64,000 bases of DNA from positions 1-64,000 of IMG/VR virus record IMGVR_UViG_2724679563_000003. One strand, given 5' to 3'. The stretch comes from an uncultured virus (IMG/VR IMGVR_UViG_2724679563_000003). Taxonomy: Duplodnaviria > Heunggongvirae > Uroviricota > Caudoviricetes. Within the stretch, counting starts at the first letter, position 1, and the number at the start of each line of letters is the position of its first letter. This document shows, one piece after another, positions 1 through 64,000 of this stretch. The translations under genes were made by a program, and so were the position numbers. Below the pieces are notes generated by a model, which was not told the DNA's origin, searched no databases, and worked only from the letters and a program-made list of their open reading frames with translations.

Positions 1-225
1 AAAACAGAAGATAATGCTAAAAGAAGAAGTTTTGGAGGATACAGAAGTAATTTTAATGAATGTGAGAAATACACACTACAGGAGATAAAAGAAAGTGGCT
101 ATAACTTCCCTATATACGGAAAAGATATAAACCATGATAATTACATGAAAGTTGAAGATTTCGCTATTGAAATTAAGAGATTAAAAAGGTTAGGTTATAG
201 ACCTATATTAATTTATTATGGATAG
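1..225 (+). CDS. 3' end of a hypothetical phage protein (partial)
   Basis: Frame 1 is open from the window start to TAG at 223-225 (KTEDNAKRRSFGGY...RPILIYYG). Confidence 0.55.
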   Translation, partial: KTEDNAKRRSFGGYRSNFNECEKYTLQEIKESGYNFPIYGKDINHDNYMKVEDFAIEIKRLKRLGYRPILIYYG

Positions 226-342
226 AATTATGTTCACAATTCAAATATAATATAAAACAATTTAATAGATATATTAAAACAAGTATTTTATTTAAATTTG
301 GGGGAGAGATAGGTTAATGTTAGATTTAAAAGGAGGGATTGA

Positions 343-2904
343 ATGAAAAGTCCACAGCTATTTTCATTATTAAAGTTAAAACTACAAGATTTTATAACAT
401 CAGAGAAAGAAAAAAAGACTAATAAAAAAGGTGTTACAAAAGAAAAAACAGTATATAAGTTAAATAATAATATAGTTTTGTCAAATGAACAATTTGAAGA
501 AGCAACTATAAAGCAACAATACAACCATTTGTTTAGAATATTAAAAAATAAAAATAGAATAGAAAATAATTTTATAAAAGATGTATTATTTATAGATTGT
601 AAAAATAATTCTAATTATCAAAAACAATTAGATGGGATTTTAAAAAAAGGTGTGTTTGTAAACAATATAAAATATAAATACTGGGGAAAATCAGCTAGTA
701 TGTCTAGAAATGGTATTTTAGGATTTGTGTCAGAAGAAATGTATGATGATATAGAAGAATATGCAATGATGGATATAAAATTTGATAAAACTATACTAAG
801 TAAATTTGAAGCATATAAATGTTTACTACTAAGTTCCTGTTTTTGTATAGAGGATGAATTACCTTACATGATAGTAGTTGATGATTATGAAACAGTTGTT
901 AAAGATGTAAATATAAGATATGTAGATGAAAAGGAAGTTAATTACATTGATAATAAGACAGAAGAAGAAAAAATATTCAAGGAAAAGATAATAAAGCATG
1001 GTAAAAAAGATATTAACAATTGTATAAATGATGGAGCAGGGTTCATATCCAAAGAATATGCTAAAAAAATAAGTGAGTATTTAGGGATAGAATATATTTT
1101 GTGTATAGCAATGTTACGAATTCCTTATGTGAAAGGTTTAGGTATAGCAATGGATTTTAAATCCTATTATAAATCTAAAGGAATAACGCATATAAAAGAT
1201 ATATGGGGAAAGGAACATAGAATAGAAGATATAGATATTATATTAACTAAAAGTCAATATAAAGGATATAAGTATTTTAAACAAGATAATACATATAATG
1301 ATTGGAAAAAGTATTTAAAATTATTAAAAAAATATAATTATTGTGTAGGTATAAGTAAATGGAATTATTCCCATGAAACTGAGCCAAAAATGACAAGGGC
1401 AAACTATCAAACGTTACAAACATTAGATATTACAAAAGATGATTTAATTGAAATGTCTAAATACACTAGAAGTTGGATAGAAAAAATATTAGGTGGCGAT
1501 TTATTATATGTTTATAAATATTTGGGGATAGGAGAAAATACTGAACCATCAAACATTTATATGAAAGCTATAATGCTAAATCCTCAAATGATAAATGACA
1601 TAAAAGTAAGAAGCTATTTGTATGGATTATTAAAAAAGACAATAGATGAAATAAAAATAGGAAAAATATATATAAAAGGTGCTTTTAAATTCTTGATTCC
1701 TGATGTAATTATGATGTTAGAGTATATTGGGGGATTACCAATAAGAGGTTGCTTAAAAGAAGGAGAGATGTATGCAAAAGAACATGAAGGCGAATATGTT
1801 TTAAATAGAAATCCACATATTTGTAAAGCTGAACATATAATATTAAATGCTGTAAGTAATGATGATACTAAAAAATGGTTATTTCATTTAGAAAATGTAT
1901 GTATGGTAAATGGATACGATGTAACCGCACAATCTCTCAATGGGGCTGACTATGATGGTGATTTAGTGTTTGTGCATAACAATCCTATATTTATAAAAGG
2001 AATCAATAGAGATTCTTATATAGTGTTAGATATAGAAGATAAAATAACAGCAAAAGAACAGCCTTATGATAAAAAACATATAATAGATTTTACTAAGAAG
2101 TCATTAAACAGTAGAATAGGTGAAATTTCTAATGGTGCATCTACATATCAAAATAAATTTGCTAAAGATGAAGAAACAAGAAAAAAATATGAAGATTATA
2201 CTTGTTTATTATCAGTCATTAATGGAAAAGAAATTGATTATGTAAAAACAGGCATTCGTTGGAATGTGCCTAGAAATATTGCAAAAGGAGCAAAACCATT
2301 ACCATATTTCTTAAAATATAAATATCCTAGCCAAAATAAACATAATAGATCAAAGACAAAAATGAATGAGCATTGTTGGTTTATTGAAAAGTGGGAAAGA
2401 AAACTTAAATTTAGTAAAAATTTCATCAACACAAGTTATTGTATGATAAATAATAATATTCCTTTTGATGATGATAAATATAATAAAGTGGTAAAACTAT
2501 TTGAACTATATAAGAAAGAATATAAAAGCAATAAAAATTTTGAAAATATGTGTAAGAATTATGAAAAATATCAATATGAATTGGAGGAACTAGACTTAAA
2601 CAAAAAGGCAATAAAAGATTTTGAAATAGACTGGGATAAATTTTATAAGAGATATAGAATTCAGTTTTTAGAAATTGTACCTAATCAATCAGAATTAGCA
2701 AATTATCTAGTAGAATTAGTTTATAATAAGATGAATGGTATGTATTATAATCAAATGTGGCAAATAGTTAAAGAGGGTATCTTAACCAATTTAAGAATAA
2801 ATCAGATTAAGCCCATTTTAGTACCTAAAGAAACTAAAGATAATATGGGAACAGAGTATCTAGGTAGGTATTATAAATTTGTTGAATATAAGGGGTGCAT
2901 ATAA
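343..2904 (+). CDS. yonO: YonO-like single-subunit DNA-dependent RNA polymerase (cellular RdRP-family fold)
   Basis: 853 aa. Catalytic motif NGADYDGD (DxDGD), upstream LNRNPH motif, NDGAG and SASMSR motifs. RBS aggaggga. Lies upstream of an SPbeta-like yonN/yonK/yonJ and head gene order. Confidence 0.88.
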   Translation: MKSPQLFSLLKLKLQDFITSEKEKKTNKKGVTKEKTVYKLNNNIVLSNEQFEEATIKQQYNHLFRILKNKNRIENNFIKDVLFIDCKNNSNYQKQLDGILKKGVFVNNIKYKYWGKSASMSRNGILGFVSEEMYDDIEEYAMMDIKFDKTILSKFEAYKCLLLSSCFCIEDELPYMIVVDDYETVVKDVNIRYVDEKEVNYIDNKTEEEKIFKEKIIKHGKKDINNCINDGAGFISKEYAKKISEYLGIEYILCIAMLRIPYVKGLGIAMDFKSYYKSKGITHIKDIWGKEHRIEDIDIILTKSQYKGYKYFKQDNTYNDWKKYLKLLKKYNYCVGISKWNYSHETEPKMTRANYQTLQTLDITKDDLIEMSKYTRSWIEKILGGDLLYVYKYLGIGENTEPSNIYMKAIMLNPQMINDIKVRSYLYGLLKKTIDEIKIGKIYIKGAFKFLIPDVIMMLEYIGGLPIRGCLKEGEMYAKEHEGEYVLNRNPHICKAEHIILNAVSNDDTKKWLFHLENVCMVNGYDVTAQSLNGADYDGDLVFVHNNPIFIKGINRDSYIVLDIEDKITAKEQPYDKKHIIDFTKKSLNSRIGEISNGASTYQNKFAKDEETRKKYEDYTCLLSVINGKEIDYVKTGIRWNVPRNIAKGAKPLPYFLKYKYPSQNKHNRSKTKMNEHCWFIEKWERKLKFSKNFINTSYCMINNNIPFDDDKYNKVVKLFELYKKEYKSNKNFENMCKNYEKYQYELEELDLNKKAIKDFEIDWDKFYKRYRIQFLEIVPNQSELANYLVELVYNKMNGMYYNQMWQIVKEGILTNLRINQIKPILVPKETKDNMGTEYLGRYYKFVEYKGCI

Positions 2905-2905
2905 C

Positions 2906-3751
2906 ATGGGGTATTTAAATGAAGTGTTTAATACTTATTATTCTTCAACAGATAATAGCCAAAAGAATAATATTAAAGAAGGTTTTAAAAATATTATATG
3001 GAGATGTCTACCCTATACTAAATTAGATAGATTTTTTAAATTTAAAATATCCTATGATAACATTAGAGATGAAAAGATTTTAGATTTATTTAAAAAGTAT
3101 AATTACATAGAATATAAAGTATTAAGATCAAGATATAATATTAATATTTTAGAGAAAGAAGACTTGATAAAAGCGAGAGTAAATAGTAATTATGGTAAAT
3201 ACTTTGATAAAGAGGTTTATTTAAAAAAAGACTATTATAAGGCTTTAGCAAATTATAAAAATATATATTTTAGATATTTAAATAAAGAAATTAATGATTC
3301 AATATTAAATAATCTGATAAAAGAAAACAATACAAAAGTGGAATCTTTTAAAGAAAAGTCATTTAATCATAAATATGATATGACTTGGAAGGATTACAAG
3401 TTATTTGTTAATATGTGTTTTGATAAGATATTTGATAATTATAGACCAATAGAAGAAAAGGTAAAAAATAATGAATTTAAACCAAATCATATATTAGATT
3501 GGGATGAAGATAATTATATATTAGGATATGTTAATAAAAGTCTAAATGGATATTTAAAGAATTACTTAAAAGAAAAAAAAGGAGATAGAAAAGAAAAGAG
3601 GTATAAAAAATGTGAGATTTGTGGAGTGTTAATAGAAAAGAAATCAAACAAAACTAAATATTGTCCAAGTTGTGCTAGAGAAATATTACAAGAACAAAAG
3701 AATAAATGGAAACGTGAAAAATGGAATAAAATTAATAAGGAAGAAAAATAG
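2906..3751 (+). CDS. Hypothetical protein with C-terminal Zn ribbon, possible RNAP accessory or late transcription factor
   Basis: ATG at 2906, 1 nt after the RNAP stop. C-terminal CEICG...YCPSC followed by a basic helix. Confidence 0.6.
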   Translation: MGYLNEVFNTYYSSTDNSQKNNIKEGFKNIIWRCLPYTKLDRFFKFKISYDNIRDEKILDLFKKYNYIEYKVLRSRYNINILEKEDLIKARVNSNYGKYFDKEVYLKKDYYKALANYKNIYFRYLNKEINDSILNNLIKENNTKVESFKEKSFNHKYDMTWKDYKLFVNMCFDKIFDNYRPIEEKVKNNEFKPNHILDWDEDNYILGYVNKSLNGYLKNYLKEKKGDRKEKRYKKCEICGVLIEKKSNKTKYCPSCAREILQEQKNKWKREKWNKINKEEK

Positions 3752-3859
3752 AAAATACTTTCAAACGTAGTCATACCAATAATTAGACTGCATTATGCTG
3801 TTATTTTCCTTTTAATGAGTAGCAAGATATAATAAAATCAAGAATTTATAAAAAAGCAG

Positions 3860-4220
3860 TTAAGCAAGAGAGTAGCTACAACTACCCTCTATAAATATAT
3901 TTTTCCCTATATGCTTTCGTTTGGCGGCTTAATCATATTTATAAAAATAATAAGGTACGCCAATACCTTATTAAAATAAATGTTGGGAATAATTTACCTT
4001 CCCATGTGTTTTTTACTAAATAATCTAATTGCTTAATGTCTTATCTACGCCAATAGATAAGCATTATGAAACAACGGAGTAAAGCTCCAATTAATCAAGA
4101 CAACTTTAAATTGACCCACTACGCCTCTTAACAATGCGAACCGAGTGCAGTATTAGTGGACGAAGTACAAGTCAACGCATTAAGCATGGTCTAGCCGAGA
4201 ATACGGTCTGGTGCTAATAT
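3860..4220 (+). ncRNA. Candidate structured non-coding RNA or leader
   Basis: ORF-free. Two hairpins share the loop CGCCAA (3948-3973, 4040-4061). A GC-richer nested fold lies at 4111-4215. Confidence 0.5.
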
Positions 4221-4247
4221 AAGTATTTGTAAAGGGAGAATAATTAT

Positions 4248-4442
4248 ATGAAAATAGAATTTAAAAATAGTAATAAAATATTAAATACTGATGTTGGAGT
4301 AGTTGTAACTTCAAAAGATGGTTGGTCGAGAATATGTTTAGCTAAAAATCATAACTATATTTTTATAAATGATGATGATATAATGTGTTTTTCTGTATTA
4401 GATGAATATAAAAATGGTGATATACAAGGAGCTAAAATATAA
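4248..4442 (+). CDS. Hypothetical protein
   Basis: 64-aa ORF with RBS aagggag. Confidence 0.65.
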   Translation: MKIEFKNSNKILNTDVGVVVTSKDGWSRICLAKNHNYIFINDDDIMCFSVLDEYKNGDIQGAKI

Positions 4443-4625
4443 AATAATTTAACGATAGGAAGTAACTTAATTAAATAGATAATTTTTTTCATTGATATGG
4501 GTAGATTTCATATTTACCCAATCCCTCCCTCCTATTTTTTAAGAGGGAATGAATAAGATATATGATCCAATAGGATTTATATAAAATATAAAGTGTGGCT
4601 ACTGAAAGCTAGAAGGAGAATCAAT

Positions 4626-5504
4626 ATGGATAGTTTTAATGAAAAAGTAGTGGAAAATTTAAAAAACGAGGTAGAATATTTGAATCATTCTTTAGCTAGA
4701 GCTAGAGAAAGTGGGAACTTCTCTATGTATAAGAATTTAATTAATAGTTACAGAGAAACTGTAATGTTAATCAATGAGTTATCAGAAAATAAAAAATGCA
4801 AATCTAATATAATACAAACATCAGATAAAATAATTATGCAAGTTGAGAATAGACAACTTACTACAGAGAATAATGAGGTTATAATAGATAAAAATGGAAT
4901 TAATATAAAGAATACAAATGGTATTAATATAAAAAATAAAATAGATTATTGGAAAACTGATGAATATAAAATAAGATGTGCAATTGAAAAAGAGATTGAA
5001 GAATGTATTAATAAAATAGAATTTGAATATAAAGATTATATTGAACATTTTAGAGTTGCTAGAACAATTGGTGAAAGATATGATGTCACATTTTTTATTA
5101 CCAATGAGGATATACTAGAGCAATTCAAACAAGCAATTTCTAATATATTAGAAAAAATAACATTAAAACGATTTATTGGTGATATTAGAGGCTATGTTAA
5201 AGAATACAATGAAAATAAGATATTTTGCGAAGAATGTAAAAAACAATTAAATAAAGAAGATTTTTATAAAATAGATAATTCAGAATATCCTATTTGTAAA
5301 AATTGTTTAAGAAAAATGATTAGAGATGAAAATGATGAGTTTGATGTAGATAAATTTGAAACTATATTAAAAGATATGAAAGTAGAATTTATTGGTTCTA
5401 TATTTTATTCAGTTATTGGAAATGTAATACATAAAGATTATAATATTATAGGTGATTATTTAAGAAAATATTTACCTTATAAACTTACACAAAAAATTGA
5501 ATAA
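4626..5504 (+). CDS. Hypothetical protein with N-terminal helical module and C-terminal CxxC..CxxC domain
   Basis: RBS aggag before ATG 4626. CEEC/CKNC motif resembles the N-terminus of the 12399 protein. Confidence 0.7.
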   Translation: MDSFNEKVVENLKNEVEYLNHSLARARESGNFSMYKNLINSYRETVMLINELSENKKCKSNIIQTSDKIIMQVENRQLTTENNEVIIDKNGINIKNTNGINIKNKIDYWKTDEYKIRCAIEKEIEECINKIEFEYKDYIEHFRVARTIGERYDVTFFITNEDILEQFKQAISNILEKITLKRFIGDIRGYVKEYNENKIFCEECKKQLNKEDFYKIDNSEYPICKNCLRKMIRDENDEFDVDKFETILKDMKVEFIGSIFYSVIGNVIHKDYNIIGDYLRKYLPYKLTQKIE

Positions 5505-5561
5505 TTAATTTAAAATCGTTATTTTATGTAAAATAATTTTACATTTAAATAAAATATATGG

Positions 5562-6314
5562 GTGATGACCGACATCAAGGAGAAGAACATGAATTTTGAA
5601 AAACACTTAAATAATTTAGAAAAAGAATTGTATTTACTGAATGACAAAATTGTACAGGCTAGGGAAGATGAGAATTGGGGTACTTATAAGAACTTAATAC
5701 TATCTTACAAAGAAATATTAAATTTAATAAATAATTTCAATGTTAAAACTAATGAAGAATTAGAAAATAATCAGTTTAAAGTACCAGTGAAATTTTCTAT
5801 TAAAGAAATTAGATGTAATTCTAATTATAAAATAGATAATTTTAATTGTGATTGTCCTATAGTTATAGATGAAAACGTAAATGGTTTTGAATTTATAGTA
5901 GATATTATATTAAACGGAGTAATAAATAACAGTTTTAAAATAACAAGAGAAACATTTAAAAATAGATTAATAACAAAAGCAAAAGAAATGCCTTATAAAG
6001 CTTATAAATGGGGTGGAAATACTCCAGAATTAGGATTTGATTGCTCAGGTCTAGTACAATATGTTTATAAAAATAGTACAGGACTAAAAATAGGAAGGAC
6101 TGTATATGATCAATTAAAAAAAGGTAATATAATAGCTAAAAATAAATTACAAGCTGGTGATGTAGTGTTCTTTGGAAGAAAAGATATTCCGTATCATGTA
6201 GGAATTTATTTAGGCAATGATGAATATATACATTCACCAAAGTCAGGTGATGTGGTAAAAATATCTAAATTAAGTAATAGGAATGATTATATTACTGCTA
6301 GAAGGTATTTTTAG
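5562..6314 (+). CDS. NlpC/P60 family peptidoglycan endopeptidase domain protein
   Basis: YKWGG...FDCSGLVQYVY...GDVVFF...HVGIYLG...IH: Cys-His-His triad. The real start may be the ATG at 5589. Confidence 0.9.
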   Translation: MMTDIKEKNMNFEKHLNNLEKELYLLNDKIVQAREDENWGTYKNLILSYKEILNLINNFNVKTNEELENNQFKVPVKFSIKEIRCNSNYKIDNFNCDCPIVIDENVNGFEFIVDIILNGVINNSFKITRETFKNRLITKAKEMPYKAYKWGGNTPELGFDCSGLVQYVYKNSTGLKIGRTVYDQLKKGNIIAKNKLQAGDVVFFGRKDIPYHVGIYLGNDEYIHSPKSGDVVKISKLSNRNDYITARRYF

Positions 6315-6410
6315 ATACAATAATTTATAAAGTTAAAAACCACAAAAGTGGTTTATATAAACAAAATAATAAAATTTTTTAAAAAGAGATATTTTAAGGA
6401 GGAAACAAAT

Positions 6411-6698
6411 ATGGTAAAAAATGAATTATTAAAAAGAATGGTTGAAGAAACTAAAGGAGAATTAAATCAAAAGCAATGTGACTTAGCATTAAAAGCATTT
6501 GAGGAAGTAGTAGGAAAAGCTTTAGAAAACGGAGATAAAGTTGCATTAACAGGATTCATGACAATAGAAACCAAAGCAGTTGCAGAAAGAGAGTGTTTAG
6601 CTAATCCTAGACAGCCAGAATTAGGTAAAAAAGTTATTCCTGCACATAAAGGTGTAAAAGTAAAAATAGGTAAAGGGCTAAAAGATAGAGTGATTTAA
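6411..6698 (+). CDS. hup: HU family DNA-binding protein (SPbeta YonN-like)
   Basis: KNELL...GDKVALTGF...R...NP...IPA...K.K.GK.LKDRV HU signature. RBS aaggagg before ATG 6411. Confidence 0.9.
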   Translation: MVKNELLKRMVEETKGELNQKQCDLALKAFEEVVGKALENGDKVALTGFMTIETKAVAERECLANPRQPELGKKVIPAHKGVKVKIGKGLKDRVI

Positions 6699-6798
6699 TA
6701 TAAAATAATTTTAAAATTAAATGTATAAATATACATAAATAAACTTATATGTGAGAGGATGTATATCCTTTCACCTCTGTAAGAGAGGGAGTATTAAA

Positions 6799-8022
6799 AT
6801 GGATAAAAATATTAAAGTGTTCATAGATACAAATATTTTATTACATACTGATAACTTAGATGTATTATTAGAGGAATATGGTGAATTGTATTTATCTAGT
6901 ATAGTTATTGAAGAATTAGAATCAATAAAAACAGACTCCAGAAAAGATAATGAAGTTAAGTTTAAAGGACGAATCGCATTAAGACATATAATTGAAAATG
7001 AAGATAAGTATAAAGTAATATTATGTGAAGACAAACACAGAAAGATTTGTGAGGATAAGCATTTAGAACAGAACAATGATAATTTAATTATTGCGACTGC
7101 TTATGAAGAAGGTAAAAGAAGTGACGTTAAGTTTATAAGCAATGATATTTTAGCTTACAAAATAGCTAAAGAAATATTTGGTTTAGACTCAATGAGATTA
7201 ATTCAACAAGAAGATGAATATAAAGGTTTTAAGGAATTCACAGGAAGTACAGACGATATTAATGAATTATTCTATCAATATGATAGTGGAAATAATTCAT
7301 TAAATTTATTAGAAAATGAATATTTGATTTTGAAAAATACAGACTTAGATAAAGTTTATGAATATAGATTTAATAATGGAGAACTTAATTTGATAAAATT
7401 ACCTCCATCAAAAGTTGTTAAAGGGTGGAATAGTAAGCAGCGATGTGCCTTAGACCTGCTGATGGATAAAAATATTCCTATTAAAATAATAGCAGGTAAT
7501 TTTGGTAGTGGAAAGACTGTTCTTAGTATTAGAACAGCAGTATATCATATTTTAGATAAAGGAAATTATTCAAAAATAATGTTAGTAAGAAACCCTCTAG
7601 GTTCAGGTGAAGAAATTGGATATCTAAAAGGTACAAAAGAAGATAAAATAAGAGAATTTTATAAACCAATAGAACAAAATTTAGATGGTGGAGAATTTCA
7701 GTTAAATGATATGGTAATGAAAGGACAATTAGAAATGGAGATACCATATTACATGAAGGGCATGAGCTTAAAAGATACATTTGTTTTAGTTGATGAATGT
7801 GAAGATTTAAATAAGAAAATATTTAAATTAATAGGTTCAAGAGTAGGAAATAACTCATGTGTAGCTTTTGTAGGAGATTGGAAACAAGCAGAAGCAAAGT
7901 ATGTACATGATAATGGATTGATTCAGTTTATACAATATGCAAAAGGAAATCCACTAGTAGGGATAGTAGTCTTAGATGAAGATGTAAGGTCTAGTGCAAG
8001 TAAGTTATTTGCAGATTTTTAA
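6799..8022 (+). CDS. phoH: PIN domain-PhoH family ATPase
   Basis: N-terminal PIN (FIDTNIL, NDNLII, SND), Walker A GNFGSGKT, LVDECED, GDWKQ. Start 6799 chosen from the RBS. Confidence 0.88.
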   Translation: MDKNIKVFIDTNILLHTDNLDVLLEEYGELYLSSIVIEELESIKTDSRKDNEVKFKGRIALRHIIENEDKYKVILCEDKHRKICEDKHLEQNNDNLIIATAYEEGKRSDVKFISNDILAYKIAKEIFGLDSMRLIQQEDEYKGFKEFTGSTDDINELFYQYDSGNNSLNLLENEYLILKNTDLDKVYEYRFNNGELNLIKLPPSKVVKGWNSKQRCALDLLMDKNIPIKIIAGNFGSGKTVLSIRTAVYHILDKGNYSKIMLVRNPLGSGEEIGYLKGTKEDKIREFYKPIEQNLDGGEFQLNDMVMKGQLEMEIPYYMKGMSLKDTFVLVDECEDLNKKIFKLIGSRVGNNSCVAFVGDWKQAEAKYVHDNGLIQFIQYAKGNPLVGIVVLDEDVRSSASKLFADF

Positions 8023-8073
8023 TAATATAAAATAATTTAATAAAATAATATTTTTAAAGGAGAGATTTTATAA

Positions 8074-8268
8074 ATGGCAAAACAATCATTAAATACAACT
8101 TTTAAAAATGCTGAAATTACAGAGGAAGACGGAATATTTACGGTTACTGAATATAGTAAAGATGAGACAAAAGTTTATAATTTAACAGAAGTATTAAGAA
8201 ATCATTTAAATATGGAAGGCTTATCAATTAGAATAGCAAAAGATAGTGAGCTGCCTTCAGAAGAATAG
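8074..8268 (+). CDS. yonK: YonK family protein
   Basis: 64 aa, MAK...FKNA.I.....TE..KDETKVY.L...L...G.SI.I pattern. SPbeta-like position before yonJ. Confidence 0.75.
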   Translation: MAKQSLNTTFKNAEITEEDGIFTVTEYSKDETKVYNLTEVLRNHLNMEGLSIRIAKDSELPSEE

Positions 8269-8329
8269 GTATAAAACAAAGATTTTATATAAAACAATTT
8301 AATAAAAATAGTTTTAAAAGGAGAAAAAT

Positions 8330-8575
8330 ATGTATATTCCATTTAGTGAAATGACAGAAAATCAAAGCAACATTAACAAATCAACAGAATGTATAATATC
8401 TGAAAAAGAATATGTTAGATTGAAAAATATAATAGAAGAATTAAGTAAAATTGATTTTTTTAATAATATGGGAATAAGTAAACAACCTACAAATGTAACT
8501 ATAAACATTTATAATGACAAACAAGATGATTTTAAATTAGCTGAGACAATAGTAAAACAGTTGAAACAAATATAA
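8330..8575 (+). CDS. Hypothetical protein
   Basis: 81-aa ORF, RBS aaggag. Confidence 0.65.
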   Translation: MYIPFSEMTENQSNINKSTECIISEKEYVRLKNIIEELSKIDFFNNMGISKQPTNVTINIYNDKQDDFKLAETIVKQLKQI

Positions 8576-8600
8576 AATTTGTAATAAAGAGAAACTTCAA

Positions 8601-8906
8601 ATGAATAATAAAAATGGAACAGTCTATTTTATATTAGATACATCTGCTGCTAATTTAGTCAAGATTGGATTCACAAGGAATTTAAAAAGAAGAATAAAAC
8701 AATTAGAAACATCAAATTGCAATTTAAGATTAATACATAAAATAGAAAATTGTGACATGGAATATGAAAAGAGTTTACATATTTTCTTTCAGACAGAAAG
8801 AGTTAAAAACGAATGGTTTAATTATGGAGATTCAATTAAAGAATGGATAAAAAGAGATAAAATTAAAAAAGAATATTTTGAAAAAGTTAAAAAGTTAAAA
8901 AGTTAA
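8601..8906 (+). CDS. GIY-YIG superfamily protein (T5orf172/MUG113-like)
   Basis: VYFI...VKIGFT.NL.RRI.QL.T....E..LH..F...R...EWF. Confidence 0.85.
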   Translation: MNNKNGTVYFILDTSAANLVKIGFTRNLKRRIKQLETSNCNLRLIHKIENCDMEYEKSLHIFFQTERVKNEWFNYGDSIKEWIKRDKIKKEYFEKVKKLKS

Positions 8907-8952
8907 AAATTTAAGTTAGCTATGACTTGTACAAGCATAGACCAAACTAATT

Positions 8953-8984
8953 AGAGGTAGATAGTTAAATCTACCTCTTTATTA
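8953..8984 (+). terminator. Intrinsic terminator
   Basis: agaggtagat/atctacctct stem followed by a T-rich tail. Confidence 0.6.
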
Positions 8985-9068
8985 AATTTAAAATAATTTG
9001 CAAATATTATAAAATTCATCTTTTATTTTATATAAGAGGTAAATTTTTAGTGTTTATAGGAAAGATGT

Positions 9069-9143
9069 ATGGGTTTAGTGTAATGTGTAGCACGACAGTC
9101 TCCAAAACTGTTAGTGAGGGTTCAAATCCCTCAGTCCATGCCA
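9069..9143 (+). tRNA. trnW: tRNA-Trp (CCA)
   Basis: Cloverleaf: acceptor ATGGGTT/AGTCCAT, anticodon arm ACAGT-CTCCAAA-ACTGT, T arm GAGGG-TTCAAAT-CCCTC, encoded 3' CCA. Confidence 0.93.
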
Positions 9144-9150
9144 AATTTTT

Positions 9151-9290
9151 AAAGCTATTTTTGAAGAGTGAATTAAACACTCTATCGCACTCCTACAGCG
9201 ATTTAGATACTAAGGAGAAGGGATAGAACGAACTTAATTCCTTCTTCAAAGATAGCTTTTTAGTTATCTAAATTTTAAGCTGTAGGAGGC
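9151..9290 (+). promoter_or_regulatory. Structured leader of the antirepressor gene with an alternative RBS-sequestering pairing
   Basis: 17-bp stem 9151-9167/9243-9259. Segment 9190-9213 is complementary to 9260-9288, which overlaps the RBS. Confidence 0.55.
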
Positions 9291-9296
9291 ATAAGT

Positions 9297-10088
9297 ATGA
9301 AAAAATTTAGTAAAAGATTTTTAAAAGAAGTTTTAGGTTTTAATGAGGAAGAAATAAAATTAACAATGGAATGTCAAAGAAAATTTCCAGAATTATTAAC
9401 AAATGAGGCGAAAGAAATTGACAGTGCTAGAGAACTATATCTTAAATTAGGTTTAAAAGAAACAAACTGGTCAAGATGGAGTAAGAAAAACATATTAAAC
9501 AATGAATTTTTCAAAGAAAATATTGATTGGAAGTCACTCTTCTTTAAGACGAATGGAGACAAATCAAGGTCTGAAGGGAATTTTGCTAAAGATTTTTCTA
9601 TATCTATAGAAATGGCAAAACATTTATCTATGATGGCAAGAACAGAAAACTCATATAGGTTTAGACAATATTTTATATTAATTGAAAAATCAATTCGAGG
9701 ACTTCAAGAACATAATGAAGTTAGAGAACCAGAAAAAGAAAATTATAATTTAATGAAAGAAGCAATTGTAAAAGATTATTCTAGTAAGCATGATAATGTT
9801 ACTGAATTTGATATTAATTACTTAATGATTAGAGAGAGTAATATGATAAATCAAAATTTATTAGGATTTAAAGCAAATGAAGTAAGAAGTAAATTAGGTT
9901 ATGTTGATAAAGAAACAAGAGAGCATTTAGAAATAAGTAATAATAAGATTATTAATGAGTTGGAAATTATAATAATTGGGTTAGTAACAGCAGGAGTTGA
10001 ATTTGATGAAAGAAATAAAATTATTAAAAATATATGTGATAAAAAATATAAACATGTTAAAGAAGAATTTGTAAATAAAATAATTTAA
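9297..10088 (+). CDS. AntA/AntB family phage antirepressor
   Basis: SARELY..LG....WS.W....F.ENID...DF.ISIEMAKHLSM...R.YFI.IEK. Confidence 0.8.
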   Translation: MKKFSKRFLKEVLGFNEEEIKLTMECQRKFPELLTNEAKEIDSARELYLKLGLKETNWSRWSKKNILNNEFFKENIDWKSLFFKTNGDKSRSEGNFAKDFSISIEMAKHLSMMARTENSYRFRQYFILIEKSIRGLQEHNEVREPEKENYNLMKEAIVKDYSSKHDNVTEFDINYLMIRESNMINQNLLGFKANEVRSKLGYVDKETREHLEISNNKIINELEIIIIGLVTAGVEFDERNKIIKNICDKKYKHVKEEFVNKII

Positions 10089-10131
10089 TAAAGTCAAATA
10101 ATACATATTTTAAAAGGAGAATTTTTAAATA

Positions 10132-10287
10132 ATGAACATAGAAGAAAGATATGGACAGAAAATCAAATGTAAAGAATGTGGTAGAGAAATAATATTAGAT
10201 GAGTTTAGTATTGAAAAGGTGGGTACAAGTACATATGTAGTCTATTGCGAAAATGGATGTGAATTTATATTAGATGAAAAGTTTTAA
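10132..10287 (+). CDS. Small Zn-ribbon protein (51 aa, below the ORF track cut-off)
   Basis: MNIEERYGQKIKCKECG...YCENGCEFILDEKF. RBS aaggag. Confidence 0.6.
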   Translation: MNIEERYGQKIKCKECGREIILDEFSIEKVGTSTYVVYCENGCEFILDEKF

Positions 10288-10339
10288 TATAAGATAATTT
10301 AATGATTATATTTTAAAATAGTTTTCAAAGGAGAAAATA

Positions 10340-11614
10340 ATGGAGGAAAAATATTTAAAGAGAGAAAATGAAACAGATTATGAATATGGTTTAAGACTTA
10401 TTGAAATTAAATGTGAAGAAAATCCACAGGATTTAGATTGGCAAGACTTAGTAAGTATGCTTGATTTAAATATACATAAAGATTCTTTAAGAAAAGCTTG
10501 TAACACAACTGAGTATAGTTCTTATAATGTAATGAAATACTTTAAAAATAAACAATTACATAATATAAAAGATAATGAAATATTGAAAGAGATAGAAGAA
10601 AAGAAATTAGAATTAAAGAAAGAACGAATGAAGTTAAATACTCTGAGAACCATAACAAATAGGGACTTGCGAGAAACTGCAAGAATAGAGTTATATTTGG
10701 AGCAATTAAAAGAAGCAGTAGAAAACATTCAACCATTGTATACTCCTAGTAATAAAGAATATAATTTTAATACAATAGAAGATAAAGTAGGATTATTAGG
10801 AATAAGTGATATACACTTTGGAAAGATAGTAGAAATTAAAGATTTAAAAGGAAATATAATTAATAAATATGACGAAGATGTGTTTAAAAAAAGAATGGAC
10901 AGGTTATTTTGGGAAATCAGAAATATAATTATAAAAGAAAAATTAGAAAAAATAGTTATTTATAATTTATCAGATTGTATAGATGGAATACTTAGAATTA
11001 GCCAATTAAAAAATTTACAATATGGAATTATTGATAGTGTAATAAAATTTAGTGAATTTATGGCAGAATGGTTAAGTAGTTTAAGCAACTATGTAGCTAT
11101 AGAATATTATCAATGTTGGGGAAATCATGATGAAATTAGATTGTTAACAGGTAAAAAAGGTGATTTCCCAGAAGAAAATGTTGGAAGATTAATAATGGAA
11201 TTTTTAGAGTTAAGATTAAAGGATAATAAAAATATAGTAATTCATAATGAAAATAAACCTTATATATTTAGTAATATTTTAGGAATGAATGTATTTGGTT
11301 TTCATGGAGAATGCAAAGATTTGAATGGTGCTTTAAAAGATTTACAAATGATATATAAAGAGGATATAGATTTATTATTAGCAGGACATTTACATAATAA
11401 TAATTTGAATACTGTAGGTATGGGACAATTTGGGGATATTCAAGCTATAAGAATCGCCTCTTTATGTGGTGTAGATGATTATTCGATGAAGCTAATGAAA
11501 TCTGCAAGTGCAGGAAGTAATTTATTTATAATTGAAAAAGATAAAGGAAAAACAATTACATATGATATTAATTTAAATATTAATAATATAATTTTGAAGG
11601 AGACTTTAGTATGA
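10340..11614 (+). CDS. Calcineurin-like metallophosphoesterase (YonJ-like)
   Basis: SDIHFG, DCIDG, GNHD, HGE and AGHLH motifs. Confidence 0.85.
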   Translation: MEEKYLKRENETDYEYGLRLIEIKCEENPQDLDWQDLVSMLDLNIHKDSLRKACNTTEYSSYNVMKYFKNKQLHNIKDNEILKEIEEKKLELKKERMKLNTLRTITNRDLRETARIELYLEQLKEAVENIQPLYTPSNKEYNFNTIEDKVGLLGISDIHFGKIVEIKDLKGNIINKYDEDVFKKRMDRLFWEIRNIIIKEKLEKIVIYNLSDCIDGILRISQLKNLQYGIIDSVIKFSEFMAEWLSSLSNYVAIEYYQCWGNHDEIRLLTGKKGDFPEENVGRLIMEFLELRLKDNKNIVIHNENKPYIFSNILGMNVFGFHGECKDLNGALKDLQMIYKEDIDLLLAGHLHNNNLNTVGMGQFGDIQAIRIASLCGVDDYSMKLMKSASAGSNLFIIEKDKGKTITYDINLNINNIILKETLV

Positions 11615-12249
11615 GATTGAATGATTATGATGATTTTATAGAATATATATTGGATGAATTTGAAATAGAAGATGATATAACTGTTGTTTGTGATTATAAA
11701 TTAGCAGATATATTAAACTATTATTTTGGTGATGAAGAGTATTGTGAATACAAAGGAATAAATTTACAATCTGATATCAATGAATATTATGTAACAAAAT
11801 TCGGTAAAGATTTCTTTTGTATAACACCAATAAAATATGATGAAAAAATAAAAACAACTACTGGAGATTATTTCATTATAGATAATAATGTTTTAGAGGA
11901 TAATCCAACTCTATTTAATTATTTAGAAGGTAATAATTTTAAAGTTGAGATTATATATTATGATGAAGATAGTTGTGAAGATGGAAAGGAAAAATGTAAT
12001 TGGGATTATAACTATATTAGATGTACTTTAGAAGATGCTAAATTTAATAGTGCTTATATTGCAGACTATACTATGGAACATGATGCAGAGGAAGAAGATA
12101 TATGTTATTTAGAACTAGCGGATTTAATAGAAGAATATACTGGACTAATATTAGATAATGACTGTAAAGAAGAAGTTTTGGGACATGCTTTAACTGAATT
12201 TGCAGGTAGGATTTTTGAGAACTTTTGTTTAGAAATAACAGAGGAATAG
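11611..12249 (+). CDS. Acidic hypothetical protein
   Basis: 212 aa, very D/E-rich. Overlaps the stop of the upstream gene. Confidence 0.7.
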   Translation: MRLNDYDDFIEYILDEFEIEDDITVVCDYKLADILNYYFGDEEYCEYKGINLQSDINEYYVTKFGKDFFCITPIKYDEKIKTTTGDYFIIDNNVLEDNPTLFNYLEGNNFKVEIIYYDEDSCEDGKEKCNWDYNYIRCTLEDAKFNSAYIADYTMEHDAEEEDICYLELADLIEEYTGLILDNDCKEEVLGHALTEFAGRIFENFCLEITEE

Positions 12250-12398
12250 GTTAAAATAGGAGATTTATTTTAATTAATTTTGATAGAACACATCTTGATT
12301 TAGGTGTGTTCAAATGAAAATTAATTAAATATAGAATAATTTTAAAGAAGTTGCTATTACGTAACTTCTTTTTGTATTACATGAAATAGAGAAAGGAA

Positions 12399-13433
12399 GT
12401 GAAACGAAAAATGGCTAGTAAACCTAAGATGAAATGTTTAGGCAAATGTCAGAAAGAAAAATCAGTTGATAAATTTTATAGAAGTCAATCACCAAAACAC
12501 GAAATGTTTGATGGGTATTGTCCATATTGTAAGGATTGTTTAAAGAAACTTGTTTATATAAATGGAGTTTTTGATGTAGAGAAGTTAAAATTTGTACTTA
12601 AAAATTATTTAGATAAGCCATTTTTCAATGACATTATAGACAATATAATGACTACAAATACAAATAATCCTTTGGGCATGTATTTAAAACAATTGAATTT
12701 AAGAAAACAAGTTGGTAATGATTCTATGACATGGAAAGATGGAGAAGCTGGCGAGATAAAAGAAGCAGAAAGCAATGATAATAAAAAAAATAATAATTAT
12801 ATTGAAAAAAATAATGTGTCTCCCAAAGAATTACAACGTTTAATTGATAAATATGGATATGGTTATACCAATGAAGAATATCTTCAATTTGAAAAAAAAT
12901 GGAATAAATTAATTGATAATTACGGAGAAAAAACAGCGTTACATACAGAAAATTTAATTACATATATAAGATTTAGAGTAAAAGAAGAAATGGCAACTGC
13001 CGAGGGAGATGTTAAGTCAGCAAAAGATTGGGGAGCATTAGCAACTCAAGCAGCAAAAGATGCTAAATTAAATGTTTCTCAATTAAGTAAAAGTGATATA
13101 TCAGGTGGAGTAGATGTAGTGTGTCAAATTTTTGAGGCACTTGAAACCGAAATAGGTGTAATTCCTCTATTGCCTAAACTGATAGAACAACCTTATGACG
13201 ATGCAGATTTAATAATTTGGGCAAATATTAATTATAATAGAAGATTAGAAGATAAGCCAATGGTGCAATATAGAGATATTTGGGATTTTTATGATGAAAT
13301 GTTAGAGGAATATTTTAAACAACAAGGGTATGATGACAATAAGAAAAAAGAATTTAAAGAAAAAAGGAATAATGTTTTTAGGGATTTACAACAGGTCTAT
13401 AAAGAACCACTATACGAAGAGGATGAAATATAA
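12399..13433 (+). CDS. Putative terminase small subunit or terminase-associated Zn-finger protein
   Basis: Coupled to the large terminase (stop and start overlap at 13433). N-terminal Cys motifs CLGKC and CPYCKDC. Confidence 0.55.
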   Translation: MKRKMASKPKMKCLGKCQKEKSVDKFYRSQSPKHEMFDGYCPYCKDCLKKLVYINGVFDVEKLKFVLKNYLDKPFFNDIIDNIMTTNTNNPLGMYLKQLNLRKQVGNDSMTWKDGEAGEIKEAESNDNKKNNNYIEKNNVSPKELQRLIDKYGYGYTNEEYLQFEKKWNKLIDNYGEKTALHTENLITYIRFRVKEEMATAEGDVKSAKDWGALATQAAKDAKLNVSQLSKSDISGGVDVVCQIFEALETEIGVIPLLPKLIEQPYDDADLIIWANINYNRRLEDKPMVQYRDIWDFYDEMLEEYFKQQGYDDNKKKEFKEKRNNVFRDLQQVYKEPLYEEDEI

Positions 13434-15190
13434 TGGCTAGTTATGAAAATTTTACATCAGATAACAACAAGCATAAGCATGATAGAAATGATATTTATAA
13501 CAGTGCCTTTGAAAGCCCATTTAAACATTCAGATAGTGGTAAAAATACAATACAACGAAATATTCCTAAACTATCAGAGTTATGTGCTTTTCTAAGATTT
13601 TACCCTGATATATTTTATGATATGATTGCACCTGATTCAGGAGGGATTAAGCTTGACTTATATCAAAGAATAATGATGAGAGTATTAGCTAGATTTCCAG
13701 AAAATTATTTTTGTATTCCAAGAGGGGGAAGTAAAACTTTAGTACAAATAATGGTGTGCTATCATACAGCTATTTGTTTTCCTAATATTACTATAGCAAT
13801 TACAGCATCAACTAAAGAAAGTGCTGTAAAAATATGGAAAGAAAAACATGAAGAAATTTTAAGATTCTATCCAGCTATAGCTGATGAAATAAAGTCAAAA
13901 AACTTTTCTAAAGATAGTGGGAGAGTTGAATTTCAAAATGGTGCAGTTATAGATAATTTAGCAAACGCACAAAGTAGTAAAGGTTTAAGAAGAAGAAGGG
14001 GTTCATTAGAAGAATCTGCTTTAATTGATAAAGATTTATATGAAGATGCTATAGAGCCTATATTTAACATACCAAGAACAACTATGACAGGAGAAATAGA
14101 CCCTACTGAATTAAATGGTCAAATTAACCGTTTCTCTACATCAGGATATAAAAATTCAGATGAATATGAAAAAATACTTACAATGAAAAGAAATATGGTT
14201 GATTTAAAAGGGGTTTTTGTTTTTGGTTCAGATTGGAGAATACCAGTTCATTTTGGGAGACAGAAAATGTCTACAATCAATAAAGCAAGGCAAGGAAATA
14301 TTATAAGATTTAGACAAAACTATTTGTGTGATTGGATAGGTGTAAGTGATGGTGGATTAATTAATATTAGTAAATTAATGAAGGCAAGAGTTCTTTCTAA
14401 TGTTGAACTTGAATGTCCAAGAGATAAGAATAAAAACCTTTTATTAGAAGAGTATGTTATATCTGTAGACGTAGCGAGAAGTAATTCAGATAATAATAAT
14501 AAAACAGCAATTGCAATACTAAAAATAAAACGTTCTAAAAGTGATGGGAATATAAGACAAGTACAAATAGTTAATATAATTGAGCCTCCAAATGGTTTGA
14601 ATTACGAAGAGCAATCAGTAATAGTAAAAAGAGAATTCTTTAAATATGGTGGAGATTTAGATTTAAATAAATCAAGAGTTAAAGCTATTGTTATAGATGC
14701 TAATATTATAGGACAAGGATTAGTCGAAAAGCTATTAGAAGATGTTACAGATTTTGAAACAAATGAAGAATTACCTGCACTTGCAACAATTAACACAGAT
14801 GATAAATGTAAATCAGATGCACCAAAAGTAATATATGCTTTAAAGGCACAAGGAATTAATGGCGATATAATAAGAACATTTATAGATTATGCAGAATCTA
14901 ACAAGCTAAAACTTTTAAAACAGTTTGATGATATAAAAGATGATTTACCAAAAGATTGTGATAGTAGCAAAATAGAACAAGCTTGTATAAATACACAGTT
15001 TTTTATAGATGAAGTAGCAAATTTAAAATTAAAAAAAACACAAACAAACATATCAGTAGAACCTATGGTCAAAAGAATAGACAAAGATAGATATTCTGCC
15101 ATAGCATATGGTTTATTTTACATTTCTTTATTTTTAGACAATCAAGAAGATGAATCATATGACGATGATGACCCATTAGTATATTATTAA
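13433..15190 (+). CDS. terL: Terminase large subunit (YonF-like)
   Basis: Walker A PRGGSKT, Walker B region GLRRRRGSLEES, nuclease motifs SVDVARS, IDAN.IG and KDRYSA. Confidence 0.88.
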   Translation: MASYENFTSDNNKHKHDRNDIYNSAFESPFKHSDSGKNTIQRNIPKLSELCAFLRFYPDIFYDMIAPDSGGIKLDLYQRIMMRVLARFPENYFCIPRGGSKTLVQIMVCYHTAICFPNITIAITASTKESAVKIWKEKHEEILRFYPAIADEIKSKNFSKDSGRVEFQNGAVIDNLANAQSSKGLRRRRGSLEESALIDKDLYEDAIEPIFNIPRTTMTGEIDPTELNGQINRFSTSGYKNSDEYEKILTMKRNMVDLKGVFVFGSDWRIPVHFGRQKMSTINKARQGNIIRFRQNYLCDWIGVSDGGLINISKLMKARVLSNVELECPRDKNKNLLLEEYVISVDVARSNSDNNNKTAIAILKIKRSKSDGNIRQVQIVNIIEPPNGLNYEEQSVIVKREFFKYGGDLDLNKSRVKAIVIDANIIGQGLVEKLLEDVTDFETNEELPALATINTDDKCKSDAPKVIYALKAQGINGDIIRTFIDYAESNKLKLLKQFDDIKDDLPKDCDSSKIEQACINTQFFIDEVANLKLKKTQTNISVEPMVKRIDKDRYSAIAYGLFYISLFLDNQEDESYDDDDPLVYY

Positions 15191-15218
15191 AAATTTAATA
15201 AAGAAGGGAGGGTGTTAT

Positions 15219-16790
15219 TTGGCAAGAACCAAAGGGAGTAAAAATAAAACATCAGTCGAATTAGAAATGCTGCAACAAAGAATATATGAATTAGAAAAAG
15301 AAACAAATTCATATAGCGAAACAATAGATGCTTTTACAGAAGGATTTGTAATAGATTTATTCAATAAAGACGTTATTAAAACAGTAAGTATGGAAAAGCT
15401 TCAAGAATGGTTTAATAATCCTGATGAACATATGCAGAAGATAGTAAATCTACTTGCATATTATTACATAATAGATGGTAACATATTTCAATTATATGAT
15501 CTGATTTTTTCATTGCCGACATTAGAATATAAAATTAATGTTTTTGAAAAAGATAAACATTATAAAGAAGATATGTTAAAAATAAAATATTGTTTGGAAA
15601 GAGAACTAAAACATAAAAATTTGACTAGAGATTTAATAGTTCAATTAGCCCACGAAGGTACTTTGTTAGGGACATGGCTAAAAAATGGAAATAAAAATTA
15701 TTTTTATGTATTTGATAATTTACAATACATTTATCCTTATGGAAGAAGCAAAGGTGAGATGGTTGGAGTTATAGATTTAGAATGGTTAGATGATAAAAGT
15801 GAAGATGAAAAAGATGCTATATTTAATAATTTAAGTCCATTAATAACAAAAAGAAAATATTTAAGATATAAAAATGAGACAAGCAATAAAAATAATAAAT
15901 ATATATTTTTACCACCAGATAAATCTTTAGTAGCTAGGATACATACTTTAAGTAGAAATCAAAGGTTAGGAGTTCCATTTGGAACACAGGCTATTTTTGA
16001 TATTCAACACAAACAAAAATTAAAAGATTTAGAAAAAGCTATAGCAAATAAGATAATAAAAGCTATAGCGGTTTTAAAATTTAAAGGGAAAGATGACAAT
16101 GATATTAAAGTAAAAAAAGGTGAGAAGCAAAAGGTATATAAAGGGGTAAGAAAAGCATTAGAGAAAAACTCCAATGACAAAGATGGTATTACTTGTATAG
16201 CTATACCAGATTTTGCATCATTTGATTTTCCTGAAATGAAAAATGGTGATAAAGCATTAGACCCTAAGAAATATGAAAGTATAGATGGAGATATAACAAA
16301 TGCAACAACTGTTTCTAATGTACTAACAAATGGTACAAAAGGAAATTATGCATCTGCTAATTTAAATTTAAATGTATTATATTCTAAAATAGCAATATTA
16401 TTAGAACAAATTGAAGAAATTTATAATCAATTAATAATTCTTTTATTGGGTGAACGAGGTAAAAATTACACATTTGAATATATAAAAGAACCTCCATTAA
16501 GTAGAGAGAAGAAATTAGATGTATTAAAGAATTTACAAACTCAAGGATATGCTACTAAATACCTATTAGATATGATAGGCGTGAATTCAGATGAATATTA
16601 TTCTGAAAGTATATATGAGATTGAGGAATTAAAACTTAGAGATAAGATTGTTCCACCTATGAGTAGTTATACCATGAGTGGAAAAGATAATAATGAAACA
16701 GGTAGACCTGAAGAAGATGATACCACTCAAGATTCTACAATTCAAGATAAAACAAATGATGGTAATTCCAACCCAAAACCTAGTAAATAA
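15219..16790 (+). CDS. Portal protein (YonE-like)
   Basis: 523 aa directly after terL. C-terminal PP.SSYT.SG...GRP tail typical of these portals. Confidence 0.75.
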   Translation: MARTKGSKNKTSVELEMLQQRIYELEKETNSYSETIDAFTEGFVIDLFNKDVIKTVSMEKLQEWFNNPDEHMQKIVNLLAYYYIIDGNIFQLYDLIFSLPTLEYKINVFEKDKHYKEDMLKIKYCLERELKHKNLTRDLIVQLAHEGTLLGTWLKNGNKNYFYVFDNLQYIYPYGRSKGEMVGVIDLEWLDDKSEDEKDAIFNNLSPLITKRKYLRYKNETSNKNNKYIFLPPDKSLVARIHTLSRNQRLGVPFGTQAIFDIQHKQKLKDLEKAIANKIIKAIAVLKFKGKDDNDIKVKKGEKQKVYKGVRKALEKNSNDKDGITCIAIPDFASFDFPEMKNGDKALDPKKYESIDGDITNATTVSNVLTNGTKGNYASANLNLNVLYSKIAILLEQIEEIYNQLIILLLGERGKNYTFEYIKEPPLSREKKLDVLKNLQTQGYATKYLLDMIGVNSDEYYSESIYEIEELKLRDKIVPPMSSYTMSGKDNNETGRPEEDDTTQDSTIQDKTNDGNSNPKPSK

Positions 16791-16808
16791 AAAGTAGGTG
16801 AAAAACAA

Positions 16809-16955
16809 TTGAATAAGATATTAATTGCTCAAAATTCAAATACAATAATAATCTCACAAAAAGGGAAAAGGTTAATTATTGATAAAAATAATGAATTATA
16901 TAACCAATTAAAAGATTTAGAAAAAAGTGAAATTGAAGAATGGTATTTGAATAGA
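16809..16955 (+). CDS. Small hypothetical protein (48 aa)
   Basis: RBS aggtg, TTG start, open to TAG (NKILIAQNSN...EEWYLNR). Confidence 0.45.
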
Positions 16956-16990
16956 TGATATTTTAGATTGTGTTGAAGGGAGGTGAAGTT

Positions 16991-18436
16991 ATGGAATTAA
17001 ATGATAAAAATACAAAGAAATCAGTATTAAAAGCCCAATTAAATAGTTTAGAAATAAACGAAAAAGACCCCACAATTTTAAAAGGTACTGTAATTATACA
17101 TGATTTTGAAAAATCTTGGAATAATCAAATAATTACAGAGAAAGTTTGTGCTGAAAATATGAATACATTAATAGGGAAAAGAATTGTGTGTAAATATATA
17201 TCATCAGAAGATAATTATGGATTGGATGCTTTAACTGACCATGAAGAAGTAGTTAGTAAAGATAGAGTAGGCAATGAAGTAATAACGACAGATACTATTG
17301 CGATAGGATTTATTGAAAATGTATATATAGATAATTATACAGATGAGAATGGTAATACTAAAAGGGTATTATTTGGGAATGTTGTTATTTGGAATGATGA
17401 TAAATATGCTAATATAGTAGGCTTATTACAAGAATGGATTAATCGTGGTATTAAAATACATATGTCGGTAGAATATTTATATTGTAATTATAACGTAATA
17501 GATGGAATCGAATATTTACAGACACCTATTCTTTATGTAGCACATACACTTTTAAATTCGGAACAAAGAAATGAATATGCAGAAATTTTACCAGCGTATG
17601 ATTGTGCTACATTAATTAGTTTAAATGAAAGAAAAAAGTGGAATAAAACAATTAATCAATTAACTAAAAAAAACAACAATAAACAAAATAGTAAATCTGA
17701 GAATAATTCAGGTCTAAATATAAAAAATAATCAAGTGGAAGGTGATAAAATGGCGGAAGATATTAAAAAAAATGAAATAGAGAAAACAAATGATAATAAG
17801 GAAGCTCCTGCTATAGAAGAACAAATAAAAGAAAAGCCTAATGAATCAATTGAAGTAAATGAAAAAATAAAGTCATTAGAAAAGCAATTGGATACTAAGA
17901 ATGAAGAAATAATAAAAGCTAATGAAAAAATAGTAGATTTAGAAAGACAATTAAATGAGAAAGAAGAATCTATTAAATCATTAAATGAGAAAATAAATTC
18001 AACTAATACAGAAAAAACAGAAATAGAAACTAAGTTTAATGATGTAACAGACAAGTTAACTTCTTTAAATACAAAAGTAGAAGAAATGAAACCAATTGTA
18101 GAAAAATACAACAAAGAACAATTTGAAAAAGAATTGAATGAAATGAAATCTACTTATGAAAAGAAATTTAAGAGTGTTAATGCTATTGAGAAATTTAAAT
18201 CTGATGAAGTTCAAGAATTAATTAAAAAATCATTAAATAAAAATAATGAAGGACAAAAAGCGATAACTTCTTTAAACAAAATGGTTGTAGATGCCATTTC
18301 TTTTGATGAAAAAGAAGATATTCAAACAGAAGAAAAGTTAAGTTTAAACTCTGTTGAAAAGGGAACAGAAAATAAAAATTTAAGAGAAGATATTAGTAAA
18401 ATAGAAAACTTTTATGGTATCTCTCTAAATGAATAA
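16991..18436 (+). CDS. Prohead protease / scaffold protein (YonD-like)
   Basis: Globular N-terminus (DHE, HMSVE) and a long coiled-coil C-terminus. Lies between portal and capsid genes. RBS ggaggtga before ATG 16991. Confidence 0.7.
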   Translation: MELNDKNTKKSVLKAQLNSLEINEKDPTILKGTVIIHDFEKSWNNQIITEKVCAENMNTLIGKRIVCKYISSEDNYGLDALTDHEEVVSKDRVGNEVITTDTIAIGFIENVYIDNYTDENGNTKRVLFGNVVIWNDDKYANIVGLLQEWINRGIKIHMSVEYLYCNYNVIDGIEYLQTPILYVAHTLLNSEQRNEYAEILPAYDCATLISLNERKKWNKTINQLTKKNNNKQNSKSENNSGLNIKNNQVEGDKMAEDIKKNEIEKTNDNKEAPAIEEQIKEKPNESIEVNEKIKSLEKQLDTKNEEIIKANEKIVDLERQLNEKEESIKSLNEKINSTNTEKTEIETKFNDVTDKLTSLNTKVEEMKPIVEKYNKEQFEKELNEMKSTYEKKFKSVNAIEKFKSDEVQELIKKSLNKNNEGQKAITSLNKMVVDAISFDEKEDIQTEEKLSLNSVEKGTENKNLREDISKIENFYGISLNE

Positions 18437-18471
18437 TAAATAATTTGATAAATTAAAAGGAGGAAATTAAT

Positions 18472-19005
18472 ATGGCAACAAGAATGTATGATGCTTTAAT
18501 GGAAAGAGGAAATCATGAAATAGGGAATTTAAACTCTATATGGGCTAACCCATTTGTAAATGGGGCAATACTAGAAGAAAATGTAGACAACTTTACTTTA
18601 GTTGAGTTGACTGGTTATGATGAAGAAGGAAATGTAAAATGTAAACAATTATCAGATATTACTAAACAAGGATTTTTAGTAACTACTGTTGAGGAAGAAC
18701 ATTTAATGGAAGGAGAAACTTATGTAGATTTTTACAATGCAAAAGGTGAAATAGCTAGATTACATAGACCAAAACAAGATTTAAGATTTGAAACATCAGC
18801 TTTTGAATTAAATGCAGGAGCTGCAAAATTAGTTTATGGTCAAGTTGCTCACTTTGACCCTGCAAAGAAAAAGTATATAATATCTGATTCTGCATCTACA
18901 CACGCAGATTATGATAAGGCAACTAATAAATTTGAAGTTGTAGGCATAGATACAGATTTTGGATATGCTTTTGATAAACAAACAATAAGATTAATGGCAA
19001 AATAA
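18472..19005 (+). CDS. Capsid-associated or decoration protein (YonC-like)
   Basis: 177 aa before the major capsid gene, strong RBS, HEIGNLNS N-terminus. Confidence 0.6.
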   Translation: MATRMYDALMERGNHEIGNLNSIWANPFVNGAILEENVDNFTLVELTGYDEEGNVKCKQLSDITKQGFLVTTVEEEHLMEGETYVDFYNAKGEIARLHRPKQDLRFETSAFELNAGAAKLVYGQVAHFDPAKKKYIISDSASTHADYDKATNKFEVVGIDTDFGYAFDKQTIRLMAK

Positions 19006-19024
19006 TAAAAATTAGATAAGGAGA

Positions 19025-20089
19025 GTGTTATATATGGAAATAAAAAACTTTGATAAATTACTAGAAATGGGAAAAAGAATATATAATAATAAAATGGTAG
19101 AAGAAAAAGATAGAGATGGAAAGTTAATTCTTTCTGATGAAAATATGATTAAAAAGATATGTCAAGAAAACTTTAGTTCAAATGGTGAAATAAAAACGCT
19201 AGAAGGAGTAAGAAGTTTTAATAAATTAATAGTTGAAGTTGCAAATGAAGAAGCAGATGCAAAAATAAAACCTATATTAGATGCTATATCTGAATACGCA
19301 AAAGTAGGAAGATATGACAAAAAGATATATACAATAGATAAAAAGGCTAGAATATCTATGGCTTTAAGTGCTACTGCTTCAGGAGTAGATTTTGTAAGAG
19401 TATCACCTTATAGAAAAACTTTGCCAGCACAGCCAGAAGATCATCAATTCGGTGTTTATTACAATATAGAAAGAATGATAACTGATCCCGTAAATGAGTT
19501 TAGAAATGCTGTTAATTTAGTACAAGAAGAAAAAATTAAATATTTATTTAAGAAGGTAATGGAATTAACTAGAAAAGGAAAAACATTAAATAAAATACCT
19601 GCCAAACAAACTTTTGACGCTGCAAATATGACTTTAGTGAATTTCAGAGATATAGAAAATAGACTTTTAAGATATGGTAGAGGTGTAAGACCTGTTCTTG
19701 TAGCTGATATTAATTTAATAGATAACTTAGCTATGAAACAAGGCACAGAAAATAATAACTTCTTCTTAACAAAGGAATTAAGAGAAGAATTATTAAGGGA
19801 TACTAATATTTCTCAAATATCTAGGTCAATAGCTATAGCTACAGATAATCCATTTGTAGATGACTTAAATAGTAAAGTAGATTTACCTGTAAATGAAGGA
19901 ATAATGATAGCGGGCGGAAGTAAATCACCATTCAAGATAACTGAATTCGGTGGTCTAAGAACTGCACAAGATATGCCTTCTATAGAAAATGAAAGTGTAT
20001 ACTTAAAAATAGACTACAGAGTAAATGTTGAATTGTTATTAGGACAAGCTATGGGTTATATTAAAGATACTGCTGTATCTACTATTTAA
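19025..20089 (+). CDS. Major capsid protein (YonB-like)
   Basis: About 350 aa at the canonical position, followed by a terminator hairpin. The start may be ATG 19034. Confidence 0.7.
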   Translation: MLYMEIKNFDKLLEMGKRIYNNKMVEEKDRDGKLILSDENMIKKICQENFSSNGEIKTLEGVRSFNKLIVEVANEEADAKIKPILDAISEYAKVGRYDKKIYTIDKKARISMALSATASGVDFVRVSPYRKTLPAQPEDHQFGVYYNIERMITDPVNEFRNAVNLVQEEKIKYLFKKVMELTRKGKTLNKIPAKQTFDAANMTLVNFRDIENRLLRYGRGVRPVLVADINLIDNLAMKQGTENNNFFLTKELREELLRDTNISQISRSIAIATDNPFVDDLNSKVDLPVNEGIMIAGGSKSPFKITEFGGLRTAQDMPSIENESVYLKIDYRVNVELLLGQAMGYIKDTAVSTI

Positions 20090-20106
20090 TAATTATAAAT
20101 TATTTG

Positions 20107-20139
20107 GAGAGATAGATGATTTTATCTCTCTTTATTTTT
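20107..20139 (+). terminator. Intrinsic terminator after the capsid gene
   Basis: gagagata/tatctctc stem plus T-tract. Confidence 0.6.
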
Positions 20140-20157
20140 AAGGAGGATTTTTAAAAT

Positions 20158-20688
20158 ATGAATAATGATAAAAAAGTTGTATTAATAAGAAAACAAAGTA
20201 CACCTTTTACAGTAAATTACCCACATGATGGGATTTTTACTACTTATACATGGGCAGGTACACAAGGACAAATTCTAAATGATAGACCAGTTCCTTTTGA
20301 AGTTTTTGAATGGTTACAAAATTCTACAACTACTTTTAGTGAAGGTTGTTTATTAATAAAAGAAACAGAAGATGAAGATGTTACTATGATAAAAGAAAAT
20401 ATTATTAATATAGATAAAGTTGAAGAATCTGTAATGTCCAAATCTGAAATAATGGACATGATAAACTCTGGAAATCATTTAGCTTTAAAAAAGAAATTAA
20501 ATGATTTAATAAAAGACATGTCAGATAATATAAAAGAAAATACAAAAAGATATATAATTGGAGTTGCATCCGAAGAAGGTGTTGATTCTAGTGCTAAAAG
20601 AAAAATATTATGTGAATGGGCAGATATAGATTATGAAAATAATGATTTATTTTTTGATAAGAATTTAAGGGAAATATATGATAAATAA
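20158..20688 (+). CDS. Head-associated hypothetical protein (YonA-like)
   Basis: Position after the capsid gene, RBS aaggagg. Confidence 0.6.
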   Translation: MNNDKKVVLIRKQSTPFTVNYPHDGIFTTYTWAGTQGQILNDRPVPFEVFEWLQNSTTTFSEGCLLIKETEDEDVTMIKENIINIDKVEESVMSKSEIMDMINSGNHLALKKKLNDLIKDMSDNIKENTKRYIIGVASEEGVDSSAKRKILCEWADIDYENNDLFFDKNLREIYDK

Positions 20689-20708
20689 AAGAATAGTGGT
20701 GATAAGTT

Positions 20709-21119
20709 GTGAACACCTCATATGATGAAATTTTTGAAAGCTTTCTTTTAAACTGTGGTATAGATACAAGTGAATTACCAAAAGATCAAAATAAAATATA
20801 TTCAATAATTAATAATGCAGTTAATCATTATAATAATTTTATGGAAGAAGATTATTATATTACAACAAATAATGAAACAGAAACAATTGATAAAAGATTA
20901 GATGGTAGTTGTTTGCTAATATTAGCACATTGTATTAAATACACACATTTAGAAAATCAATTAATTGAATTTGAAGAAATATGGTCTCCATTTCAGAAAG
21001 AAATAGGATTTAAGAATTATAAAGATCAAATTGCTTCTAGGGAAAAAACTTTAGAAAGAACTAAAAATAAAATAATTGAGTTAATTAGTAACATTGAAGA
21101 TAGAAACTTAATGGACTAG
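20709..21119 (+). CDS. Putative head-tail adaptor
   Basis: 136 aa, T.YDEIFE.F N-terminus, neck position. Confidence 0.55.
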   Translation: MNTSYDEIFESFLLNCGIDTSELPKDQNKIYSIINNAVNHYNNFMEEDYYITTNNETETIDKRLDGSCLLILAHCIKYTHLENQLIEFEEIWSPFQKEIGFKNYKDQIASREKTLERTKNKIIELISNIEDRNLMD

Positions 21120-21136
21120 TAAGGGAGGGATTTATT

Positions 21137-22360
21137 TTGAAAGATTATAGCAATTTCAATCCTAACCCTATTAATAAGCTTATATGGAGTTCACAAAAGG
21201 TATTTAATAATCAATTAAAATTTGAAGGACAGGAAATTAAAATTGAAAATAAATTAATTAAAGCAATTATAAGAAATCATGGTAATCCTACCAATGAATT
21301 TAAGGAAGAAAGATTCTTAATTACAGGAAAAGAAATAGATATTCAAAGAGGAGATATTATTGAATATCTTAATGAAATTTATTTAGTTATTACAGATGTA
21401 GATAGAGATAATCAAATTTATAATACATGTAAGCTAAAAAAATGCAATAATGTTTTAACATTTCAATATGAAAAGGATATTCATAAGATACCATGTGTTT
21501 TATCTAATGCAACATTATATTCAGATGGTTTGGAAGAAAAACAAATGATATTAAGTAATGACCAAAGGAATGTATTGATACCATATAATAAACTTACAAA
21601 TAAAATACAATTACAACAAAGATTTGTTTTTAATCATAATAGTGTTTTTTCAGTTTCTTTGATAGATGATTTTACTTTTAAACAAATAGGTAGTAATAAT
21701 GGGTTATTACAACTTAATATGGTTAGAGAACAAAAACAAACTAATCTTGATGATTTTGAAAATAATTTAGCAGATAACTCTCATCTTAAAAAAGAAGAAC
21801 CTATAATATTACAAATAGATAATAAAACAATTCAGCTAGAAATTAATAAAACTTATCAATTAAATCCTAAATTATTTCAAGGAGGTAAAGAAGTAAATTC
21901 ACAAGAACAATTAAATAAAATTTCTTATATAGTTGATGATGATTCAATTATAAAAGTAGAAAATGGATTAATAATAAGCCTACAAAAAGGTGATACAAAT
22001 ATACAGGTTTGCTATGGTGAATATGTTATTAGTGTTCCAATACAAATTACAGATACAAGTGTTCATAGCGGTACTTGTAATATTGTTGGAGATACCTTTA
22101 TGAAAATTGGAAAATTATCTAAGTGGATAGTGGAATTATATGATTCTCAAGGCAATAAAATTGATGGAAATGTTGAATGGGATATTGTAGGAGATAATGT
22201 AGATGAGTTAATTAAAATTAGAGAAAAGACATCTAATAGTATAGTTTTATTAGCTCATAAAAAACAAGAAAACATAGGTAAGAAATTTATTATTAAGTGT
22301 AAAACTCTTGATGGATTAAGTTTTGACCAACAAGAAATAATTTTAAAAAGTTTAATATAA
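21137..22360 (+). CDS. Putative head closure / neck protein with Ig-like C-terminal domains
   Basis: RGDIIEY...YLV...CN..L.F N-terminal domain and beta-rich Ig-like repeats. Confidence 0.55.
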   Translation: MKDYSNFNPNPINKLIWSSQKVFNNQLKFEGQEIKIENKLIKAIIRNHGNPTNEFKEERFLITGKEIDIQRGDIIEYLNEIYLVITDVDRDNQIYNTCKLKKCNNVLTFQYEKDIHKIPCVLSNATLYSDGLEEKQMILSNDQRNVLIPYNKLTNKIQLQQRFVFNHNSVFSVSLIDDFTFKQIGSNNGLLQLNMVREQKQTNLDDFENNLADNSHLKKEEPIILQIDNKTIQLEINKTYQLNPKLFQGGKEVNSQEQLNKISYIVDDDSIIKVENGLIISLQKGDTNIQVCYGEYVISVPIQITDTSVHSGTCNIVGDTFMKIGKLSKWIVELYDSQGNKIDGNVEWDIVGDNVDELIKIREKTSNSIVLLAHKKQENIGKKFIIKCKTLDGLSFDQQEIILKSLI

Positions 22361-22462
22361 ATAATATTATAAAGTATGACTTTTATTTAGATTCCAATCA
22401 TTGAAAATAGCTATTTTAAACCATTTTCACTTACAAAATTAAAAAAGAAAGAAGGAATAAAC

Positions 22463-22981
22463 ATGTCAGTAGTATTAAAAGATAAAGGCGAATTAGAATT
22501 TGATAATTTTGATAAGATTACTTATACAAATGTAGCAGTAATTAGAACAAAAAAGCTTGATGAAAATATGAAACTTAACACTTCGTTGGTAGATGGTCTT
22601 ATAATTGTAATGAAAGATGGAGTACAGGTTGGTGAAATTGAAGACGGTGCTATAGATGATGCTAAAAGTATAGGTAAATTTTGTTGTGGTAGTGATGGAA
22701 TGTTGAAATTAATAGTTGATAAAACATCTGTTGATTCTATAGATAAGGCAAAAACAGAATTAGCTAACCATCAAGCAATAGTACAATTAAAAGATGATTT
22801 AGAATATGAAAATGATTTATTTGATGTGACTATGATTGATAGAGGTACTAATAAGAAATTATTTAACACTATATTACTAAATGGTGAAAAGATGTTAGGA
22901 TATGTAAGAAATAATATAGAAACTATAGATTTACAAACTACCAATCCTATAAGATTTATACTTGACCCTAAATTAAAATAA
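22463..22981 (+). CDS. Hypothetical virion-region protein
   Basis: 172-aa ORF with RBS. Confidence 0.65.
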   Translation: MSVVLKDKGELEFDNFDKITYTNVAVIRTKKLDENMKLNTSLVDGLIIVMKDGVQVGEIEDGAIDDAKSIGKFCCGSDGMLKLIVDKTSVDSIDKAKTELANHQAIVQLKDDLEYENDLFDVTMIDRGTNKKLFNTILLNGEKMLGYVRNNIETIDLQTTNPIRFILDPKLK

Positions 22982-23003
22982 TTTAATAAAGTAGCTGATA
23001 ACA

Positions 23004-23543
23004 ATGAGTAAGTATACAGGAAATAATAATCTGAATGATATTTTCTATGAAATAGTCACAATTTTGTTAGCTGATGAACCTGATGAAGCTATAGATTTAA
23101 AGAAGCTTTTATATTACCAAAATGAAAAAGATAAAGAGGGTAATTTGATTTATGTTAATCCTTATGCAAAAGATATAGTTTATGAAGATTTATGTAATCA
23201 AAACATTTATCAAACTGATTATATTTTTGATATTCAAAAAGAAACTAGGAATATAATAAATGTTCATTTTGCAGGCTTAGGATTTGATAGTTATAACGAC
23301 TATGTTGAAGTTGACTATTTTATGATAGATATATATGTGCATAAGGATATGGAAGCTATAGAGGTAGATGGTAAAAGAATAGCTAGAAGTGTAGAAATTT
23401 TAAATAAAGTTAGAAAATTACTAGATGGTAAGAAGATGCAAAAAGGTGTAACATGTTTAAAATTGCGAGGGGTTAGTGGTGGGAAAATCCAAGATACCTA
23501 CATAAAACTTACTTGTGATTTTAAAATAAAAAATATTAGGTAG
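23004..23543 (+). CDS. Putative tail terminator / completion protein
   Basis: LKKLLYY...P...IDIYVH...R...I pattern. Position before the tail genes. Confidence 0.5.
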   Translation: MSKYTGNNNLNDIFYEIVTILLADEPDEAIDLKKLLYYQNEKDKEGNLIYVNPYAKDIVYEDLCNQNIYQTDYIFDIQKETRNIINVHFAGLGFDSYNDYVEVDYFMIDIYVHKDMEAIEVDGKRIARSVEILNKVRKLLDGKKMQKGVTCLKLRGVSGGKIQDTYIKLTCDFKIKNIR

Positions 23544-23555
23544 AGTTGATTAATT

Positions 23556-24332
23556 ATGAATGAAAGAATTGATTTAACAAATATAAGAGGTAAACCTAAA
23601 GTATATAAAGGAATAGAAATTTATCCTGTACAAATAAAAGACTGTGAAGAGTTTTATAAGAATTTATATGTATTACAATTTGATAAAAATAGCATACCAG
23701 ATATACAAATTGTAAGAATGTCTTATTTAACTTTTTTATATAGTCTTCAATTAATGCAGGATGAGAAAGGAAAATTTCTTTTTGAAACATTAATAATAGA
23801 TTTAATATCTTTATTAGAATTGGTTCTGCATAAAAAGGCAGAAGAAGACTTCTATTTAAATGTCGATGAAAAAGGTTTGCATCTAATTTTTAAAACTAAA
23901 GATGGAGAATTAGAGTTTAAAAGCAACGACTTTGAAAAGTTAAAGAAAATAATATTTAAACAAAACGTAATACCTTACGATGATGAAATTCTAAATCCTG
24001 AATTAAAAAAAGCCATTCAAGAAGCAAGGGAATTTATGTATAACAAGACCAAAGATAAATTACCAACATTTGAAGAACAAATTTGTTGTTATCATTGTGC
24101 TTTAGGATTGACTTATAAAGATATTGATGAATTAACAATATATCAATTCACAAAAGGATTAGAGAGAAGGGAATTAATAATTTCGTATCAAGTATATGGT
24201 ACTGCTATAGCTACTGGTATGGCTAGTGGAGAAATTCCAAATTGGTCATCACATATACCAGAAAGAGGATTGTATGATGATGTAACAATTGATGGAAATG
24301 AATTAGAAAAAATTGCTTCACAAGTGAAGTGA
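23556..24332 (+). CDS. Hypothetical tail-assembly protein
   Basis: 258 aa with I.KQN...NPEL and LTIYQF motifs. Position in the tail region. Confidence 0.5.
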   Translation: MNERIDLTNIRGKPKVYKGIEIYPVQIKDCEEFYKNLYVLQFDKNSIPDIQIVRMSYLTFLYSLQLMQDEKGKFLFETLIIDLISLLELVLHKKAEEDFYLNVDEKGLHLIFKTKDGELEFKSNDFEKLKKIIFKQNVIPYDDEILNPELKKAIQEAREFMYNKTKDKLPTFEEQICCYHCALGLTYKDIDELTIYQFTKGLERRELIISYQVYGTAIATGMASGEIPNWSSHIPERGLYDDVTIDGNELEKIASQVK

Positions 24333-24373
24333 TTCATACAAAATAATTTGAAAATAAAAGGAGGAAAATAAGT

Positions 24374-25375
24374 ATGGAAAATAATAAGGAATTTGCTGTA
24401 TCCGTTGCTGATGCCATTATAAGAGATATTAAAACAAAGCAAATAGTTATGATTGGTAAAGCATTAATAGATACAGGTTTAAAACAAGCTGTACAAAACA
24501 AAGAAGTTAGAGGTGGATTCGGTAATGCATTACAATACGAATTCTCATACAATAAAGTTGTATCTTGTGAAATAAGTTCAGCTAACTTTAAAGAAGAATA
24601 CATAGCTATGAACAATGGTGTTCCTATAGTTAACCAAATGGCTGAATATTGGAATTATAGTGAAGAACATAAAGTAAAATCTAAAAAAGTGACATTAGAT
24701 GAAGTTCCAGTTGCAGGAACTAATGTTTATGTTGAATTACCAAATAAAACTATAGAAACTGTAGTTCCTGTAGGTAAGACTATTACATTAACAACACCTG
24801 TTGAAGATGATACTAAGATATTATGTACTTATAGAGTTAAGAATGTAATAGATACTATAACTATTGATACAAAACATTATCCAGTAGCTTATGAATTAAC
24901 TTTAATAGCTAAGGTATTTGATGCTGGTGGACAAACTAAAGAAATGCAAATAGAAATACCAGAATGGAAAGTTGAAGGTAATTTTGACCTTAATTTAAAA
25001 GCAGATGATGTTACTGTACCTAAAATATCTGGTAAAGCATTAGATCATAATGGAGACTATGCAATAGTTAAGATGAAGAGAGTTGATGGTAAAGAAATTC
25101 CAATTCAACAAATAGCTGTAACTGAACCAGAGATAGAAATAGGAAAAGGCGAACAATACATCCCTCAAGTAATAGGTATAAGAGGTGGAGTGTATGGTAA
25201 TGTACAAGTGCCTTTAGATAGACTTGATATAAAATCAAGCGATGCTGCAAAAATTAAAGTTACTTCAGATAATGTATTAGAAGGAGTAGCAGCAGGAGCA
25301 TCAAAAATAACTGTTTCATTAAAAGATGACCCTTCTAAGAAAGACATAATTGAAGCAGAATGCACAATAATATAA
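24374..25375 (+). CDS. Major tail (tube) protein with C-terminal Ig-like domain
   Basis: EVRGGFGN, QIEIP...GNF.L, and a C-terminal SSD...V...GVAAG.S.ITV Big_2-like domain. Strong RBS. Confidence 0.75.
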   Translation: MENNKEFAVSVADAIIRDIKTKQIVMIGKALIDTGLKQAVQNKEVRGGFGNALQYEFSYNKVVSCEISSANFKEEYIAMNNGVPIVNQMAEYWNYSEEHKVKSKKVTLDEVPVAGTNVYVELPNKTIETVVPVGKTITLTTPVEDDTKILCTYRVKNVIDTITIDTKHYPVAYELTLIAKVFDAGGQTKEMQIEIPEWKVEGNFDLNLKADDVTVPKISGKALDHNGDYAIVKMKRVDGKEIPIQQIAVTEPEIEIGKGEQYIPQVIGIRGGVYGNVQVPLDRLDIKSSDAAKIKVTSDNVLEGVAAGASKITVSLKDDPSKKDIIEAECTII

Positions 25376-25420
25376 AATAATTTAAAAATATTTGATTAAT
25401 ATAAGGTGATTTGATATAAT

Positions 25421-25461
25421 AAAATATAAGGGATGAGATATTTTTCTCTCCCTTATATTTT
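25421..25461. terminator. Terminator-like hairpin between the tail tube and endonuclease genes
   Basis: Imperfect inverted repeat aaatataaggga.gaga / tctc.tcccttatattt. Confidence 0.55.
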
Positions 25462-25525
25462 AGAGTGTTTTTTAAATATAAAATATTGTAAAATATGAAA
25501 AAAGGATATTAAAAGGAGTACATAC

Positions 25526-27310
25526 ATGAATAAAATAGATTTTAAAGATTGTCCTTTAGAAAAGCAAAAAGAAATTAAATCAAAGATTGAAAAATATTTG
25601 GAAAAGTATAAAACATTGAATAATTTAAAAGGTAACGAAGATGGTAGGAAATTATATTATTTAATATATTCTAATAAAATATTTGTAGAAGATGTGTTAG
25701 AAGATATGGGATTTAATTATACTGAAATGACAAATATTTTGCCAATAGGTTCACGATATTATTATGATAATTTTGAAAATATAAGAAAAAGATTAGAGTG
25801 GTTTGTAGATAAATATAATCACTTTCCTACAAAAAAACAAATGGCTTCCACATTAGGAATATCACAGACACAAATAGATAAATATGGTGGAATTAATAGT
25901 TTAAAAGAAAAAATAAATTATTTTGATAAAAAAGATTTAATTGATAACAGAGGAGACTATAATAAAAGTATTATGGAATTAATGTTAGCAAACTGGTTTA
26001 TTGAAATGAATTTAGGAAAAAGGTATGAAAGAGAAACAAAGCTTTTCAAAGAATATAATTATAGAGACGATTTTACATTTAAAACTGAGAAATTTGATTT
26101 ATTTGTTGAGGTATGGGCTTATGGAGAAGGTAATAAAAATTTAAATAGTAAATTTTGTATGCAATATTTAAAAGCAAGAAAAATAAAAGAATCTCTTTAT
26201 AAAAAATATAATATGAAACTGATTTCTGTAGAGCCTGAAGTTTATAACGGTTCTTATGAGGAAATTCAAAAAGGATTCTATAATATTTTTAAAGATTATT
26301 TTAAGTTAGATTTCAAAATAATTAAATATGAAAAATTAATAAGTCCTGTAAAAATGACTGATGATGAGATATTAGAAGAAGTTTTAAAATATAAAGAAGG
26401 AGATAGACTTCCTGCCACACATGACATTCCATGTAGTTTATATATGGAAATTTTAAAACGATTTAAAACCTATAGAAAATTTTCTGAAAAATATAATATT
26501 AAAACAAAACAAGATATTACAGATTGGAACATAGAAATAATCTTTAAATATTTTGATAAACTTATAGTTATGAATAAAACAATAGAAACTAAAAATTTAT
26601 TAAAATTGAAAGTAGGTTTGCCTAGTGCAATACAAAAATTTGGAAGTTTAATTCATTTGAAACTTTTATATTTCTTAGATAATAAAGATAAAAATTTTCC
26701 TAAAGGGGAAATAGAATGGTTGATTAAAATTGCAAATGGAAAAAGTATTAATTCATGTAAAACCACTGATATAGATAAAAAACAAGCAAAAGCAATATTA
26801 GATTATAAATTCCCAAACTATAATAAAATTATATCTTGTAAAGTTTGCAGAAAAAATTTTAATATAGAACACATATATAATATTTATTGCAATGATTGCA
26901 AAAACCAAATTTCAAATAATGTTATTTCGAGAGATGTGTTATATAGTAAAAAATATATGTTAAAAGAACAGGACTATATAGATAATTTTAAAAATATAGA
27001 AAAATATATAAGACAAGATAGTAGATATTTAACTAAGAAACAATTTAATAAAATATCAAAAATAAAAACAAAAGCTTATGTGGGATTTTATAATAAAACA
27101 TGGGTAGAAATAATGACTATGTATGGATATTATAATAAATTATATGATTATATAAAAGAAGAATTGGTTCAATATTTAAAACAAACTAATAATTATAATT
27201 TGCATAATTTTGGATTATCTCATAAATATATAACTTATGAATTAATTAAAGAATTTAATAAAGAAAAAATCAAAGAGGAGGCGATTAGTATTGTGAATAG
27301 AAGTGCTTAA
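25526..27310 (+). CDS. Putative free-standing endonuclease (PD-(D/E)XK / Vsr-like) with repeated helical DNA-binding modules
   Basis: S.ME...ANW....YERE...YRDDF...FVEVW motif, repeated FPT/LPA...(F/Y)GG modules and CKVC..CNDC. Interrupts the tail operon and is flanked by hairpins. Confidence 0.55.
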   Translation: MNKIDFKDCPLEKQKEIKSKIEKYLEKYKTLNNLKGNEDGRKLYYLIYSNKIFVEDVLEDMGFNYTEMTNILPIGSRYYYDNFENIRKRLEWFVDKYNHFPTKKQMASTLGISQTQIDKYGGINSLKEKINYFDKKDLIDNRGDYNKSIMELMLANWFIEMNLGKRYERETKLFKEYNYRDDFTFKTEKFDLFVEVWAYGEGNKNLNSKFCMQYLKARKIKESLYKKYNMKLISVEPEVYNGSYEEIQKGFYNIFKDYFKLDFKIIKYEKLISPVKMTDDEILEEVLKYKEGDRLPATHDIPCSLYMEILKRFKTYRKFSEKYNIKTKQDITDWNIEIIFKYFDKLIVMNKTIETKNLLKLKVGLPSAIQKFGSLIHLKLLYFLDNKDKNFPKGEIEWLIKIANGKSINSCKTTDIDKKQAKAILDYKFPNYNKIISCKVCRKNFNIEHIYNIYCNDCKNQISNNVISRDVLYSKKYMLKEQDYIDNFKNIEKYIRQDSRYLTKKQFNKISKIKTKAYVGFYNKTWVEIMTMYGYYNKLYDYIKEELVQYLKQTNNYNLHNFGLSHKYITYELIKEFNKEKIKEEAISIVNRSA

Positions 27311-27340
27311 TTATTAATAATAAAATAATTTAATAATATG

Positions 27341-27377
27341 AAGGAGTATAGAGATAAATCTATACTCCTTATTTTTT
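27341..27377 (+). terminator. Intrinsic terminator
   Basis: 12-bp stem aaggagtataga/tctatactcctt followed by atttttt. Confidence 0.7.
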
Positions 27378-27393
27378 AAGGAGTGATTTTTAA

Positions 27394-28041
27394 GTGATAA
27401 ATTTTAATGATTTAAAACAACCAAGGATAAAGAAAACCTTAGAGTTCCAAGGTGAAAAAATAAATATATTGAATCCAACTAAAGAAATAAAAGAAGAAAT
27501 AATGAAAATAGCTGGTCAATATTCTAAAATAGAAAATAATACAGTTAAAATAGATTCAAAATATGAAGATAACCCTCAATTTGCCCAAAATTTATTTAAA
27601 TCTTTAGTTGAAGGAATAGAGTTTTCTGATAATATAGAAGAATTTAAAGAAGTAATAGATAATCCCTCCCCTATAGTAATCGAAATTCAAGAAGAAATAA
27701 ATATGATAGTTAGAACCATTGGAATAGAAAGAGCAAAAGCAATTAGCAATGAAGTAAAGGCGACAAAAGATTTAATAGTTGTTAATGATATAATGGAAGA
27801 AATGGATGAATTTTCAAAGAAAAATAAGGATTTTCAAATACCTGAAATAGTTATTGAAAACAAAAAAGATATAACACCTAAGCCAAAAGCTAAAAGAAAA
27901 CCAACTAAAAAAAAGACTAAAAAAGAAGAAAAAGTAGTTGATATAAAAACAGTTAAAAAAGAGAATAAAGAAAGTAAAGCTGATAACAAAGAAATAAAAA
28001 TTGAAGAAACCACAGAGGATAAGGAAAATGGACTTCAATAG
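27394..28041 (+). CDS. Putative tail assembly chaperone
   Basis: Downstream of the tail tube gene. Lys/Glu-rich disordered C-terminus. Confidence 0.5.
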   Translation: MINFNDLKQPRIKKTLEFQGEKINILNPTKEIKEEIMKIAGQYSKIENNTVKIDSKYEDNPQFAQNLFKSLVEGIEFSDNIEEFKEVIDNPSPIVIEIQEEINMIVRTIGIERAKAISNEVKATKDLIVVNDIMEEMDEFSKKNKDFQIPEIVIENKKDITPKPKAKRKPTKKKTKKEEKVVDIKTVKKENKESKADNKEIKIEETTEDKENGLQ

Positions 28042-28516
28042 TTTAAGAGATTTATATAAGTATGCAGAAAAAGCACATGAAGAAGTTGCTACAAATGAAA
28101 CTCAAGAAGGGATTAAAGAAGTAGCAAGTGATGTTGTAGATGAAGAAGTTTATAGTAAATATGATAATAAAGATAGAAGAGGAAAGCATGGTGGTGGATT
28201 AGGAGATATTAAAAATATGGTAGTACATCCTCCTAAAAAAATAGGAAATACTATAGAAGTGAAAATTACAAATGAAACTCCTTTAGACCCACCTGATGAT
28301 GGGATACCAAGGAATTATAGATTGGATGAAGCTATTGAATATGGTGGCGATTATTATGAATATCCTAAAAGTAAAAAAAATAGAGATGAAGGAACTTATA
28401 CATATCTGAAACCTAGACCATTTAACAGAAAAACAGAGGAAAGATTAAATGTAACAAGAGAACATGAAAAAGCGTATAAAAACGCTATGAAAGCTAAGGG
28501 GATAGATATTAAATAA
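28028..28516 (+). CDS. Putative tail completion protein (HK97 gp10-like)
   Basis: VY..Y...R...GGL.D..N...IEYG...PRPF...T pattern. ATG 28028 with RBS. Confidence 0.55.
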   Translation: MDFNSLRDLYKYAEKAHEEVATNETQEGIKEVASDVVDEEVYSKYDNKDRRGKHGGGLGDIKNMVVHPPKKIGNTIEVKITNETPLDPPDDGIPRNYRLDEAIEYGGDYYEYPKSKKNRDEGTYTYLKPRPFNRKTEERLNVTREHEKAYKNAMKAKGIDIK

Positions 28517-28606
28517 ATTTCCCCTATTTTTCTTTAAGTATATAGATGTTTTAAAATATCAATTTTATTAAAATTTAATTACAATGTATTTGTATGTTTA
28601 AAGAAA

Positions 28607-28917
28607 AATATTCATTATACTAATATTCGTTAAATTTTTCAATAAGATATTGTACCTTAATATATAATTTATAACTTTCAATACCTATTTTGTCAGTATT
28701 TTTGATACGATTTATTAGTTAATATATACCAATATATGGTAAAATATATTTGATGCAACCACTATAGTTTATCAAATATATTTTCGAAAATAAATATAAA
28801 TCGTTCGACAAAATGTTGAATTTTGGTATATGGAGTGATAAAATGAATATAAGGAAATGGACAGGCTATAAAAAAGTGTACAAGCTTAAAGTAAAAAATA
28901 AGGGGGAAGAGATTATG
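28607..28917 (+). repeat. Diverged ~300-bp duplicate (copy 1) of the region upstream of the two TA pairs; copy 2 at about 32545-32870
   Basis: Shared blocks such as ttgtac.ttaatatataatt.ataactt, tataccaat.tatggtaa.atata, atggacaggct and aaaaataagggggaag. Confidence 0.7.
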
Positions 28918-29061
28918 GAAAATGTAGTAGAAAGATATTGTACTGTTTCTGAATCTCTTGAGGAAAGTTTAAAACAAATGAAAGCCATCCGAAGTGGGAA
29001 AATGAAAAAAAAGACATGGAAAGAATTTAAACAAGAACTTCAAGAAGAAGATAGCAATTAA
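28843..29061 (+). CDS. Putative type II antitoxin, partner of the RelE-like toxin
   Basis: Small protein directly upstream of the toxin: CTVSESLEESLKQM...GK..KKTWKEF. Alternative start at 28915. Confidence 0.65.
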   Translation: MNIRKWTGYKKVYKLKVKNKGEEIMENVVERYCTVSESLEESLKQMKAIRSGKMKKKTWKEFKQELQEEDSN

Positions 29062-29087
29062 AAGTACAGTAAGTAGAGGTTGATTAT

Positions 29088-29450
29088 ATGAATTACGAAA
29101 TATATCTTACACCTAAATTTGAAGAAGATATAAAATTTTATAAGAAAAAGAGAAAGTTTTGTAAAATTGAAAAAGATATAGATGTTGTTATAGAAGAAAT
29201 CGAAAAAGGGAATTTAGTTGGAGATGCTATTGATGATATACATCTACCAGAGGGAGAAGATACTTATAAAGCAAGAGCAAGTAATACAGATACTAAAGTG
29301 GGAAAGGCAAATGGATATAGAATAATATACTATGTCATAAAGGATGAAAAAACAATTTTTCTGTTAACTATTTATTATAAAAAAGATGATAATAGAATAT
29401 TAAATAAGAAAGAAATTATAGATTTAATTAATAAATGTTATGATGATTAA
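29088..29450 (+). CDS. RelE/ParE (HigB-like) toxin
   Basis: TPKF..DIK...YKAR...GK..GYRIIYY....IFLLTIY.K.D. Confidence 0.85.
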   Translation: MNYEIYLTPKFEEDIKFYKKKRKFCKIEKDIDVVIEEIEKGNLVGDAIDDIHLPEGEDTYKARASNTDTKVGKANGYRIIYYVIKDEKTIFLLTIYYKKDDNRILNKKEIIDLINKCYDD

Positions 29451-29484
29451 ACTCTTAACAAATAAAAGTTAGGAGTTTTTATTT
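29449..29484 (+). terminator. Intrinsic terminator
   Basis: aaactcttaac/gttaggagttt stem plus T-tract. Confidence 0.6.
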
Positions 29485-29622
29485 GTCTTTGCAAAATAAT
29501 ATTTGACAATTATAAAACATAAAGAACTTTTTCGAGGTTGGCAATATTATCAATTTGTTATAAAATATACATATATTAATAAAATTATATATGGAATTAT
29601 ATATATACTTGGAGGTATTACA

Positions 29623-29985
29623 ATGAAAAAGAAAAAGTTTTTTAAATTGGTCTTGCTATGTTTAAGTTTTATTTTATGTTTGGGATTGTTTGTTGGGTGT
29701 AGTGAATCAGAAGAGGATAAAGCTAGAGCTGAAAAATTTGGTGTTTATAAAAACACAACAGAAATGGTAGAAGATAAAATAAGAACTTCATCAACTGCAA
29801 AGTTTCAAGAATTTGATGAAAGTCTAGTTCAAGATTTAGGAGGAGGCAAATATCAAGTATCTGGATATGTTGATGCTGAAAATAGTTCTGGAGCTAATAT
29901 TCGTTGGAATTGGCATTGTACAGTTACAATCGAAGGAGAGGAAGGCAATAGAACGATAGAAAGTAATGATATAGTAATAAAATAA
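29623..29985 (+). CDS. Lipoprotein, possibly superinfection exclusion
   Basis: RBS ggagg, MKKKK plus hydrophobic stretch plus lipobox LFVGC, and a VSGYVDAEN.SGA.IR motif. Confidence 0.75.
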   Translation: MKKKKFFKLVLLCLSFILCLGLFVGCSESEEDKARAEKFGVYKNTTEMVEDKIRTSSTAKFQEFDESLVQDLGGGKYQVSGYVDAENSSGANIRWNWHCTVTIEGEEGNRTIESNDIVIK

Positions 29986-30091
29986 CTTTATATATATTAA
30001 ATTCAAACCTCTAATTTTTATATGTTAGAGGTTTTTATATAAAAATAATATTTGAAAACATATATGTTATAATAGTTTCAGATAAAACTAT

Positions 30092-30313
30092 ATGGAGGTT
30101 TTTAAGCATATGACTGTAAAAAACAATCTAAAAGAAATATTGAAAGATAGAGGAATCAAACAAGTATGGTTAGCAGAACAAGTGGGAATTAATTCAAAAA
30201 CTCTTAGTAATATTATAAATGGTAAGTACAATACAAGTTTAGAAGTTGCTTTAAAAATATCAGAAGTTTTAGAGACAAGTACAGATGATATTTTTAAATT
30301 AATAAAAGAGTGA
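30092..30313 (+). CDS. XRE family HTH transcriptional regulator
   Basis: LKEIL..RGIKQ.WLAEQVGI...TLSNI.NG...SLE.A.KI. The start is probably ATG 30109-region/MTVK after the ggagg RBS. Confidence 0.85.
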   Translation: MEVFKHMTVKNNLKEILKDRGIKQVWLAEQVGINSKTLSNIINGKYNTSLEVALKISEVLETSTDDIFKLIKE

Positions 30314-30434
30314 CGGAAAAATATATTAATAAAAGTATTGACACACAAGATAAAGGGTAGTATTATAATATTTGCAAGGTAAAAACAACCAATTAATCCA
30401 AGCCTTGCAAATATTATAATAGGGAGTTGTCGAT

Positions 30435-30803
30435 ATGTTAAATAAAACAAATGCTATTAATAATATAGAGTGGAAACAAGAAATAATCAATAATACTAAG
30501 AATTATCAAAAAGAAAACGAAGAAATAATTCAGAGGTTAGTTGAAAAACTAAAATCAATTAATCTATTGGGTACATACATAGAAAAAGAAAATATTGCAT
30601 TAGCTATGGAAAATTTCACAGTAGAGGAAAATGACTATAATATCTTCATAACAGGACAAGCTTGCATTAACGCAGATGACGGAGAAGATTATATGGATAA
30701 TTGTGTATTAGGAATTTCTAAATCAGGCTTGCTTAGTTGGAATGATGATTTGGGAGATATTGAATTGGAATATGTAGATAACATAATTGTGTTAGAAGTG
30801 TAA
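30435..30803 (+). CDS. Hypothetical protein
   Basis: 122 aa, RBS agggag. Upstream TTGACA at 30339 suggests a sigma-A promoter. Confidence 0.65.
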   Translation: MLNKTNAINNIEWKQEIINNTKNYQKENEEIIQRLVEKLKSINLLGTYIEKENIALAMENFTVEENDYNIFITGQACINADDGEDYMDNCVLGISKSGLLSWNDDLGDIELEYVDNIIVLEV

Positions 30804-30839
30804 TATTGTTAACAATAGTAATTGTAAAAGGATTATATT

Positions 30840-31055
30840 ATGGAACAAAAGGAAGGAGAAAGAGTTAGGATGATAACATTAAATGCTATAAGAGAGAAAA
30901 ATAAAAATGAACACTCCTTTTTAAATACAAAAATAACTAAGAACACTCTTTCTCAAGAAGAATATGCAGAAGGAAGAGAAGTATTTTTAAGATTCGTAAA
31001 ATTAATAAATGAAAAATCTTTATATGATTATTTTAAAGAATATGAAGATATATAA
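30840..31055 (+). CDS. Small hypothetical protein
   Basis: ORF. RBS aaggag at about 30853 suggests a start at 30870. Confidence 0.55.
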   Translation: MEQKEGERVRMITLNAIREKNKNEHSFLNTKITKNTLSQEEYAEGREVFLRFVKLINEKSLYDYFKEYEDI

Positions 31056-31071
31056 TAAAGGGGATAAGATC

Positions 31072-31233
31072 ATGACAAAAATTAATAGAAGTAATAATAT
31101 ATTTGAATTTACAGTATCCAAAGATGATTTCAATAGTATAGTTAAAAAGTTAGAAAAACCAGGACTAACTAAAGAATACTTAGATGAATGTAAAAGAGTT
31201 GCTAATTTATATAAAAAACCATCTAAAAAATAA
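31072..31233 (+). CDS. Small antitoxin-like protein (53 aa)
   Basis: RBS aagggg. MTKINR...FTVSKDDFNSIVKKLEKP... Confidence 0.5.
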   Translation: MTKINRSNNIFEFTVSKDDFNSIVKKLEKPGLTKEYLDECKRVANLYKKPSKK

Positions 31234-31257
31234 TTTCAAAAGTATAGGAGAAAAATT

Positions 31258-31413
31258 ATGAATGTCAAAAGGTGGAATGATAATAAAAATAAGCTTAAAG
31301 AAAAAAAGACATCACAAAACTATACAGTGGCAAATACTAAAGATGTAATTTTATCAATCAAAAAGTGTAATAGAAAATATGCTAAAGCGTTAAAGAAGTT
31401 AGCTGATTCGTAA
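31258..31413 (+). CDS. Small antitoxin-like protein (51 aa, not in the track)
   Basis: RBS aggag. MNVKRW... leader shared with the two antitoxins. Ends KYAKALKKLADS. Confidence 0.55.
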   Translation: MNVKRWNDNKNKLKEKKTSQNYTVANTKDVILSIKKCNRKYAKALKKLADS

Positions 31414-31420
31414 AAGTGGA

Positions 31421-31768
31421 GTGATAGTTATGGGTAAAGTTATTAATATTTTTGATTATAAAAAAGAAACCTTAACAAAGGAAGAAATAATGGAAGCAAA
31501 AGCAGATTTACTATATGATGATGATGGATACTTAGATATGTTTTTTGAGGAAGAGTATAATGATAAAATAGAAATTGAGGATATAGATGTAGAAGCAAAA
31601 TTAGCTAGAAGTAAGGAACTTTTAAAATCTTATTCTTTACTAGATATGATTCTTGATTCAAAAAAGAGAAAAGAAGTCTATGATTATTATGATAGAAATT
31701 ATGAATCTACTCCAGAAGAAGACAAGATATTTAACGAAATGAGAGGAAAATATAAAGAAGAAGATTAA
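31421..31768 (+). CDS. Acidic hypothetical protein
   Basis: 115-aa ORF. Probable start ATG 31430. Confidence 0.6.
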   Translation: MIVMGKVINIFDYKKETLTKEEIMEAKADLLYDDDGYLDMFFEEEYNDKIEIEDIDVEAKLARSKELLKSYSLLDMILDSKKRKEVYDYYDRNYESTPEEDKIFNEMRGKYKEED

Positions 31769-31793
31769 ATAAGATTATTAGGAGGAGTTTATT

Positions 31794-31955
31794 ATTAAAA
31801 AAATAATTAAAAAACCTAATAGTATATTAAAGTCTATAGAAATAAGTTTTCAAGAAATACAGGATTTTAATAAAGGTAAGAAAAAATTAAAATCATTAAA
31901 AGAATCTCAACAATTATGGGATAAATGGGCAGAAGAATCAGAAAAAGAGGTGTAA
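31794..31955 (+). CDS. Antitoxin-like ORF with ATT start or mutated start codon
   Basis: Strong RBS aggaggag at 31780-31787. Open frame ...SILKSIEISFQEI..FNKGKKKLKSLKE... resembles the 28843 antitoxin. Confidence 0.45.
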   Translation: MKKIIKKPNSILKSIEISFQEIQDFNKGKKKLKSLKESQQLWDKWAEESEKEV

Positions 31956-31958
31956 TCT

Positions 31959-32213
31959 ATGAGTGACAGATTATCTGAATTACAAAAAGAACTAGATAAT
32001 AATCTATATAAAGCTACTATAATTGCTAAAAAAAATACTAAAAGAAATGAAATGGGGCAAGTTATAATTTCAGAAGATGAAGAAGAAAAGTGTGAATGGG
32101 ACATTATTGCAGATATATTCACTAATGCTATAAGAAGAAAAGGATTAAATTCAAAGCAGGTTGAAGATATCTCAAAAAAAATTTTAGATGAGGTAAGAAA
32201 TAAATGCGAGTAG
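31959..32213 (+). CDS. Antitoxin-like hypothetical protein
   Basis: 84 aa. Its end overlaps an ORF starting MRVVVDT, a PIN-toxin-like start. Confidence 0.55.
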   Translation: MSDRLSELQKELDNNLYKATIIAKKNTKRNEMGQVIISEDEEEKCEWDIIADIFTNAIRRKGLNSKQVEDISKKILDEVRNKCE

Positions 32214-32332
32214 TTGTAGACACAATAAAGTTAACTCCATCAGATACACTAGATAAAGATGAGAAAAGTGATTGCTTTGCAGATTGGTATGAAGAAGAAC
32301 TTATTGAAAAGTATAGAAAATATAATAGATAA
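32204..32332 (+). pseudogene. Truncated PIN-toxin-like remnant (42 aa)
   Basis: MRVVVDT matches the PIN-domain N-terminal xxVDTN strand. The rest is unrelated and far too short for a PIN domain. Confidence 0.4.
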
Positions 32333-32393
32333 ACTAAAGATATATAACTTATAAAGGCTTTATTATAAATATTTTGTTGGGGGTATAAGTGTT

Positions 32394-32549
32394 ATGAAAA
32401 GGTCTTTGAATTTAAACAAACTAGCAATAAAAAATATAACTACCATATCATCAAAAGAGGCATTAAAAGATGTTGTACCTTTTAAATGGAGTGAAGAAGT
32501 ATTAAATGGTACTAAAAAAATCAAAGTTATGAGCTTTTTGTTTCGCTAA
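32394..32549 (+). CDS. Small hypothetical protein (51 aa, not in the track)
   Basis: RBS ggggg. MKRSLNL...ISSKEALKDVVPFKWSEEVLNG... Confidence 0.5.
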   Translation: MKRSLNLNKLAIKNITTISSKEALKDVVPFKWSEEVLNGTKKIKVMSFLFR

Positions 32550-32786
32550 AATTTTCAATAAAACTTTGTACTTTAATATATAATTCATAACTTTTAATAA
32601 CCATCTTGTCTATATTTTTGGTACGAATTACCATCAATGTTATACCAATTTATGGTAATATATAAATATGCTAATTATTTAATATATATAAACGAAATAG
32701 ATTATAAGCATATTTATTAAATATTATATTTTTCTTAAAGAATATTTTGTAAAATATTGATATTTTGTACTGGGAGTGGTAAAATT

Positions 32787-33020
32787 ATGAATATAAAGAG
32801 ATGGACAGGCTGTGAGAAGCCAAGGGTGTATACAGCTAAAATAGTTAAAAATAAGGGGGAAGGACATATGGCAGTATCTAAAGCATATTTATCTTGTTTA
32901 GATAAAGAAGCTACTCAATTATTTAAAAAAGACATAGAATCTGCTAATTTAAAACCAACTGTAGCAAAAAAAGGATTAGAATTATTTAAAAAACTAACTT
33001 GTGACGAAAGAGATAGCTAA
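32787..33020 (+). CDS. Putative antitoxin of the GNAT toxin
   Basis: Small ORF overlapping the GNAT start. Shares the MNI.RW.G leader with 28843. Alternative start at 32868. Confidence 0.55.
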   Translation: MNIKRWTGCEKPRVYTAKIVKNKGEGHMAVSKAYLSCLDKEATQLFKKDIESANLKPTVAKKGLELFKKLTCDERDS

Positions 33021-33570
33021 TATGAATTTTTGTGAAGAAAAACTAGATGAGGATAAACACTTTAAAGAAATTAGTGATTTTGTATGTGGTGAAAATGAAT
33101 CATTAGAAATATTTTTAAAATGTCATGCAATAAAATATCATAATAGCTCTCAAGGTATGACTTATATAATAAAAATGGATAATAAAGTTATTGCTTTTTA
33201 TACATTAAAATGTAATGCTGTTCAGGTTGAAGATACTAATGGTAAAGAGTGTATACCTATGGTTGAATTAGCTAGACTTGCAGTAGATTCAGAGTATCAA
33301 TGTAAAGGCTATGGTACAGTAATATTTCTTGGATACATGTTACCTAAAATTTTGCACGTAAGGGATTTAGTAGCAGCAAAAGCCATTATGGTGTTTGTTG
33401 AAAAAGAAGATAAAAACGCTATTAATTTCTACAAAAAAGTAGGTTTTAAGATGGCTGATGAAAAAGTTCAAAATCATATAGAAGAATGGTATTCAGAGGG
33501 CTGTAGCATTATGGTGTTGAATTTAGATACAGCCGAAGAAATATTAAGGCAAATACAAGAAGGAAATTGA
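33001..33570 (+). CDS. GNAT acetyltransferase (AtaT/TacT-like toxin)
   Basis: DF.CG..SL..FL, FYTL, IP.VELARLAVD..YQ.KG.G, A..FY.K.GF. Confidence 0.8.
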   Translation: MTKEIANMNFCEEKLDEDKHFKEISDFVCGENESLEIFLKCHAIKYHNSSQGMTYIIKMDNKVIAFYTLKCNAVQVEDTNGKECIPMVELARLAVDSEYQCKGYGTVIFLGYMLPKILHVRDLVAAKAIMVFVEKEDKNAINFYKKVGFKMADEKVQNHIEEWYSEGCSIMVLNLDTAEEILRQIQEGN

Positions 33571-33610
33571 GAACTCTTAAATATTAAATTATTTAAGAGT
33601 TCTTTTATTT
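33571..33610 (+). terminator. Intrinsic terminator
   Basis: gaactcttaaata/tatttaagagttc stem plus ttttattt. Confidence 0.7.
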
Positions 33611-33734
33611 GCATAAAATTAATTAACTAAAGGCATTTTCATAATGTCTTTTTATTTTTGCTTAATATATCTACATAAAAAATATTATGTAAAGGTAATT
33701 AAAGTAAACAAAATATGAAAGGAGGAATTTTTTA

Positions 33735-35207
33735 ATGGGTCTAGGCATACATACTTCGTTTACTTTCGAAAGTTTTGATTCGTTAAATGCAAAAGCTCAA
33801 AACTTATTAAAGAAAGTGGGAGAAAATAGTAAAATAAAATTAGATTTTTCAGACGGAATGTCTTTAGATAAAATGCAACAAGAAGTAAACAAGCTACAAC
33901 AGGAAATTATTAAAGCTAGTAAACAGTCTAGTCAAACATTTATAAAGACTTTTGATGATGTAAATAAACAATTTGAACAACAAATAGATAAAATAAAAAA
34001 TAATTTGAAAAGTATAGGGTCTAATGTAAATGTTAATTCTATAAAAGATGATTATGGAAAGATAATAGGTGCTTTAGCTCAGTATGAAGATAAAGCTGGA
34101 AATGTTATAACTAAAAATTATGAGATTGGGAAATCACTTAATGAAATAAATGAAAAAGGCAAATACATAGAAAAATTAAAACTAAAATTAGTAGATGACA
34201 GTGATTTAAAAAATCAAAATAAAGCATTGAGTTTTTTAGATGAAGAAAAGAAGAAAATTGAGCAATTAAATAAAACAACTGCAAAAGTAAAATTTGATAC
34301 AGATGGTAATGGCAATATTCAAAAAGCTACTATTACATATACTGATGGAATGAATCGTGCTGTTGCAGAAACATATAAGTTGAAAACAGCAACACGAGAT
34401 TTAGAAAATGTAATAAAAAGAACTATGAGTTTTGAAAAGACAGGAACTACTTATAGTGATAATATAGCAAAAAGTTTAAGAACTTTAGATCAATATCAAA
34501 AGGCTATAGATAAATTAAATGAAAAGAATATAAATTTGGGTGGTGGTCAACAAAGTCAACAATTTGTTAGTAATCTTAAAGACGCTCAAACAATAATTGA
34601 TAAAACTAAAGCTTCAGGGGAATCTATGACCAAAAGTTTAAAAACCAATCTTGATATTTTAATTAACAAGATGAATTTAGAAAATAAAACAATTAAAGAA
34701 AATAACACTGAAATGAAGAAAAAAGAAAAAATAATGAAAGAAGCTCCTATAGCCATACAAGGGTATGAAAATAAAATAAATAAATTAAAAAAAACATATA
34801 AAGATTTAATTAAAGAAGCTGACTTGAAAAAATTAAGAGAAGAAATGGCTAAATTAGCACGTTCAAAAGAACCTGAAGAATACGCTAGACAATTGAAAGT
34901 TATAAAAAATGAATTTGATAAATTAGAGAGCTCTGTAAACAGTGGTGGTAAAAAGGGAAATGGAGGTATATTAGCTTCTATTGGTGAGGCAATGACAAAG
35001 TTTCCCATTTGGATAGGAGCTACTACAGCTTGGATGGAAGCTATCCACAAAGTCAAAGATGGTATTGGGTTTATATCTAATTTAGATAAGGCTCAAACTA
35101 ATATTGCTATGATAGCTGATATGAATAAAAAAGAAGTTGCTGATTTAACAGGGGAATATAGTAAATTGGCTGGTCAATTACATACTACTACATTAGAAAT
35201 GATGGGT
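33735..35207 (+). CDS. Tape measure protein, exon 1 of 4 (joined CDS 33735-43841, about 2410 aa)
   Basis: Coiled-coil protein ending LAGQLHTTTLEMMG. Joins in frame to GAEEFLRAG after intron removal. Confidence 0.85.
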
Positions 35208-35544
35208 GGACAAAGCACACTGCCCATGTAAAACCTCGTGAACCTAGAAATCTAGGGTGTCTATTCAACGTTAAGGTCAAATGGGAAATAATTTGTTAAT
35301 GAATAGGCTAACAGGGGAAGAGAAATCTAATCCTGTGCGAAATTATATTTATTTTTAAATATATAATCGTTAAACGACTATCGAAACCATAACATAAATG
35401 TAATTAGGGTTGTTTATGTGAATAAGGAAGTAGAGTGAATTAACACTGTTAGTACATCCATAGCGAAATTCTGTGGGTGGAAGTGCGAGGACTTAACCTA
35501 ATAAGCATGATATAGTCTATTGATTAATTTATAAATAATTAATG
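35208..35544 (+). ncRNA. Group I intron 1 (337 nt, no ORF) in the tape measure gene
   Basis: P1 atgggt/gcccat with U.G at the splice site, P3 cctcgt/gcgagg, P7 gactat 35376/atagtc 35512, terminal G 35544. Removal restores the frame. Confidence 0.88.
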
Positions 35545-36153
35545 GGTGCAGAAGAGTTTCTTAGAGCTGGTAGAAGCATAGAAGAGACAAAAGGATTGTT
35601 GGCGGCTTCAACTATAGGTGGAGCGATATCTGGTCAAACTACTGAAGCGGTTTCGGAACAATTAATTGCTATAACAAATGGTTTTAGTAACATGACTGAA
35701 CAAGCACAGAAAGATGGTAAAAGTTATGAAGAAGTTGTGATGCACGTTATTGACACTATTTCAACATTGGATAATGCTTCTGCTACTTCATTCCAAGAAG
35801 TTGCAAGCTCTATGATGAGAACAGCATCTTCAGCACAAATGGCAGGAGTAAGCTTTGAGACATTGGCATCTTATGTGGCTACAGTTTCGGCAACAACAAG
35901 AAAATCTGCGGAATCTATAGGAGAAAGCTTTAAAACAATTTTCGCAAGATTCCAAGACATTAAACAAAATATCAACGTTGATGATGGTGTAACTATATCT
36001 AATGTGGAAAAGTCATTGGATAAAGTAGGAGTTGCACTAAGAAAAGATAAGTATCATTTTAAAGAATTCTCACAAGTTGTTGAGGAGTTAAAGCCAAAGT
36101 GGAAAGAATTCAATGACTTACAAAAATCAGATATAGCTAAAAGTTTAGCAGGT
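35545..36153 (+). CDS. Tape measure protein, exon 2 (TP901-type TMP core)
   Basis: SAESIGESFKTIFAR motif. 203 codons, in frame at both ends. Confidence 0.85.
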
Positions 36154-36524
36154 AAAATGTGTGCCTGAGTATGCAGTAATGTATATTTAAAAATGCTTAA
36201 ATTGACGGGGAAGTCCTTAGAGTTTTATATACCAAGTTATTATGGAAACATATATAATGGCTAAGTATAACGGCTTAGGTATGGTAAAAAATATAAAAAT
36301 TGGGCAACCAAACGCAGCCAAGCATCTAAGTATAATTTAATTATATATGATGAAGGTTCAACGATTATAATAGCAATAGGAACTGTTTTTATAAATAAGC
36401 CTATAAGGTATAATCTGAACATCTATGGAAAACATAGAGAAGATATTTTAACGAATATCTCGCCATAACAAAATAATTTGTTGTGGTCAGTAGCTTATAT
36501 TTTATAAGTGAAAGTAACAGCTTG
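36154..36524 (+). ncRNA. Group I intron 2 (371 nt, no ORF) in the tape measure gene
   Basis: P1 caggt/gcctg with U.G, P7 gattat 36363/ataatc 36410, terminal G 36524. Splicing gives LAG|THQRENFLVLM. Confidence 0.85.
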
Positions 36525-39500
36525 ACTCACCAAAGGGAAAATTTCTTAGTGCTGATGGATAATTTAGAACAAGTGAATAAACTTCAAAAAGAGGTAAATA
36601 AGGCAGCAGGAAATTCAAAAAGAAAATATAATGAAGATTATGCTGAATCTGTTGAAGCGAAAGTTAAGAACCTTAAACATGCTTGGGAAGAGCTATATCA
36701 ATCTTTAATTTCTAGCGATGCCTTAAAAATAATTCTTCAAACAGGAACAAAATTGGTAGGAGTATTAGATGCCTTAATTCATTCAAGCAGAGGAACAAAA
36801 GTAAGTTTACTAGTGTTATTACCAACAATTATATTAATAGGTAAACATTTTAAGTATATGATAGATATCATAAAATCAGGTAAAGATTTAAAATTTATAG
36901 ATGTTCTTTGGGGAAGTTTGTTTGGTAAAATGACTAGTGGAGTAGGGGTTGTTGAATCTCTTAAAGGTGCTTTTAAATCTCTTTTTGGAACTATAAGTTC
37001 TTTTAATGCTTTAATAACATCTCCAACAGGATTAATGTTTGCAGGTATTGCAGTTACTATAGGTGTAGCAACTGCTGCAATAGTTAAACATATAAAACAT
37101 CAGAAAGATTTAAGAGAAGAAAATAAAAAATTAAAGAAAAGCTATGAAGATTTGACTAAAGCAATGAGAGAGAATAACAAGGAAGAAATAAAAAACGCAA
37201 TAGAAGACCCTCAAAAAGCTCAAGATGAATTGCAAGCTTTAATGAAAAGAAGAGATGAATTAAAAAAGGCAATGAAAAATACTCCTCATATGACAGGTAT
37301 GAGTGGAGAAAATAATGCTGATTTAAAAGAAACCGAAATTCGAATTCAAGAATTACAAAAATCAATTAAAAGTAGTAATTTAACACTAAATGAAACAACT
37401 GGTAAAATAATCGACATAGCAAAAGCAAAAAATCAAATTGTCAATTCAGATGTAGCAGATGCAATAAAAGAAACTGCTGAATATGAATTAAAAGAGAAAG
37501 ATTATATCGCTGGGCTATATGATGAATATAATAGATTAAGTTCAATTAAAAATAAAAGTAAAACCGAAGAAAAGGAATTAAGTAACGTTTCTGAAAAGTT
37601 AAATGATAATGTAAAAGGTTTAATTTTGACAAAAGATAAAGAAGGTAATGTAATAATTGAAAATACAGGTTTGTTAAATGATGAAGTAAAAATGCTTAAA
37701 ACCGAAGGAATGACTGTTGAAGAACTTACTAAGGCAAAATTAGAAGCAGCAAAAGAACACGCTCAAATACAAAGAGGAATGACTAAGATATCATATGAAG
37801 AAGCTAGGAAAAGAATACTTTTTCTACATGAGGAAATGAGAAAGAGAGAGCCATTAGCAGATGCTATTGATAAAGTTCTTCCATCTGCAAAGATTACAGG
37901 AATGAATCCTGTTCGAAGACAAATAGATATGTTGAAAGATGAAAGTGTGGAGTTAGAAGAACAAATGGCGAGACTAGATAGCATTTTTAAACAACCGAGT
38001 TCAATGAATATTAGTGAAACTCCAGACTTTAATCCTGTAGATCCAGAAAAGGAAAAGAAAAGTACAGATGCGTTAAAAGAAAATACGGGTGAAATTGACA
38101 AAAATCGTGAAGCTGTTAATAAAGCTAAAGAAGCTGTAAAACAATATGAGTTAGCTTTGAAATCATTAGAGTTACAAATGACTAAAAATGATATAAGTTT
38201 GGGAAGATTGTATAAGAATAGTGATGCATATAGAAAAAAATTAGACGAGAAGGCAAATTTAATTAAACAAGAAATAGCCTTAAACAAACAACAAATAGCT
38301 ACTAATAAAGAATTAGCTGGTTCACTTGGGGCTGTTAGTAGTGCATATACTAGTGGTATGAGTAGTAGTATTGGAGAACAAGTTGTAAAAAATGCACAAC
38401 AGTATCTAGGAAGACCTTATAAGTGGGGTGGTAGTACACCTAGTGAAAACTTTGACTGTTCTGGATTGGTTCAATATGTATATAAGCAAGTAGGAGTTTC
38501 TTTGAACAGAACGACATATGACCAAGTAAAACAAGGTACTCCTGTTTCAAAAAATCAATTGCAAGTAGGAGATGCTGTATTTTTTGGTAGTCCATCAGCA
38601 CCTCATCATGTAGGCATTTATATGGGGAATGGACAATATATACATGCTCCAAAAACAGGTGATGTTATAAAAGTTTCTAGTTTAAATAGTAGAAGTGATT
38701 ATGCAACTGCTAGAAGATATGTAAGTGGAAGTGGTGGGTACAATAGAGTCTCAGCATCTAATTATACTGGTGAGTATTCCAATTATATTAATGAAGCTGC
38801 TGCAAAATATGGCGTTTCTGCTGCTTTAATTGCAGCTGTAATAAAAGCCGAGTCAAATTTTAATCCTAATGATGTAAGTGGTTCAGGAGCAATCGGTCTA
38901 ATGCAACTTATGCCTGCAACAGCTAGAGAATTAGGTGTTGGAAACCCATATGATCCAAAACAAAATATTATGGGTGGCACAAGGGAATTAGCTAATTTAA
39001 TAAAAAAATATAATGGTAATTTAGATTTAGTATTAGCTGGATATAATGCAGGGGTAGGAGCTGTAGAAAAATTTGGAGGAGTTCCTCCTTATAAGGAGAC
39101 AAAAGACTATATTCCTAAAGTTAAAAAGTACATGAAAGGGTTTGGTGGATCGGAATCATCAATCCATTCAGTAATAGACGAGCAAATGGATTTAATTGGC
39201 AAATCAATGGATATGGAAAAGAAAAATGCTGAACTAATGGAAAATTTAAATAAAATAAATATTGAAAAATTAGAATCACGTTTAGGAGAATTTGATGACA
39301 AAGTTAAATCTATTGATAGGACAATTACTCAATTAAGAACAGATGTCGATTTGCAAAATAAAAATGATATTAATTATATTAACTATTTATCTAAGATAGA
39401 TGATTATACTGTTAAAAAGTTAGATACTTTAAGAAAAGAAAGAGAATTTATTGAAAAAGAAATGAAATCAGGCATTTATGATGAAACTACTATTCATATG

Positions 39501-40997
39501 TTAAGCGAAAAATATTCAGACATAGGGACAGAAATGCTTAATGTAACTAAAACTATCAAAGATGTGAGTTTAGAATTAGTCACTGCTAAATGGGAAGCCA
39601 TCCAGCAGATTTATAAAGAAAATATAGAAATGATTTCAAATGAACTAGATAGACTTAGTTTACATGAAGAAAAAAATATCAAGCAAATAATGATATTAAA
39701 GAAGCAACTAGTAGAACAAGACGAAGAAAATATTAGAAGAATGACTGAGTTAATTCGAGAAACTAATGATATAGCATATAAATATGGCAAAGATTTCTTG
39801 TTAGATAAAGTTAGAGAGTATACTGCTGAATTAGATAAAGCTAATACTGAACTAGAAAAGCATAAAAAAGAGCTAGAAGATATCAAAGACAAAATGTCTG
39901 AAATGAAGTCCACTATAGAAGATAAACTAAGAGAAGTCTTAACTAAAACTGCTGAATTAGCGAAAGAACAATTAGATAAAGTTTTAAAACATTTCGAGGA
40001 ATCTATAGATGCTGAGTTAAAGAAAATAGATGATGCAGAAAAACGAAATAGTTATAATGAACAGAAAAGCGAGCAGTTAAAAACTATAGCGGAATTACAA
40101 GAAAAGATAGCCAAATTATCAACAGATGATAGCGAAGAAGGCATAGCTAGAAGGCTAGAGTACGAAAAACAATTACAAGAGGAAATGAAGAAAAAGACTG
40201 ATCTACAGATGAAGCACAATAATGAATTAAAGAAAGAAGCCCTAACAAAACAGAAAGAAGAAAAGAAAAAAGAAATAGAAAAGAAAAAACGTGATATCGA
40301 CACAAGATTAGATAATGTTTATCTAAATTTAGATGCAAGAAAAGCACTAACTGAAGGCTATATTGAATGGATTGATGGTAAGAGAATTGGAATCCAAAAT
40401 GCTCTATTACAATTTGAGGATTTATTTGGAAAAGGGTTAACTTCACTAGGAGACAAAATAAAAAAGGAATTATTAGAACAATTAAAAGCAGCACAAGACT
40501 TAGTAAATGGAATAGATAAAAAAGACCCTGATAAAATACTTGAAGAAAATAAAACTAAAAATGTATATGGGACAGGGGCGGATTTAGCCAATGCTCGAAA
40601 GATATTAGGTTCTTTAGGATATAACTATATAGATACAAGCCTTGTAGACAAAAACAAATTACATTTTGGGAAAGATGATATAGTTGTAGGAGATACTGGT
40701 GCTATTAATGGTGTTGACAGACAAGATTTAAATGGTGCTATAAGACTAGGTGGGAAAAATAGATATGATACGGCAGGAATCATACAATTATATTCAGATA
40801 TTCAAAGTGGAAGAATTAAGCCTGTTGGCGGAATTGTATATGGTACAGGACAAGATTTAAAAAATGCTATAGCATGGCTTAGTCCTTTAGGATATGAATT
40901 TGTAGATACATCAAAAATAAATTCTAAAGATATTAATTTTAATCCAAATGATATTATTGTAGGTGGCAAAGGTGCAAAAGGTGGAGTAAACTTTGAT
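36525..40997 (+). CDS. Tape measure protein, exon 3 (NlpC/P60, lytic transglycosylase SLT and CWB2-like repeats)
   Basis: FDCSGLVQY...HVGIY, and IKAESNFNP...GAIGLMQLMP.TA...AGYNAG. Ends at the TTGAT target. Confidence 0.88.
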
Positions 40998-41480
40998 TGA
41001 CTTGCCAACGCATACTCGTGACTTCAGCCATGAGTTAGTTGGCAAACAGTTAGCATATAGAGAAATCTGTATGTAGTGGTATTAGTCACAATACCCAACA
41101 CTACTTGAATTGCTGGGAAGCCCTAAAGCTAATTAAACTACAACATAAGAATGAAATAAGTCTAAGTGTGAAAGTTACGAAAGTAGAAAAAATTAATTGG
41201 ATAGTGCAAGGTTAAATCCTAAACACTAAAACAATGGGCAATCAGCAGGTAAGCCTCGAACAGAGGAAACTTCAACGACTATTCCTCTTGAGGGAAGTAG
41301 GTACAAGCGTACCGAAGTGGGTAGACCCTAACATGTAATGATGAGGGATAAGATATAGTCTGTGCGTCATACGAAAGTATGAGAAGTTCATAAGAGAACT
41401 GCATAGGTAGTAGCGAACCTATGTGAACGATACCTCAAACATGATTAAAGAACCTACGGTTCTTATATATATTATTTAAA

Positions 41481-41681
41481 TTATTTAGGTATGAATTCAA
41501 TAACATTTTCAATGTTACAATTAAGATACACACAAATATTTTCAAGTGTTTCCATGGAAATATATTCATTTTTAGACATTTTTGCTAATGTAGCTGTGCT
41601 GAAACCAACTGCTTCACGAAGTTGAGTTTTGGACATATCTCTTTCTAATAATAATCTAAATAATGGTTTATAACTAATCAT
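41481..41681 (-). CDS. XRE/Cro-like HTH protein inside the IS605-type IStron
   Basis: MISYKPL..LL.ER.MSKT.L...VGFS.ATLAK...E.I....LE.IC..L.C.IE.VIE. RBS aaggag on the minus strand. Confidence 0.85.
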   Translation of the reverse strand: MISYKPLFRLLLERDMSKTQLREAVGFSTATLAKMSKNEYISMETLENICVYLNCNIENVIEFIPK

Positions 41682-41763
41682 TTAAATCACTCCTTTTATT
41701 TAGATTGTATCATATATATTTTATAAGTCAATATATAATATTTATAAACCTAAACAAAATATG

Positions 41764-41792
41764 TTGACATTAAATTTAGAATATGATATATT
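41764..41792 (+). promoter_or_regulatory. Sigma-A promoter for tnpB, with a divergent promoter for the HTH gene at about 41704-41731
   Basis: TTGACA-17-TATATT with extended TG. Minus strand TTGACT-16-TACAAT. Confidence 0.6.
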
Positions 41793-41837
41793 ATATTTAG
41801 AAAAGCAAATATAAGTCTTAAAATGAGGTGTTAATAA

Positions 41838-43031
41838 ATGACTTCTACAAATATTGAAAAGAATACAATAGCAAAAGGATTTAAATATAGAATTTATCCC
41901 AATAAAACTCAAATAAATCAAATAGAATTGAGTTTTAATGCTAAAAGATATGTTTGGAATTATTTTTTAAATATTAATAAACATAGATTAAAACATCATA
42001 AATCAGTATTAAATTTTGCTAAAATGTCAAGATTATTAACACTACTTAAAAAGAAAAATATATGGCTTAAACAATGTGAAAAATCTGTATTGCAAAATAC
42101 TCTAAAAAATCAATATGAAACATTTTTAAAATTCTTTAAGAAAGAATGTGGTTTTCCTAAGTTTAAATCATATAAAAGTAATTATCAATCTATTAAAATC
42201 AATTATACAAATAATAATATAGAAGTATTAGAAAAAGAAATAAAATACACATCTACAGGTAAATATAAGAAGCAAAATTGTAAAATTAAATTACCTAAAT
42301 TAAAACAAGTAAAAATAGCTTATTCAAGACAATATCAAGGTAGAATAGTTAGTTCTACTTTATCAAGAGATACAGATGGTAAATATTATATTAGTTTGTG
42401 TTGTGTAGATGTACCACAAGAAAATAAAGAGAAAACAGGTTTAGTAGTTGGAATAGATTTAGGAATAAAAGAGTTTGCAACTACAAGTGATAATAAAGTT
42501 ATTTCTAATCCTAAATATTATAGAAGATATGAAGATAAATTAATAAAAGCTCAAAGAAAACTTAGTAAACGTAAAAAAGGTAGCAATAATAGAAATAAAC
42601 AAAGATTAAAAGTAAACAAATATCATAAAAAAATTTATAATTGTAGAATAGATTTTCTTCAAAAATTAACTACAGATTTTATTAATAACTATGATATTAT
42701 TTGCATGGAAGATTTGAATACAAGTGGAATATTACAAAATCATAAGTTAGCTAAAAGTATAGCAGATGCAAGTTTCTTTGAGTTTAATAGAGAATTAGAA
42801 TATAAAACAAAATGGTACGGTAAAATATATCAACAAATAGATAGATTTTATCCATCTAGTCAATTATGTAGCGATTGTGGCAATCAATCACAACAAACTA
42901 AAGACTTAGGAGTAAGGGCATATATCTGTGAGAAATGTGGTTTAGTAATAGATAGAGATTATAATGCTAGTATTAATATTTTAAATGAAGGTTTAAGAAT
43001 AATTAATAATAAAAAAGTAGTAAGTATGTAA
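41838..43031 (+). CDS. tnpB: TnpB RNA-guided endonuclease (IS605 type)
   Basis: KYRIYP N-terminus. RuvC GIDLG / MEDLN / DRDYNA intact. Zn finger CSDC..CEKC. Confidence 0.93.
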   Translation: MTSTNIEKNTIAKGFKYRIYPNKTQINQIELSFNAKRYVWNYFLNINKHRLKHHKSVLNFAKMSRLLTLLKKKNIWLKQCEKSVLQNTLKNQYETFLKFFKKECGFPKFKSYKSNYQSIKINYTNNNIEVLEKEIKYTSTGKYKKQNCKIKLPKLKQVKIAYSRQYQGRIVSSTLSRDTDGKYYISLCCVDVPQENKEKTGLVVGIDLGIKEFATTSDNKVISNPKYYRRYEDKLIKAQRKLSKRKKGSNNRNKQRLKVNKYHKKIYNCRIDFLQKLTTDFINNYDIICMEDLNTSGILQNHKLAKSIADASFFEFNRELEYKTKWYGKIYQQIDRFYPSSQLCSDCGNQSQQTKDLGVRAYICEKCGLVIDRDYNASINILNEGLRIINNKKVVSM

Positions 43032-43183
43032 GTGTGTAAATAAGATATAAGAATAAAAATAATATATATAAGAACCGTAGGAACTATGGGGATAGCTTGG
43101 TGATACTTAACACATTAGTGTTATTGACCAAGAACTCCGTGACTTTAGTCATGGGAGGTTCAGGTAGACGGTGTTACTAGATT
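43032..43183 (+). ncRNA. Predicted omegaRNA (reRNA) scaffold plus guide of the IS605-type TnpB
   Basis: Structured region between tnpB and the right end. The guide would be the flanking exon, gtagacggtgttactag. The 5' boundary is uncertain. Confidence 0.6.
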
Positions 43184-43841
43184 AGGTGGAAATGATAGAA
43201 ATGATACATATAATCAAATAAGAAATAAAGCATTAATCGATTTAAATGCTATGAATAAAGCTAATTATGTTCCTAAGTCTAAATATGGAAAAGTATATGG
43301 AACTGGTTATGATTTGAAAGCAGCTAAGAAATATCTAACTAAATTAGGTTATCAATTTGTAGATACTAATTCTGTTAGGGATGTTCAATTAACAGCGAAT
43401 GACATTGTTGTTGGTGGCACTATGGATGGTAAGGAGCAAATTTATAATAGTCAAGCGAGATGGTTATTTGGTAAAGATAGATATCAGACTGAGAGTGAGA
43501 TAGCTAATTATGCAAATACCATGAGCGATATTAAAGGTTATTATGATAAAGGTGGAGTTGCAGATTTTACAGGAAAAGCTATGCTTCATGGGAATCCTAA
43601 TGCAGTAGAGACTATATTTAACGCAGAACAAGGTAAGAAATTATATAATTTTGTTAATACCTTACCTATAAATAATTTTGGGTATGGAATGAATAGAAAT
43701 CTACAACCCGCAATGGCAACTAGTAACAATAATAATATTGAAATAAATTTTCATATTGATAAAATGTATGGAACAGAAAATGAAGCTCAAGGTTTTGCTA
43801 CTAAAATAATAAATACTCTTAGAAATAGAGGAAAGTATTAA
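43164..43841 (+). CDS. Tape measure protein, exon 4
   Basis: In frame with track ORF 43251. CWB2-like repeat and a Y.KGG.ADFTG.AMLHG...E TMP C-terminal motif. Confidence 0.85.
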   Translation, partial: VDGVTRLGGNDRNDTYNQIRNKALIDLNAMNKANYVPKSKYGKVYGTGYDLKAAKKYLTKLGYQFVDTNSVRDVQLTANDIVVGGTMDGKEQIYNSQARWLFGKDRYQTESEIANYANTMSDIKGYYDKGGVADFTGKAMLHGNPNAVETIFNAEQGKKLYNFVNTLPINNFGYGMNRNLQPAMATSNNNNIEINFHIDKMYGTENEAQGFATKIINTLRNRGKY

Positions 43842-43873
43842 GGATACAATTTTAATTGTATCCTTTTCTTTTT
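43841..43873 (+). terminator. Intrinsic terminator
   Basis: aggatacaatt/aattgtatcct stem plus T-tract. Confidence 0.65.
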
Positions 43874-43891
43874 AAAGAGAGGTGATGGTTT

Positions 43892-46120
43892 TTGATAAAG
43901 AGCAGTTTATATTTCAATTATGCAGGTAGAGATAGTTTAGAATTTAATATTATAAATGGTTCTGTAGATAATGCAGAATTAAAAGAAAATTTTTTAGCTA
44001 ATAAGAAAATAAAAGAAATAAATACTATAGAGGCTGATAAGCCTTATTTTCAAGGAATAGAAAGAAATCCATTACAACTTAAATTACAATTTTGTTTCAC
44101 AGAAAAATGGAATAAAGAATTAATTAGAGAAGTGGCTAGATGGTTACATCAAGATAATTATCAGCCATTATATTTTTCTGAAGACCCTGAAAAGATTTAT
44201 TATGCTATGCCTGTTGATGATGTTGAAATGACACATTTTGGGCTAGAACAAGGATATTTAGACATAACTATGAGATGTAATACTTATCATGCCTATAGTA
44301 GAGAATATTTGAGTGAAACGTATGATTTAAGTGAAAACAATGAGGATGGAACAGAAATAATAATACCAAATTATGGGGATATAGATATAAAACCAGATAT
44401 TTGGATTAAAAAAATAAGTGATGGTAGCTTAGAAATAACAAATAGAAGTAATAGTGGAGAAGTTACAAGTTTTTGTAATGGCTCTAGTGGTAAAGGTATA
44501 TTAAAATTTACAGGAACAGTATTTGATAGCGAAATCGTAACGATAGGTGATAAGATATTTGAATTCGATACAGGTGATGGAATTGTAAATGAAAATGTTA
44601 AACAATGGACGCAAGGATTTAAATATATAGATGGAACAATAGTTAATAAAAGTGGGATTTTATACCAATGTATTAAAACAAATGAAGATGAAGAATGGAA
44701 TAAAAGTCATTGGAAAAAGCTAGATAAAAGTAATATAAAAGTGGATGTAAGTGCAGATGCTAACCCTGCACAAGCGAAATTAGTTTTTAATAACACACCC
44801 ATTGAAGATAGTGATAATATTTCCATTGGTAATAACACCTATGAATTCGATTTCGATGATGTATACGAAGCAAAAAATGGACATATTCCAATATCTTTAA
44901 AAAACTATACCACACAAGCTAATGGAAGATTAATAGCTAGAAGTAATTTGGATTTTGCAGGAAGTAAAATTAAAGTAGGAGATAGGGAATATGAAATAAC
45001 TGCATCTTCAAATGAAGGAGTTGCAATTACGAAGAATACTGGGCTAAAAGGTTGGACAAATTGGAGATTAGATGCTTATTTTGAATCCGATTCTGATTTT
45101 AAAGATGCAACCTTATTAATAAATGAAAAAAGAGACAACACACTTGATGGAGTAAGGATACCTTTAGTAAGTGATTTCGTTAATAATAGAATAGATAAAG
45201 AAAAGCAGATTATTGAGCTGTTCAAATTAACAAAATTTTTAGGAATCCCTGCTGAAAGATATGCTGATACAGGAAAGTTCCAACCTGTTTCACAAGGAAT
45301 CAAAGGACAAGATATAGGTGATGAATTAAGCATCTATAAAAGAACTGGAAGAAGTTTTAAAATAGATATGATAAATTCTACATCCAATAAGTTTTATATT
45401 AATAAAATGTTTCAAAGAAATGGTGTTACAGATAAAAATATGGAAGCAAAAATTGGGGATATTATATTAATTACTAAATGGCAAGAGAATAGAAAGAATG
45501 ATTCTTTTGTTGAATATGAAGGTAAAGATTATATACAATCTGACTTTGAACTATTAAGAATAAAAAATGTAGGTGAAACTAAAAACAATAGTTTAATTTT
45601 AACTCACGAAAGTGGAACTTATTGGTATGAATTAGAAACTCCTAGTAAAATATTTAAAACCAACCCTCTCTATTCTTATGGTGAAGGGAAAAGAGTTGTA
45701 GGAAGTGGATATGACTTAGCAAATGCAAAGATTGTTTTAAATGGATTAGGTTTTTCTTTTGTGGATTCAAAGGGTTTATCAGAAGAAAATTTAAGAAAAA
45801 TTGTTAGAAATGGAGATATTATTTTAGGGGAGAAAGGTGCTAAAGGCGGAATTCCATTTGATATTGATGGTGCAATTAGATTAGGTGGAAGTGATAGATA
45901 TGAAACTGCAAAATTGGTAAGAGATTATTATTGGGAAATCCATGATAAATATTATGCTAAAGGATATGATTATTATTATAATGTTATTTTATTTACAAAA
46001 CAAGGAGAAAAATTATTGATTCAGGAGGATATTCCACTAACAAAACCTTATCAAATTAGGATGGGAAGTAGCTTAGATGAAACATGTGAAAACATAGTAA
46101 AAGCTATAAATGAAGAAGGT
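43892..46120 (+). CDS. Distal tail (Dit-like) protein with inserted domains, exon 1 (joined about 1019 aa)
   Basis: F.YAGRDS.EF.I, WL.QD.Y.PL.F.EDP.K.YY and N.GD...KP Dit-like motifs. Follows the TMP gene. Confidence 0.75.
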
Positions 46121-46602
46121 AACTAACTGTTAAACAAAACTTATAAAAAGTTATAAATAGGTGTTGACTTTTATAACTTTAGAGAGATGAATAACAGAGC
46201 CTCGTATGTAGAGAAATCTGCATAGGACACGACCTTAAAACCAGTAATCCCTAAAGCCTTTACACTACAATAAGATATGAAATAAGGTCTTATGAATGTG
46301 GGAAACTATCAACAACGTAAAGGATGGCATATGGTGAAACCCTAAGTGCTAATACAATGGGTGTTTGGTCGCCAAGTTCCGAACAGGAAAAGGTCAAACG
46401 ACTAGAGAGCAATCTCGTACACTGCAAGTCAATAATGGTAGTGGAAATGGGTCGCCCTTAACTCTTGAATAAAGCAAGAAAAGGTGAAGAAATAGTCTAC
46501 GCACGTTGGGAAACCAAGTGGTCATTATCGTGAGAAAAATGACATCTATAAAGTAGCGTTTATAGGTAAATATCATAAAACTTATATAAATAAGAGTAGA
46601 AT

Positions 46603-46764
46603 TTAATCTACTCCATATTCTTTAAGAACTAATTCAATGGCTTTATCTAATAATTTAGACATAGGAATTGAAGTTTCTTTTGATAAAACTTTAAGTTTTT
46701 CAAATAATTTAGCATTAACTGCATTGCTTATTGCAGTACGATTTTTAAGACCTCTATTATTCAT
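46603..46764 (-). CDS. Ribbon-helix-helix protein (53 aa, not in the track) inside the IS607-type IStron
   Basis: MNNRGLKNRTAISNAVNAKLFEKLKVLSKETSIPMSKLLDKAIELVLKEYGVD. RBS gaggtg on the minus strand. Confidence 0.8.
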   Translation of the reverse strand: MNNRGLKNRTAISNAVNAKLFEKLKVLSKETSIPMSKLLDKAIELVLKEYGVD

Positions 46765-46800
46765 AAAAATCACCTCAAAATTATTATAATATATTTAAAA

Positions 46801-46844
46801 ACTACTTGCAACTACTTGCAACTACTTGTAGTTTGTGATATAAT
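46801..46844 (+). promoter_or_regulatory. Three 10-bp direct repeats (ACTACTTGYA) overlapping the tnpB promoter
   Basis: Repeats at 46801, 46811 and 46821. TTGCAA(46816)-17-TATAAT(46839) with extended TG. Confidence 0.65.
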
Positions 46845-46873
46845 AAAAATATAGAGAGTGAGATGAAAAACAT

Positions 46874-47986
46874 ATGGAAAAAGGTTTTAAAATTCAAATA
46901 TTTCCTAACAAAGAACAACAAATATTAATGTTTAAAAGTTTTGGATGTGCAAGATTCGCATATAATTGGGCATTAGCAAAGGAAAAAGAAAACTATAAAA
47001 ATGGTGGTAAATTTATTCCAGATAAACAATTAAGAAAAGAATTTACTCAATTAAAAAAGCAAAATGAATATAAGTGGCTAAATGAGATAAGTTGTAATGT
47101 AACTAAACAAGCCATAAAAGATTGTTGCAAAGCCTATAAAAACTTTTTTAAAGGTATAAATAAATATCCAAAATTTAAATCTAAGAAAAAATCTAAATTT
47201 AGTTTTTATAATGATACTTTTAAAATTAAATTTACTGATAAGAAAGTTATGCTTGAAACAATAGGTTGGATGAATATAGCTGAAAGAAATAAAATACCAA
47301 CAAATTGCAAATATTTAAATCCGAGAATATCATTTGATGGAATTAGATTTTGGTTATCTATAGGTTGTGTTGTAGAAGATGTGGCTGATATGTTACCTAA
47401 AACAGAACCTATAGGAATAGATATGGGAATAAAAACATTAATGGTATGTTCTAATAAGATGGAATTTAAAAGAGTTAATACTAAAAAAGAAAGAAAAAAA
47501 CTTAAAAGACTTCAAAAGAAAGCTAGTAGATTATATGAAAAGATGTTGAAAACCAAAATTTCTAAGTCAAGTAATCTACTAAAGCTTGAAAAAATGATTT
47601 TAAAACAACACCAAAAAATATCAAATATAAGAATAAATAATATACATCAAGCTACAAGCAAATTAATTAAATTAAATCCTAGTCATATAGTTGTTGAGGA
47701 TTTAAATATAAAGGGAATGATGAAAAATAAATATTTATCAGAAAAAATAGTAGATTGTTCATTCCATGAAATACGTAGACAATTAGAGTATAAATGTAAA
47801 TGGAATAATATAAAGTTAATTGTAGCTAATAAATGGTATGCTTCATCAAAAATTTGTAGCAATTGTGGTAATAAAAAAGACAAACTTTCATTAAGTGAAA
47901 GAATTTATACTTGCGAGTGTTGTGGAAAAATTATAGATAGAGATTTTAATGCTAGTCTAAATCTTAGAAATTTAGCTTATAACTAA
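46874..47986 (+). CDS. tnpB: TnpB RNA-guided endonuclease (IS607-associated)
   Basis: FGCARFAYNW. RuvC GIDMG / VEDLN / DRDFNA intact. CSNC..CECC. Confidence 0.93.
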   Translation: MEKGFKIQIFPNKEQQILMFKSFGCARFAYNWALAKEKENYKNGGKFIPDKQLRKEFTQLKKQNEYKWLNEISCNVTKQAIKDCCKAYKNFFKGINKYPKFKSKKKSKFSFYNDTFKIKFTDKKVMLETIGWMNIAERNKIPTNCKYLNPRISFDGIRFWLSIGCVVEDVADMLPKTEPIGIDMGIKTLMVCSNKMEFKRVNTKKERKKLKRLQKKASRLYEKMLKTKISKSSNLLKLEKMILKQHQKISNIRINNIHQATSKLIKLNPSHIVVEDLNIKGMMKNKYLSEKIVDCSFHEIRRQLEYKCKWNNIKLIVANKWYASSKICSNCGNKKDKLSLSERIYTCECCGKIIDRDFNASLNLRNLAYN

Positions 47987-48138
47987 ACTACAAGCTAAAT
48001 ATGTAGTGATACGTTAGTCACGAATTAAAGCCTTCGGAGAACTATACAAACTAAAGTAGTAGTATTTTATATTATGAAATAGAGTTCATTGAATTAGGAA
48101 ATAGAATTTATAACTTTTTATAAGTTTTATGTAACGGT

Positions 48139-48969
48139 AGAGACTGGGTCGAATATTCCAAAGGCACATATGAACATGATGATGTAAGAGCTGAATATGA
48201 TAAAAGTTCAAAGATTATAAATATAAAAGCAAAAGAAAGAGGTAGTAAAGGAAATAAAATATCTTCAGTAGTAAATGATTGGGAAAACACTCAAAAATTA
48301 TTAAGACAAAATTATAAAATAAACCAATTTGAATTTCCCAATTTGGTGAAAGGTAAGGATGCTATTTATAGTGAGCTAGATGACACAAATGGAAAATCAT
48401 TAATAGCATATATAACAGATGTGTTAAAGACAAATGAAGATAAAATGAATATTAGCTTTTCTAATAATACTATAAATATAATTTCTAAAAAATATGGAAG
48501 CATTAACAATATAATTCCTATATTGTCTAACTGTTATTCTTGTAATTTCTATGATATTAAAGACAACCCTGCTGTAACTTTAGAAGGAGGAAAAGACCCA
48601 AGTATAAATACTATTTTACAAGCTTTATATTCTACTATAGACAATGTATTTTGTAAGATGGATTTAGAGAATCAAACAATTACAGTGACTCATAAAGAAA
48701 TAGGTAAAAAAACTAATATTAATATAAGTACAACTGCTATAAATGCTTATTGGGATAATGGCAAGAAATTATATGGTGGTAGAGATGGACTAGTTAATGA
48801 TGAAGAAATATACATAGAAGGTGAAAGTGGACATATTGAAAGTAATAAAAACAAAGGAATTGTAGATGTATATAATGGTAATGATTTAGTTTTAAAATAT
48901 GGTGAAAATAGACTATTAATTAAGGGAAATTGTTTTATAAGATTTAAAACTAAATATAAATTCTTATAG
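48139..48969 (+). CDS. Distal tail protein, exon 2
   Basis: Open frame from 48139 continuous with track ORF 48343. Ends L.L.YGEN.L.I.G....F, a Dit-like C-terminus. Confidence 0.75.
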   Translation, partial: RDWVEYSKGTYEHDDVRAEYDKSSKIINIKAKERGSKGNKISSVVNDWENTQKLLRQNYKINQFEFPNLVKGKDAIYSELDDTNGKSLIAYITDVLKTNEDKMNISFSNNTINIISKKYGSINNIIPILSNCYSCNFYDIKDNPAVTLEGGKDPSINTILQALYSTIDNVFCKMDLENQTITVTHKEIGKKTNINISTTAINAYWDNGKKLYGGRDGLVNDEEIYIEGESGHIESNKNKGIVDVYNGNDLVLKYGENRLLIKGNCFIRFKTKYKFL

Positions 48970-49000
48970 GCAAAATAATTTATAAGGAGGTGTTTTTTAT

Positions 49001-51700
49001 TTGGTTGAAAATCAATTTGAAAGATATGGAATAGATAAAAACTTAAAACCACCTAAAATAAAAATGACTTTATATAAGAACAAAAATGAGTCTATAGGTA
49101 GAATTAAGGACTTTTATAATGCTTCTAATAAAATTACATTAGGAAATACTAATGAGTTAAGTTTTGATATTCCTTTTGAAATAGAGAGAAGAAATAAAAT
49201 AGTAAAAAATTCAATGTGGGATACTTTAAAATATAGATATTACATATTATTTGAGTATAACAATATAAAAGAATGGTATATAATATCTAATTTAAGTAAA
49301 GATAGTGCAAATAAATCAAAACAAATTCAAGCAAAGTCTCTACATTATCTATTAAGAGGTACTAAATTATATAATTATGAAGCAGTATCTTACACAATTC
49401 AAGAAGTGTTGATTGGTAATCAATTAGATAATAAAAGAGGAGTATTGTATAACACTACATGGTCTTTAGGGCATATAGATGAAACTTTAAAAACTAAAAA
49501 ACGTGGTATCACAATGAGTGGGGAAACATCTGTCTTAGACGCTATTTACACATTAGCTGAAAAATTTAATGCTATTTTACAATGGGACTCAGAAAATGAA
49601 ATTATAAATTTTTATGATGAAGAAACTTACGGTGAAGATAATGGATTGTTAATACAATATAATAAGTATTTAGAGAATATTAAAGAAGAAGAAAATCCAG
49701 ATGAAATATGTACTATATTAAAAGTACAAGGTAAAGATAATACGGAAATCTCTTCTATAAATCCTACAGGAAAGACCTATCTAACTAATTACAGTTTTTT
49801 TATGTACCCTTTTGAAGTTGACAAAGATAATAATATAATTAAACATTCAAATTATATGTCAGACAATTTATGTCTGGCTTTATTAAATTTTGATAAAAAA
49901 ATAAATGAAAATAAAGGTAAATTACAAGAGTTAATTACTAAGAAATACATCTATGATAATGCTGTTTCACAAAAAGAAATGCAGTTAACAGACTTACATG
50001 GTGAATATGATGCTATCTTAAAGAAGTTAGCAATAGCTCAGTCCACTAATAGTCAAAAAGAAACTATTTTAGATGAAAAAGCTAAGAAGTTTGAGCAGAT
50101 ACAACAAAGAGAAAAAGATATTAAATTTATTAAACAACAAAGACAAGTTATAGAAACTCAAATAGATAGTATTAAATTTATTTTATCAGAAAATAGTAAT
50201 TTTTCACCTTCTGAGATTGAAGAGCTAAAAAATTTCAGAGAAGAAAAAACATACGTAAATAATAATATAACAGAGTCAAAAGAGCTATTTTTATCTGCAA
50301 ATGAATATTTTCAAAAACTTATACGACCTAAAAGAGTTATAACTTTAAATATGATCCAGTTTTTAAGAGTTGTAGAAGCACAACGAGATTGGGACAAATT
50401 AAAAGTTGGCGATATAATAACCATAAATTATTATAAGTTTGGTATAAATAAGATGAAAGCAAAAATCGTTGAGCTTGATATAACTCATGAAAATATGATG
50501 GTTAATATTACTATAGCAAATGTTAATGATATTGATGATGATGAAAAAAGACTCTCTAAATTGCTCTATAATGCTTCTTCAACTTCTGCAATAATAGATG
50601 AGACACCGTCTAAATTAAATACATTAAAAGATACTGTAAATAATTTAGACGAAATACTTCATAACACATATAAAGCATCACAAAGACAAATATTCGCTGG
50701 AACAAACAATACAACGATAGTTAATCAATTAGGATTAACTTCTATGGAGTCCGAAAATAAGAAACGTGGATTAAGAATTAATAATGGAGCTTTAATGTGT
50801 ACAGCAGAAGGTGAAAATTTTTTTAAAACTATTATTAATGGAGACGGAATAATAGATATAGGAAATATACAGGGTAAAATAGATAAAGATACCGATATAA
50901 AAGTTGATATAGATAATATAGAAACAGGCAATGGCGAGAAAATAGGTGACTTAATAGACGATAAGGTAAATGAATTGGAAACTGAAATAGATAAGGCAGT
51001 TGAAGATTTAACAAATCGTGCAAATCAACAAATAGAAAGAGCAGATGAATTAGCAGATTATATAGATGGGTTAACAGGAGAAATAGGAGTTTTTAAAGTC
51101 GAAACCGAAAAAGCATTAGCTACTAAAGTAGCTGATGAAAAGTTTGAATCTTATAGAATGCAGACAGCTGAAGATATTGCTGACAAAGTATCAAATTATA
51201 AGTTTGATTCATGGAGAACTCAATCTGCACAAATGATAGCTGATAAAGTATCTAGTAATGCATTTGATAGCTATAGAACCCAAACAGATAGAGAGATTAT
51301 GGATAGAGTAAAAGGTAGTGAGTTCAATTCTTACATCTATCAAACAGATAGAAGGATTTCTATGGTTGTTGATGACTATGGAAACATTAATGCTGCACAA
51401 ATAGCAATGGGACTTGAAAAAGATTCTAGTTTTATAAGAATGATTGCAGACAAAATTGAAATTAAGCCAACAAGTGGCGTAATTGAGTTCCCTAATGGAA
51501 CTGATATAGATTCTAGAGACTATGGGGATGGAAGAAATATAATACGATTAAGAAGTAATTATAACAACTATATCTCAGTAAGTAGTAATGGGGTAGCCCT
51601 CTTTAATGGAAGTAGTGGAGCAAATGGTAGACCTTTTATGCAATTTGATGAAGATGCAGTTTATGTTCATGGAAAGAAAGTTAAATGGACTTATGCTTAA
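49001..51700 (+). CDS. Tail spike / baseplate hub (Tal-like) protein
   Basis: EL.F.IP, SINPTG..Y..N.SFF and VGDII.I motifs, coiled coil, and ~20-aa repeats near the C-terminus. Confidence 0.7.
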   Translation: MVENQFERYGIDKNLKPPKIKMTLYKNKNESIGRIKDFYNASNKITLGNTNELSFDIPFEIERRNKIVKNSMWDTLKYRYYILFEYNNIKEWYIISNLSKDSANKSKQIQAKSLHYLLRGTKLYNYEAVSYTIQEVLIGNQLDNKRGVLYNTTWSLGHIDETLKTKKRGITMSGETSVLDAIYTLAEKFNAILQWDSENEIINFYDEETYGEDNGLLIQYNKYLENIKEEENPDEICTILKVQGKDNTEISSINPTGKTYLTNYSFFMYPFEVDKDNNIIKHSNYMSDNLCLALLNFDKKINENKGKLQELITKKYIYDNAVSQKEMQLTDLHGEYDAILKKLAIAQSTNSQKETILDEKAKKFEQIQQREKDIKFIKQQRQVIETQIDSIKFILSENSNFSPSEIEELKNFREEKTYVNNNITESKELFLSANEYFQKLIRPKRVITLNMIQFLRVVEAQRDWDKLKVGDIITINYYKFGINKMKAKIVELDITHENMMVNITIANVNDIDDDEKRLSKLLYNASSTSAIIDETPSKLNTLKDTVNNLDEILHNTYKASQRQIFAGTNNTTIVNQLGLTSMESENKKRGLRINNGALMCTAEGENFFKTIINGDGIIDIGNIQGKIDKDTDIKVDIDNIETGNGEKIGDLIDDKVNELETEIDKAVEDLTNRANQQIERADELADYIDGLTGEIGVFKVETEKALATKVADEKFESYRMQTAEDIADKVSNYKFDSWRTQSAQMIADKVSSNAFDSYRTQTDREIMDRVKGSEFNSYIYQTDRRISMVVDDYGNINAAQIAMGLEKDSSFIRMIADKIEIKPTSGVIEFPNGTDIDSRDYGDGRNIIRLRSNYNNYISVSSNGVALFNGSSGANGRPFMQFDEDAVYVHGKKVKWTYA

Positions 51701-51718
51701 AATAATTTTTTAAAGGGA

Positions 51719-51982
51719 GTGAAATTTAAAAATATGGCTAATCTAAAAACGGAAAATGGGTTTGAAAAAAGTACAAATTTAGTTATTTTAGAAATTAAAG
51801 ATAAAATAATAAAAACATTAGATGAAGCAAATTTACCAATGACAGTGCATCAGATGATTATAAATGAAATAAAAGATTCAATAGATAGAGCAACAAGAAT
51901 TCAAATTGAAAAGGACAGAATTGAATATGAAGATCATTTAAATTCTGTAGAAAAAAATAAAACTAAGGGGTGTGAAAAATAG
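51719..51982 (+). CDS. Hypothetical tail-region protein
   Basis: 87-aa ORF with RBS. Confidence 0.6.
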   Translation: MKFKNMANLKTENGFEKSTNLVILEIKDKIIKTLDEANLPMTVHQMIINEIKDSIDRATRIQIEKDRIEYEDHLNSVEKNKTKGCEK

Positions 51983-51985
51983 AAT

Positions 51986-52219
51986 ATGGAATTAGATAAG
52001 ATAATAAAATTTAATGATAAAATTATAATTGAAGATAAAATGGTTATGGGGATTTATGGTGATTTTAATATTACAACAGGACATTGTAGTTTGTTCTGTA
52101 ATCCTTTAGATACAACTACAATAAAAAATAATAAAGAAGAAGTTCAAAAACAAATAGAAAAATTTAAAACTAAATTAAGAGATAACATGACAAGTGAAGG
52201 ATTTTTATATACCATATAA
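51986..52219 (+). CDS. Hypothetical tail-region protein
   Basis: 77-aa ORF with RBS. Confidence 0.6.
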   Translation: MELDKIIKFNDKIIIEDKMVMGIYGDFNITTGHCSLFCNPLDTTTIKNNKEEVQKQIEKFKTKLRDNMTSEGFLYTI

Positions 52220-52248
52220 TAAAATAATTTTAAAAGTGAGGTGAGAAT

Positions 52249-55200
52249 ATGAGTACGTTTAGCGATACTTCACCAATTTTAATAAAAAAAAGAAAAGGTG
52301 ATTCTACAGACCCTTTTAAGCCTACTGTCGAGAATTTAAAAATAATAAATAATGTAGCTATATTAGATGAGATTCCTGATAAGTTTAGAAGAGTAAATGT
52401 TGAAGGATTAGTAGAAAAAAGAACAGATTTCTATAATGAAAACAATAGTATAGCTGAAAAGGAATACATAGTCGATTATAAATTAGGTTATGTATTTTTC
52501 AATGAAAAAATGAACAATAAAACTGTTGAAGCTGAATATTTAGGTACAGGAGTTGTTTTATATCCTTCATCAAGGATTTATGATACTGGACGGGAAGATA
52601 TAATTATTACTATCCAAGAAATGATAAATGGTGGAAGAGAAGCTATAGAAGCATATGCAAGTATAGATAATGCTATAAAAACCGCTGAAGAGTATTATGC
52701 AAAAATATCTACTTGTGTTGATGGAATAAAGGAAATAAGTGACACTTTAAATATATCAATTGTAAATGCTAAAAACATAGATGATATATTAAATAAAACT
52801 ATAGAAGAAGCAAGAAAAATAAATGATACTCTAGGTGGAACTATCATAAATGGGACTAATAAAATAACTGAGATAGATAATATAATACAAGAATTATCTG
52901 TCTGTGAGGAATATAGTTCTGAAAAGGAGTATAAAAAGCTTAATAGAGTTTCTTTTAAAGGAAGTTCTTATGAGTGTATTAAAGATTGTAAAGATATACT
53001 ACCTAGTAATAAAGAATATTGGAATTGCGTAGCTGAAAAAGGTAAAGATGGTAAAGACGGTGAAGGTTCGGGAAATATGCATACAGAGAAGTATGATAAA
53101 AACAATGATGGTATAGTAGATATTGCAGAGGTAGCTAATAGAATAGAATGGAATAATATACAAAATAAGCCTGATTTATCACAAGTGGGTAAGGTGAAGT
53201 CAGTAAATACTCAAACAGGAGATGTGCTTATATCTGCAATAGATATCAAAACAATTGATGGCATGACTGTAGAGAAAAACATAAGTAATATTCGAGAAAA
53301 GGTTGAGTCTAATTTAAATAAAATTGGAAATTTATCTACTCTTGAAAAAGAAATTATAGATAATCTAACAAATGAAAATAAGGAATTAAACTTAACAAAT
53401 GCAATTAATTATCTATATAAAAATGGAGGAAATGGTGAAAGTGGAAATAATGATAATGATGGTTCTATAAAATTAGGTAGGATTGAAAATTTAACTGCCA
53501 TTTCTGATATAGAAGGAACTAAAGCAAATTTATCTTGGCAAAATCCAACTATAACAGAATTTGAAAAAGTAGAAATATATGTTAGTACACAAGATTTAAC
53601 AAGTGCCAATTATGATTATTGTACTAAAAATGCTACTAAAATAGTAGATAGTAAAATAGAAACTTTCGAATATAAAGCTAAAAATAATACTACCTATTAT
53701 TTTAAAGCTTTTGCTATTTATAATGTCTTTGGAGCAATGCAAAACTCAGATGGAGTTATTACTAGTGTTAAAGTTTTAGATACTAAACCACCTGCAACTG
53801 TAACAAATATAAAAGCTACTACAGGAAATGGAGAAATAACTTTAACATGGATAAATCCTAAAGATACTGACTTTGAAAAAATAAAAATTGTAAGAAAAGA
53901 AAACAGCAAGCCTACAGACATAAAAGACGGAATAGTAGTGTATGGGGGTAATAATATTACATATAAAGATACGACTGTAGTTAATGACGTTACCTATTAT
54001 TATAGATTCTTTACTTATGATACAAATAATAATGTAAATGATACGGATATTCAAATTATAAATGTTACTCCTATAGCAAATGGATATGATAAACCTATTA
54101 GTGATTTTACTGCAAAAGGTGGTGATGGAGAAGTAACTTTATCATGGATTTATCCATCAGATGCAAATTTTAGTACAGTAAAAATAATAAGAAAAGAAAA
54201 TGGATATCCTACTGGAATAAATGATGGTGATTTTGTTTGTGAAAGTTTTTATGCTTCTTCGTCAGAATACTCTAATGAGAATATGATAGGTAGTGACATA
54301 GATGAAAATTTAACTAATGGCGTTAAATATTATTATCGTGCTTTCACATTCAATAAGAATAATCAATATTGTGATATTGAAGAAGGTCAACAAGTTACTG
54401 CAACACCCCAAGCATTTAAAGAATATGGTGTAAGATGGACAAAATCTACAGATATAGTAGAAAGATTAGGAGATGCTGTTGGTTTAACCGCCATAACAGG
54501 TGGTAAAAATGATTTTAATAATTTAATTCCTTGGTGTAGTATGAGAAGATGTAATCTATCAGATGACGGGATAGTTAATGCTTATTATGGAAATCCTATG
54601 TATAAAATTGATGGTAGTAATGGGCAATGCATGGTAGAGATACCCAAATTTTGGTTTAAAATATATTATGTTAGCAATGATATCATAGAATTTTGGATAT
54701 GTGATGGAGCTAAGGATGGATATGAAGTACATCCAGCTTTCTTTAGAGATAGAAAACATTTATGTGATGATAATAGTGGAATTGCTGAAGAGGTAGATTA
54801 TAGGTATCATCATACTTACTTGCCTAGTTTGAATAATGATAATTTAGAAAGTAAAAGCAGTGTTTTACCTAAAACATATTTTTTTATGAGTACAGCTAGA
54901 GATTATACTAAAAAAAGAGGAAATGGATGGGGATTAGTAGATTTTAATTTAAGATATGCACTACAGTTATTGTATTTAATTGAATATGCAGATTTTAATT
55001 CTCAAAAGACTATTGGGTCAGGAGCTAAGTGTGAAGGTATTAATGATAGTTATACTCCATGTAAAACAGGGGGAACTAATTTATTAGGTAATATTACTGG
55101 TTGTATAAACAATGGTCAGATTTCTTATAGAGGAATTGAAGACTTCTTTGGCAATTGTTATCAAATGATAGATGGCTTTTATATAACTGATACTTTAGAA

Positions 55201-55515
55201 ATATTAATTAATAACAAAGGATTTCAAAATGAACAAAAAGAATATGCCTTTAAATTTGGGACAGGATTTAATACAAAATTTCAGCAAGGAGCTATAAAAG
55301 ATATATTTCATGATAAAAGATTAGGTTTTGTTCCAAATAATTTTAAAGGAACTTATTCTTCAGGGTTGTACGCTCAGGGAACATATGGAGATAGAAGCCA
55401 CCTCTCATCTGGGGGAGATAATGGAAAATATTCAAGTGTAGGAGTATTTTGCTTTAATTGTACAAATTCTTCAGGTACTGTAGGGTATAATATAGCAGCA
55501 TCATTATCTTATTAA
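52249..55515 (+). CDS. Tail fibre / receptor-binding protein with fibronectin type III repeats
   Basis: Three LSW.NP/LTW.NP/LSW.YP...YYYR.F FN3 repeats. C-terminal MVEIPKF...HPAF...YRGIED.FGN domain. Confidence 0.75.
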   Translation: MSTFSDTSPILIKKRKGDSTDPFKPTVENLKIINNVAILDEIPDKFRRVNVEGLVEKRTDFYNENNSIAEKEYIVDYKLGYVFFNEKMNNKTVEAEYLGTGVVLYPSSRIYDTGREDIIITIQEMINGGREAIEAYASIDNAIKTAEEYYAKISTCVDGIKEISDTLNISIVNAKNIDDILNKTIEEARKINDTLGGTIINGTNKITEIDNIIQELSVCEEYSSEKEYKKLNRVSFKGSSYECIKDCKDILPSNKEYWNCVAEKGKDGKDGEGSGNMHTEKYDKNNDGIVDIAEVANRIEWNNIQNKPDLSQVGKVKSVNTQTGDVLISAIDIKTIDGMTVEKNISNIREKVESNLNKIGNLSTLEKEIIDNLTNENKELNLTNAINYLYKNGGNGESGNNDNDGSIKLGRIENLTAISDIEGTKANLSWQNPTITEFEKVEIYVSTQDLTSANYDYCTKNATKIVDSKIETFEYKAKNNTTYYFKAFAIYNVFGAMQNSDGVITSVKVLDTKPPATVTNIKATTGNGEITLTWINPKDTDFEKIKIVRKENSKPTDIKDGIVVYGGNNITYKDTTVVNDVTYYYRFFTYDTNNNVNDTDIQIINVTPIANGYDKPISDFTAKGGDGEVTLSWIYPSDANFSTVKIIRKENGYPTGINDGDFVCESFYASSSEYSNENMIGSDIDENLTNGVKYYYRAFTFNKNNQYCDIEEGQQVTATPQAFKEYGVRWTKSTDIVERLGDAVGLTAITGGKNDFNNLIPWCSMRRCNLSDDGIVNAYYGNPMYKIDGSNGQCMVEIPKFWFKIYYVSNDIIEFWICDGAKDGYEVHPAFFRDRKHLCDDNSGIAEEVDYRYHHTYLPSLNNDNLESKSSVLPKTYFFMSTARDYTKKRGNGWGLVDFNLRYALQLLYLIEYADFNSQKTIGSGAKCEGINDSYTPCKTGGTNLLGNITGCINNGQISYRGIEDFFGNCYQMIDGFYITDTLEILINNKGFQNEQKEYAFKFGTGFNTKFQQGAIKDIFHDKRLGFVPNNFKGTYSSGLYAQGTYGDRSHLSSGGDNGKYSSVGVFCFNCTNSSGTVGYNIAASLSY

Positions 55516-55548
55516 ATTATAATCTTATGGTAGAAAGAAGGTGGTCAA

Positions 55549-55965
55549 GTGTTAATAGAATCCACAGTTGAACCTCAAAAAATAAAAATACAATATATAA
55601 AAGATCATATGGTGCATATTAGATTAAGAAAAAATATAAAACAAATCACAAAAGAAGAAAACGGACGACATATAGTAATGTTTGAATATGATGAAGTTAT
55701 TTTTGATATAGATAATACGGATAATTTAATAAAACAAATTGAAAATAACTTTGACTTATATTTTAATTATGGATTACAACAAATGGAATTAAATAAATCT
55801 AAAGAAAAAGCAGAAAAGCAAATATATAATTTAATAAATCAACATAAGTTAGTAGATTTAAATAATAATACAGAAAGTGCAACTATGTTGTTAACATTAC
55901 TTATGAGTGAGATAGATTCTTTGAAAAATGAAATAAAATTTTTAAAAGAAAAGGTAGGTGTTTAA
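55549..55965 (+). CDS. Putative tail fibre assembly protein
   Basis: Follows the fibre gene, C-terminal coiled coil. Confidence 0.55.
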   Translation: MLIESTVEPQKIKIQYIKDHMVHIRLRKNIKQITKEENGRHIVMFEYDEVIFDIDNTDNLIKQIENNFDLYFNYGLQQMELNKSKEKAEKQIYNLINQHKLVDLNNNTESATMLLTLLMSEIDSLKNEIKFLKEKVGV

Positions 55966-56140
55966 TTTGAATGAAATATATTTAACAGAAGCTTTTGATA
56001 AGTATGTAAATCCTACATTCTTTAATATGTATGTAGTTGCAGTACAGAGTGGAAGATTGCCAATAGAATCATTACCACCTATTTATAAAGAGAGAGTTAA
56101 TGAACTATTTAATGAAGAAGAAAATAAGAAGGATACATAA
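55958..56140 (+). CDS. Small fibre-associated protein
   Basis: 60 aa, G...IE..P..YKE.V..L motif. Overlaps the upstream stop. Confidence 0.55.
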   Translation: MFNLNEIYLTEAFDKYVNPTFFNMYVVAVQSGRLPIESLPPIYKERVNELFNEEENKKDT

Positions 56141-56408
56141 AATAATTTTAAAAACCAACATAATATAAAACTGTGATTTTACATTAATTGAAGGTGGTAT
56201 AAATGGCTAAATCAAGCCATTCCTGAAGTGGAATTTTGAGAAAAATAGTAAAAATACATAATTTACTTTATATTTGATTTAGAATTGAGAAATATGAAAA
56301 TTTAAGTTTTTGTATTTCTCATCTGTTTATTGTGGACATATATGAATTTAAATGACTTAATTTTAAAATATTTTTTTTAAAACGAGGTGAAGATATGAAA
56401 GGAGATTT

Positions 56409-56789
56409 TTGATTATGGATATGGAACACCAAATACAAGACCATGAAAATAGAATTAGGAAACTAGAAGAAAGCGATATTAGACAACAAATTCAATTGGC
56501 TAATATTGAGAAATCTCAAGCAGAAATAAAAGTTATGATAAATGAAACTTCAAAAGAGCAAACAAAAAATATGAATGAGATTATGGATAAACAGCAAAAT
56601 ATAATGAACGACACAATGGATAAGCAACAAAATACAATGAACGAAATGCTAAATAAAATAGTAGATACTTTCACAGATGGGGAAAAAAATAATCACGAAG
56701 AAAGATTTTATGAAAAGAAACAATTTTGGGGATTTATCATGGCTTTGGTTGCAATTGCAAGTTCAGTAATTACATATTTTTTAAAATGA
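56409..56789 (+). CDS. Holin-like / XhlA-like lysis protein with a single C-terminal TM helix
   Basis: DHE.RI..LE coiled coil plus hydrophobic C-terminus. Precedes the endolysin. Confidence 0.65.
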   Translation: MIMDMEHQIQDHENRIRKLEESDIRQQIQLANIEKSQAEIKVMINETSKEQTKNMNEIMDKQQNIMNDTMDKQQNTMNEMLNKIVDTFTDGEKNNHEERFYEKKQFWGFIMALVAIASSVITYFLK

Positions 56790-56809
56790 TAAAGTGTAGG
56801 TGATACTAA

Positions 56810-58405
56810 ATGGCTACTCCGATAATGGGAACTTCTAAAGCAACAATAGAACAATGTGAGTTGTTTTTACATAATGTTAATCCTAAAGCACCCTACTTAG
56901 CTAATATTTATAAGAAATATTGTGATATTTATGGAATTAAATTAGAAATTGCATGGGTGCAAATGTGTTTGGAAACTAATTTTCTTAGATATTCAGATAC
57001 AAGTATAACAACATTAGATATGCATAACTATGCTGGATTAGGTGCTTTAGATGGAAACGGAAGAAAACAAGCTTTAAAATTTAATACAAAAAATGAAGGT
57101 GTTGAATGTCATATTCAGCATCTTTTTGCTTATTGTAGCAGAAATAATTTACCACAACAACAATTGATAGACCCTAGATTTAAATATGTAGATAGAGGTT
57201 GTGCTATTAATGTTGAAGATTTAGGAAGTGGTAAGTGGGCTAGTGATAAGCAATACGCAAATAAATTACTAGACTTATTAGGTAGACTTACAAATACAAA
57301 AATAGAAAAGAAAGGGGATAACGTAATGTCAAAAGGAATGATATCATATGATTTTGGACATATGGAAGGAGGAGAAGATACCTCTGCTAATGGGATATTA
57401 TATGAATATTCTATTGTTAGAAACTATGGTTCTGTTGTTGTAAGAGAGTTACAAAAAGCAGGATACACATTAGTAAATTGTACTCCACCAAATGGAAGAA
57501 TGAGTTTAAGCCAATCATTATCTTATAGAGTTAATAAAGCTAATTCAAGTGGCAGTATGTTGCATTTATGTTTTCATGCTAATTGCTATAATGGAAATGC
57601 TTATGGTTGTGAAATGGAAGTTGCCTCAGATTCAAGTGCTAGAATAGGACAATCTATACAAAATGAAGTAGTATCTTCTTTAGGATTTGCTAATAGAGGA
57701 GTAAAAAGACCTAGCTTGTATGTTACAAGAAATACAAATATGCCTTGTGTATTAACAGAACCATTTTTTATAGATAATAGAGGTGATTGTAATAAATATA
57801 ATGTAGAAAAACTAGGTTGTGCAATAGCAACAGGTGTGTTAAAAGCATTAGGAAATAATTATAGACCATCTACAGGTGGGAATAATTCTAGTTCAAGCTC
57901 TTCACCTTCTAAGCCAACAGCAATAGTTACAGCTAGTGCATTAAATGTTAGAGAGCAAAAATCTACTTCTTCTAAGATTTTAGGTGTGTTGTCTAATAAC
58001 AAATCAGTTGAAGTATATAAAGTTGAAGGAGATTGGGTACATATTTATTATCCACCACATGGAGGATTTATTAGTAAGCAATATGTAAAACTATATAATA
58101 TACCAGATTCTATTGTACAAAAACCTAATAAACCAGTAGAAAAAAAGGAGGAAAAGAAAATGGATATAATATTATACTTTGGATATGTTGATGAATATGG
58201 TGCTAACTTATTGAGAGATAAATTAAAGTTACCAGTATTAAGTTTAGCTGATTTTAAAGCAAATACAAATTTAAAGAATAATGTAGGAAGAATTTATATG
58301 GTAGGTGGAAGTGAGAAACCTGTTTCAGATACGGTTTTAATTTCTAGTGGTGGAAGATATGATACTGCACAAGCGGTCATAGAATACATAAAAAAATTAA
58401 AATAA
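56810..58405 (+). CDS. Multi-domain endolysin: glucosaminidase-like, Amidase_3, SH3b and CWB2-like C-terminal domain
   Basis: QMCLETNFL..NYAGLG; DFGH...E...HAN...E amidase; ALNVR..S...ILG SH3b; GGRYDTA. Confidence 0.88.
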   Translation: MATPIMGTSKATIEQCELFLHNVNPKAPYLANIYKKYCDIYGIKLEIAWVQMCLETNFLRYSDTSITTLDMHNYAGLGALDGNGRKQALKFNTKNEGVECHIQHLFAYCSRNNLPQQQLIDPRFKYVDRGCAINVEDLGSGKWASDKQYANKLLDLLGRLTNTKIEKKGDNVMSKGMISYDFGHMEGGEDTSANGILYEYSIVRNYGSVVVRELQKAGYTLVNCTPPNGRMSLSQSLSYRVNKANSSGSMLHLCFHANCYNGNAYGCEMEVASDSSARIGQSIQNEVVSSLGFANRGVKRPSLYVTRNTNMPCVLTEPFFIDNRGDCNKYNVEKLGCAIATGVLKALGNNYRPSTGGNNSSSSSSPSKPTAIVTASALNVREQKSTSSKILGVLSNNKSVEVYKVEGDWVHIYYPPHGGFISKQYVKLYNIPDSIVQKPNKPVEKKEEKKMDIILYFGYVDEYGANLLRDKLKLPVLSLADFKANTNLKNNVGRIYMVGGSEKPVSDTVLISSGGRYDTAQAVIEYIKKLK

Positions 58406-58443
58406 TATCTAATTAAAAAATAATTTAAAAAGGAGAGATTTAT

Positions 58444-58866
58444 ATGCCAGTTAATGATTTTATAAATTTACAACAAATTGCTACTTTTTCTGGGTGTTTA
58501 TCAATAACGCTAATGATTGTGCAACTTTTGAAGGATTTGAGTTTTTTTAAACAAATGCCTACTAGATATCTAGCTGTTATTGTCGGTGTAATAAATGTAA
58601 TTATGACATCTATTATGCTAAATACTTTTAGAATATCTGAATTATATTTAATGATTATAAATGGTATTTTTATAGGAATGACAGCAACAGTTACATATAA
58701 TTTTAAGGGAGATAAAAACAATAAAGAAATTCAACCTACAAATGATCTTTTTTATCATGAAGCACCACAAGATATAATAGAAAACTCAAATATAGATACT
58801 GATACAAAAGAATTTGATAATATAATAGAAGAAAATACAATAAGTGAAAACAAAATAAAAGGTTAA
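58444..58866 (+). CDS. Putative holin
   Basis: Three hydrophobic segments, directly after the endolysin. Confidence 0.65.
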   Translation: MPVNDFINLQQIATFSGCLSITLMIVQLLKDLSFFKQMPTRYLAVIVGVINVIMTSIMLNTFRISELYLMIINGIFIGMTATVTYNFKGDKNNKEIQPTNDLFYHEAPQDIIENSNIDTDTKEFDNIIEENTISENKIKG

Positions 58867-58882
58867 TTTTAACAAAATTCTT

Positions 58883-58918
58883 AGGGTTGGTATTTTATGT
58901 ACTAGCCCTTTATTTTTA
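58883..58918 (+). terminator. Intrinsic terminator
   Basis: agggttggta/tactagccct stem plus T-tract. Confidence 0.6.
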
Positions 58919-58937
58919 ATTAAAGGAGGTAATTAGA

Positions 58938-59243
58938 ATGGGAGCATTAACTGAACATAGTTATTTTATATCATCCACAAAATATCCTAAAGCTGATGCA
59001 GAAGGGTATTACCAAGCTACCGATGGAGAAATAATACAAATGTATGATGATAATGATAGCCCTGTAACTATAAATGGTATAAGAATTATTTCACCAGATG
59101 AACCAATCTATATAGCTTTTGATAATAGCAAATCTTATGCTTTAATAACCCCAAACATGCCATTAGTTATTAATAAACTCAGCATATATAGAATTAAAGT
59201 TAAAAATGCTTGTAGATTTTATTTTGATGGATTAACTTATTAA
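58938..59243 (+). CDS. Hypothetical beta-rich protein
   Basis: 101 aa, RBS aaggagg. Confidence 0.65.
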   Translation: MGALTEHSYFISSTKYPKADAEGYYQATDGEIIQMYDDNDSPVTINGIRIISPDEPIYIAFDNSKSYALITPNMPLVINKLSIYRIKVKNACRFYFDGLTY

Positions 59244-59262
59244 TCAAACTATTTGAAAAGGA

Positions 59263-60288
59263 GTGATTTTTATGCCTTTTGTAAGTATGGGTGGAATTTC
59301 CAATGGTGGAACTAATGGCAGTTCTACAGATTTAACATATGTTAATAAAAGAATTAGTGCTAATACAACAGAAATAAACTCAATAAAAGAAAAAAATATT
59401 CAGCAAGATTCTAGTATAAGCATAAATACTTCTACTATATCTACTTTAAAAACGGATAATACTCAAAATAAGAGCGATATATCCAAATTGAAAACAGAAA
59501 TAATAAATAAAAAAGATGAGTTAGTAAAATTAAATTCTTTAGACACAGCAGGTTATCTAGAAAACAAGATTGACAATAATTCTATTCAAATAAAGAATAA
59601 TAAATTAATTGCTAGATCATTAGATGGCTTGGAAGTTACTGTTGCAGAACTTAATATGTTAAAAGGAATAAAAGATAATATTCAAAAGATGATGGATTTA
59701 ACTCAAAAGGGTATGCAATTTCGAGGGTTTGTAAATACCTATGAAGAATTGACACAAATTCCTGATGTTGAAGCAGGATATACAGCAATTGTTAGAGCTG
59801 ATGAACAAAGTGAAAATAAAAAAATGTTTTACATTTATGATGGTGCTAAATGGCAACCAACTTATGAGGTTTCTGCTGATAATATGGGCAGAGATTTTAT
59901 TATAGAACCTTTAAATTTAATGGTAGAAACTAAAGGTGTTTTACCTGAAAATCAAATAGATATAAACATAGCAAGAAAAACTGATATACAAACTAAATTA
60001 GATAAAGTTGCTAGTGCAACCCAAGATAACATAGCTATACTAAATAAAGATGGCAGCTTAAAAGATAGTAATAACAAGTTAAGTGATTATGCTAAAACAG
60101 ATCATACACATAAGGAATTAGAAGATAAGATGGCTTTAAAAACGGATTTACATAATCATATGAATAAAGACACTTTAAATAAATTAACTACAAGTGAGGA
60201 TGGAAAATTATTATTTGATGGAAGCCTTATTGAAGGAAATTCTAATGGCGGGACAGGAATATCTACATGGAATAAATTTGAAATATAG
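59263..60288 (+). CDS. Fibre-like structural protein
   Basis: Coiled-coil N-terminus, T.AELN.L.G and H.H.NK..L.KL...GKL.FDG fibre-type motifs. Confidence 0.55.
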   Translation: MIFMPFVSMGGISNGGTNGSSTDLTYVNKRISANTTEINSIKEKNIQQDSSISINTSTISTLKTDNTQNKSDISKLKTEIINKKDELVKLNSLDTAGYLENKIDNNSIQIKNNKLIARSLDGLEVTVAELNMLKGIKDNIQKMMDLTQKGMQFRGFVNTYEELTQIPDVEAGYTAIVRADEQSENKKMFYIYDGAKWQPTYEVSADNMGRDFIIEPLNLMVETKGVLPENQIDINIARKTDIQTKLDKVASATQDNIAILNKDGSLKDSNNKLSDYAKTDHTHKELEDKMALKTDLHNHMNKDTLNKLTTSEDGKLLFDGSLIEGNSNGGTGISTWNKFEI

Positions 60289-60300
60289 GAGGTGTAGTTT

Positions 60301-61581
60301 ATGAATATTAGTTTTGAAGCCTTATTAGAGAAACCTTTAGAAGTGGTTTTAGGTAGAATATATTTTATTAAAGAAAACAACGAAGTAAATTTATATTTAG
60401 GTAAAAGCGATAAAACATTACAGTATATAGGTAAGCAATTAGGTGATTCTTCAGTATTACCAACAGAGCTACAAGGGAAATCTATAATGGAAATGTTTGC
60501 TTACCTTTTTCAATATGCCAATAGAAATAAGAACAATTTAAAAGTCTTAGTAGGAAATTCTATTGGCATAGATTATACTACTAAAACAGATGAAGAAATA
60601 TCAAATGATATTATAAATAGAAAAGATTTAATTTGCAAAGCTTTATCAAATAAAGGTGTTATTGCTACAAAATCAGATGAGTTATCTGTTTATGCAGCTA
60701 AAATTAATTCTATAGTACAAAACTCTCAAATTAAAAACACTAAATTGAATATAAAAAAAGGAGAGACTAAGCAAATTGCATTAACAAATCCTACAGATAT
60801 TCAAAATGTGTGTACAAGTGTATTAGAGTATAAAGCAGATCAAGATAATGTAGTTAAATATGATTGTGGGTTCAATAATGGGGATTTTACTAGCTTTGAT
60901 TTTGTATCAGATATAACATTTGATGGGAAAATGAAACAAAATAATAAGATTAAAGAAGATGCTTTTATTAAAATACAAGAGAATGAAACTTTTATCGAAA
61001 GTCAATATCATATAAATAAAAGTTTATTCCATACTTTAGATAAAATTGAACCATATGAAGAAGGGGATATTGACAAGATTAAATTAACAGGTACTTATTT
61101 TCCTACTGTAGTAAAAGCTAGTGATGATATAAATTTAAATGGTATAAATAAAATCAACAAAATAATATGGGTAGCAAGTGATGGAGATGTTTCTAAGAAT
61201 AGATTAATTTTCAGCTTAGATAGTGGATTAACATGGAAAAGTTATGATATTAACAATAAAACTATAATAGATATCAATATAAATAATTTGTCTGAAGTAG
61301 AAAATAAAGGATTAACTATTGAGCAAGTAAATAGTTTAACAATAGAAGATTTAGATATATTAAGAGATAATAGTCCAAAGATTAGATTTGGATATTATTT
61401 AGAAAAGAATAATGCTTTTGATGATTTATACAATGATAATTTATCTATTACAGTTGATATGAAGGGAAGAGATATTCCGAGTCTAAATTATATATGGAAC
61501 TTTGATGAAGATGGAAAAACTATAAATTATAAATTTATAGAGGATGGTACATATACAATTATCTATTGCGACAATGATTAA
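60301..61581 (+). CDS. Hypothetical virion-appendage protein
   Basis: 426 aa with FS.D.G.TWK and IRF.YYL motifs. Confidence 0.55.
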   Translation: MNISFEALLEKPLEVVLGRIYFIKENNEVNLYLGKSDKTLQYIGKQLGDSSVLPTELQGKSIMEMFAYLFQYANRNKNNLKVLVGNSIGIDYTTKTDEEISNDIINRKDLICKALSNKGVIATKSDELSVYAAKINSIVQNSQIKNTKLNIKKGETKQIALTNPTDIQNVCTSVLEYKADQDNVVKYDCGFNNGDFTSFDFVSDITFDGKMKQNNKIKEDAFIKIQENETFIESQYHINKSLFHTLDKIEPYEEGDIDKIKLTGTYFPTVVKASDDINLNGINKINKIIWVASDGDVSKNRLIFSLDSGLTWKSYDINNKTIIDININNLSEVENKGLTIEQVNSLTIEDLDILRDNSPKIRFGYYLEKNNAFDDLYNDNLSITVDMKGRDIPSLNYIWNFDEDGKTINYKFIEDGTYTIIYCDND

Positions 61582-61607
61582 ACAAATGATAAAAGGGATT
61601 TGATGAT

Positions 61608-61733
61608 ATGAATAAAAGAGAATTAATTGCAAGTAAAATTATGATGATTTCTTATATATATAAAGAATGTTTAATAAGAATGGATATAGAAACTTTAAAA
61701 GAATTATATAAAAGATTAAGGAAAAGGTGGTAA
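61608..61733 (+). CDS. Small hypothetical protein (41 aa)
   Basis: RBS aaggga, open frame between two larger genes. Confidence 0.4.
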   Translation: MNKRELIASKIMMISYIYKECLIRMDIETLKELYKRLRKRW

Positions 61734-61734
61734 A

Positions 61735-62670
61735 ATGATAAAAAAATATATACCTATAAAGGATTATAGTAATAATTTGGTAGCACAATATAAATTTGAA
61801 GAAACAAGTGGTGTAACTTGTATAGATAGTAGTGGTAAAGGTAACAATGGTATTTATGTTGGTACAACGAGTGTTACAGGAGAAAATGGAAATGCTAGAA
61901 GTTTTAATAATTTTTTATCGTCTACTTCTGCAATTGATTATATCAACTTTAATAATTCTATAATCCCTACTGGAAGGAAAACAATTAAATTTAAAATTAA
62001 ATTTAAAGACAATATTGAATATGCTCCAATATTAGGAAATTTATCTAGTAGTGGAGGGGTGTATGACAAGGGGTTGGGGTTTTTTATTGATTCAAATAAA
62101 ATTAACGTTATGGTTAGAGATGGATCTCCCTCTTGTTTTAACTTTACATCTTCAAACCCAATAAATGATGGATTATATCATCAAGTAATGTTTACTTGGG
62201 ATGGTACAAATGATAATGATACAATAAAATTATTCATAGACGACATGATAAATCCTAATATTACAACCACAATACAACAAAATGAACCGATATATTCTCA
62301 AAATTTTATAATTGGAACAAGACCAGTGAAATCATATGGGTTTAAAGGCGAATTAGATGAGATAGAAATATATAATGAAGTTGTAGAATTTGCTGATAAA
62401 AGATATTTACTAAAACAAAACAACCATTATTATACTATAAAATCCGACTTTTATAAAAATGGTAATTATGAATCTATTCCAGAATTAGAAGGAAAAGAAA
62501 TATTAACTAAAACTGATTTTGAAACTTATGGTATAGATGATTTAAATTTATTAACTAAAAATATCAATACTCAAGACATTAAAGGAACTGATAAGGGGAA
62601 TTTGGGTAGTGGTAAGTTATTTGAAATGCCTTTTAATAATGATTTCATGAGTATAAGTGAGGTGAAATAA
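61735..62670 (+). CDS. LamG/concanavalin A-like domain protein (paralog 1)
   Basis: LVAQYKFEE.SG...DSSG.GN.G...F.G.LDEI.IYN. Confidence 0.8.
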   Translation: MIKKYIPIKDYSNNLVAQYKFEETSGVTCIDSSGKGNNGIYVGTTSVTGENGNARSFNNFLSSTSAIDYINFNNSIIPTGRKTIKFKIKFKDNIEYAPILGNLSSSGGVYDKGLGFFIDSNKINVMVRDGSPSCFNFTSSNPINDGLYHQVMFTWDGTNDNDTIKLFIDDMINPNITTTIQQNEPIYSQNFIIGTRPVKSYGFKGELDEIEIYNEVVEFADKRYLLKQNNHYYTIKSDFYKNGNYESIPELEGKEILTKTDFETYGIDDLNLLTKNINTQDIKGTDKGNLGSGKLFEMPFNNDFMSISEVK

Positions 62671-62672
62671 GC

Positions 62673-63602
62673 ATGGCTAAATATTATCCTAAGAAAGATT
62701 ACTCATCAAACTTAGTAGCACAATATGAATTTGAAGATAATGATAATATATGTAGAGATAGCAGTGGAAATGACAATAACGGTACTTATTATGGTACTAC
62801 AAAAATTGTTGAAAATGGCAAAACATCTAGAAACTTTAATGGGACTAGTGATTATATACAATTTAATAAAACAATAACTCCTGCAAATGATTTAAGTATA
62901 AAGTTTGATATAAAATGTACTGATGTTGAAAGATTTAGTTTTGTATTTACAAATTCATATTCTTCAAGTGATAATGGGGTATTAATACAAATAAAAAACA
63001 ATAAAATTGATTGTATTTTTCTTAATAAATTATGCGAATCTAATAATGGACTAGTAAGTGCAAATTTAAATGAAAATACTTGGAACAGCATTTTAATTAC
63101 GAAAAAAGATAAAGTTATTAAAATGTATAAAAATAATTTAGCAATTCCAATATCAACTAGCGAAGTATTATATGATAATAATCCTTGCGAATATAATTTA
63201 AAAATAGGAGATTATAGTTATGCGCATTATTATTATAAAGGTAATCTATCTAATTTGGAAATATATAATAAAGCTATAGAATTTACAGATAAAAAATATT
63301 TAATTCAGGATAAAAATAATGCCTTATACACACTAAATCAAAATAATTTAGTCCAAGCTCCATCACAAATATTAGATGAAAATAATTTTAATAATAATGG
63401 ATTTACAGATACCGATTTAATAACTAAAGATTTATTACTAAATAAATTTGAAAACTTAGAAGAAATTAAATTACTTGCATATACAGATAATTTAGAAAAG
63501 AATAAATGTGAAATGATTTATAATTGTAAGCCAAATGCTCCGAGAGATAAATTAAAATTAATAGGTAACGGTAAGTTTGATATATTAATGAAAGAATGTT
63601 AA
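62673..63602 (+). CDS. LamG/concanavalin A-like domain protein (paralog 2)
   Basis: LVAQY.FE...DSSGN.N.G...FNG...W...Y.G.L..L.IYN. Confidence 0.8.
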   Translation: MAKYYPKKDYSSNLVAQYEFEDNDNICRDSSGNDNNGTYYGTTKIVENGKTSRNFNGTSDYIQFNKTITPANDLSIKFDIKCTDVERFSFVFTNSYSSSDNGVLIQIKNNKIDCIFLNKLCESNNGLVSANLNENTWNSILITKKDKVIKMYKNNLAIPISTSEVLYDNNPCEYNLKIGDYSYAHYYYKGNLSNLEIYNKAIEFTDKKYLIQDKNNALYTLNQNNLVQAPSQILDENNFNNNGFTDTDLITKDLLLNKFENLEEIKLLAYTDNLEKNKCEMIYNCKPNAPRDKLKLIGNGKFDILMKEC

Positions 63603-63667
63603 AGAGAACGATATAAAATATTCATTTTAAATAAAATAATTTTAAAGTTTAGATTGGAAGTGATATA

Positions 63668-64000
63668 GTGGCAAAATATATACCTAAAAAAGATTATAGT
63701 CATAACTTAATAGCAAAATATAACTTTGAAGAAACAAGTGGTAATATTTGCATAGATAGTACAGGAAAATATAATGGTGCTTATGTTGGTACAACAAGTA
63801 TTGTTGGAATAGATGGTAATGCTAGAAGTTTTAATGGTGAATCTGATTGTATTAATTTTAATAATTCAATAATACCGTTAGGAAAAAAGAGTGTTAAATT
63901 TAGAATTAGACTTCAAAATAATTTAATGAAAAATCAGAATGTTATTTTTTATGTAGGAAATGATAATTACAAAAATAGTGGAAGCTTACAGTGTTCTTAT
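63668..64000 (+). CDS. LamG-like domain protein (paralog 3, partial)
   Basis: GTG start, AKYIPKKDYSHNLIAKYNFEETSG...ARSFNG. Runs off the window. Confidence 0.75.
   Translation, partial: MAKYIPKKDYSHNLIAKYNFEETSGNICIDSTGKYNGAYVGTTSIVGIDGNARSFNGESDCINFNNSIIPLGKKSVKFRIRLQNNLMKNQNVIFYVGNDNYKNSGSLQCSY

Follow-up and report, generated by a model that had tools for sequence, protein, structure and literature searches.

Three group I ribozyme-type elements in a phage tape measure gene and a fourth in the adjacent Dit gene

Related introns and IStrons

Group I introns have been described in the tape measure genes of Bacillus cereus-group prophages as TMP-IVS1, -IVS2 and -IVS3 (Tourasse and Kolsto, 2008; PMC2504315). 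According to the accessible text of that report, they belong to subgroup IA, occupy several sites per gene with up to two introns per phage, are found in some cases on plasmid-borne prophages, mostly have no complete endonuclease gene and vary in presence between related prophages. The locus analysed here, in a window of 64,000 nt at the start of a 159-kb uncultured virus record (IMGVR_UViG_2724679563_000003), is similar in these respects. It differs from what is described there in the host genus, in the insertion sites and in the number and kind of elements, as three, including an IStron, lie in a single gene and a fourth lies in the next gene. The cluster J mycobacteriophages likewise contain group I introns in late structural genes (capsid and tail), for which splicing during late expression has been shown, although hosts and introns are unrelated to those considered here and there is one intron per gene, as far as that report describes (PMC3706429). 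The classical phage group I introns in nrdD, yonO (the latter of SPbeta-like phages), lysin (Twort-like Staphylococcus phages), DNA polymerase (SPO1-like phages) and the AR9 RNA polymerase share 72–81% sequence similarity in core blocks and covarying helices with the present introns, whereas the host genes are different and the P1 guide sequences are here adapted to tape measure exons.

The third insert resembles CdISt1/CdiIStron of Clostridioides difficile, an IS605-family element of group A, in the TTGAT target, the TCAG end, a P1 U.G flanked by pairs, a 5' group I ribozyme, a 3' tnpB and the lack of a full TnpA (PMC4227781; bioRxiv 10.1101/2023.11.20.567912). Over its first 473 nt, it shares 81.6% identity with a copy in a Clostridioides phage. 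It differs from the element described there in its host, C. botulinum, in its accessory gene, which is antisense and encodes a Cro/C1-type HTH protein, in the long inverted repeat around its ORFs (33 nt, 91%; AU-rich in part) and in that both known insertions of the present element are in a phage tape measure gene. The element in Dit resembles the IS607-family group B elements CboIStron/CbISt1-4 of C. botulinum and phages c-st and D-1873, with which it shares the position after GG, the CGG end, tnpB, an RHH gene similar to the one reported from IStrons and, as guide-RNA scaffold, a RAGATH-18 RNA. It differs from them in having no serine TnpA, in the target GAAGG instead of the TGGG consensus and in its location in a tail gene. 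The 2014 survey lists C. botulinum with group B IStrons only and reports that no single species has both groups (PMC4227781); here, the IS605- and IS607-type IStrons stand side by side in one replicon, in a single tail module with four ribozyme-dependent elements. Published examples thus exist both of IStrons and of tape measure genes with group I introns, and the arrangement is real but of a kind already known.

Exon joins in the tape measure and Dit genes

From the features in Table 1, we propose, with a probability of about 0.87, that the tape measure gene is split by three group I ribozyme elements that would be removed by splicing and that Dit would need a fourth splice.

Table 1. Positions of exons, inserts and element-borne features in the window.
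Feature	Coordinates	Strand	Remarks
Tape measure ORF starts	33735, 35542, 36483, 43251	+	ORF list
Tape measure exon 1	33735..35207	+	491 codons; SD site AGGAGG upstream
Intron 1	35208..35544	+	ORF-less group I intron, 337 nt, last base G
Tape measure exon 2	35545..36153	+	203 codons; PF10145 PhageMin_Tail
Intron 2	36154..36524	+	ORF-less group I intron, 371 nt, last base G
Tape measure exon 3	36525..40997	+	1491 codons; NlpC/P60 and SLT domains, cell-wall-binding-like repeats
IS605-type (group A) IStron	40998..43163	+	2166 nt; after TTGAT, ends TCAG
IStron P1	40994..41052	+	UGAU↓UG with CAGUUA, U.G at splice site (arrow); encloses IS left-end hairpin
Group I ribozyme core of IStron	41049..41383	+	RF00028, 63.5 bits
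Antisense HTH gene in IStron	41481..41681	-	66 aa, Cro/C1-type; PF13443, E 2.3e-17
tnpB in IStron	41838..43031	+	397 aa, ISDra2-like RNA-guided nuclease, RuvC motifs GIDLG, MEDLN, DRDYNA
Right-end hairpin	43135..43163	+	resembles left-end hairpin; then GTTCAG with terminal G
Tape measure exon 4	43164..43841	+	225 codons
Dit exon 1	43892..46119	+	
IS607-type (group B) IStron	46120..48137	+	2018 nt; after GG, ends CGG
Ribozyme core of Dit IStron	46267-46520		
RHH gene in Dit IStron	46603-46773	-	
tnpB in Dit IStron	46874-47986		
RAGATH-18 RNA in Dit IStron	48031-48100		
Dit exon 2	48138..48969	+	

The original prediction had joined the four tape measure ORFs into one gene, and this was confirmed: after removal of the three inserts, the remaining 7233 nt form one continuous frame, in which 2410 codons (491+203+1491+225) are followed by the only stop. 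The predicted pattern at the cuts was also found throughout, with T as the last base of every 5' exon and G as the last base of all three inserts. Boundaries 1 and 2 can slide by 1–2 nt with the joined sequence unchanged, and boundary 3 is unique. The PF10145 domain, the very long protein and the position of the gene before Dit identify it as a tape measure gene. Because the upstream frame meets a stop no more than 24 nt into each insert, the inserts are neither inteins nor read-through segments; a frameshift was rejected by the same stops directly after each 5' junction. A group II intron was rejected as well, since the inserts are without a reverse transcriptase and the group I model matches.

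Joins 1 and 2 are crossed in one frame and without gaps by 8 of the 15 related loci (L013–L020), in one of which (L013) the tape measure gene is a single ORF of 2387 aa. Join 3 is uninterrupted in L011 (94% related), with 91% identity over 80 aa, so that alignment to intron-less homologues, proposed earlier as a check, was gap-free at all three joins. Together with insertions at residues 1652/1653 in L011 and 612/613 in L020, these joins bring the sites observed in this tape measure family to five. A repeat in Dit had also been put forward as an uninterrupted control for junction 3. It does match across the junction and the compared repeat is intact, but the Dit gene is itself split by the IS607-type IStron, a fourth element missed at that time, the removal of which gives a joined frame of 1019 codons. 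The spelling NDRYDT given for the third junction was wrong, as the sequence reads ...RLGGNDRNDT.

Instead of being spliced, the four pieces might each be translated on their own and then assemble into a tape measure protein made of parts, in line with the four proteins with ATG or GTG starts that are called by ORF finders and RefSeq. We consider this highly improbable. The Shine-Dalgarno sequence AGGAGG, 8 nt before 33735, precedes only the first of the four pieces, and no such site is visible before 35542, 36483/36555 or 43251. The called starts lie within or beyond the intron ends and would add or drop residues found in no homologue, the homologues are continuous at exactly these points, and the inserts have ribozyme structure. 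Since the tape measure gene and the next tail gene are both interrupted, intact tape measure and Dit proteins would need RNA splicing. Plasmids of Clostridium botulinum contain a sequence identical to the window, with the tape measure pieces annotated there as separate proteins. Under the proposed reading, the annotation would be corrected so that the four "proteins", among them one that bears the name fatty acid synthase domain protein, become parts of one 2410-residue tape measure protein, and Dit has 1019 residues, not 744 as annotated.

Ribozyme and insertion sequence signatures

The paired core motifs GAYUAU ... AUARUC are present in all three tape measure inserts, as expected from the predicted P7 cores (GACUAU/AUAGUC in intron 1, GAUUAU/AUAAUC in intron 2). 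In the MFE folds of the 5' regions, a P1 U.G flanked by pairs was obtained at the 5' splice site not only of introns 1 and 2, where it had been predicted, but also of the IStron. P1 is formed by AUGGGU↓GG with CUGCCCAU in intron 1 and by CAGGU↓A with UGCCUG in intron 2 (arrow, 5' splice site). The fold z-scores of these regions were modest for intron 1 (-1.3) and intron 2 (-1.5) and reached -5.3 for the IStron.

Intron 1 contains a 7-bp long-range helix in the P3 position (CCUCGUG/UGCGAGG), the 5' strand of which lies upstream of a hairpin and one further helix. Not every helix of this intron could be placed in the standard P1–P9 scheme. Its relatives lie between the halves of nrdD (CS01, EFP01) and yonO (phi3T). 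The long-range helix, a second helix and a hairpin are kept via compensatory changes in five of the six compared loci; for the remaining one, CB473P1, no 3' strands were found within the stretch analysed. For this family, 17 pairs were predicted by RNAalifold, 11 with compensatory changes. Intron 2, which has a GUAA loop in P2 and an extended P4–P6 domain, has relatives that split genes for lysin, DNA polymerase I and RNA polymerase, and its family gave 46 predicted pairs, 25 of them compensatory. The middle of the MAFFT whole-intron alignment was too poor for use. No homing endonuclease was found in introns 1 and 2.

By comparing the inserts with the group I model RF00028 in short stretches and with laxer filters, the only setting in which matches arose, the IStron core scored 63.5 bits (E 3e-15), above the 50-bit gathering score, whereas intron 2 (32.5 bits, E 6e-6, full model) and intron 1 (20.6 bits, E 0.022, partial) remained below it. 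The whole window at the Rfam gathering threshold gave only tRNA and RAGATH-18 and no group I intron, a search at E<=10 over 33000-44500 (11.5 kb) gave no group I match, and the whole-genome family search gave two weak matches only and missed the 63.5-bit core. When a covariance model was built from the P7 domain of intron 1, the next-best scores belonged to the two remaining tape measure inserts (25.2 and 17.3 bits), and nothing elsewhere in the record exceeded 15.1 bits. With this model the Dit IStron scored 9.7 bits, no better than noise, and the count of only four elements therefore has limited sensitivity. An nhmmer profile of the four cores found nothing further (best other match E 0.61). 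The motif AACGAYTA followed by ATARTC occurs four times in the 159-kb record, in the three inserts and at 46398; a looser pattern gave 26 matches against 13–33 in 20 shuffles and is not enriched. Taken together, the homologues, covariance models, introns of split genes and compensatory changes bear out one tape measure gene split by three elements of self-splicing type. The first two of them are plain introns; the third, in which a group I intron is combined with an IS605 TnpB cassette, is an IStron.

The IStron in the tape measure gene has a TTGAT target, a TCAG end, no target duplication, a subterminal hairpin at either end and a tnpB of IS605 type, the product of which matches ISDra2 TnpB with E 1e-73. 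Group A IStrons are reported, in the accessible text of the survey, to be inserted 3' of TTGAT (or ATTAT/TTTAT) and to end in TCAG (PMC4227781). No match to PF01797 (Y1 transposase TnpA) was obtained in the 159-kb record. Since the published C. difficile copies are likewise described as being without a full TnpA in the available part of the report (bioRxiv 10.1101/2023.11.20.567912), this indicates a non-autonomous member rather than exclusion from group A. The right-end hairpin would be expected to form the 3' part of the TnpB guide-RNA scaffold and, by analogy, the first ~16–20 nt of tape measure exon 4 would serve as the guide. The Dit element has a GG-ending site, a CGG end, tnpB, a RAGATH-18-type guide RNA and empty sites in relatives, as in group B; no serine TnpA was found for it in the 159-kb record.

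Splicing, mobility and possible control of virion production

Exact exon joins, ribozyme-type sequence and structure, IS hallmarks and presence/absence polymorphism among relatives are all observed at this locus, and we infer continued in vivo splicing of the RNAs and an active TnpB. We propose that three selfish elements invaded the tape measure gene of a Clostridium phage-plasmid and that a group I ribozyme would remove each of them from the mRNA. Introns 1 and 2 are small and gene-free, and in the third element a group I intron is joined to an IS605-type cassette that is non-autonomous and carries an HTH gene, the TnpB nuclease and the predicted guide RNA of the latter. A transcript with the single ribosome-binding site at 33735 would yield the 2410-residue protein after three splices, and in the neighbouring Dit a fourth would remove the IS607-type IStron.

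Current mobility is doubtful because a homing endonuclease is lacking in introns 1 and 2 and neither Y1 nor serine TnpA was found in the 159-kb record. These absences, the classification of the record as a provirus of about 80% completeness and the public annotation of the pieces as separate genes would also fit elements that are real but dead, in a phage-plasmid that no longer makes tails, with the split tape measure and Dit genes as pseudogenes and inserts that no longer splice. However, this is improbable, as the four exons are still open and in register over 7.2 kb, the core motifs, P1 pairs and terminal G are intact, and the tape measure inserts are 99.8–100% identical in 5 other records, with intron 1 still 94.5% identical in a sixth in which the exons differ by up to 27%.

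In addition to splicing as the preferred reading, and not as an exclusive rival of it, TnpB with its guide RNA, or the HTH/RHH proteins, might lower IStron splicing and so set the supply of tape measure and Dit and the virion output, which corresponds to the original suggestion that splicing could gate virion production. IStron splicing efficiency is reported to be variable, with repression by TnpB and its guide RNA and, for a related IStron, by TnpB and the guide-RNA fold, according to the available part of that study (bioRxiv 10.1101/2023.11.20.567912). Moreover, both IStrons keep an apparently intact tnpB and a small DNA-binding gene, and two essential, adjacent tail genes are affected. We nevertheless regard such a control point as rather unlikely, since the sequence contains no sign of regulation and relatives exist without the Dit IStron (4 of 6 related loci) or the join-3 IStron (L011); virions, if made at all, are therefore made there without these IStrons.

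A further, somewhat less likely extension is that splicing would compete with the formation of guide RNA in the two IStrons and that tail assembly would hinge on the outcome. On an unspliced tape measure or Dit transcript, binding of TnpB to the 3' end would leave the exon-borne guide attached, and such an mRNA could no longer be translated, so that the TnpB nuclease and its small HTH/RHH partners would tune virion production. Late phage transcription would at the same time supply guide RNAs defending the insertion sites in co-infection with IStron-free relatives. The locus would be a natural setting in which late phage genes that are essential are exposed to the published conflict between splicing and the TnpB guide RNA. 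The difference in element content between relatives provides ready-made comparisons of filled and empty sites, and L011 carries, in support of mobility of the IS605-type IStron, a 90.75%-identical copy of it in its tape measure gene, after another TTGAT.

Joined reading frame and related loci

In this work, the tape measure gene was found as four plus-strand ORFs (starting at 33735, 35542, 36483 and 43251), and removal of the three inserts by script left 7233 nt in a single frame, so the 2410-codon product of the original prediction (491+203+1491+225, one terminal stop) was reproduced. Its claim that each cut follows a U and ends on a G also holds, since all three 5' exons end in T and all three inserts in G; its peptide for the third junction had one residue wrong, the sequence being NDRNDT. 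A stop in the upstream frame lies within 24 nt past each of the three 5' junctions. The ribosome-binding site AGGAGG stands 8 nt before the ATG of the first piece, and none was seen before the called starts of the other pieces. Separate translation of the pieces is therefore highly improbable, and the homologues contradict it as well.

Exon 2 was searched against viral contigs, which gave 15 related loci (L007-L021); the joins were compared in these by local tblastn with the script-joined product as query. Eight of them (L013-L020, 28-60% identical) are uninterrupted and gap-free at joins 1 and 2, and all but L020 keep a single frame through both; L020 crosses them in separate frames because its own insert lies between. 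The uninterrupted homologues have a conserved Gly-x-x-Glu-Phe directly after join 1, and the closest, L013, whose tape measure is one ORF of 2387 aa, reads SLAG followed by T(H/R)QRENF at join 2. All three inserts recur in five loci (L007-L010 and L012), where they are 99.8-100% identical to those of the window. In L011, whose exon 2 is 94% related, intron 1 is 94.5% identical, join 2 holds a different intron of 1293 nt, and join 3 is empty and aligns gap-free (91% identity over 80 aa). The predicted joins thus agree with intron-less homologues at all three positions. L021 gave no tblastn match to the joined product. L011 and L020 carry other group I-like inserts, and this family of genes seems to be a hot spot for introns.

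From the sequence, we estimate a probability of nearly 0.9 that the tape measure gene needs three group I splicing events and the adjoining Dit gene one. A decayed prophage with non-splicing inserts is quite improbable, since the frame has stayed open over 7.2 kb and the ribozyme features are intact.

Over positions 20000-40000 the window shows 100% identity to two plasmids of Clostridium botulinum, 205-215 kb in size, and therefore the replicon is a phage-plasmid of this control-listed species. RefSeq has four protein entries for the tape measure of one of these plasmids (pRSJ19_2), the first of them carrying the name of a fatty acid synthase domain, and two entries for Dit. Immediately before the tape measure gene stands a GNAT gene; likewise, in C. 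botulinum phage D-1873 a GNAT gene is directly upstream of an IStron.

Features of the tail gene region and of related stretches
Feature	Coordinates	Details
GNAT acetyltransferase gene	33001-33570	directly upstream of tape measure gene
Terminator-like hairpin, T run	33570-33600	after GNAT gene, before tape measure start
Intron 1	35208-35544	
Intron 2	36154-36524	
Insert 3 (IS605-type IStron)	40998-43163	
RF00028 match, insert 3	41049-41383	63.5 bits, E 3e-15
Inverted repeat, 33 nt	41453-41485 / 43049-43081	brackets insert 3 genes
Cro/C1-type HTH gene	41481-41681	antisense
TnpB, 397 aa	41838-43031	OrfB_IS605 and Cas12f-like TNB domains
Right-end hairpin	43135-43157	
Weak Ref70 match	43069-43157	3' end of insert 3; 26 bits (gathering score 115 bits)
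Terminator-like hairpins, T runs	43843-43875	after tape measure stop, before Dit
Dit ORF	43892-46126	apparent stop at 46126
Dit insert (IS607-type IStron)	46120-48137	2018 nt
RF00028 match, Dit insert	46267-46520	weak, 24.9 bits
Ribbon-helix-helix gene, Dit insert		antisense; PF12651, E 3.3e-17
TnpB, Dit insert		370 aa
RAGATH-18 RNA, Dit insert		59 bits
Join 2 intron of L011	L011:10610-11902	ORF with homing-endonuclease-associated repeat (PF18780, E 2.4e-12)
Group I-like insert of L020	L020:9250-10910	about 1660 nt, residues 612/613; Cys-rich 431-aa ORF, no Pfam match
Third IS605-like cassette	L040:10990-12920 (-)	G000 about 93.8-95.7 kb, outside window; intron-less

Group I features of introns 1 and 2

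Searches of large stretches with RF00028 (Rfam group I) gave no match to the introns. In short-stretch searches, intron 2 reached 32.5 bits (E 6e-6) over the full model and intron 1 20.6 bits (E 0.022) over the P4-P7 part; the Infernal search suggested with the original prediction is clear for insert 3, whereas both introns stay under the 50-bit gathering score. The predicted P1 U.G pair was present at the splice site (arrow) in folds of both 5' regions: AUGGGU↓GG/CUGCCCAU in intron 1 and CAGGU↓A/UGCCUG in intron 2. For further introns elsewhere in the 159-kb record, the scan was of limited sensitivity.

Blocks 72-81% similar to intron 1 occur in 67 phage records. All six relatives compared are flanked by the halves of a split gene or by adjacent genes, among them nrdD of Clostridium phage CS01 (with an HNH gene in place of P6) and of Enterococcus phage EFP01, yonO of Bacillus phage phi3T, and unnamed genes of Perkons and CB473P1. 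Compensatory changes maintain several helices in five of the six loci (CB473P1 compared without its 3' part), namely P7, a 7-bp long-range helix (CCUCGUG/UGCGAGG in intron 1), a second helix of 7 bp that precedes P4, and a hairpin whose loop reads YGAAAYU. RNAalifold predicted 17 pairs in the P7 domain of seven sequences, 11 with compensatory changes. Not all helices could be placed in textbook order; the P3-like helix has its 5' strand upstream of an invariant hairpin. Two loops, UUAGG of a hairpin and CCUAA of the short P8 hairpin, are complementary (35405-35413 with 35490-35497), and in CS01 the pair has changed together to CAAGG/CCUUG, which suggests a loop-loop contact within the intron.

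Blocks similar to intron 2 occur in 234 phage records. The four examined lie in the RNA polymerase beta genes of Internexus and of AR9 (where the annotation joins six pieces), and in the split genes for lysin in a Twort-like Staphylococcus phage and for DNA polymerase I in SIOphi. For five sequences of this family, 46 pairs were predicted by RNAalifold in P4-P6, 25 with compensatory changes.

IStrons of the tape measure and Dit genes

The group I part of insert 3 shares 81.6% identity with a Clostridioides phage and 84% with a stretch next to a transposase in D-1873 that is annotated "Group I catalytic intron". TTGAT stands directly before the insert and TCAG at its end, which is how the 2014 survey (PMC4227781) defines group A (IS605-family) IStrons; TTGAT is likewise reported for C. 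difficile IStrons in a bioRxiv paper (10.1101/2023.11.20.567912). In folding, P1 (UGAU↓UG/CAGUUA) encloses a left-end hairpin resembling the right-end one. TnpB matches ISDra2 TnpB at E 1e-73, with three RuvC motifs kept. Y1 transposase is absent from the 159-kb record, and therefore this copy is non-autonomous, like the published C. difficile copies (same source). By analogy with that source, the first bases of exon 4 would serve as guide in the TnpB RNA, and splicing would separate guide from scaffold. That TnpB and its RNA repress IStron splicing, as published there, is the one point in favour of regulatory gating by the elements, which we consider unlikely and which would be compatible with the splicing reading.

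L011 has a 90.75%-identical copy after another TTGAT (residues 1652/1653); its empty join 3 keeps TTGAT with different following bases, and the window's empty counterpart of the L011 site reads TAGAT. Of 72,556 plasmid records, only 4 hold a full-length copy, in every case within this tape measure gene: join 3 is occupied in two of them and the other site in two. Ref70 is an Enterococcus sRNA family that might itself be an IS605/IStron guide-RNA end.

Dit had been taken as an uninterrupted control for join 3. The repeat compared is intact and, with two other tape measure repeats, aligns through the join, but Dit itself is also split: its insert begins two codons before the apparent stop and is absent in four of six related loci, where Dit continues for 1019-1021 codons. 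GG before the insert and CGG at its end follow the group B (IS607-family) pattern (PMC4227781), and RAGATH-18 has been linked to IS607 TnpB guide RNAs (PMC11061315). Serine recombinases are absent from the 159-kb record.

Prior reports and a third cassette

A 2008 paper (PMC2504315) reported group I introns in prophage tape measure genes, at three sites, mycobacteriophage tail-gene introns were shown to splice (PMC3706429), and IStrons of both families are already well studied. The partly covered literature on tape measure introns and IStrons gave no IStron in a tape measure gene, and the 2014 survey lists only group B for C. botulinum. The novelty is modest: host and insertion sites are new, two adjacent tail genes hold three and one elements, and a species previously listed with group B only has both IStron families on the same replicon. 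The third cassette, which lies outside the window, has end hairpins like those of the tape measure IStron and a right end GGTTCAG; its 524-aa ORF has no Pfam or PDB match, and ESM Atlas puts it beside TnpB-family clusters (score 0.98-0.99).

Follow-up and report, generated by a model that had tools for sequence, protein, structure and literature searches.

In a 64,000-nt window, representing the beginning of a 159-kb viral record, two phage tail genes are interrupted by IStrons, each of which carries a small gene on the strand opposite to its tnpB, raising the question of what these small genes do. An earlier note suggested that they replace the missing TnpA and regulate the output of TnpB and its guide RNA. 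Our explanation, which we consider probable as a whole and for both elements, is that these are non-autonomous IStrons (group I introns fused to TnpB-only insertion sequences) inserted into late genes that are essential to a large phage or prophage of Clostridium type, and that each contains a portable cassette in its cargo loop, which combines the nuclease gene and a bidirectional promoter-operator with a small DNA-binding protein acting as a dimer.

The tape-measure gene is interrupted by IStron 1 (IS200/IS605-type, group A; 40998-43163, 2166 nt), which is directly preceded by TTGAT (40993-40997) and ends in TCAG. Its excision in silico restores the reading frame (...GGVNFD to VDGVTRLGG...), and its boundaries are fixed because a record from a related phage (G004, locus L172) has the site uninterrupted. 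An identical copy was found at the same site in five viral loci and a variant with a 92% core at another TTGAT site. The following parts were assigned:

36483-40997, plus strand: tape-measure exon 1 with NlpC/P60 and SLT domains (ORF list; PF00877, PF01464; phrog_4211 tape measure protein, E 2.6e-44)
41017-41032, plus strand: left subterminal hairpin motif CGTGACTTCAGCCATG (direct repeat D7)
41049-41383, plus strand: group I intron catalytic core (Rfam RF00028, 63.5 bits, E 7.4e-16)
41453-41485, plus strand: 5' arm of a long inverted repeat (partner 43049-43081; 33 nt, 91% complementary)
41481-41681, minus strand: 66-aa XRE/Cro-C1-type HTH regulator (PF13443 HTH_26, E 2.3e-17)
41838-43031, plus strand: tnpB1, 397 aa (PF01385, PF07282, PF12323; E 1.3e-73 to ISDra2 TnpB, 8bf8)
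43032-43163, plus strand: putative omega-RNA scaffold, right end and 3' splice site (placed 3' of tnpB)
43164-43841, plus strand: tape-measure exon 2 (in-frame VDGVTRLGG; weak phrog_4197 tape measure match)

Similar hairpins at both ends are a hallmark of IS200/IS605 elements, and the direct-repeat partner of CGTGACTTCAGCCATG is located at the right end of IStron 1 (43138-43153; 88% identical). The intron core was detected by RF00028 (gathering score 50) on a narrow stretch only and missed in searches of the whole window and of 8 kb; it shows 75-78% identity to phage sequences over about 300-320 nt, and in a 327-nt alignment with the group I intron annotated in phage D-1873 the identity is 72%. 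The long inverted repeat closes a 1.56-kb cargo loop with the HTH gene and tnpB inside. A comparable repeat exists in all eight other family IStrons examined, with or without the HTH gene, and is absent from an intron-less IS605 relative. TnpB1 exhibits the RuvC motifs D207, E291 and DRD 372-374 as well as a CxxC...CxxC motif, and its GIDLG, MEDLN and IDRD sequences align with their counterparts in solved TnpB-family chains. The right end (43032-43163) matched no Rfam family; over its last 100 nt, loci L033-L038 retain 86-92% identity, despite TnpBs of only about 45% identity.

The distal-tail gene is interrupted by IStron 2 (IS607-type, group B; 46120-48137, 2018 nt), which has GG at both junctions and ends in CGG. 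Its boundaries are fixed because related phages have empty sites: four of five related records (G001-G004) carry the empty allele GAAGG|TAGAGAT..., while G005 contains the element. This presence or absence among near-identical phages is evidence of recent mobility. Its parts are:

43892-46119, plus strand: exon 1 of the distal tail protein (Dit-like) gene (phrog_202 and phrog_33, Dit; PF20195)
46198-46520, plus strand: group I intron core (nhmmer E 8.6e-21 for 46198-46502, profile built without IStron 2)
46603-46764, minus strand: 53-aa Arc-like ribbon-helix-helix (RHH) regulator (PF12651 RHH_3, E 3.3e-17; phrog_3180 "Arc-like repressor", E 3.7e-16)
46874-47986, plus strand: tnpB2, 370 aa (all three Pfam TnpB domains; E 5.5e-65 to 8iaz)
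48031-48100, plus strand: RAGATH-18 RNA motif (RF03064, 59 bits, gathering score 44.9)
48138-48969, plus strand: exon 2 of the distal tail protein gene (frame continues; joined to exon 1 in G001-G004)

The core of IStron 2 shares 74% identity with the D-1873 intron in a 189-nt alignment and scores 24.9 bits with RF00028, under the gathering score. TnpB2 exhibits D183, E275 and DRD 355-357 as RuvC motifs, and GIDMG, VEDLN and IDRD align with the solved chains. The RAGATH-18 motif, which is also annotated after a homologous tnpB of Staphylococcus phage 110, is interpreted as the omega-RNA scaffold of tnpB2.

Both IStrons therefore have the layout described in the earlier note, as confirmed by sequence, domains and empty sites: a group I core, a minus-strand regulator, divergent promoter-like sites and a tnpB with D/E/D motifs. 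Neither a Y1 transposase (PF01797) nor a serine recombinase (PF00239) was detected when the 159-kb record was searched throughout in all six frames. The note's description of the elements as unrelated is too strong. Judged by sequence, they represent separate IS families with homologous introns, as TnpB1 and TnpB2 share 29% identity and the two cores 70% over 123 nt.

Each element resembles a known IStron. CdISt1 and related CdiIStrons of C. difficile (group A) share with IStron 1 the TTGAT target, the TCAG 3' end, a 5' IA2-type core, a 3' tnpB with omega-RNA and the lack of a full-length TnpA; the available part of their description mentions tnpA fragments and, in that part, no XRE-HTH gene. 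IStron 1 differs from CdISt1 in having no detectable tnpA fragment and in carrying the HTH cassette. CbISt4, an IS607-type IStron of the C. botulinum phages c-st and D-1873, resembles IStron 2 in the order of its parts, with a group I intron followed by a 49-aa minus-strand ORF and tnpB, but its TnpB belongs to a different lineage and its insertion site is another one. It was described as "delta-ORF A + ORF B" with the regulator left unnamed (Tourasse et al., 2014; PMC4227781). The 49-aa ORF of D-1873 matches Arc-like PHROGs, and BLASTP yielded no alignment between it and the RHH protein of the window.

Short ORFs like these can be missed by annotation tracks, and the exact RHH protein is nameless in the protein collection, as might be expected if both small ORFs were decaying remnants or chance ORFs without function. 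This reading has almost no probability and is already contradicted by selection and family evidence. Both proteins match Pfam families with E values of about 1e-17, and the exact HTH and RHH proteins occur on 32 and 16 contigs, respectively. The dN/dS ratio of the HTH gene is 0.05-0.16 (pairwise, wherever dS was estimable), indicating at the sequence level that it is under purifying selection. Remnants of tnpA in particular were rejected, given these separate Pfam families, the dN/dS values and the absence of any Y1 or serine-recombinase signal in the six-frame search of the record.

The AF2 model of the HTH protein (pLDDT 96.4) matched VanUg best (3tyr; TM 0.95 at 51% identity), followed by CylR2 (TM 0.77), SaPI Stl and C.BclI, with C.Esp1396I and C.AhdI also among the matches. 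Restriction-modification (R-M) C proteins and CylR2/VanU-type repressors are, like the HTH protein, XRE-fold regulators of roughly 66-80 aa. Regulators of this kind act as dimers on paired palindromes and can time the expression of a nuclease gene in a mobile element. Unlike C-protein systems, the HTH cassette lacks a methylase partner, encodes an RNA-guided nuclease and resides in an intron-transposon.

A divergent tnpB was found 150-165 bp upstream of the HTH gene in 23 of 79 viral HTH loci. These correspond to eight distinct sites in viral contigs, seven of which are IStrons located after TTGAT, so that the layout recurs at different insertion sites and is mobile, which supports the note's reading in this respect. 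Where the neighboring TnpBs retain only 44-46% identity to TnpB1, the HTH protein is still 78-87% identical. The regulator does not, however, stand in place of TnpA: in the sole autonomous IS605 relative found, the HTH gene lies between an intact tnpA (PF01797, E 6.6e-33) and tnpB, and published Arc genes likewise coexist with tnpA.

Alternatively, the small genes might be passengers, i.e., phage or host regulators that are carried in the cargo loop by chance, with targets elsewhere in the phage or cell and no control over tnpB. No tnpB is nearby in the other 56 viral HTH loci or in any of the 20 genome-contig loci with an HTH score (three more had no HTH match), and the neighbors of tnpB-less loci include a MazF toxin, AimR and unknown ORFs. 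Furthermore, phages with the IS605-HTH element also contain a 54%-identical HTH paralogue elsewhere, and close IStron relatives lack the gene: it is absent from the closest phage relative (CP067352) and from five of five bacterial-genome IStrons with 73-86% identical TnpB. On this sequence evidence, the HTH gene is dispensable for an IStron. Yet the eight sites preserve the divergent layout, its spacing and the palindromes on either side of the promoter, even as TnpB identity falls to 44-46%, and within the window the exact operator-motif match and all three RHH-repeat matches described below fall in the elements' own intergenic regions. We consider the passenger reading very unlikely; the HTH gene is probably an integral, selected part of the mobile unit.

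The HTH-tnpB1 intergenic region contains two divergent promoter-like sites and two candidate operators:

41704-41731, minus strand: promoter-like site of the HTH gene, TTGACT-16 nt-TACAAT with TG (10/12 consensus matches; kept in relatives)
41739-41756, unstranded: candidate operator O1, TATTTA-N6-TAAACA, between the two -35 boxes (same position in 8/8 family members)
41764-41792, plus strand: promoter-like site of tnpB1, TTGACA-17 nt-TATATT with TG (11/12 consensus matches)
41794-41811, unstranded: candidate operator O2, TATTTA-N6-CAAATA, one base past the tnpB1 -10 box and 55 bp from O1 (direct repeat D1)

The tnpB1 site has the top score of the 7.4-kb region scanned. The promoter-like sites, scored in DNA of 25-30% GC, are consensus matches only, because the region holds as many of them (50) as shuffled sequences do on average (49.6). 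The motif TRTTTA-N6-TAAAYA occurs twice, spaced 54-55 bp, in seven of eight family members and once in L035; these counts are non-independent because several members are related by descent. With one mismatch allowed, 15 of 21 matches in about 51 kb fall inside the intergenic regions of about 160 bp, the motif having been derived from the same sequences in which it was counted. Across the window it is not enriched (exact, 1 versus 0.48 expected; one mismatch, 12 versus 11.4 expected), and the sole exact match lies in IStron 1's own intergenic region. The candidate operators overlap the tnpB promoter-like sites in both elements.

Activation would also be conceivable because O1 abuts the tnpB1 -35 box. 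The regulators might be dual-function controllers, comparable to R-M C proteins or lambda CI at PRM, which activate at low and shut off at high concentration and would thereby set a delay and a ceiling on the nuclease, not simple repression. The activator-like position of O1 directly upstream of the -35 box, the repressor-like position of O2 over the start region and the three C proteins among the fold matches are consistent with such a role. However, the tnpB1 promoter should need no activator because it is near consensus, VanUg and not a C protein tops the fold matches, and the published Arc data comprise repression only. Dual control is regarded as unlikely.

For the RHH gene, the ATG at 46764 is supported as the start codon because homologues begin with MN(N)RGLKNR. 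Its intergenic region comprises:

46811-46783, minus strand: promoter-like site of the RHH gene (10/12 consensus matches)
46816-46844, plus strand: back-to-back promoter-like site of tnpB2, with TG (10/12 consensus matches)
46800-46828, unstranded: AACTACTTGC array of 2.9 tandem copies (TRF score 58)

The array runs into the palindrome AACTAC-TT-GTAGTT and contains both TTGCAA -35 boxes; from its sequence, it is a candidate Arc operator. The repeat has three matches in the window against 0.09 expected, all of them in this intergenic region, and three were reached in 0 of 100 shuffles. The TTGCAACTACnnGTAGTT architecture of the array recurs in homologous cassettes. In about ten of 22 RHH loci (read by eye, unscored), the core TTGCAACTACnnGTAGTT is followed by TGnTATAAT or a close variant, some of these loci adjoining tnpB and some an endonuclease gene; in other RHH loci, this position is occupied by another palindrome or direct repeat. 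A divergent tnpB was identified in 17 of 44 viral RHH homologue loci. Among 16 loci sampled from the other 27, a divergent homing-endonuclease gene was present in 13 (four GIY-YIG, three LAGLIDADG and six HNH).

The range of nucleases also bears on an addiction or antitoxin-like module, in which the small protein would neutralize or titrate a toxic TnpB or act as an unstable partner whose loss frees the nuclease. RHH and XRE proteins are common as type II antitoxins, Altae-Tran et al. raised the idea for archaeal RHH/MazE-tnpB pairs, and one HTH homologue (L039) adjoins a MazF-family toxin. Against this, regulator and tnpB are divergent and not co-transcribed, and both proteins (53 and 66 aa) consist of the DNA-binding domain alone with no extra neutralizing tail. 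Promoter control fits better than protein contact because one and the same RHH cassette is found with endonucleases of unrelated folds, and only a very slight probability is given to an antitoxin role.

In the preferred, repressor-based explanation, the regulator would bind repeats overlapping the internal tnpB promoter, the HTH protein at palindromes O1 and O2 and the RHH protein at the 10-bp array over both -35 boxes. Binding would repress transcription of tnpB and omega-RNA and of the regulator's own gene, and this repression would result in a burst of TnpB and guide RNA upon entry into a repressor-free cell, followed by low levels. Low TnpB would spare the host cell and keep the region around the 3' splice site of the tail-gene pre-mRNA accessible, favoring splicing because TnpB binding, as published for TnpB supplied in trans, lowers IStron splicing. 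The regulator's link to the balance between splicing and guide production would thus follow from published data. TnpB and its guide would act as a homing or retention nuclease on element-less alleles. The note's idea of TnpB-only IStrons as homing introns is not new, as it appears in a 2026 review.

The anatomy, mobility and conservation of both cassettes are observed. From sequence, they form a real, modular repressor-promoter unit; repression by these two proteins and its timing are inferred. Arc-type repression is established elsewhere, in IS605-family elements. The note's statement that the regulator-bearing form was uncharacterized does not hold for the RHH form: an IStron-encoded Arc-like RHH was reported in 2023 (Zedaveinyte et al., bioRxiv 10.1101/2023.11.20.567912; Science 2024), and ChIP-seq and reporter assays identified Arc as a repressor that occupies the bidirectional tnpB promoter (Moon et al., 2026, bioRxiv 10.64898/2026.09.24.754181). 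The association of Arc with homing endonucleases is also already in print. Like IStron 2, these elements have a small internal RHH gene divergent from tnpB and a bidirectional promoter between the genes with repeats over the -35 box. IStron 2, by comparison, is IS607-type, TnpA-less and inside a phage Dit gene, and the data of Moon et al. concern IS605-family elements expressed in E. coli, not IS607-type IStrons or phages. The statement stands for the XRE-HTH version, of which no report was found in the literature searched and which is apparently an undescribed look-alike of the RHH form with a different protein fold. A known MerR winged-helix transposon regulator, likewise of non-RHH fold, represses a gene of the Cas12k/TnpB lineage, but its fold differs from XRE and it belongs to another transposon class without an intron.

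Both IStrons are located in the tail module of a 159-kb provirus, which is low in GC within the window (22-31% in 2-kb windows) and also carries a tRNA gene (9069-9140; Rfam RF00005, 63 bits). Their boundaries can be fixed because related phage records have uninterrupted sites. IStron 1 (2166 nt, 40998-43163) interrupts a tape-measure ORF (36483-41000) with NlpC/P60 and SLT domains, whose TGA stop starts directly after the TTGAT target and whose frame is picked up again at 43164 (VDGVTRLGG). The junctions read TTGAT/TGACTT... and ...GGTTCAG/GTAGAC, giving a TCAG 3' terminus; an empty site (TTTGAT/ATTGATGG) is present in the related phage record G004, and taking the element out leaves the tape-measure junction in frame. 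The same terminal sequences (TTGAT target, TCAG 3' end) were found at seven sites in the IStron 1 family. IStron 2 interrupts the Dit-like distal tail gene at 46119/46120, the gene continuing at 48138; its junctions (GAAGG/TAAC...AACGG/TAGAG) both carry GG, the 3' end is CGG and there is no target duplication. Four of the five related records examined have the empty allele GAAGG/TAGAGAT at this site and one has the element. That near-identical phages differ in having or lacking IStron 2 is consistent with homing or transposition in the recent past.

Parts of the two IStrons
41049-41383, plus strand: group I core of IStron 1 (RF00028, 63.5 bits in a narrow-stretch search, gathering score 50)
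41481-41681, minus strand: HTH ORF of IStron 1, 66 aa (HTH_26, PF13443, E 2.3e-17)
Spacer between HTH gene and tnpB, IStron 1: 156 bp
tnpB of IStron 1: 397 aa, three TnpB Pfam domains
Right end of IStron 1 (downstream omega-RNA region): 132 nt
41017 and 43138: direct repeat CGTGACTTYAGYCATG, the subterminal hairpin motif of IStron 1, alike at both ends
46603-46764, minus strand: RHH ORF of IStron 2, 53 aa (PF12651 RHH_3, E 3.3e-17; phrog_3180 "Arc-like repressor", E 3.7e-16)
Spacer between RHH gene and tnpB, IStron 2: 109 bp
tnpB of IStron 2: 370 aa, Pfam TnpB domains
48031-48100: RAGATH-18 motif in the right end of IStron 2 (59 bits)

The IStron 1 core escaped Rfam searches at default sensitivity on the window or an 8-kb stretch, owing to speed filters, and was detected by narrow searches. 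The probable core of IStron 2 reaches 24.9 bits against RF00028 (E 2.7e-4), which is below the gathering score; nhmmer matches it (E 8.6e-21) to a profile from which it had been left out, and over 189 nt it shares 74% identity with the group I intron annotated in the C. botulinum phage D-1873. The RAGATH-18 motif is taken to be the omega-RNA scaffold of IStron 2. In alignments to solved TnpB-family chains, both TnpBs retain the zinc-finger cysteines as well as the D, E and DRD motifs; their genes are the only tnpB genes in the whole record. Rfam/nhmmer, Pfam and these alignments thus bear out the anatomy proposed in an earlier note for both elements, namely a core (a probable one in IStron 2), a minus-strand regulator, a tnpB with D/E/D motifs and a right end. 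The note's statement that HUH/Y1 and serine transposases are missing also holds, as six-frame searches of the whole 159-kb record gave no match to the Y1 (HUH) transposase (PF01797) or to the serine recombinase (PF00239). Calling the two IStrons unrelated, as the note did, overstates the case: their TnpBs share 29% identity, and their cores are homologous.

IStron 1 has the features of group A (IS200/IS605-type, CdISt1-like), i.e., core, TTGAT target (ATTAT and TTTAT also being used in this group), TCAG end, IS605-type tnpB, paired hairpins and empty sites, while IStron 2 matches group B (IS607-type, BcISt1/CboIStron-like) in its GG target, CGG end and tnpB with omega-RNA scaffold. TnpA, a Y1 transposase in group A and a serine recombinase in group B, is required for autonomy, not for membership among the IStrons. 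Many described group A members likewise lack a Y1 TnpA, according to two sources (Tourasse et al., 2014, PMC4227781; Zedaveinyte et al.), the first of which lists the c-st/D-1873 IStron as CbISt4. The order of parts is identical in CbISt4 and IStron 2. Terminator-like hairpins are present at the 3' ends of both regulator genes, at 41448-41464 (+) and 46594-46613 (+), and read on both strands; on the plus strand they fall within the introns, through which tail-operon transcription has to pass.

The search of viral contigs for the HTH gene of IStron 1 returned 79 loci, 23 of which carry a divergent tnpB 150-165 bp upstream; there is no tnpB near the remaining 56, most of which are 54% identical. 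Six of the 23 represent the window's own IStron family, five of them at the window's site and the sixth (L020) at another TTGAT within the same tape-measure gene, with core, TnpB and HTH 92, 87 and 100% identical, respectively. Another six (L033-L038) are IStrons at five further sites, with a TnpB only ~45% identical to TnpB1 and an HTH 79-87% identical, all inserted after TTGAT and all ending in GGTTCAG. The last 11 (L025-type) are intron-less IS605 elements in which an intact 138-aa Y1 TnpA (PF01797, E 6.6e-33) is convergent with the HTH gene and tnpB is divergent; all 11 are one orthologous insertion, i.e., a single lineage. HTH and tnpB are therefore found together at eight distinct insertion sites in viral contigs, and this recurrence of the layout shows that the HTH gene is not a one-off passenger. 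Pairwise dN/dS of the HTH gene was 0.05-0.16 for pairs with estimable dS.

The earlier note placed the regulators in the position of the missing TnpA, which fails for the HTH: it coexists with tnpA and tnpB in the sole autonomous relative seen, the single-lineage element represented by the 11 orthologous loci, and hence does not replace tnpA. The related idea that the small ORFs are tnpA remnants was likewise rejected, as they gave no PF01797 or PF00239 signal and, for the HTH, the L025 TnpA query had no hit in any IStron locus that carries the HTH (L018-L023, L033-L038).

The HTH gene is dispensable for the IStron. CP067352, which among phages holds the nearest relative of IStron 1, has no HTH ORF, and in all five IStrons on bacterial contigs with a TnpB 73-86% identical to that of L034 the core is directly followed by tnpB, with no HTH. 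Among 23 bacterial-genome loci, there was no case of HTH with tnpB (20 had a scoring HTH, none near tnpB, and three had no HTH hit), and two TnpB queries gave 15 of 16 fetched loci without an HTH hit, the collection holding one genome per species, so that these absences are weak evidence. The sixteenth locus, L189, has a weak HTH match (39% identity) ~1.3 kb upstream of tnpB that is not adjacent-divergent. Among the sequences examined, only viral contigs showed HTH together with tnpB.

Phages with the autonomous, HTH-bearing IS605 element encode, at a separate locus, an HTH paralogue of 54% identity (L046, L047, L049, L057 and L087, on the same contigs as L032, L026, L027, L029 and L092), from which the HTH cassette may have arisen. 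In the two paralogue loci examined, L040 and L046, this gene is divergent from adjoining ORFs of unknown function (phrog_3754, phrog_2316). At another locus (L014), a TnpB1 relative (79% identical) is flanked by more tnpB fragments and an opposite-strand Y1 tnpA, an arrangement that points to nested or tandem IS605 insertions.

The AF2 model of the HTH protein (pLDDT 96.4) is a five-helix XRE DNA-binding domain and matches the folds of VanUg (TM 0.95, 51% identity), CylR2, the N-domain of SaPI Stl and the controller protein C.BclI; a PDB profile search matched 3tyr (E 4.4e-18). The architecture of the HTH-tnpB spacer is constant in the eight family members compared.

Predicted elements of the HTH-tnpB spacer
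HTH promoter (predicted): TTGACT-16-TACAAT, kept across the eight members
tnpB promoter (predicted): TTGACA-17-TATATT with an upstream TG, the best consensus match in the 7.4 kb scanned
Candidate HTH operator palindrome: TRTTTA-N6-TAAAYA (6-N6-6), two copies 54-55 bp apart

The two -35 boxes have one palindrome copy between them; the second copy begins one base past the tnpB -10, and both copies are present in seven of the eight family members. Across ~51 kb, 15 of 21 palindrome hits fall within the HTH-tnpB spacers, a count made in the same sequences from which the motif was derived and in family members of shared ancestry. The motif was not enriched over chance window-wide, and the palindromes are retained as candidate operators on position and conservation alone. 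Judged from sequence, they are probably the operators of an autoregulated repressor acting on the tnpB promoter, and the HTH could conceivably act as an activator at low occupancy.

In IStron 2, the corresponding spacer contains 2.9 tandem copies of AACTACTTGC, an array (three matches versus 0.09 expected; 0 of 100 shuffles reached three) that leads into the palindrome AACTAC-TT-GTAGTT and holds two TTGCAA hexamers, the -35 boxes of two divergent promoter-like sites. The RHH resembles Arc-like proteins in having an RHH fold of ~45-55 aa, in lying inside the element and in adjoining tnpB across a putative bidirectional promoter whose boxes are overlain by repeat motifs. Promoter binding and repression are described for other RHH homologues, not for this one, by Moon et al. 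(10.64898/2026.09.24.754181). A BLASTP comparison with the RHH of the D-1873 IStron gave no alignment; orthology of the two is accordingly not claimed, and both match Arc-like PHROGs.

RHH homologues were found at 44 viral loci, with a divergent tnpB at 17. In a sample of 16 of the other 27, the divergent neighbor is a homing-endonuclease gene in 13 cases (four GIY-YIG, three LAGLIDADG and six HNH), and the other three adjoin terminase or other HTH proteins. Reading by eye, without scoring, gave a TTGCAACTACnnGTAGTT core and after it TGnTATAAT, or something close to this arrangement, in ~10 of 22 RHH loci, including some beside tnpB and some beside an endonuclease gene; in other loci this position is taken by another palindrome or direct repeat. 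The RHH cassette therefore seems to form a portable unit of repressor, operator and promoter that serves selfish nucleases.

RHH homologues 52-83% identical to that of the window, beside GIY-YIG, HNH or LAGLIDADG genes
L123, L124, L128-L131, L133, L141, L149, L150, L153, L158, L159

These endonuclease-linked loci show the divergent layout and lie between phage structural or replication genes; the TTGCAACTACnnGTAGTT promoter core, as beside tnpB, is present in L123, L124, L129, L131 and L141, and its place is taken in the other loci of this group by a different palindrome or by a direct repeat.

Several elements of this picture have been published. An Arc-like RHH encoded by an IStron has been reported, such proteins accompany TnpB, homing endonucleases and further mobile elements, and TnpB supplied in trans reduces IStron splicing (Zedaveinyte et al., bioRxiv 10.1101/2023.11.20.567912); ChIP-seq and reporters show Arc bound to the bidirectional promoter in IS605-family elements and the tnpB promoter repressed by it, in a paper that mentions neither IStrons nor an XRE analogue (Moon et al., bioRxiv, October 2026, 10.64898/2026.09.24.754181); TnpB-only IStrons imply intron homing (according to a 2026 review); and a rare "additional HTH domain protein" is noted as cargo in some serine-recombinase branches (Altae-Tran et al., 2023). 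The literature searched describes no XRE-HTH protein that regulates tnpB, whether in IS605 elements or in IStrons; the supplementary figures of the bioRxiv papers might list such ORFs. The view that this regulator-bearing form had not been characterized therefore stands, as far as the literature searched goes, for the XRE-HTH half, a new variation on a known type, and falls for the RHH half, which is already in print. Overall, the earlier observation is confirmed and its interpretation is partly supported.

In the proposed mechanism, each regulator would repress the internal tnpB/omega-RNA promoter of its own element along with its own gene. Transcripts from the internal promoter would not include the ribozyme core and could only give TnpB and guide RNA. 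Repression would keep TnpB low in the lysogen and in late infection, leaving the tail-gene pre-mRNAs unobstructed around their 3' splice sites, and entry into a repressor-free cell would release a burst of nuclease and guide able to cut element-less alleles. Anatomy, mobility, selection on the HTH and conserved sites come from the present analysis, Arc repression and the effect of TnpB on splicing from published work. It is possible, if rather doubtful, that the XRE-HTH cassette is an undescribed functional analogue of Arc, non-homologous to it and independently acquired by phage-borne IS605-type IStrons for a phage-specific role. Among the contigs examined, HTH plus tnpB occurred in viral ones only, and close IStron relatives in bacterial genomes are without the HTH. 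Under this analogy, TnpB and guide would surge in a newly infected or co-infected cell without repressor, when the empty tail alleles of rival phages are available, and later repression would keep TnpB off the 3' splice site, so that tape-measure and Dit mRNAs could splice during late expression.

Current work on TnpB and IStrons asks how the two fates of one RNA, splicing and guide formation, are balanced; that a protein encoded by the element can control transcription is a recent finding, confined so far to the Arc (RHH) fold. The window adds a second, unrelated fold (XRE-HTH) in the same slot and with the same promoter geometry. If the Arc analogy is correct, the use of different repressor folds by IStrons of two families in a single tail operon would be convergent evidence for a cost of unregulated TnpB to an intron in an essential gene; should the regulators prove to have no bearing on tnpB, what is left is a pair of TnpA-less IStrons of the ordinary kind in tail genes. 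Each regulator moves together with its promoter as a portable cassette, that of the RHH serving TnpB or GIY-YIG/HNH/LAGLIDADG nucleases depending on the phage, which suggests a general rule that selfish nucleases in phage genomes are under their own repressor. Such natural promoter-operator-repressor sets are possible control parts for TnpB editors.

The Dit gene contains, at 45845-45920, an uninterrupted paralogous copy of the tape-measure module that IStron 1 splits (CCATTTGAT/ATTGATGGTGCAATTAGATTAGGTGG); this copy has TTGAT, and 14 of the 20 following bases equal the IStron 1 flank in our own comparison. Relative to the presumed guide-matching sequence of the window (48138-48157), the empty Dit alleles of related phages (L165-L168) carry mismatches, at position 7 (C to T) in G003 and G004 and at positions 1 and 7 in G001 and G002. 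These adjoin the target-adjacent motif, and the alleles might therefore be poor targets for the TnpB of IStron 2.

An inverted repeat of 23-38 nt (84-93% complementary) encloses the whole cargo, tnpB with or without HTH, in all nine IStron 1-family IStrons examined.

Cargo-closing repeat
41453-41485 paired with 43049-43081: IStron 1; also found in L020, L033-L035, L183-L185 and L005

Its sequence varies by locus while complementarity is maintained, and it is absent in the intron-less IS605 (L025). The 3' arm overlaps the first hairpin downstream of tnpB (CCGTAGGAACTATGG), and consequently a splicing-favoring cargo-closing helix and the omega-RNA fold may be mutually exclusive. At the right end of IStron 2, pairing is possible either with the extreme left end (46126-46158/48106-48138; 33 nt, 91%) or with the segment directly past the core (46574-46590/48115-48131; 17 nt, 94%); both pairings use one 3' arm and are thus alternatives.
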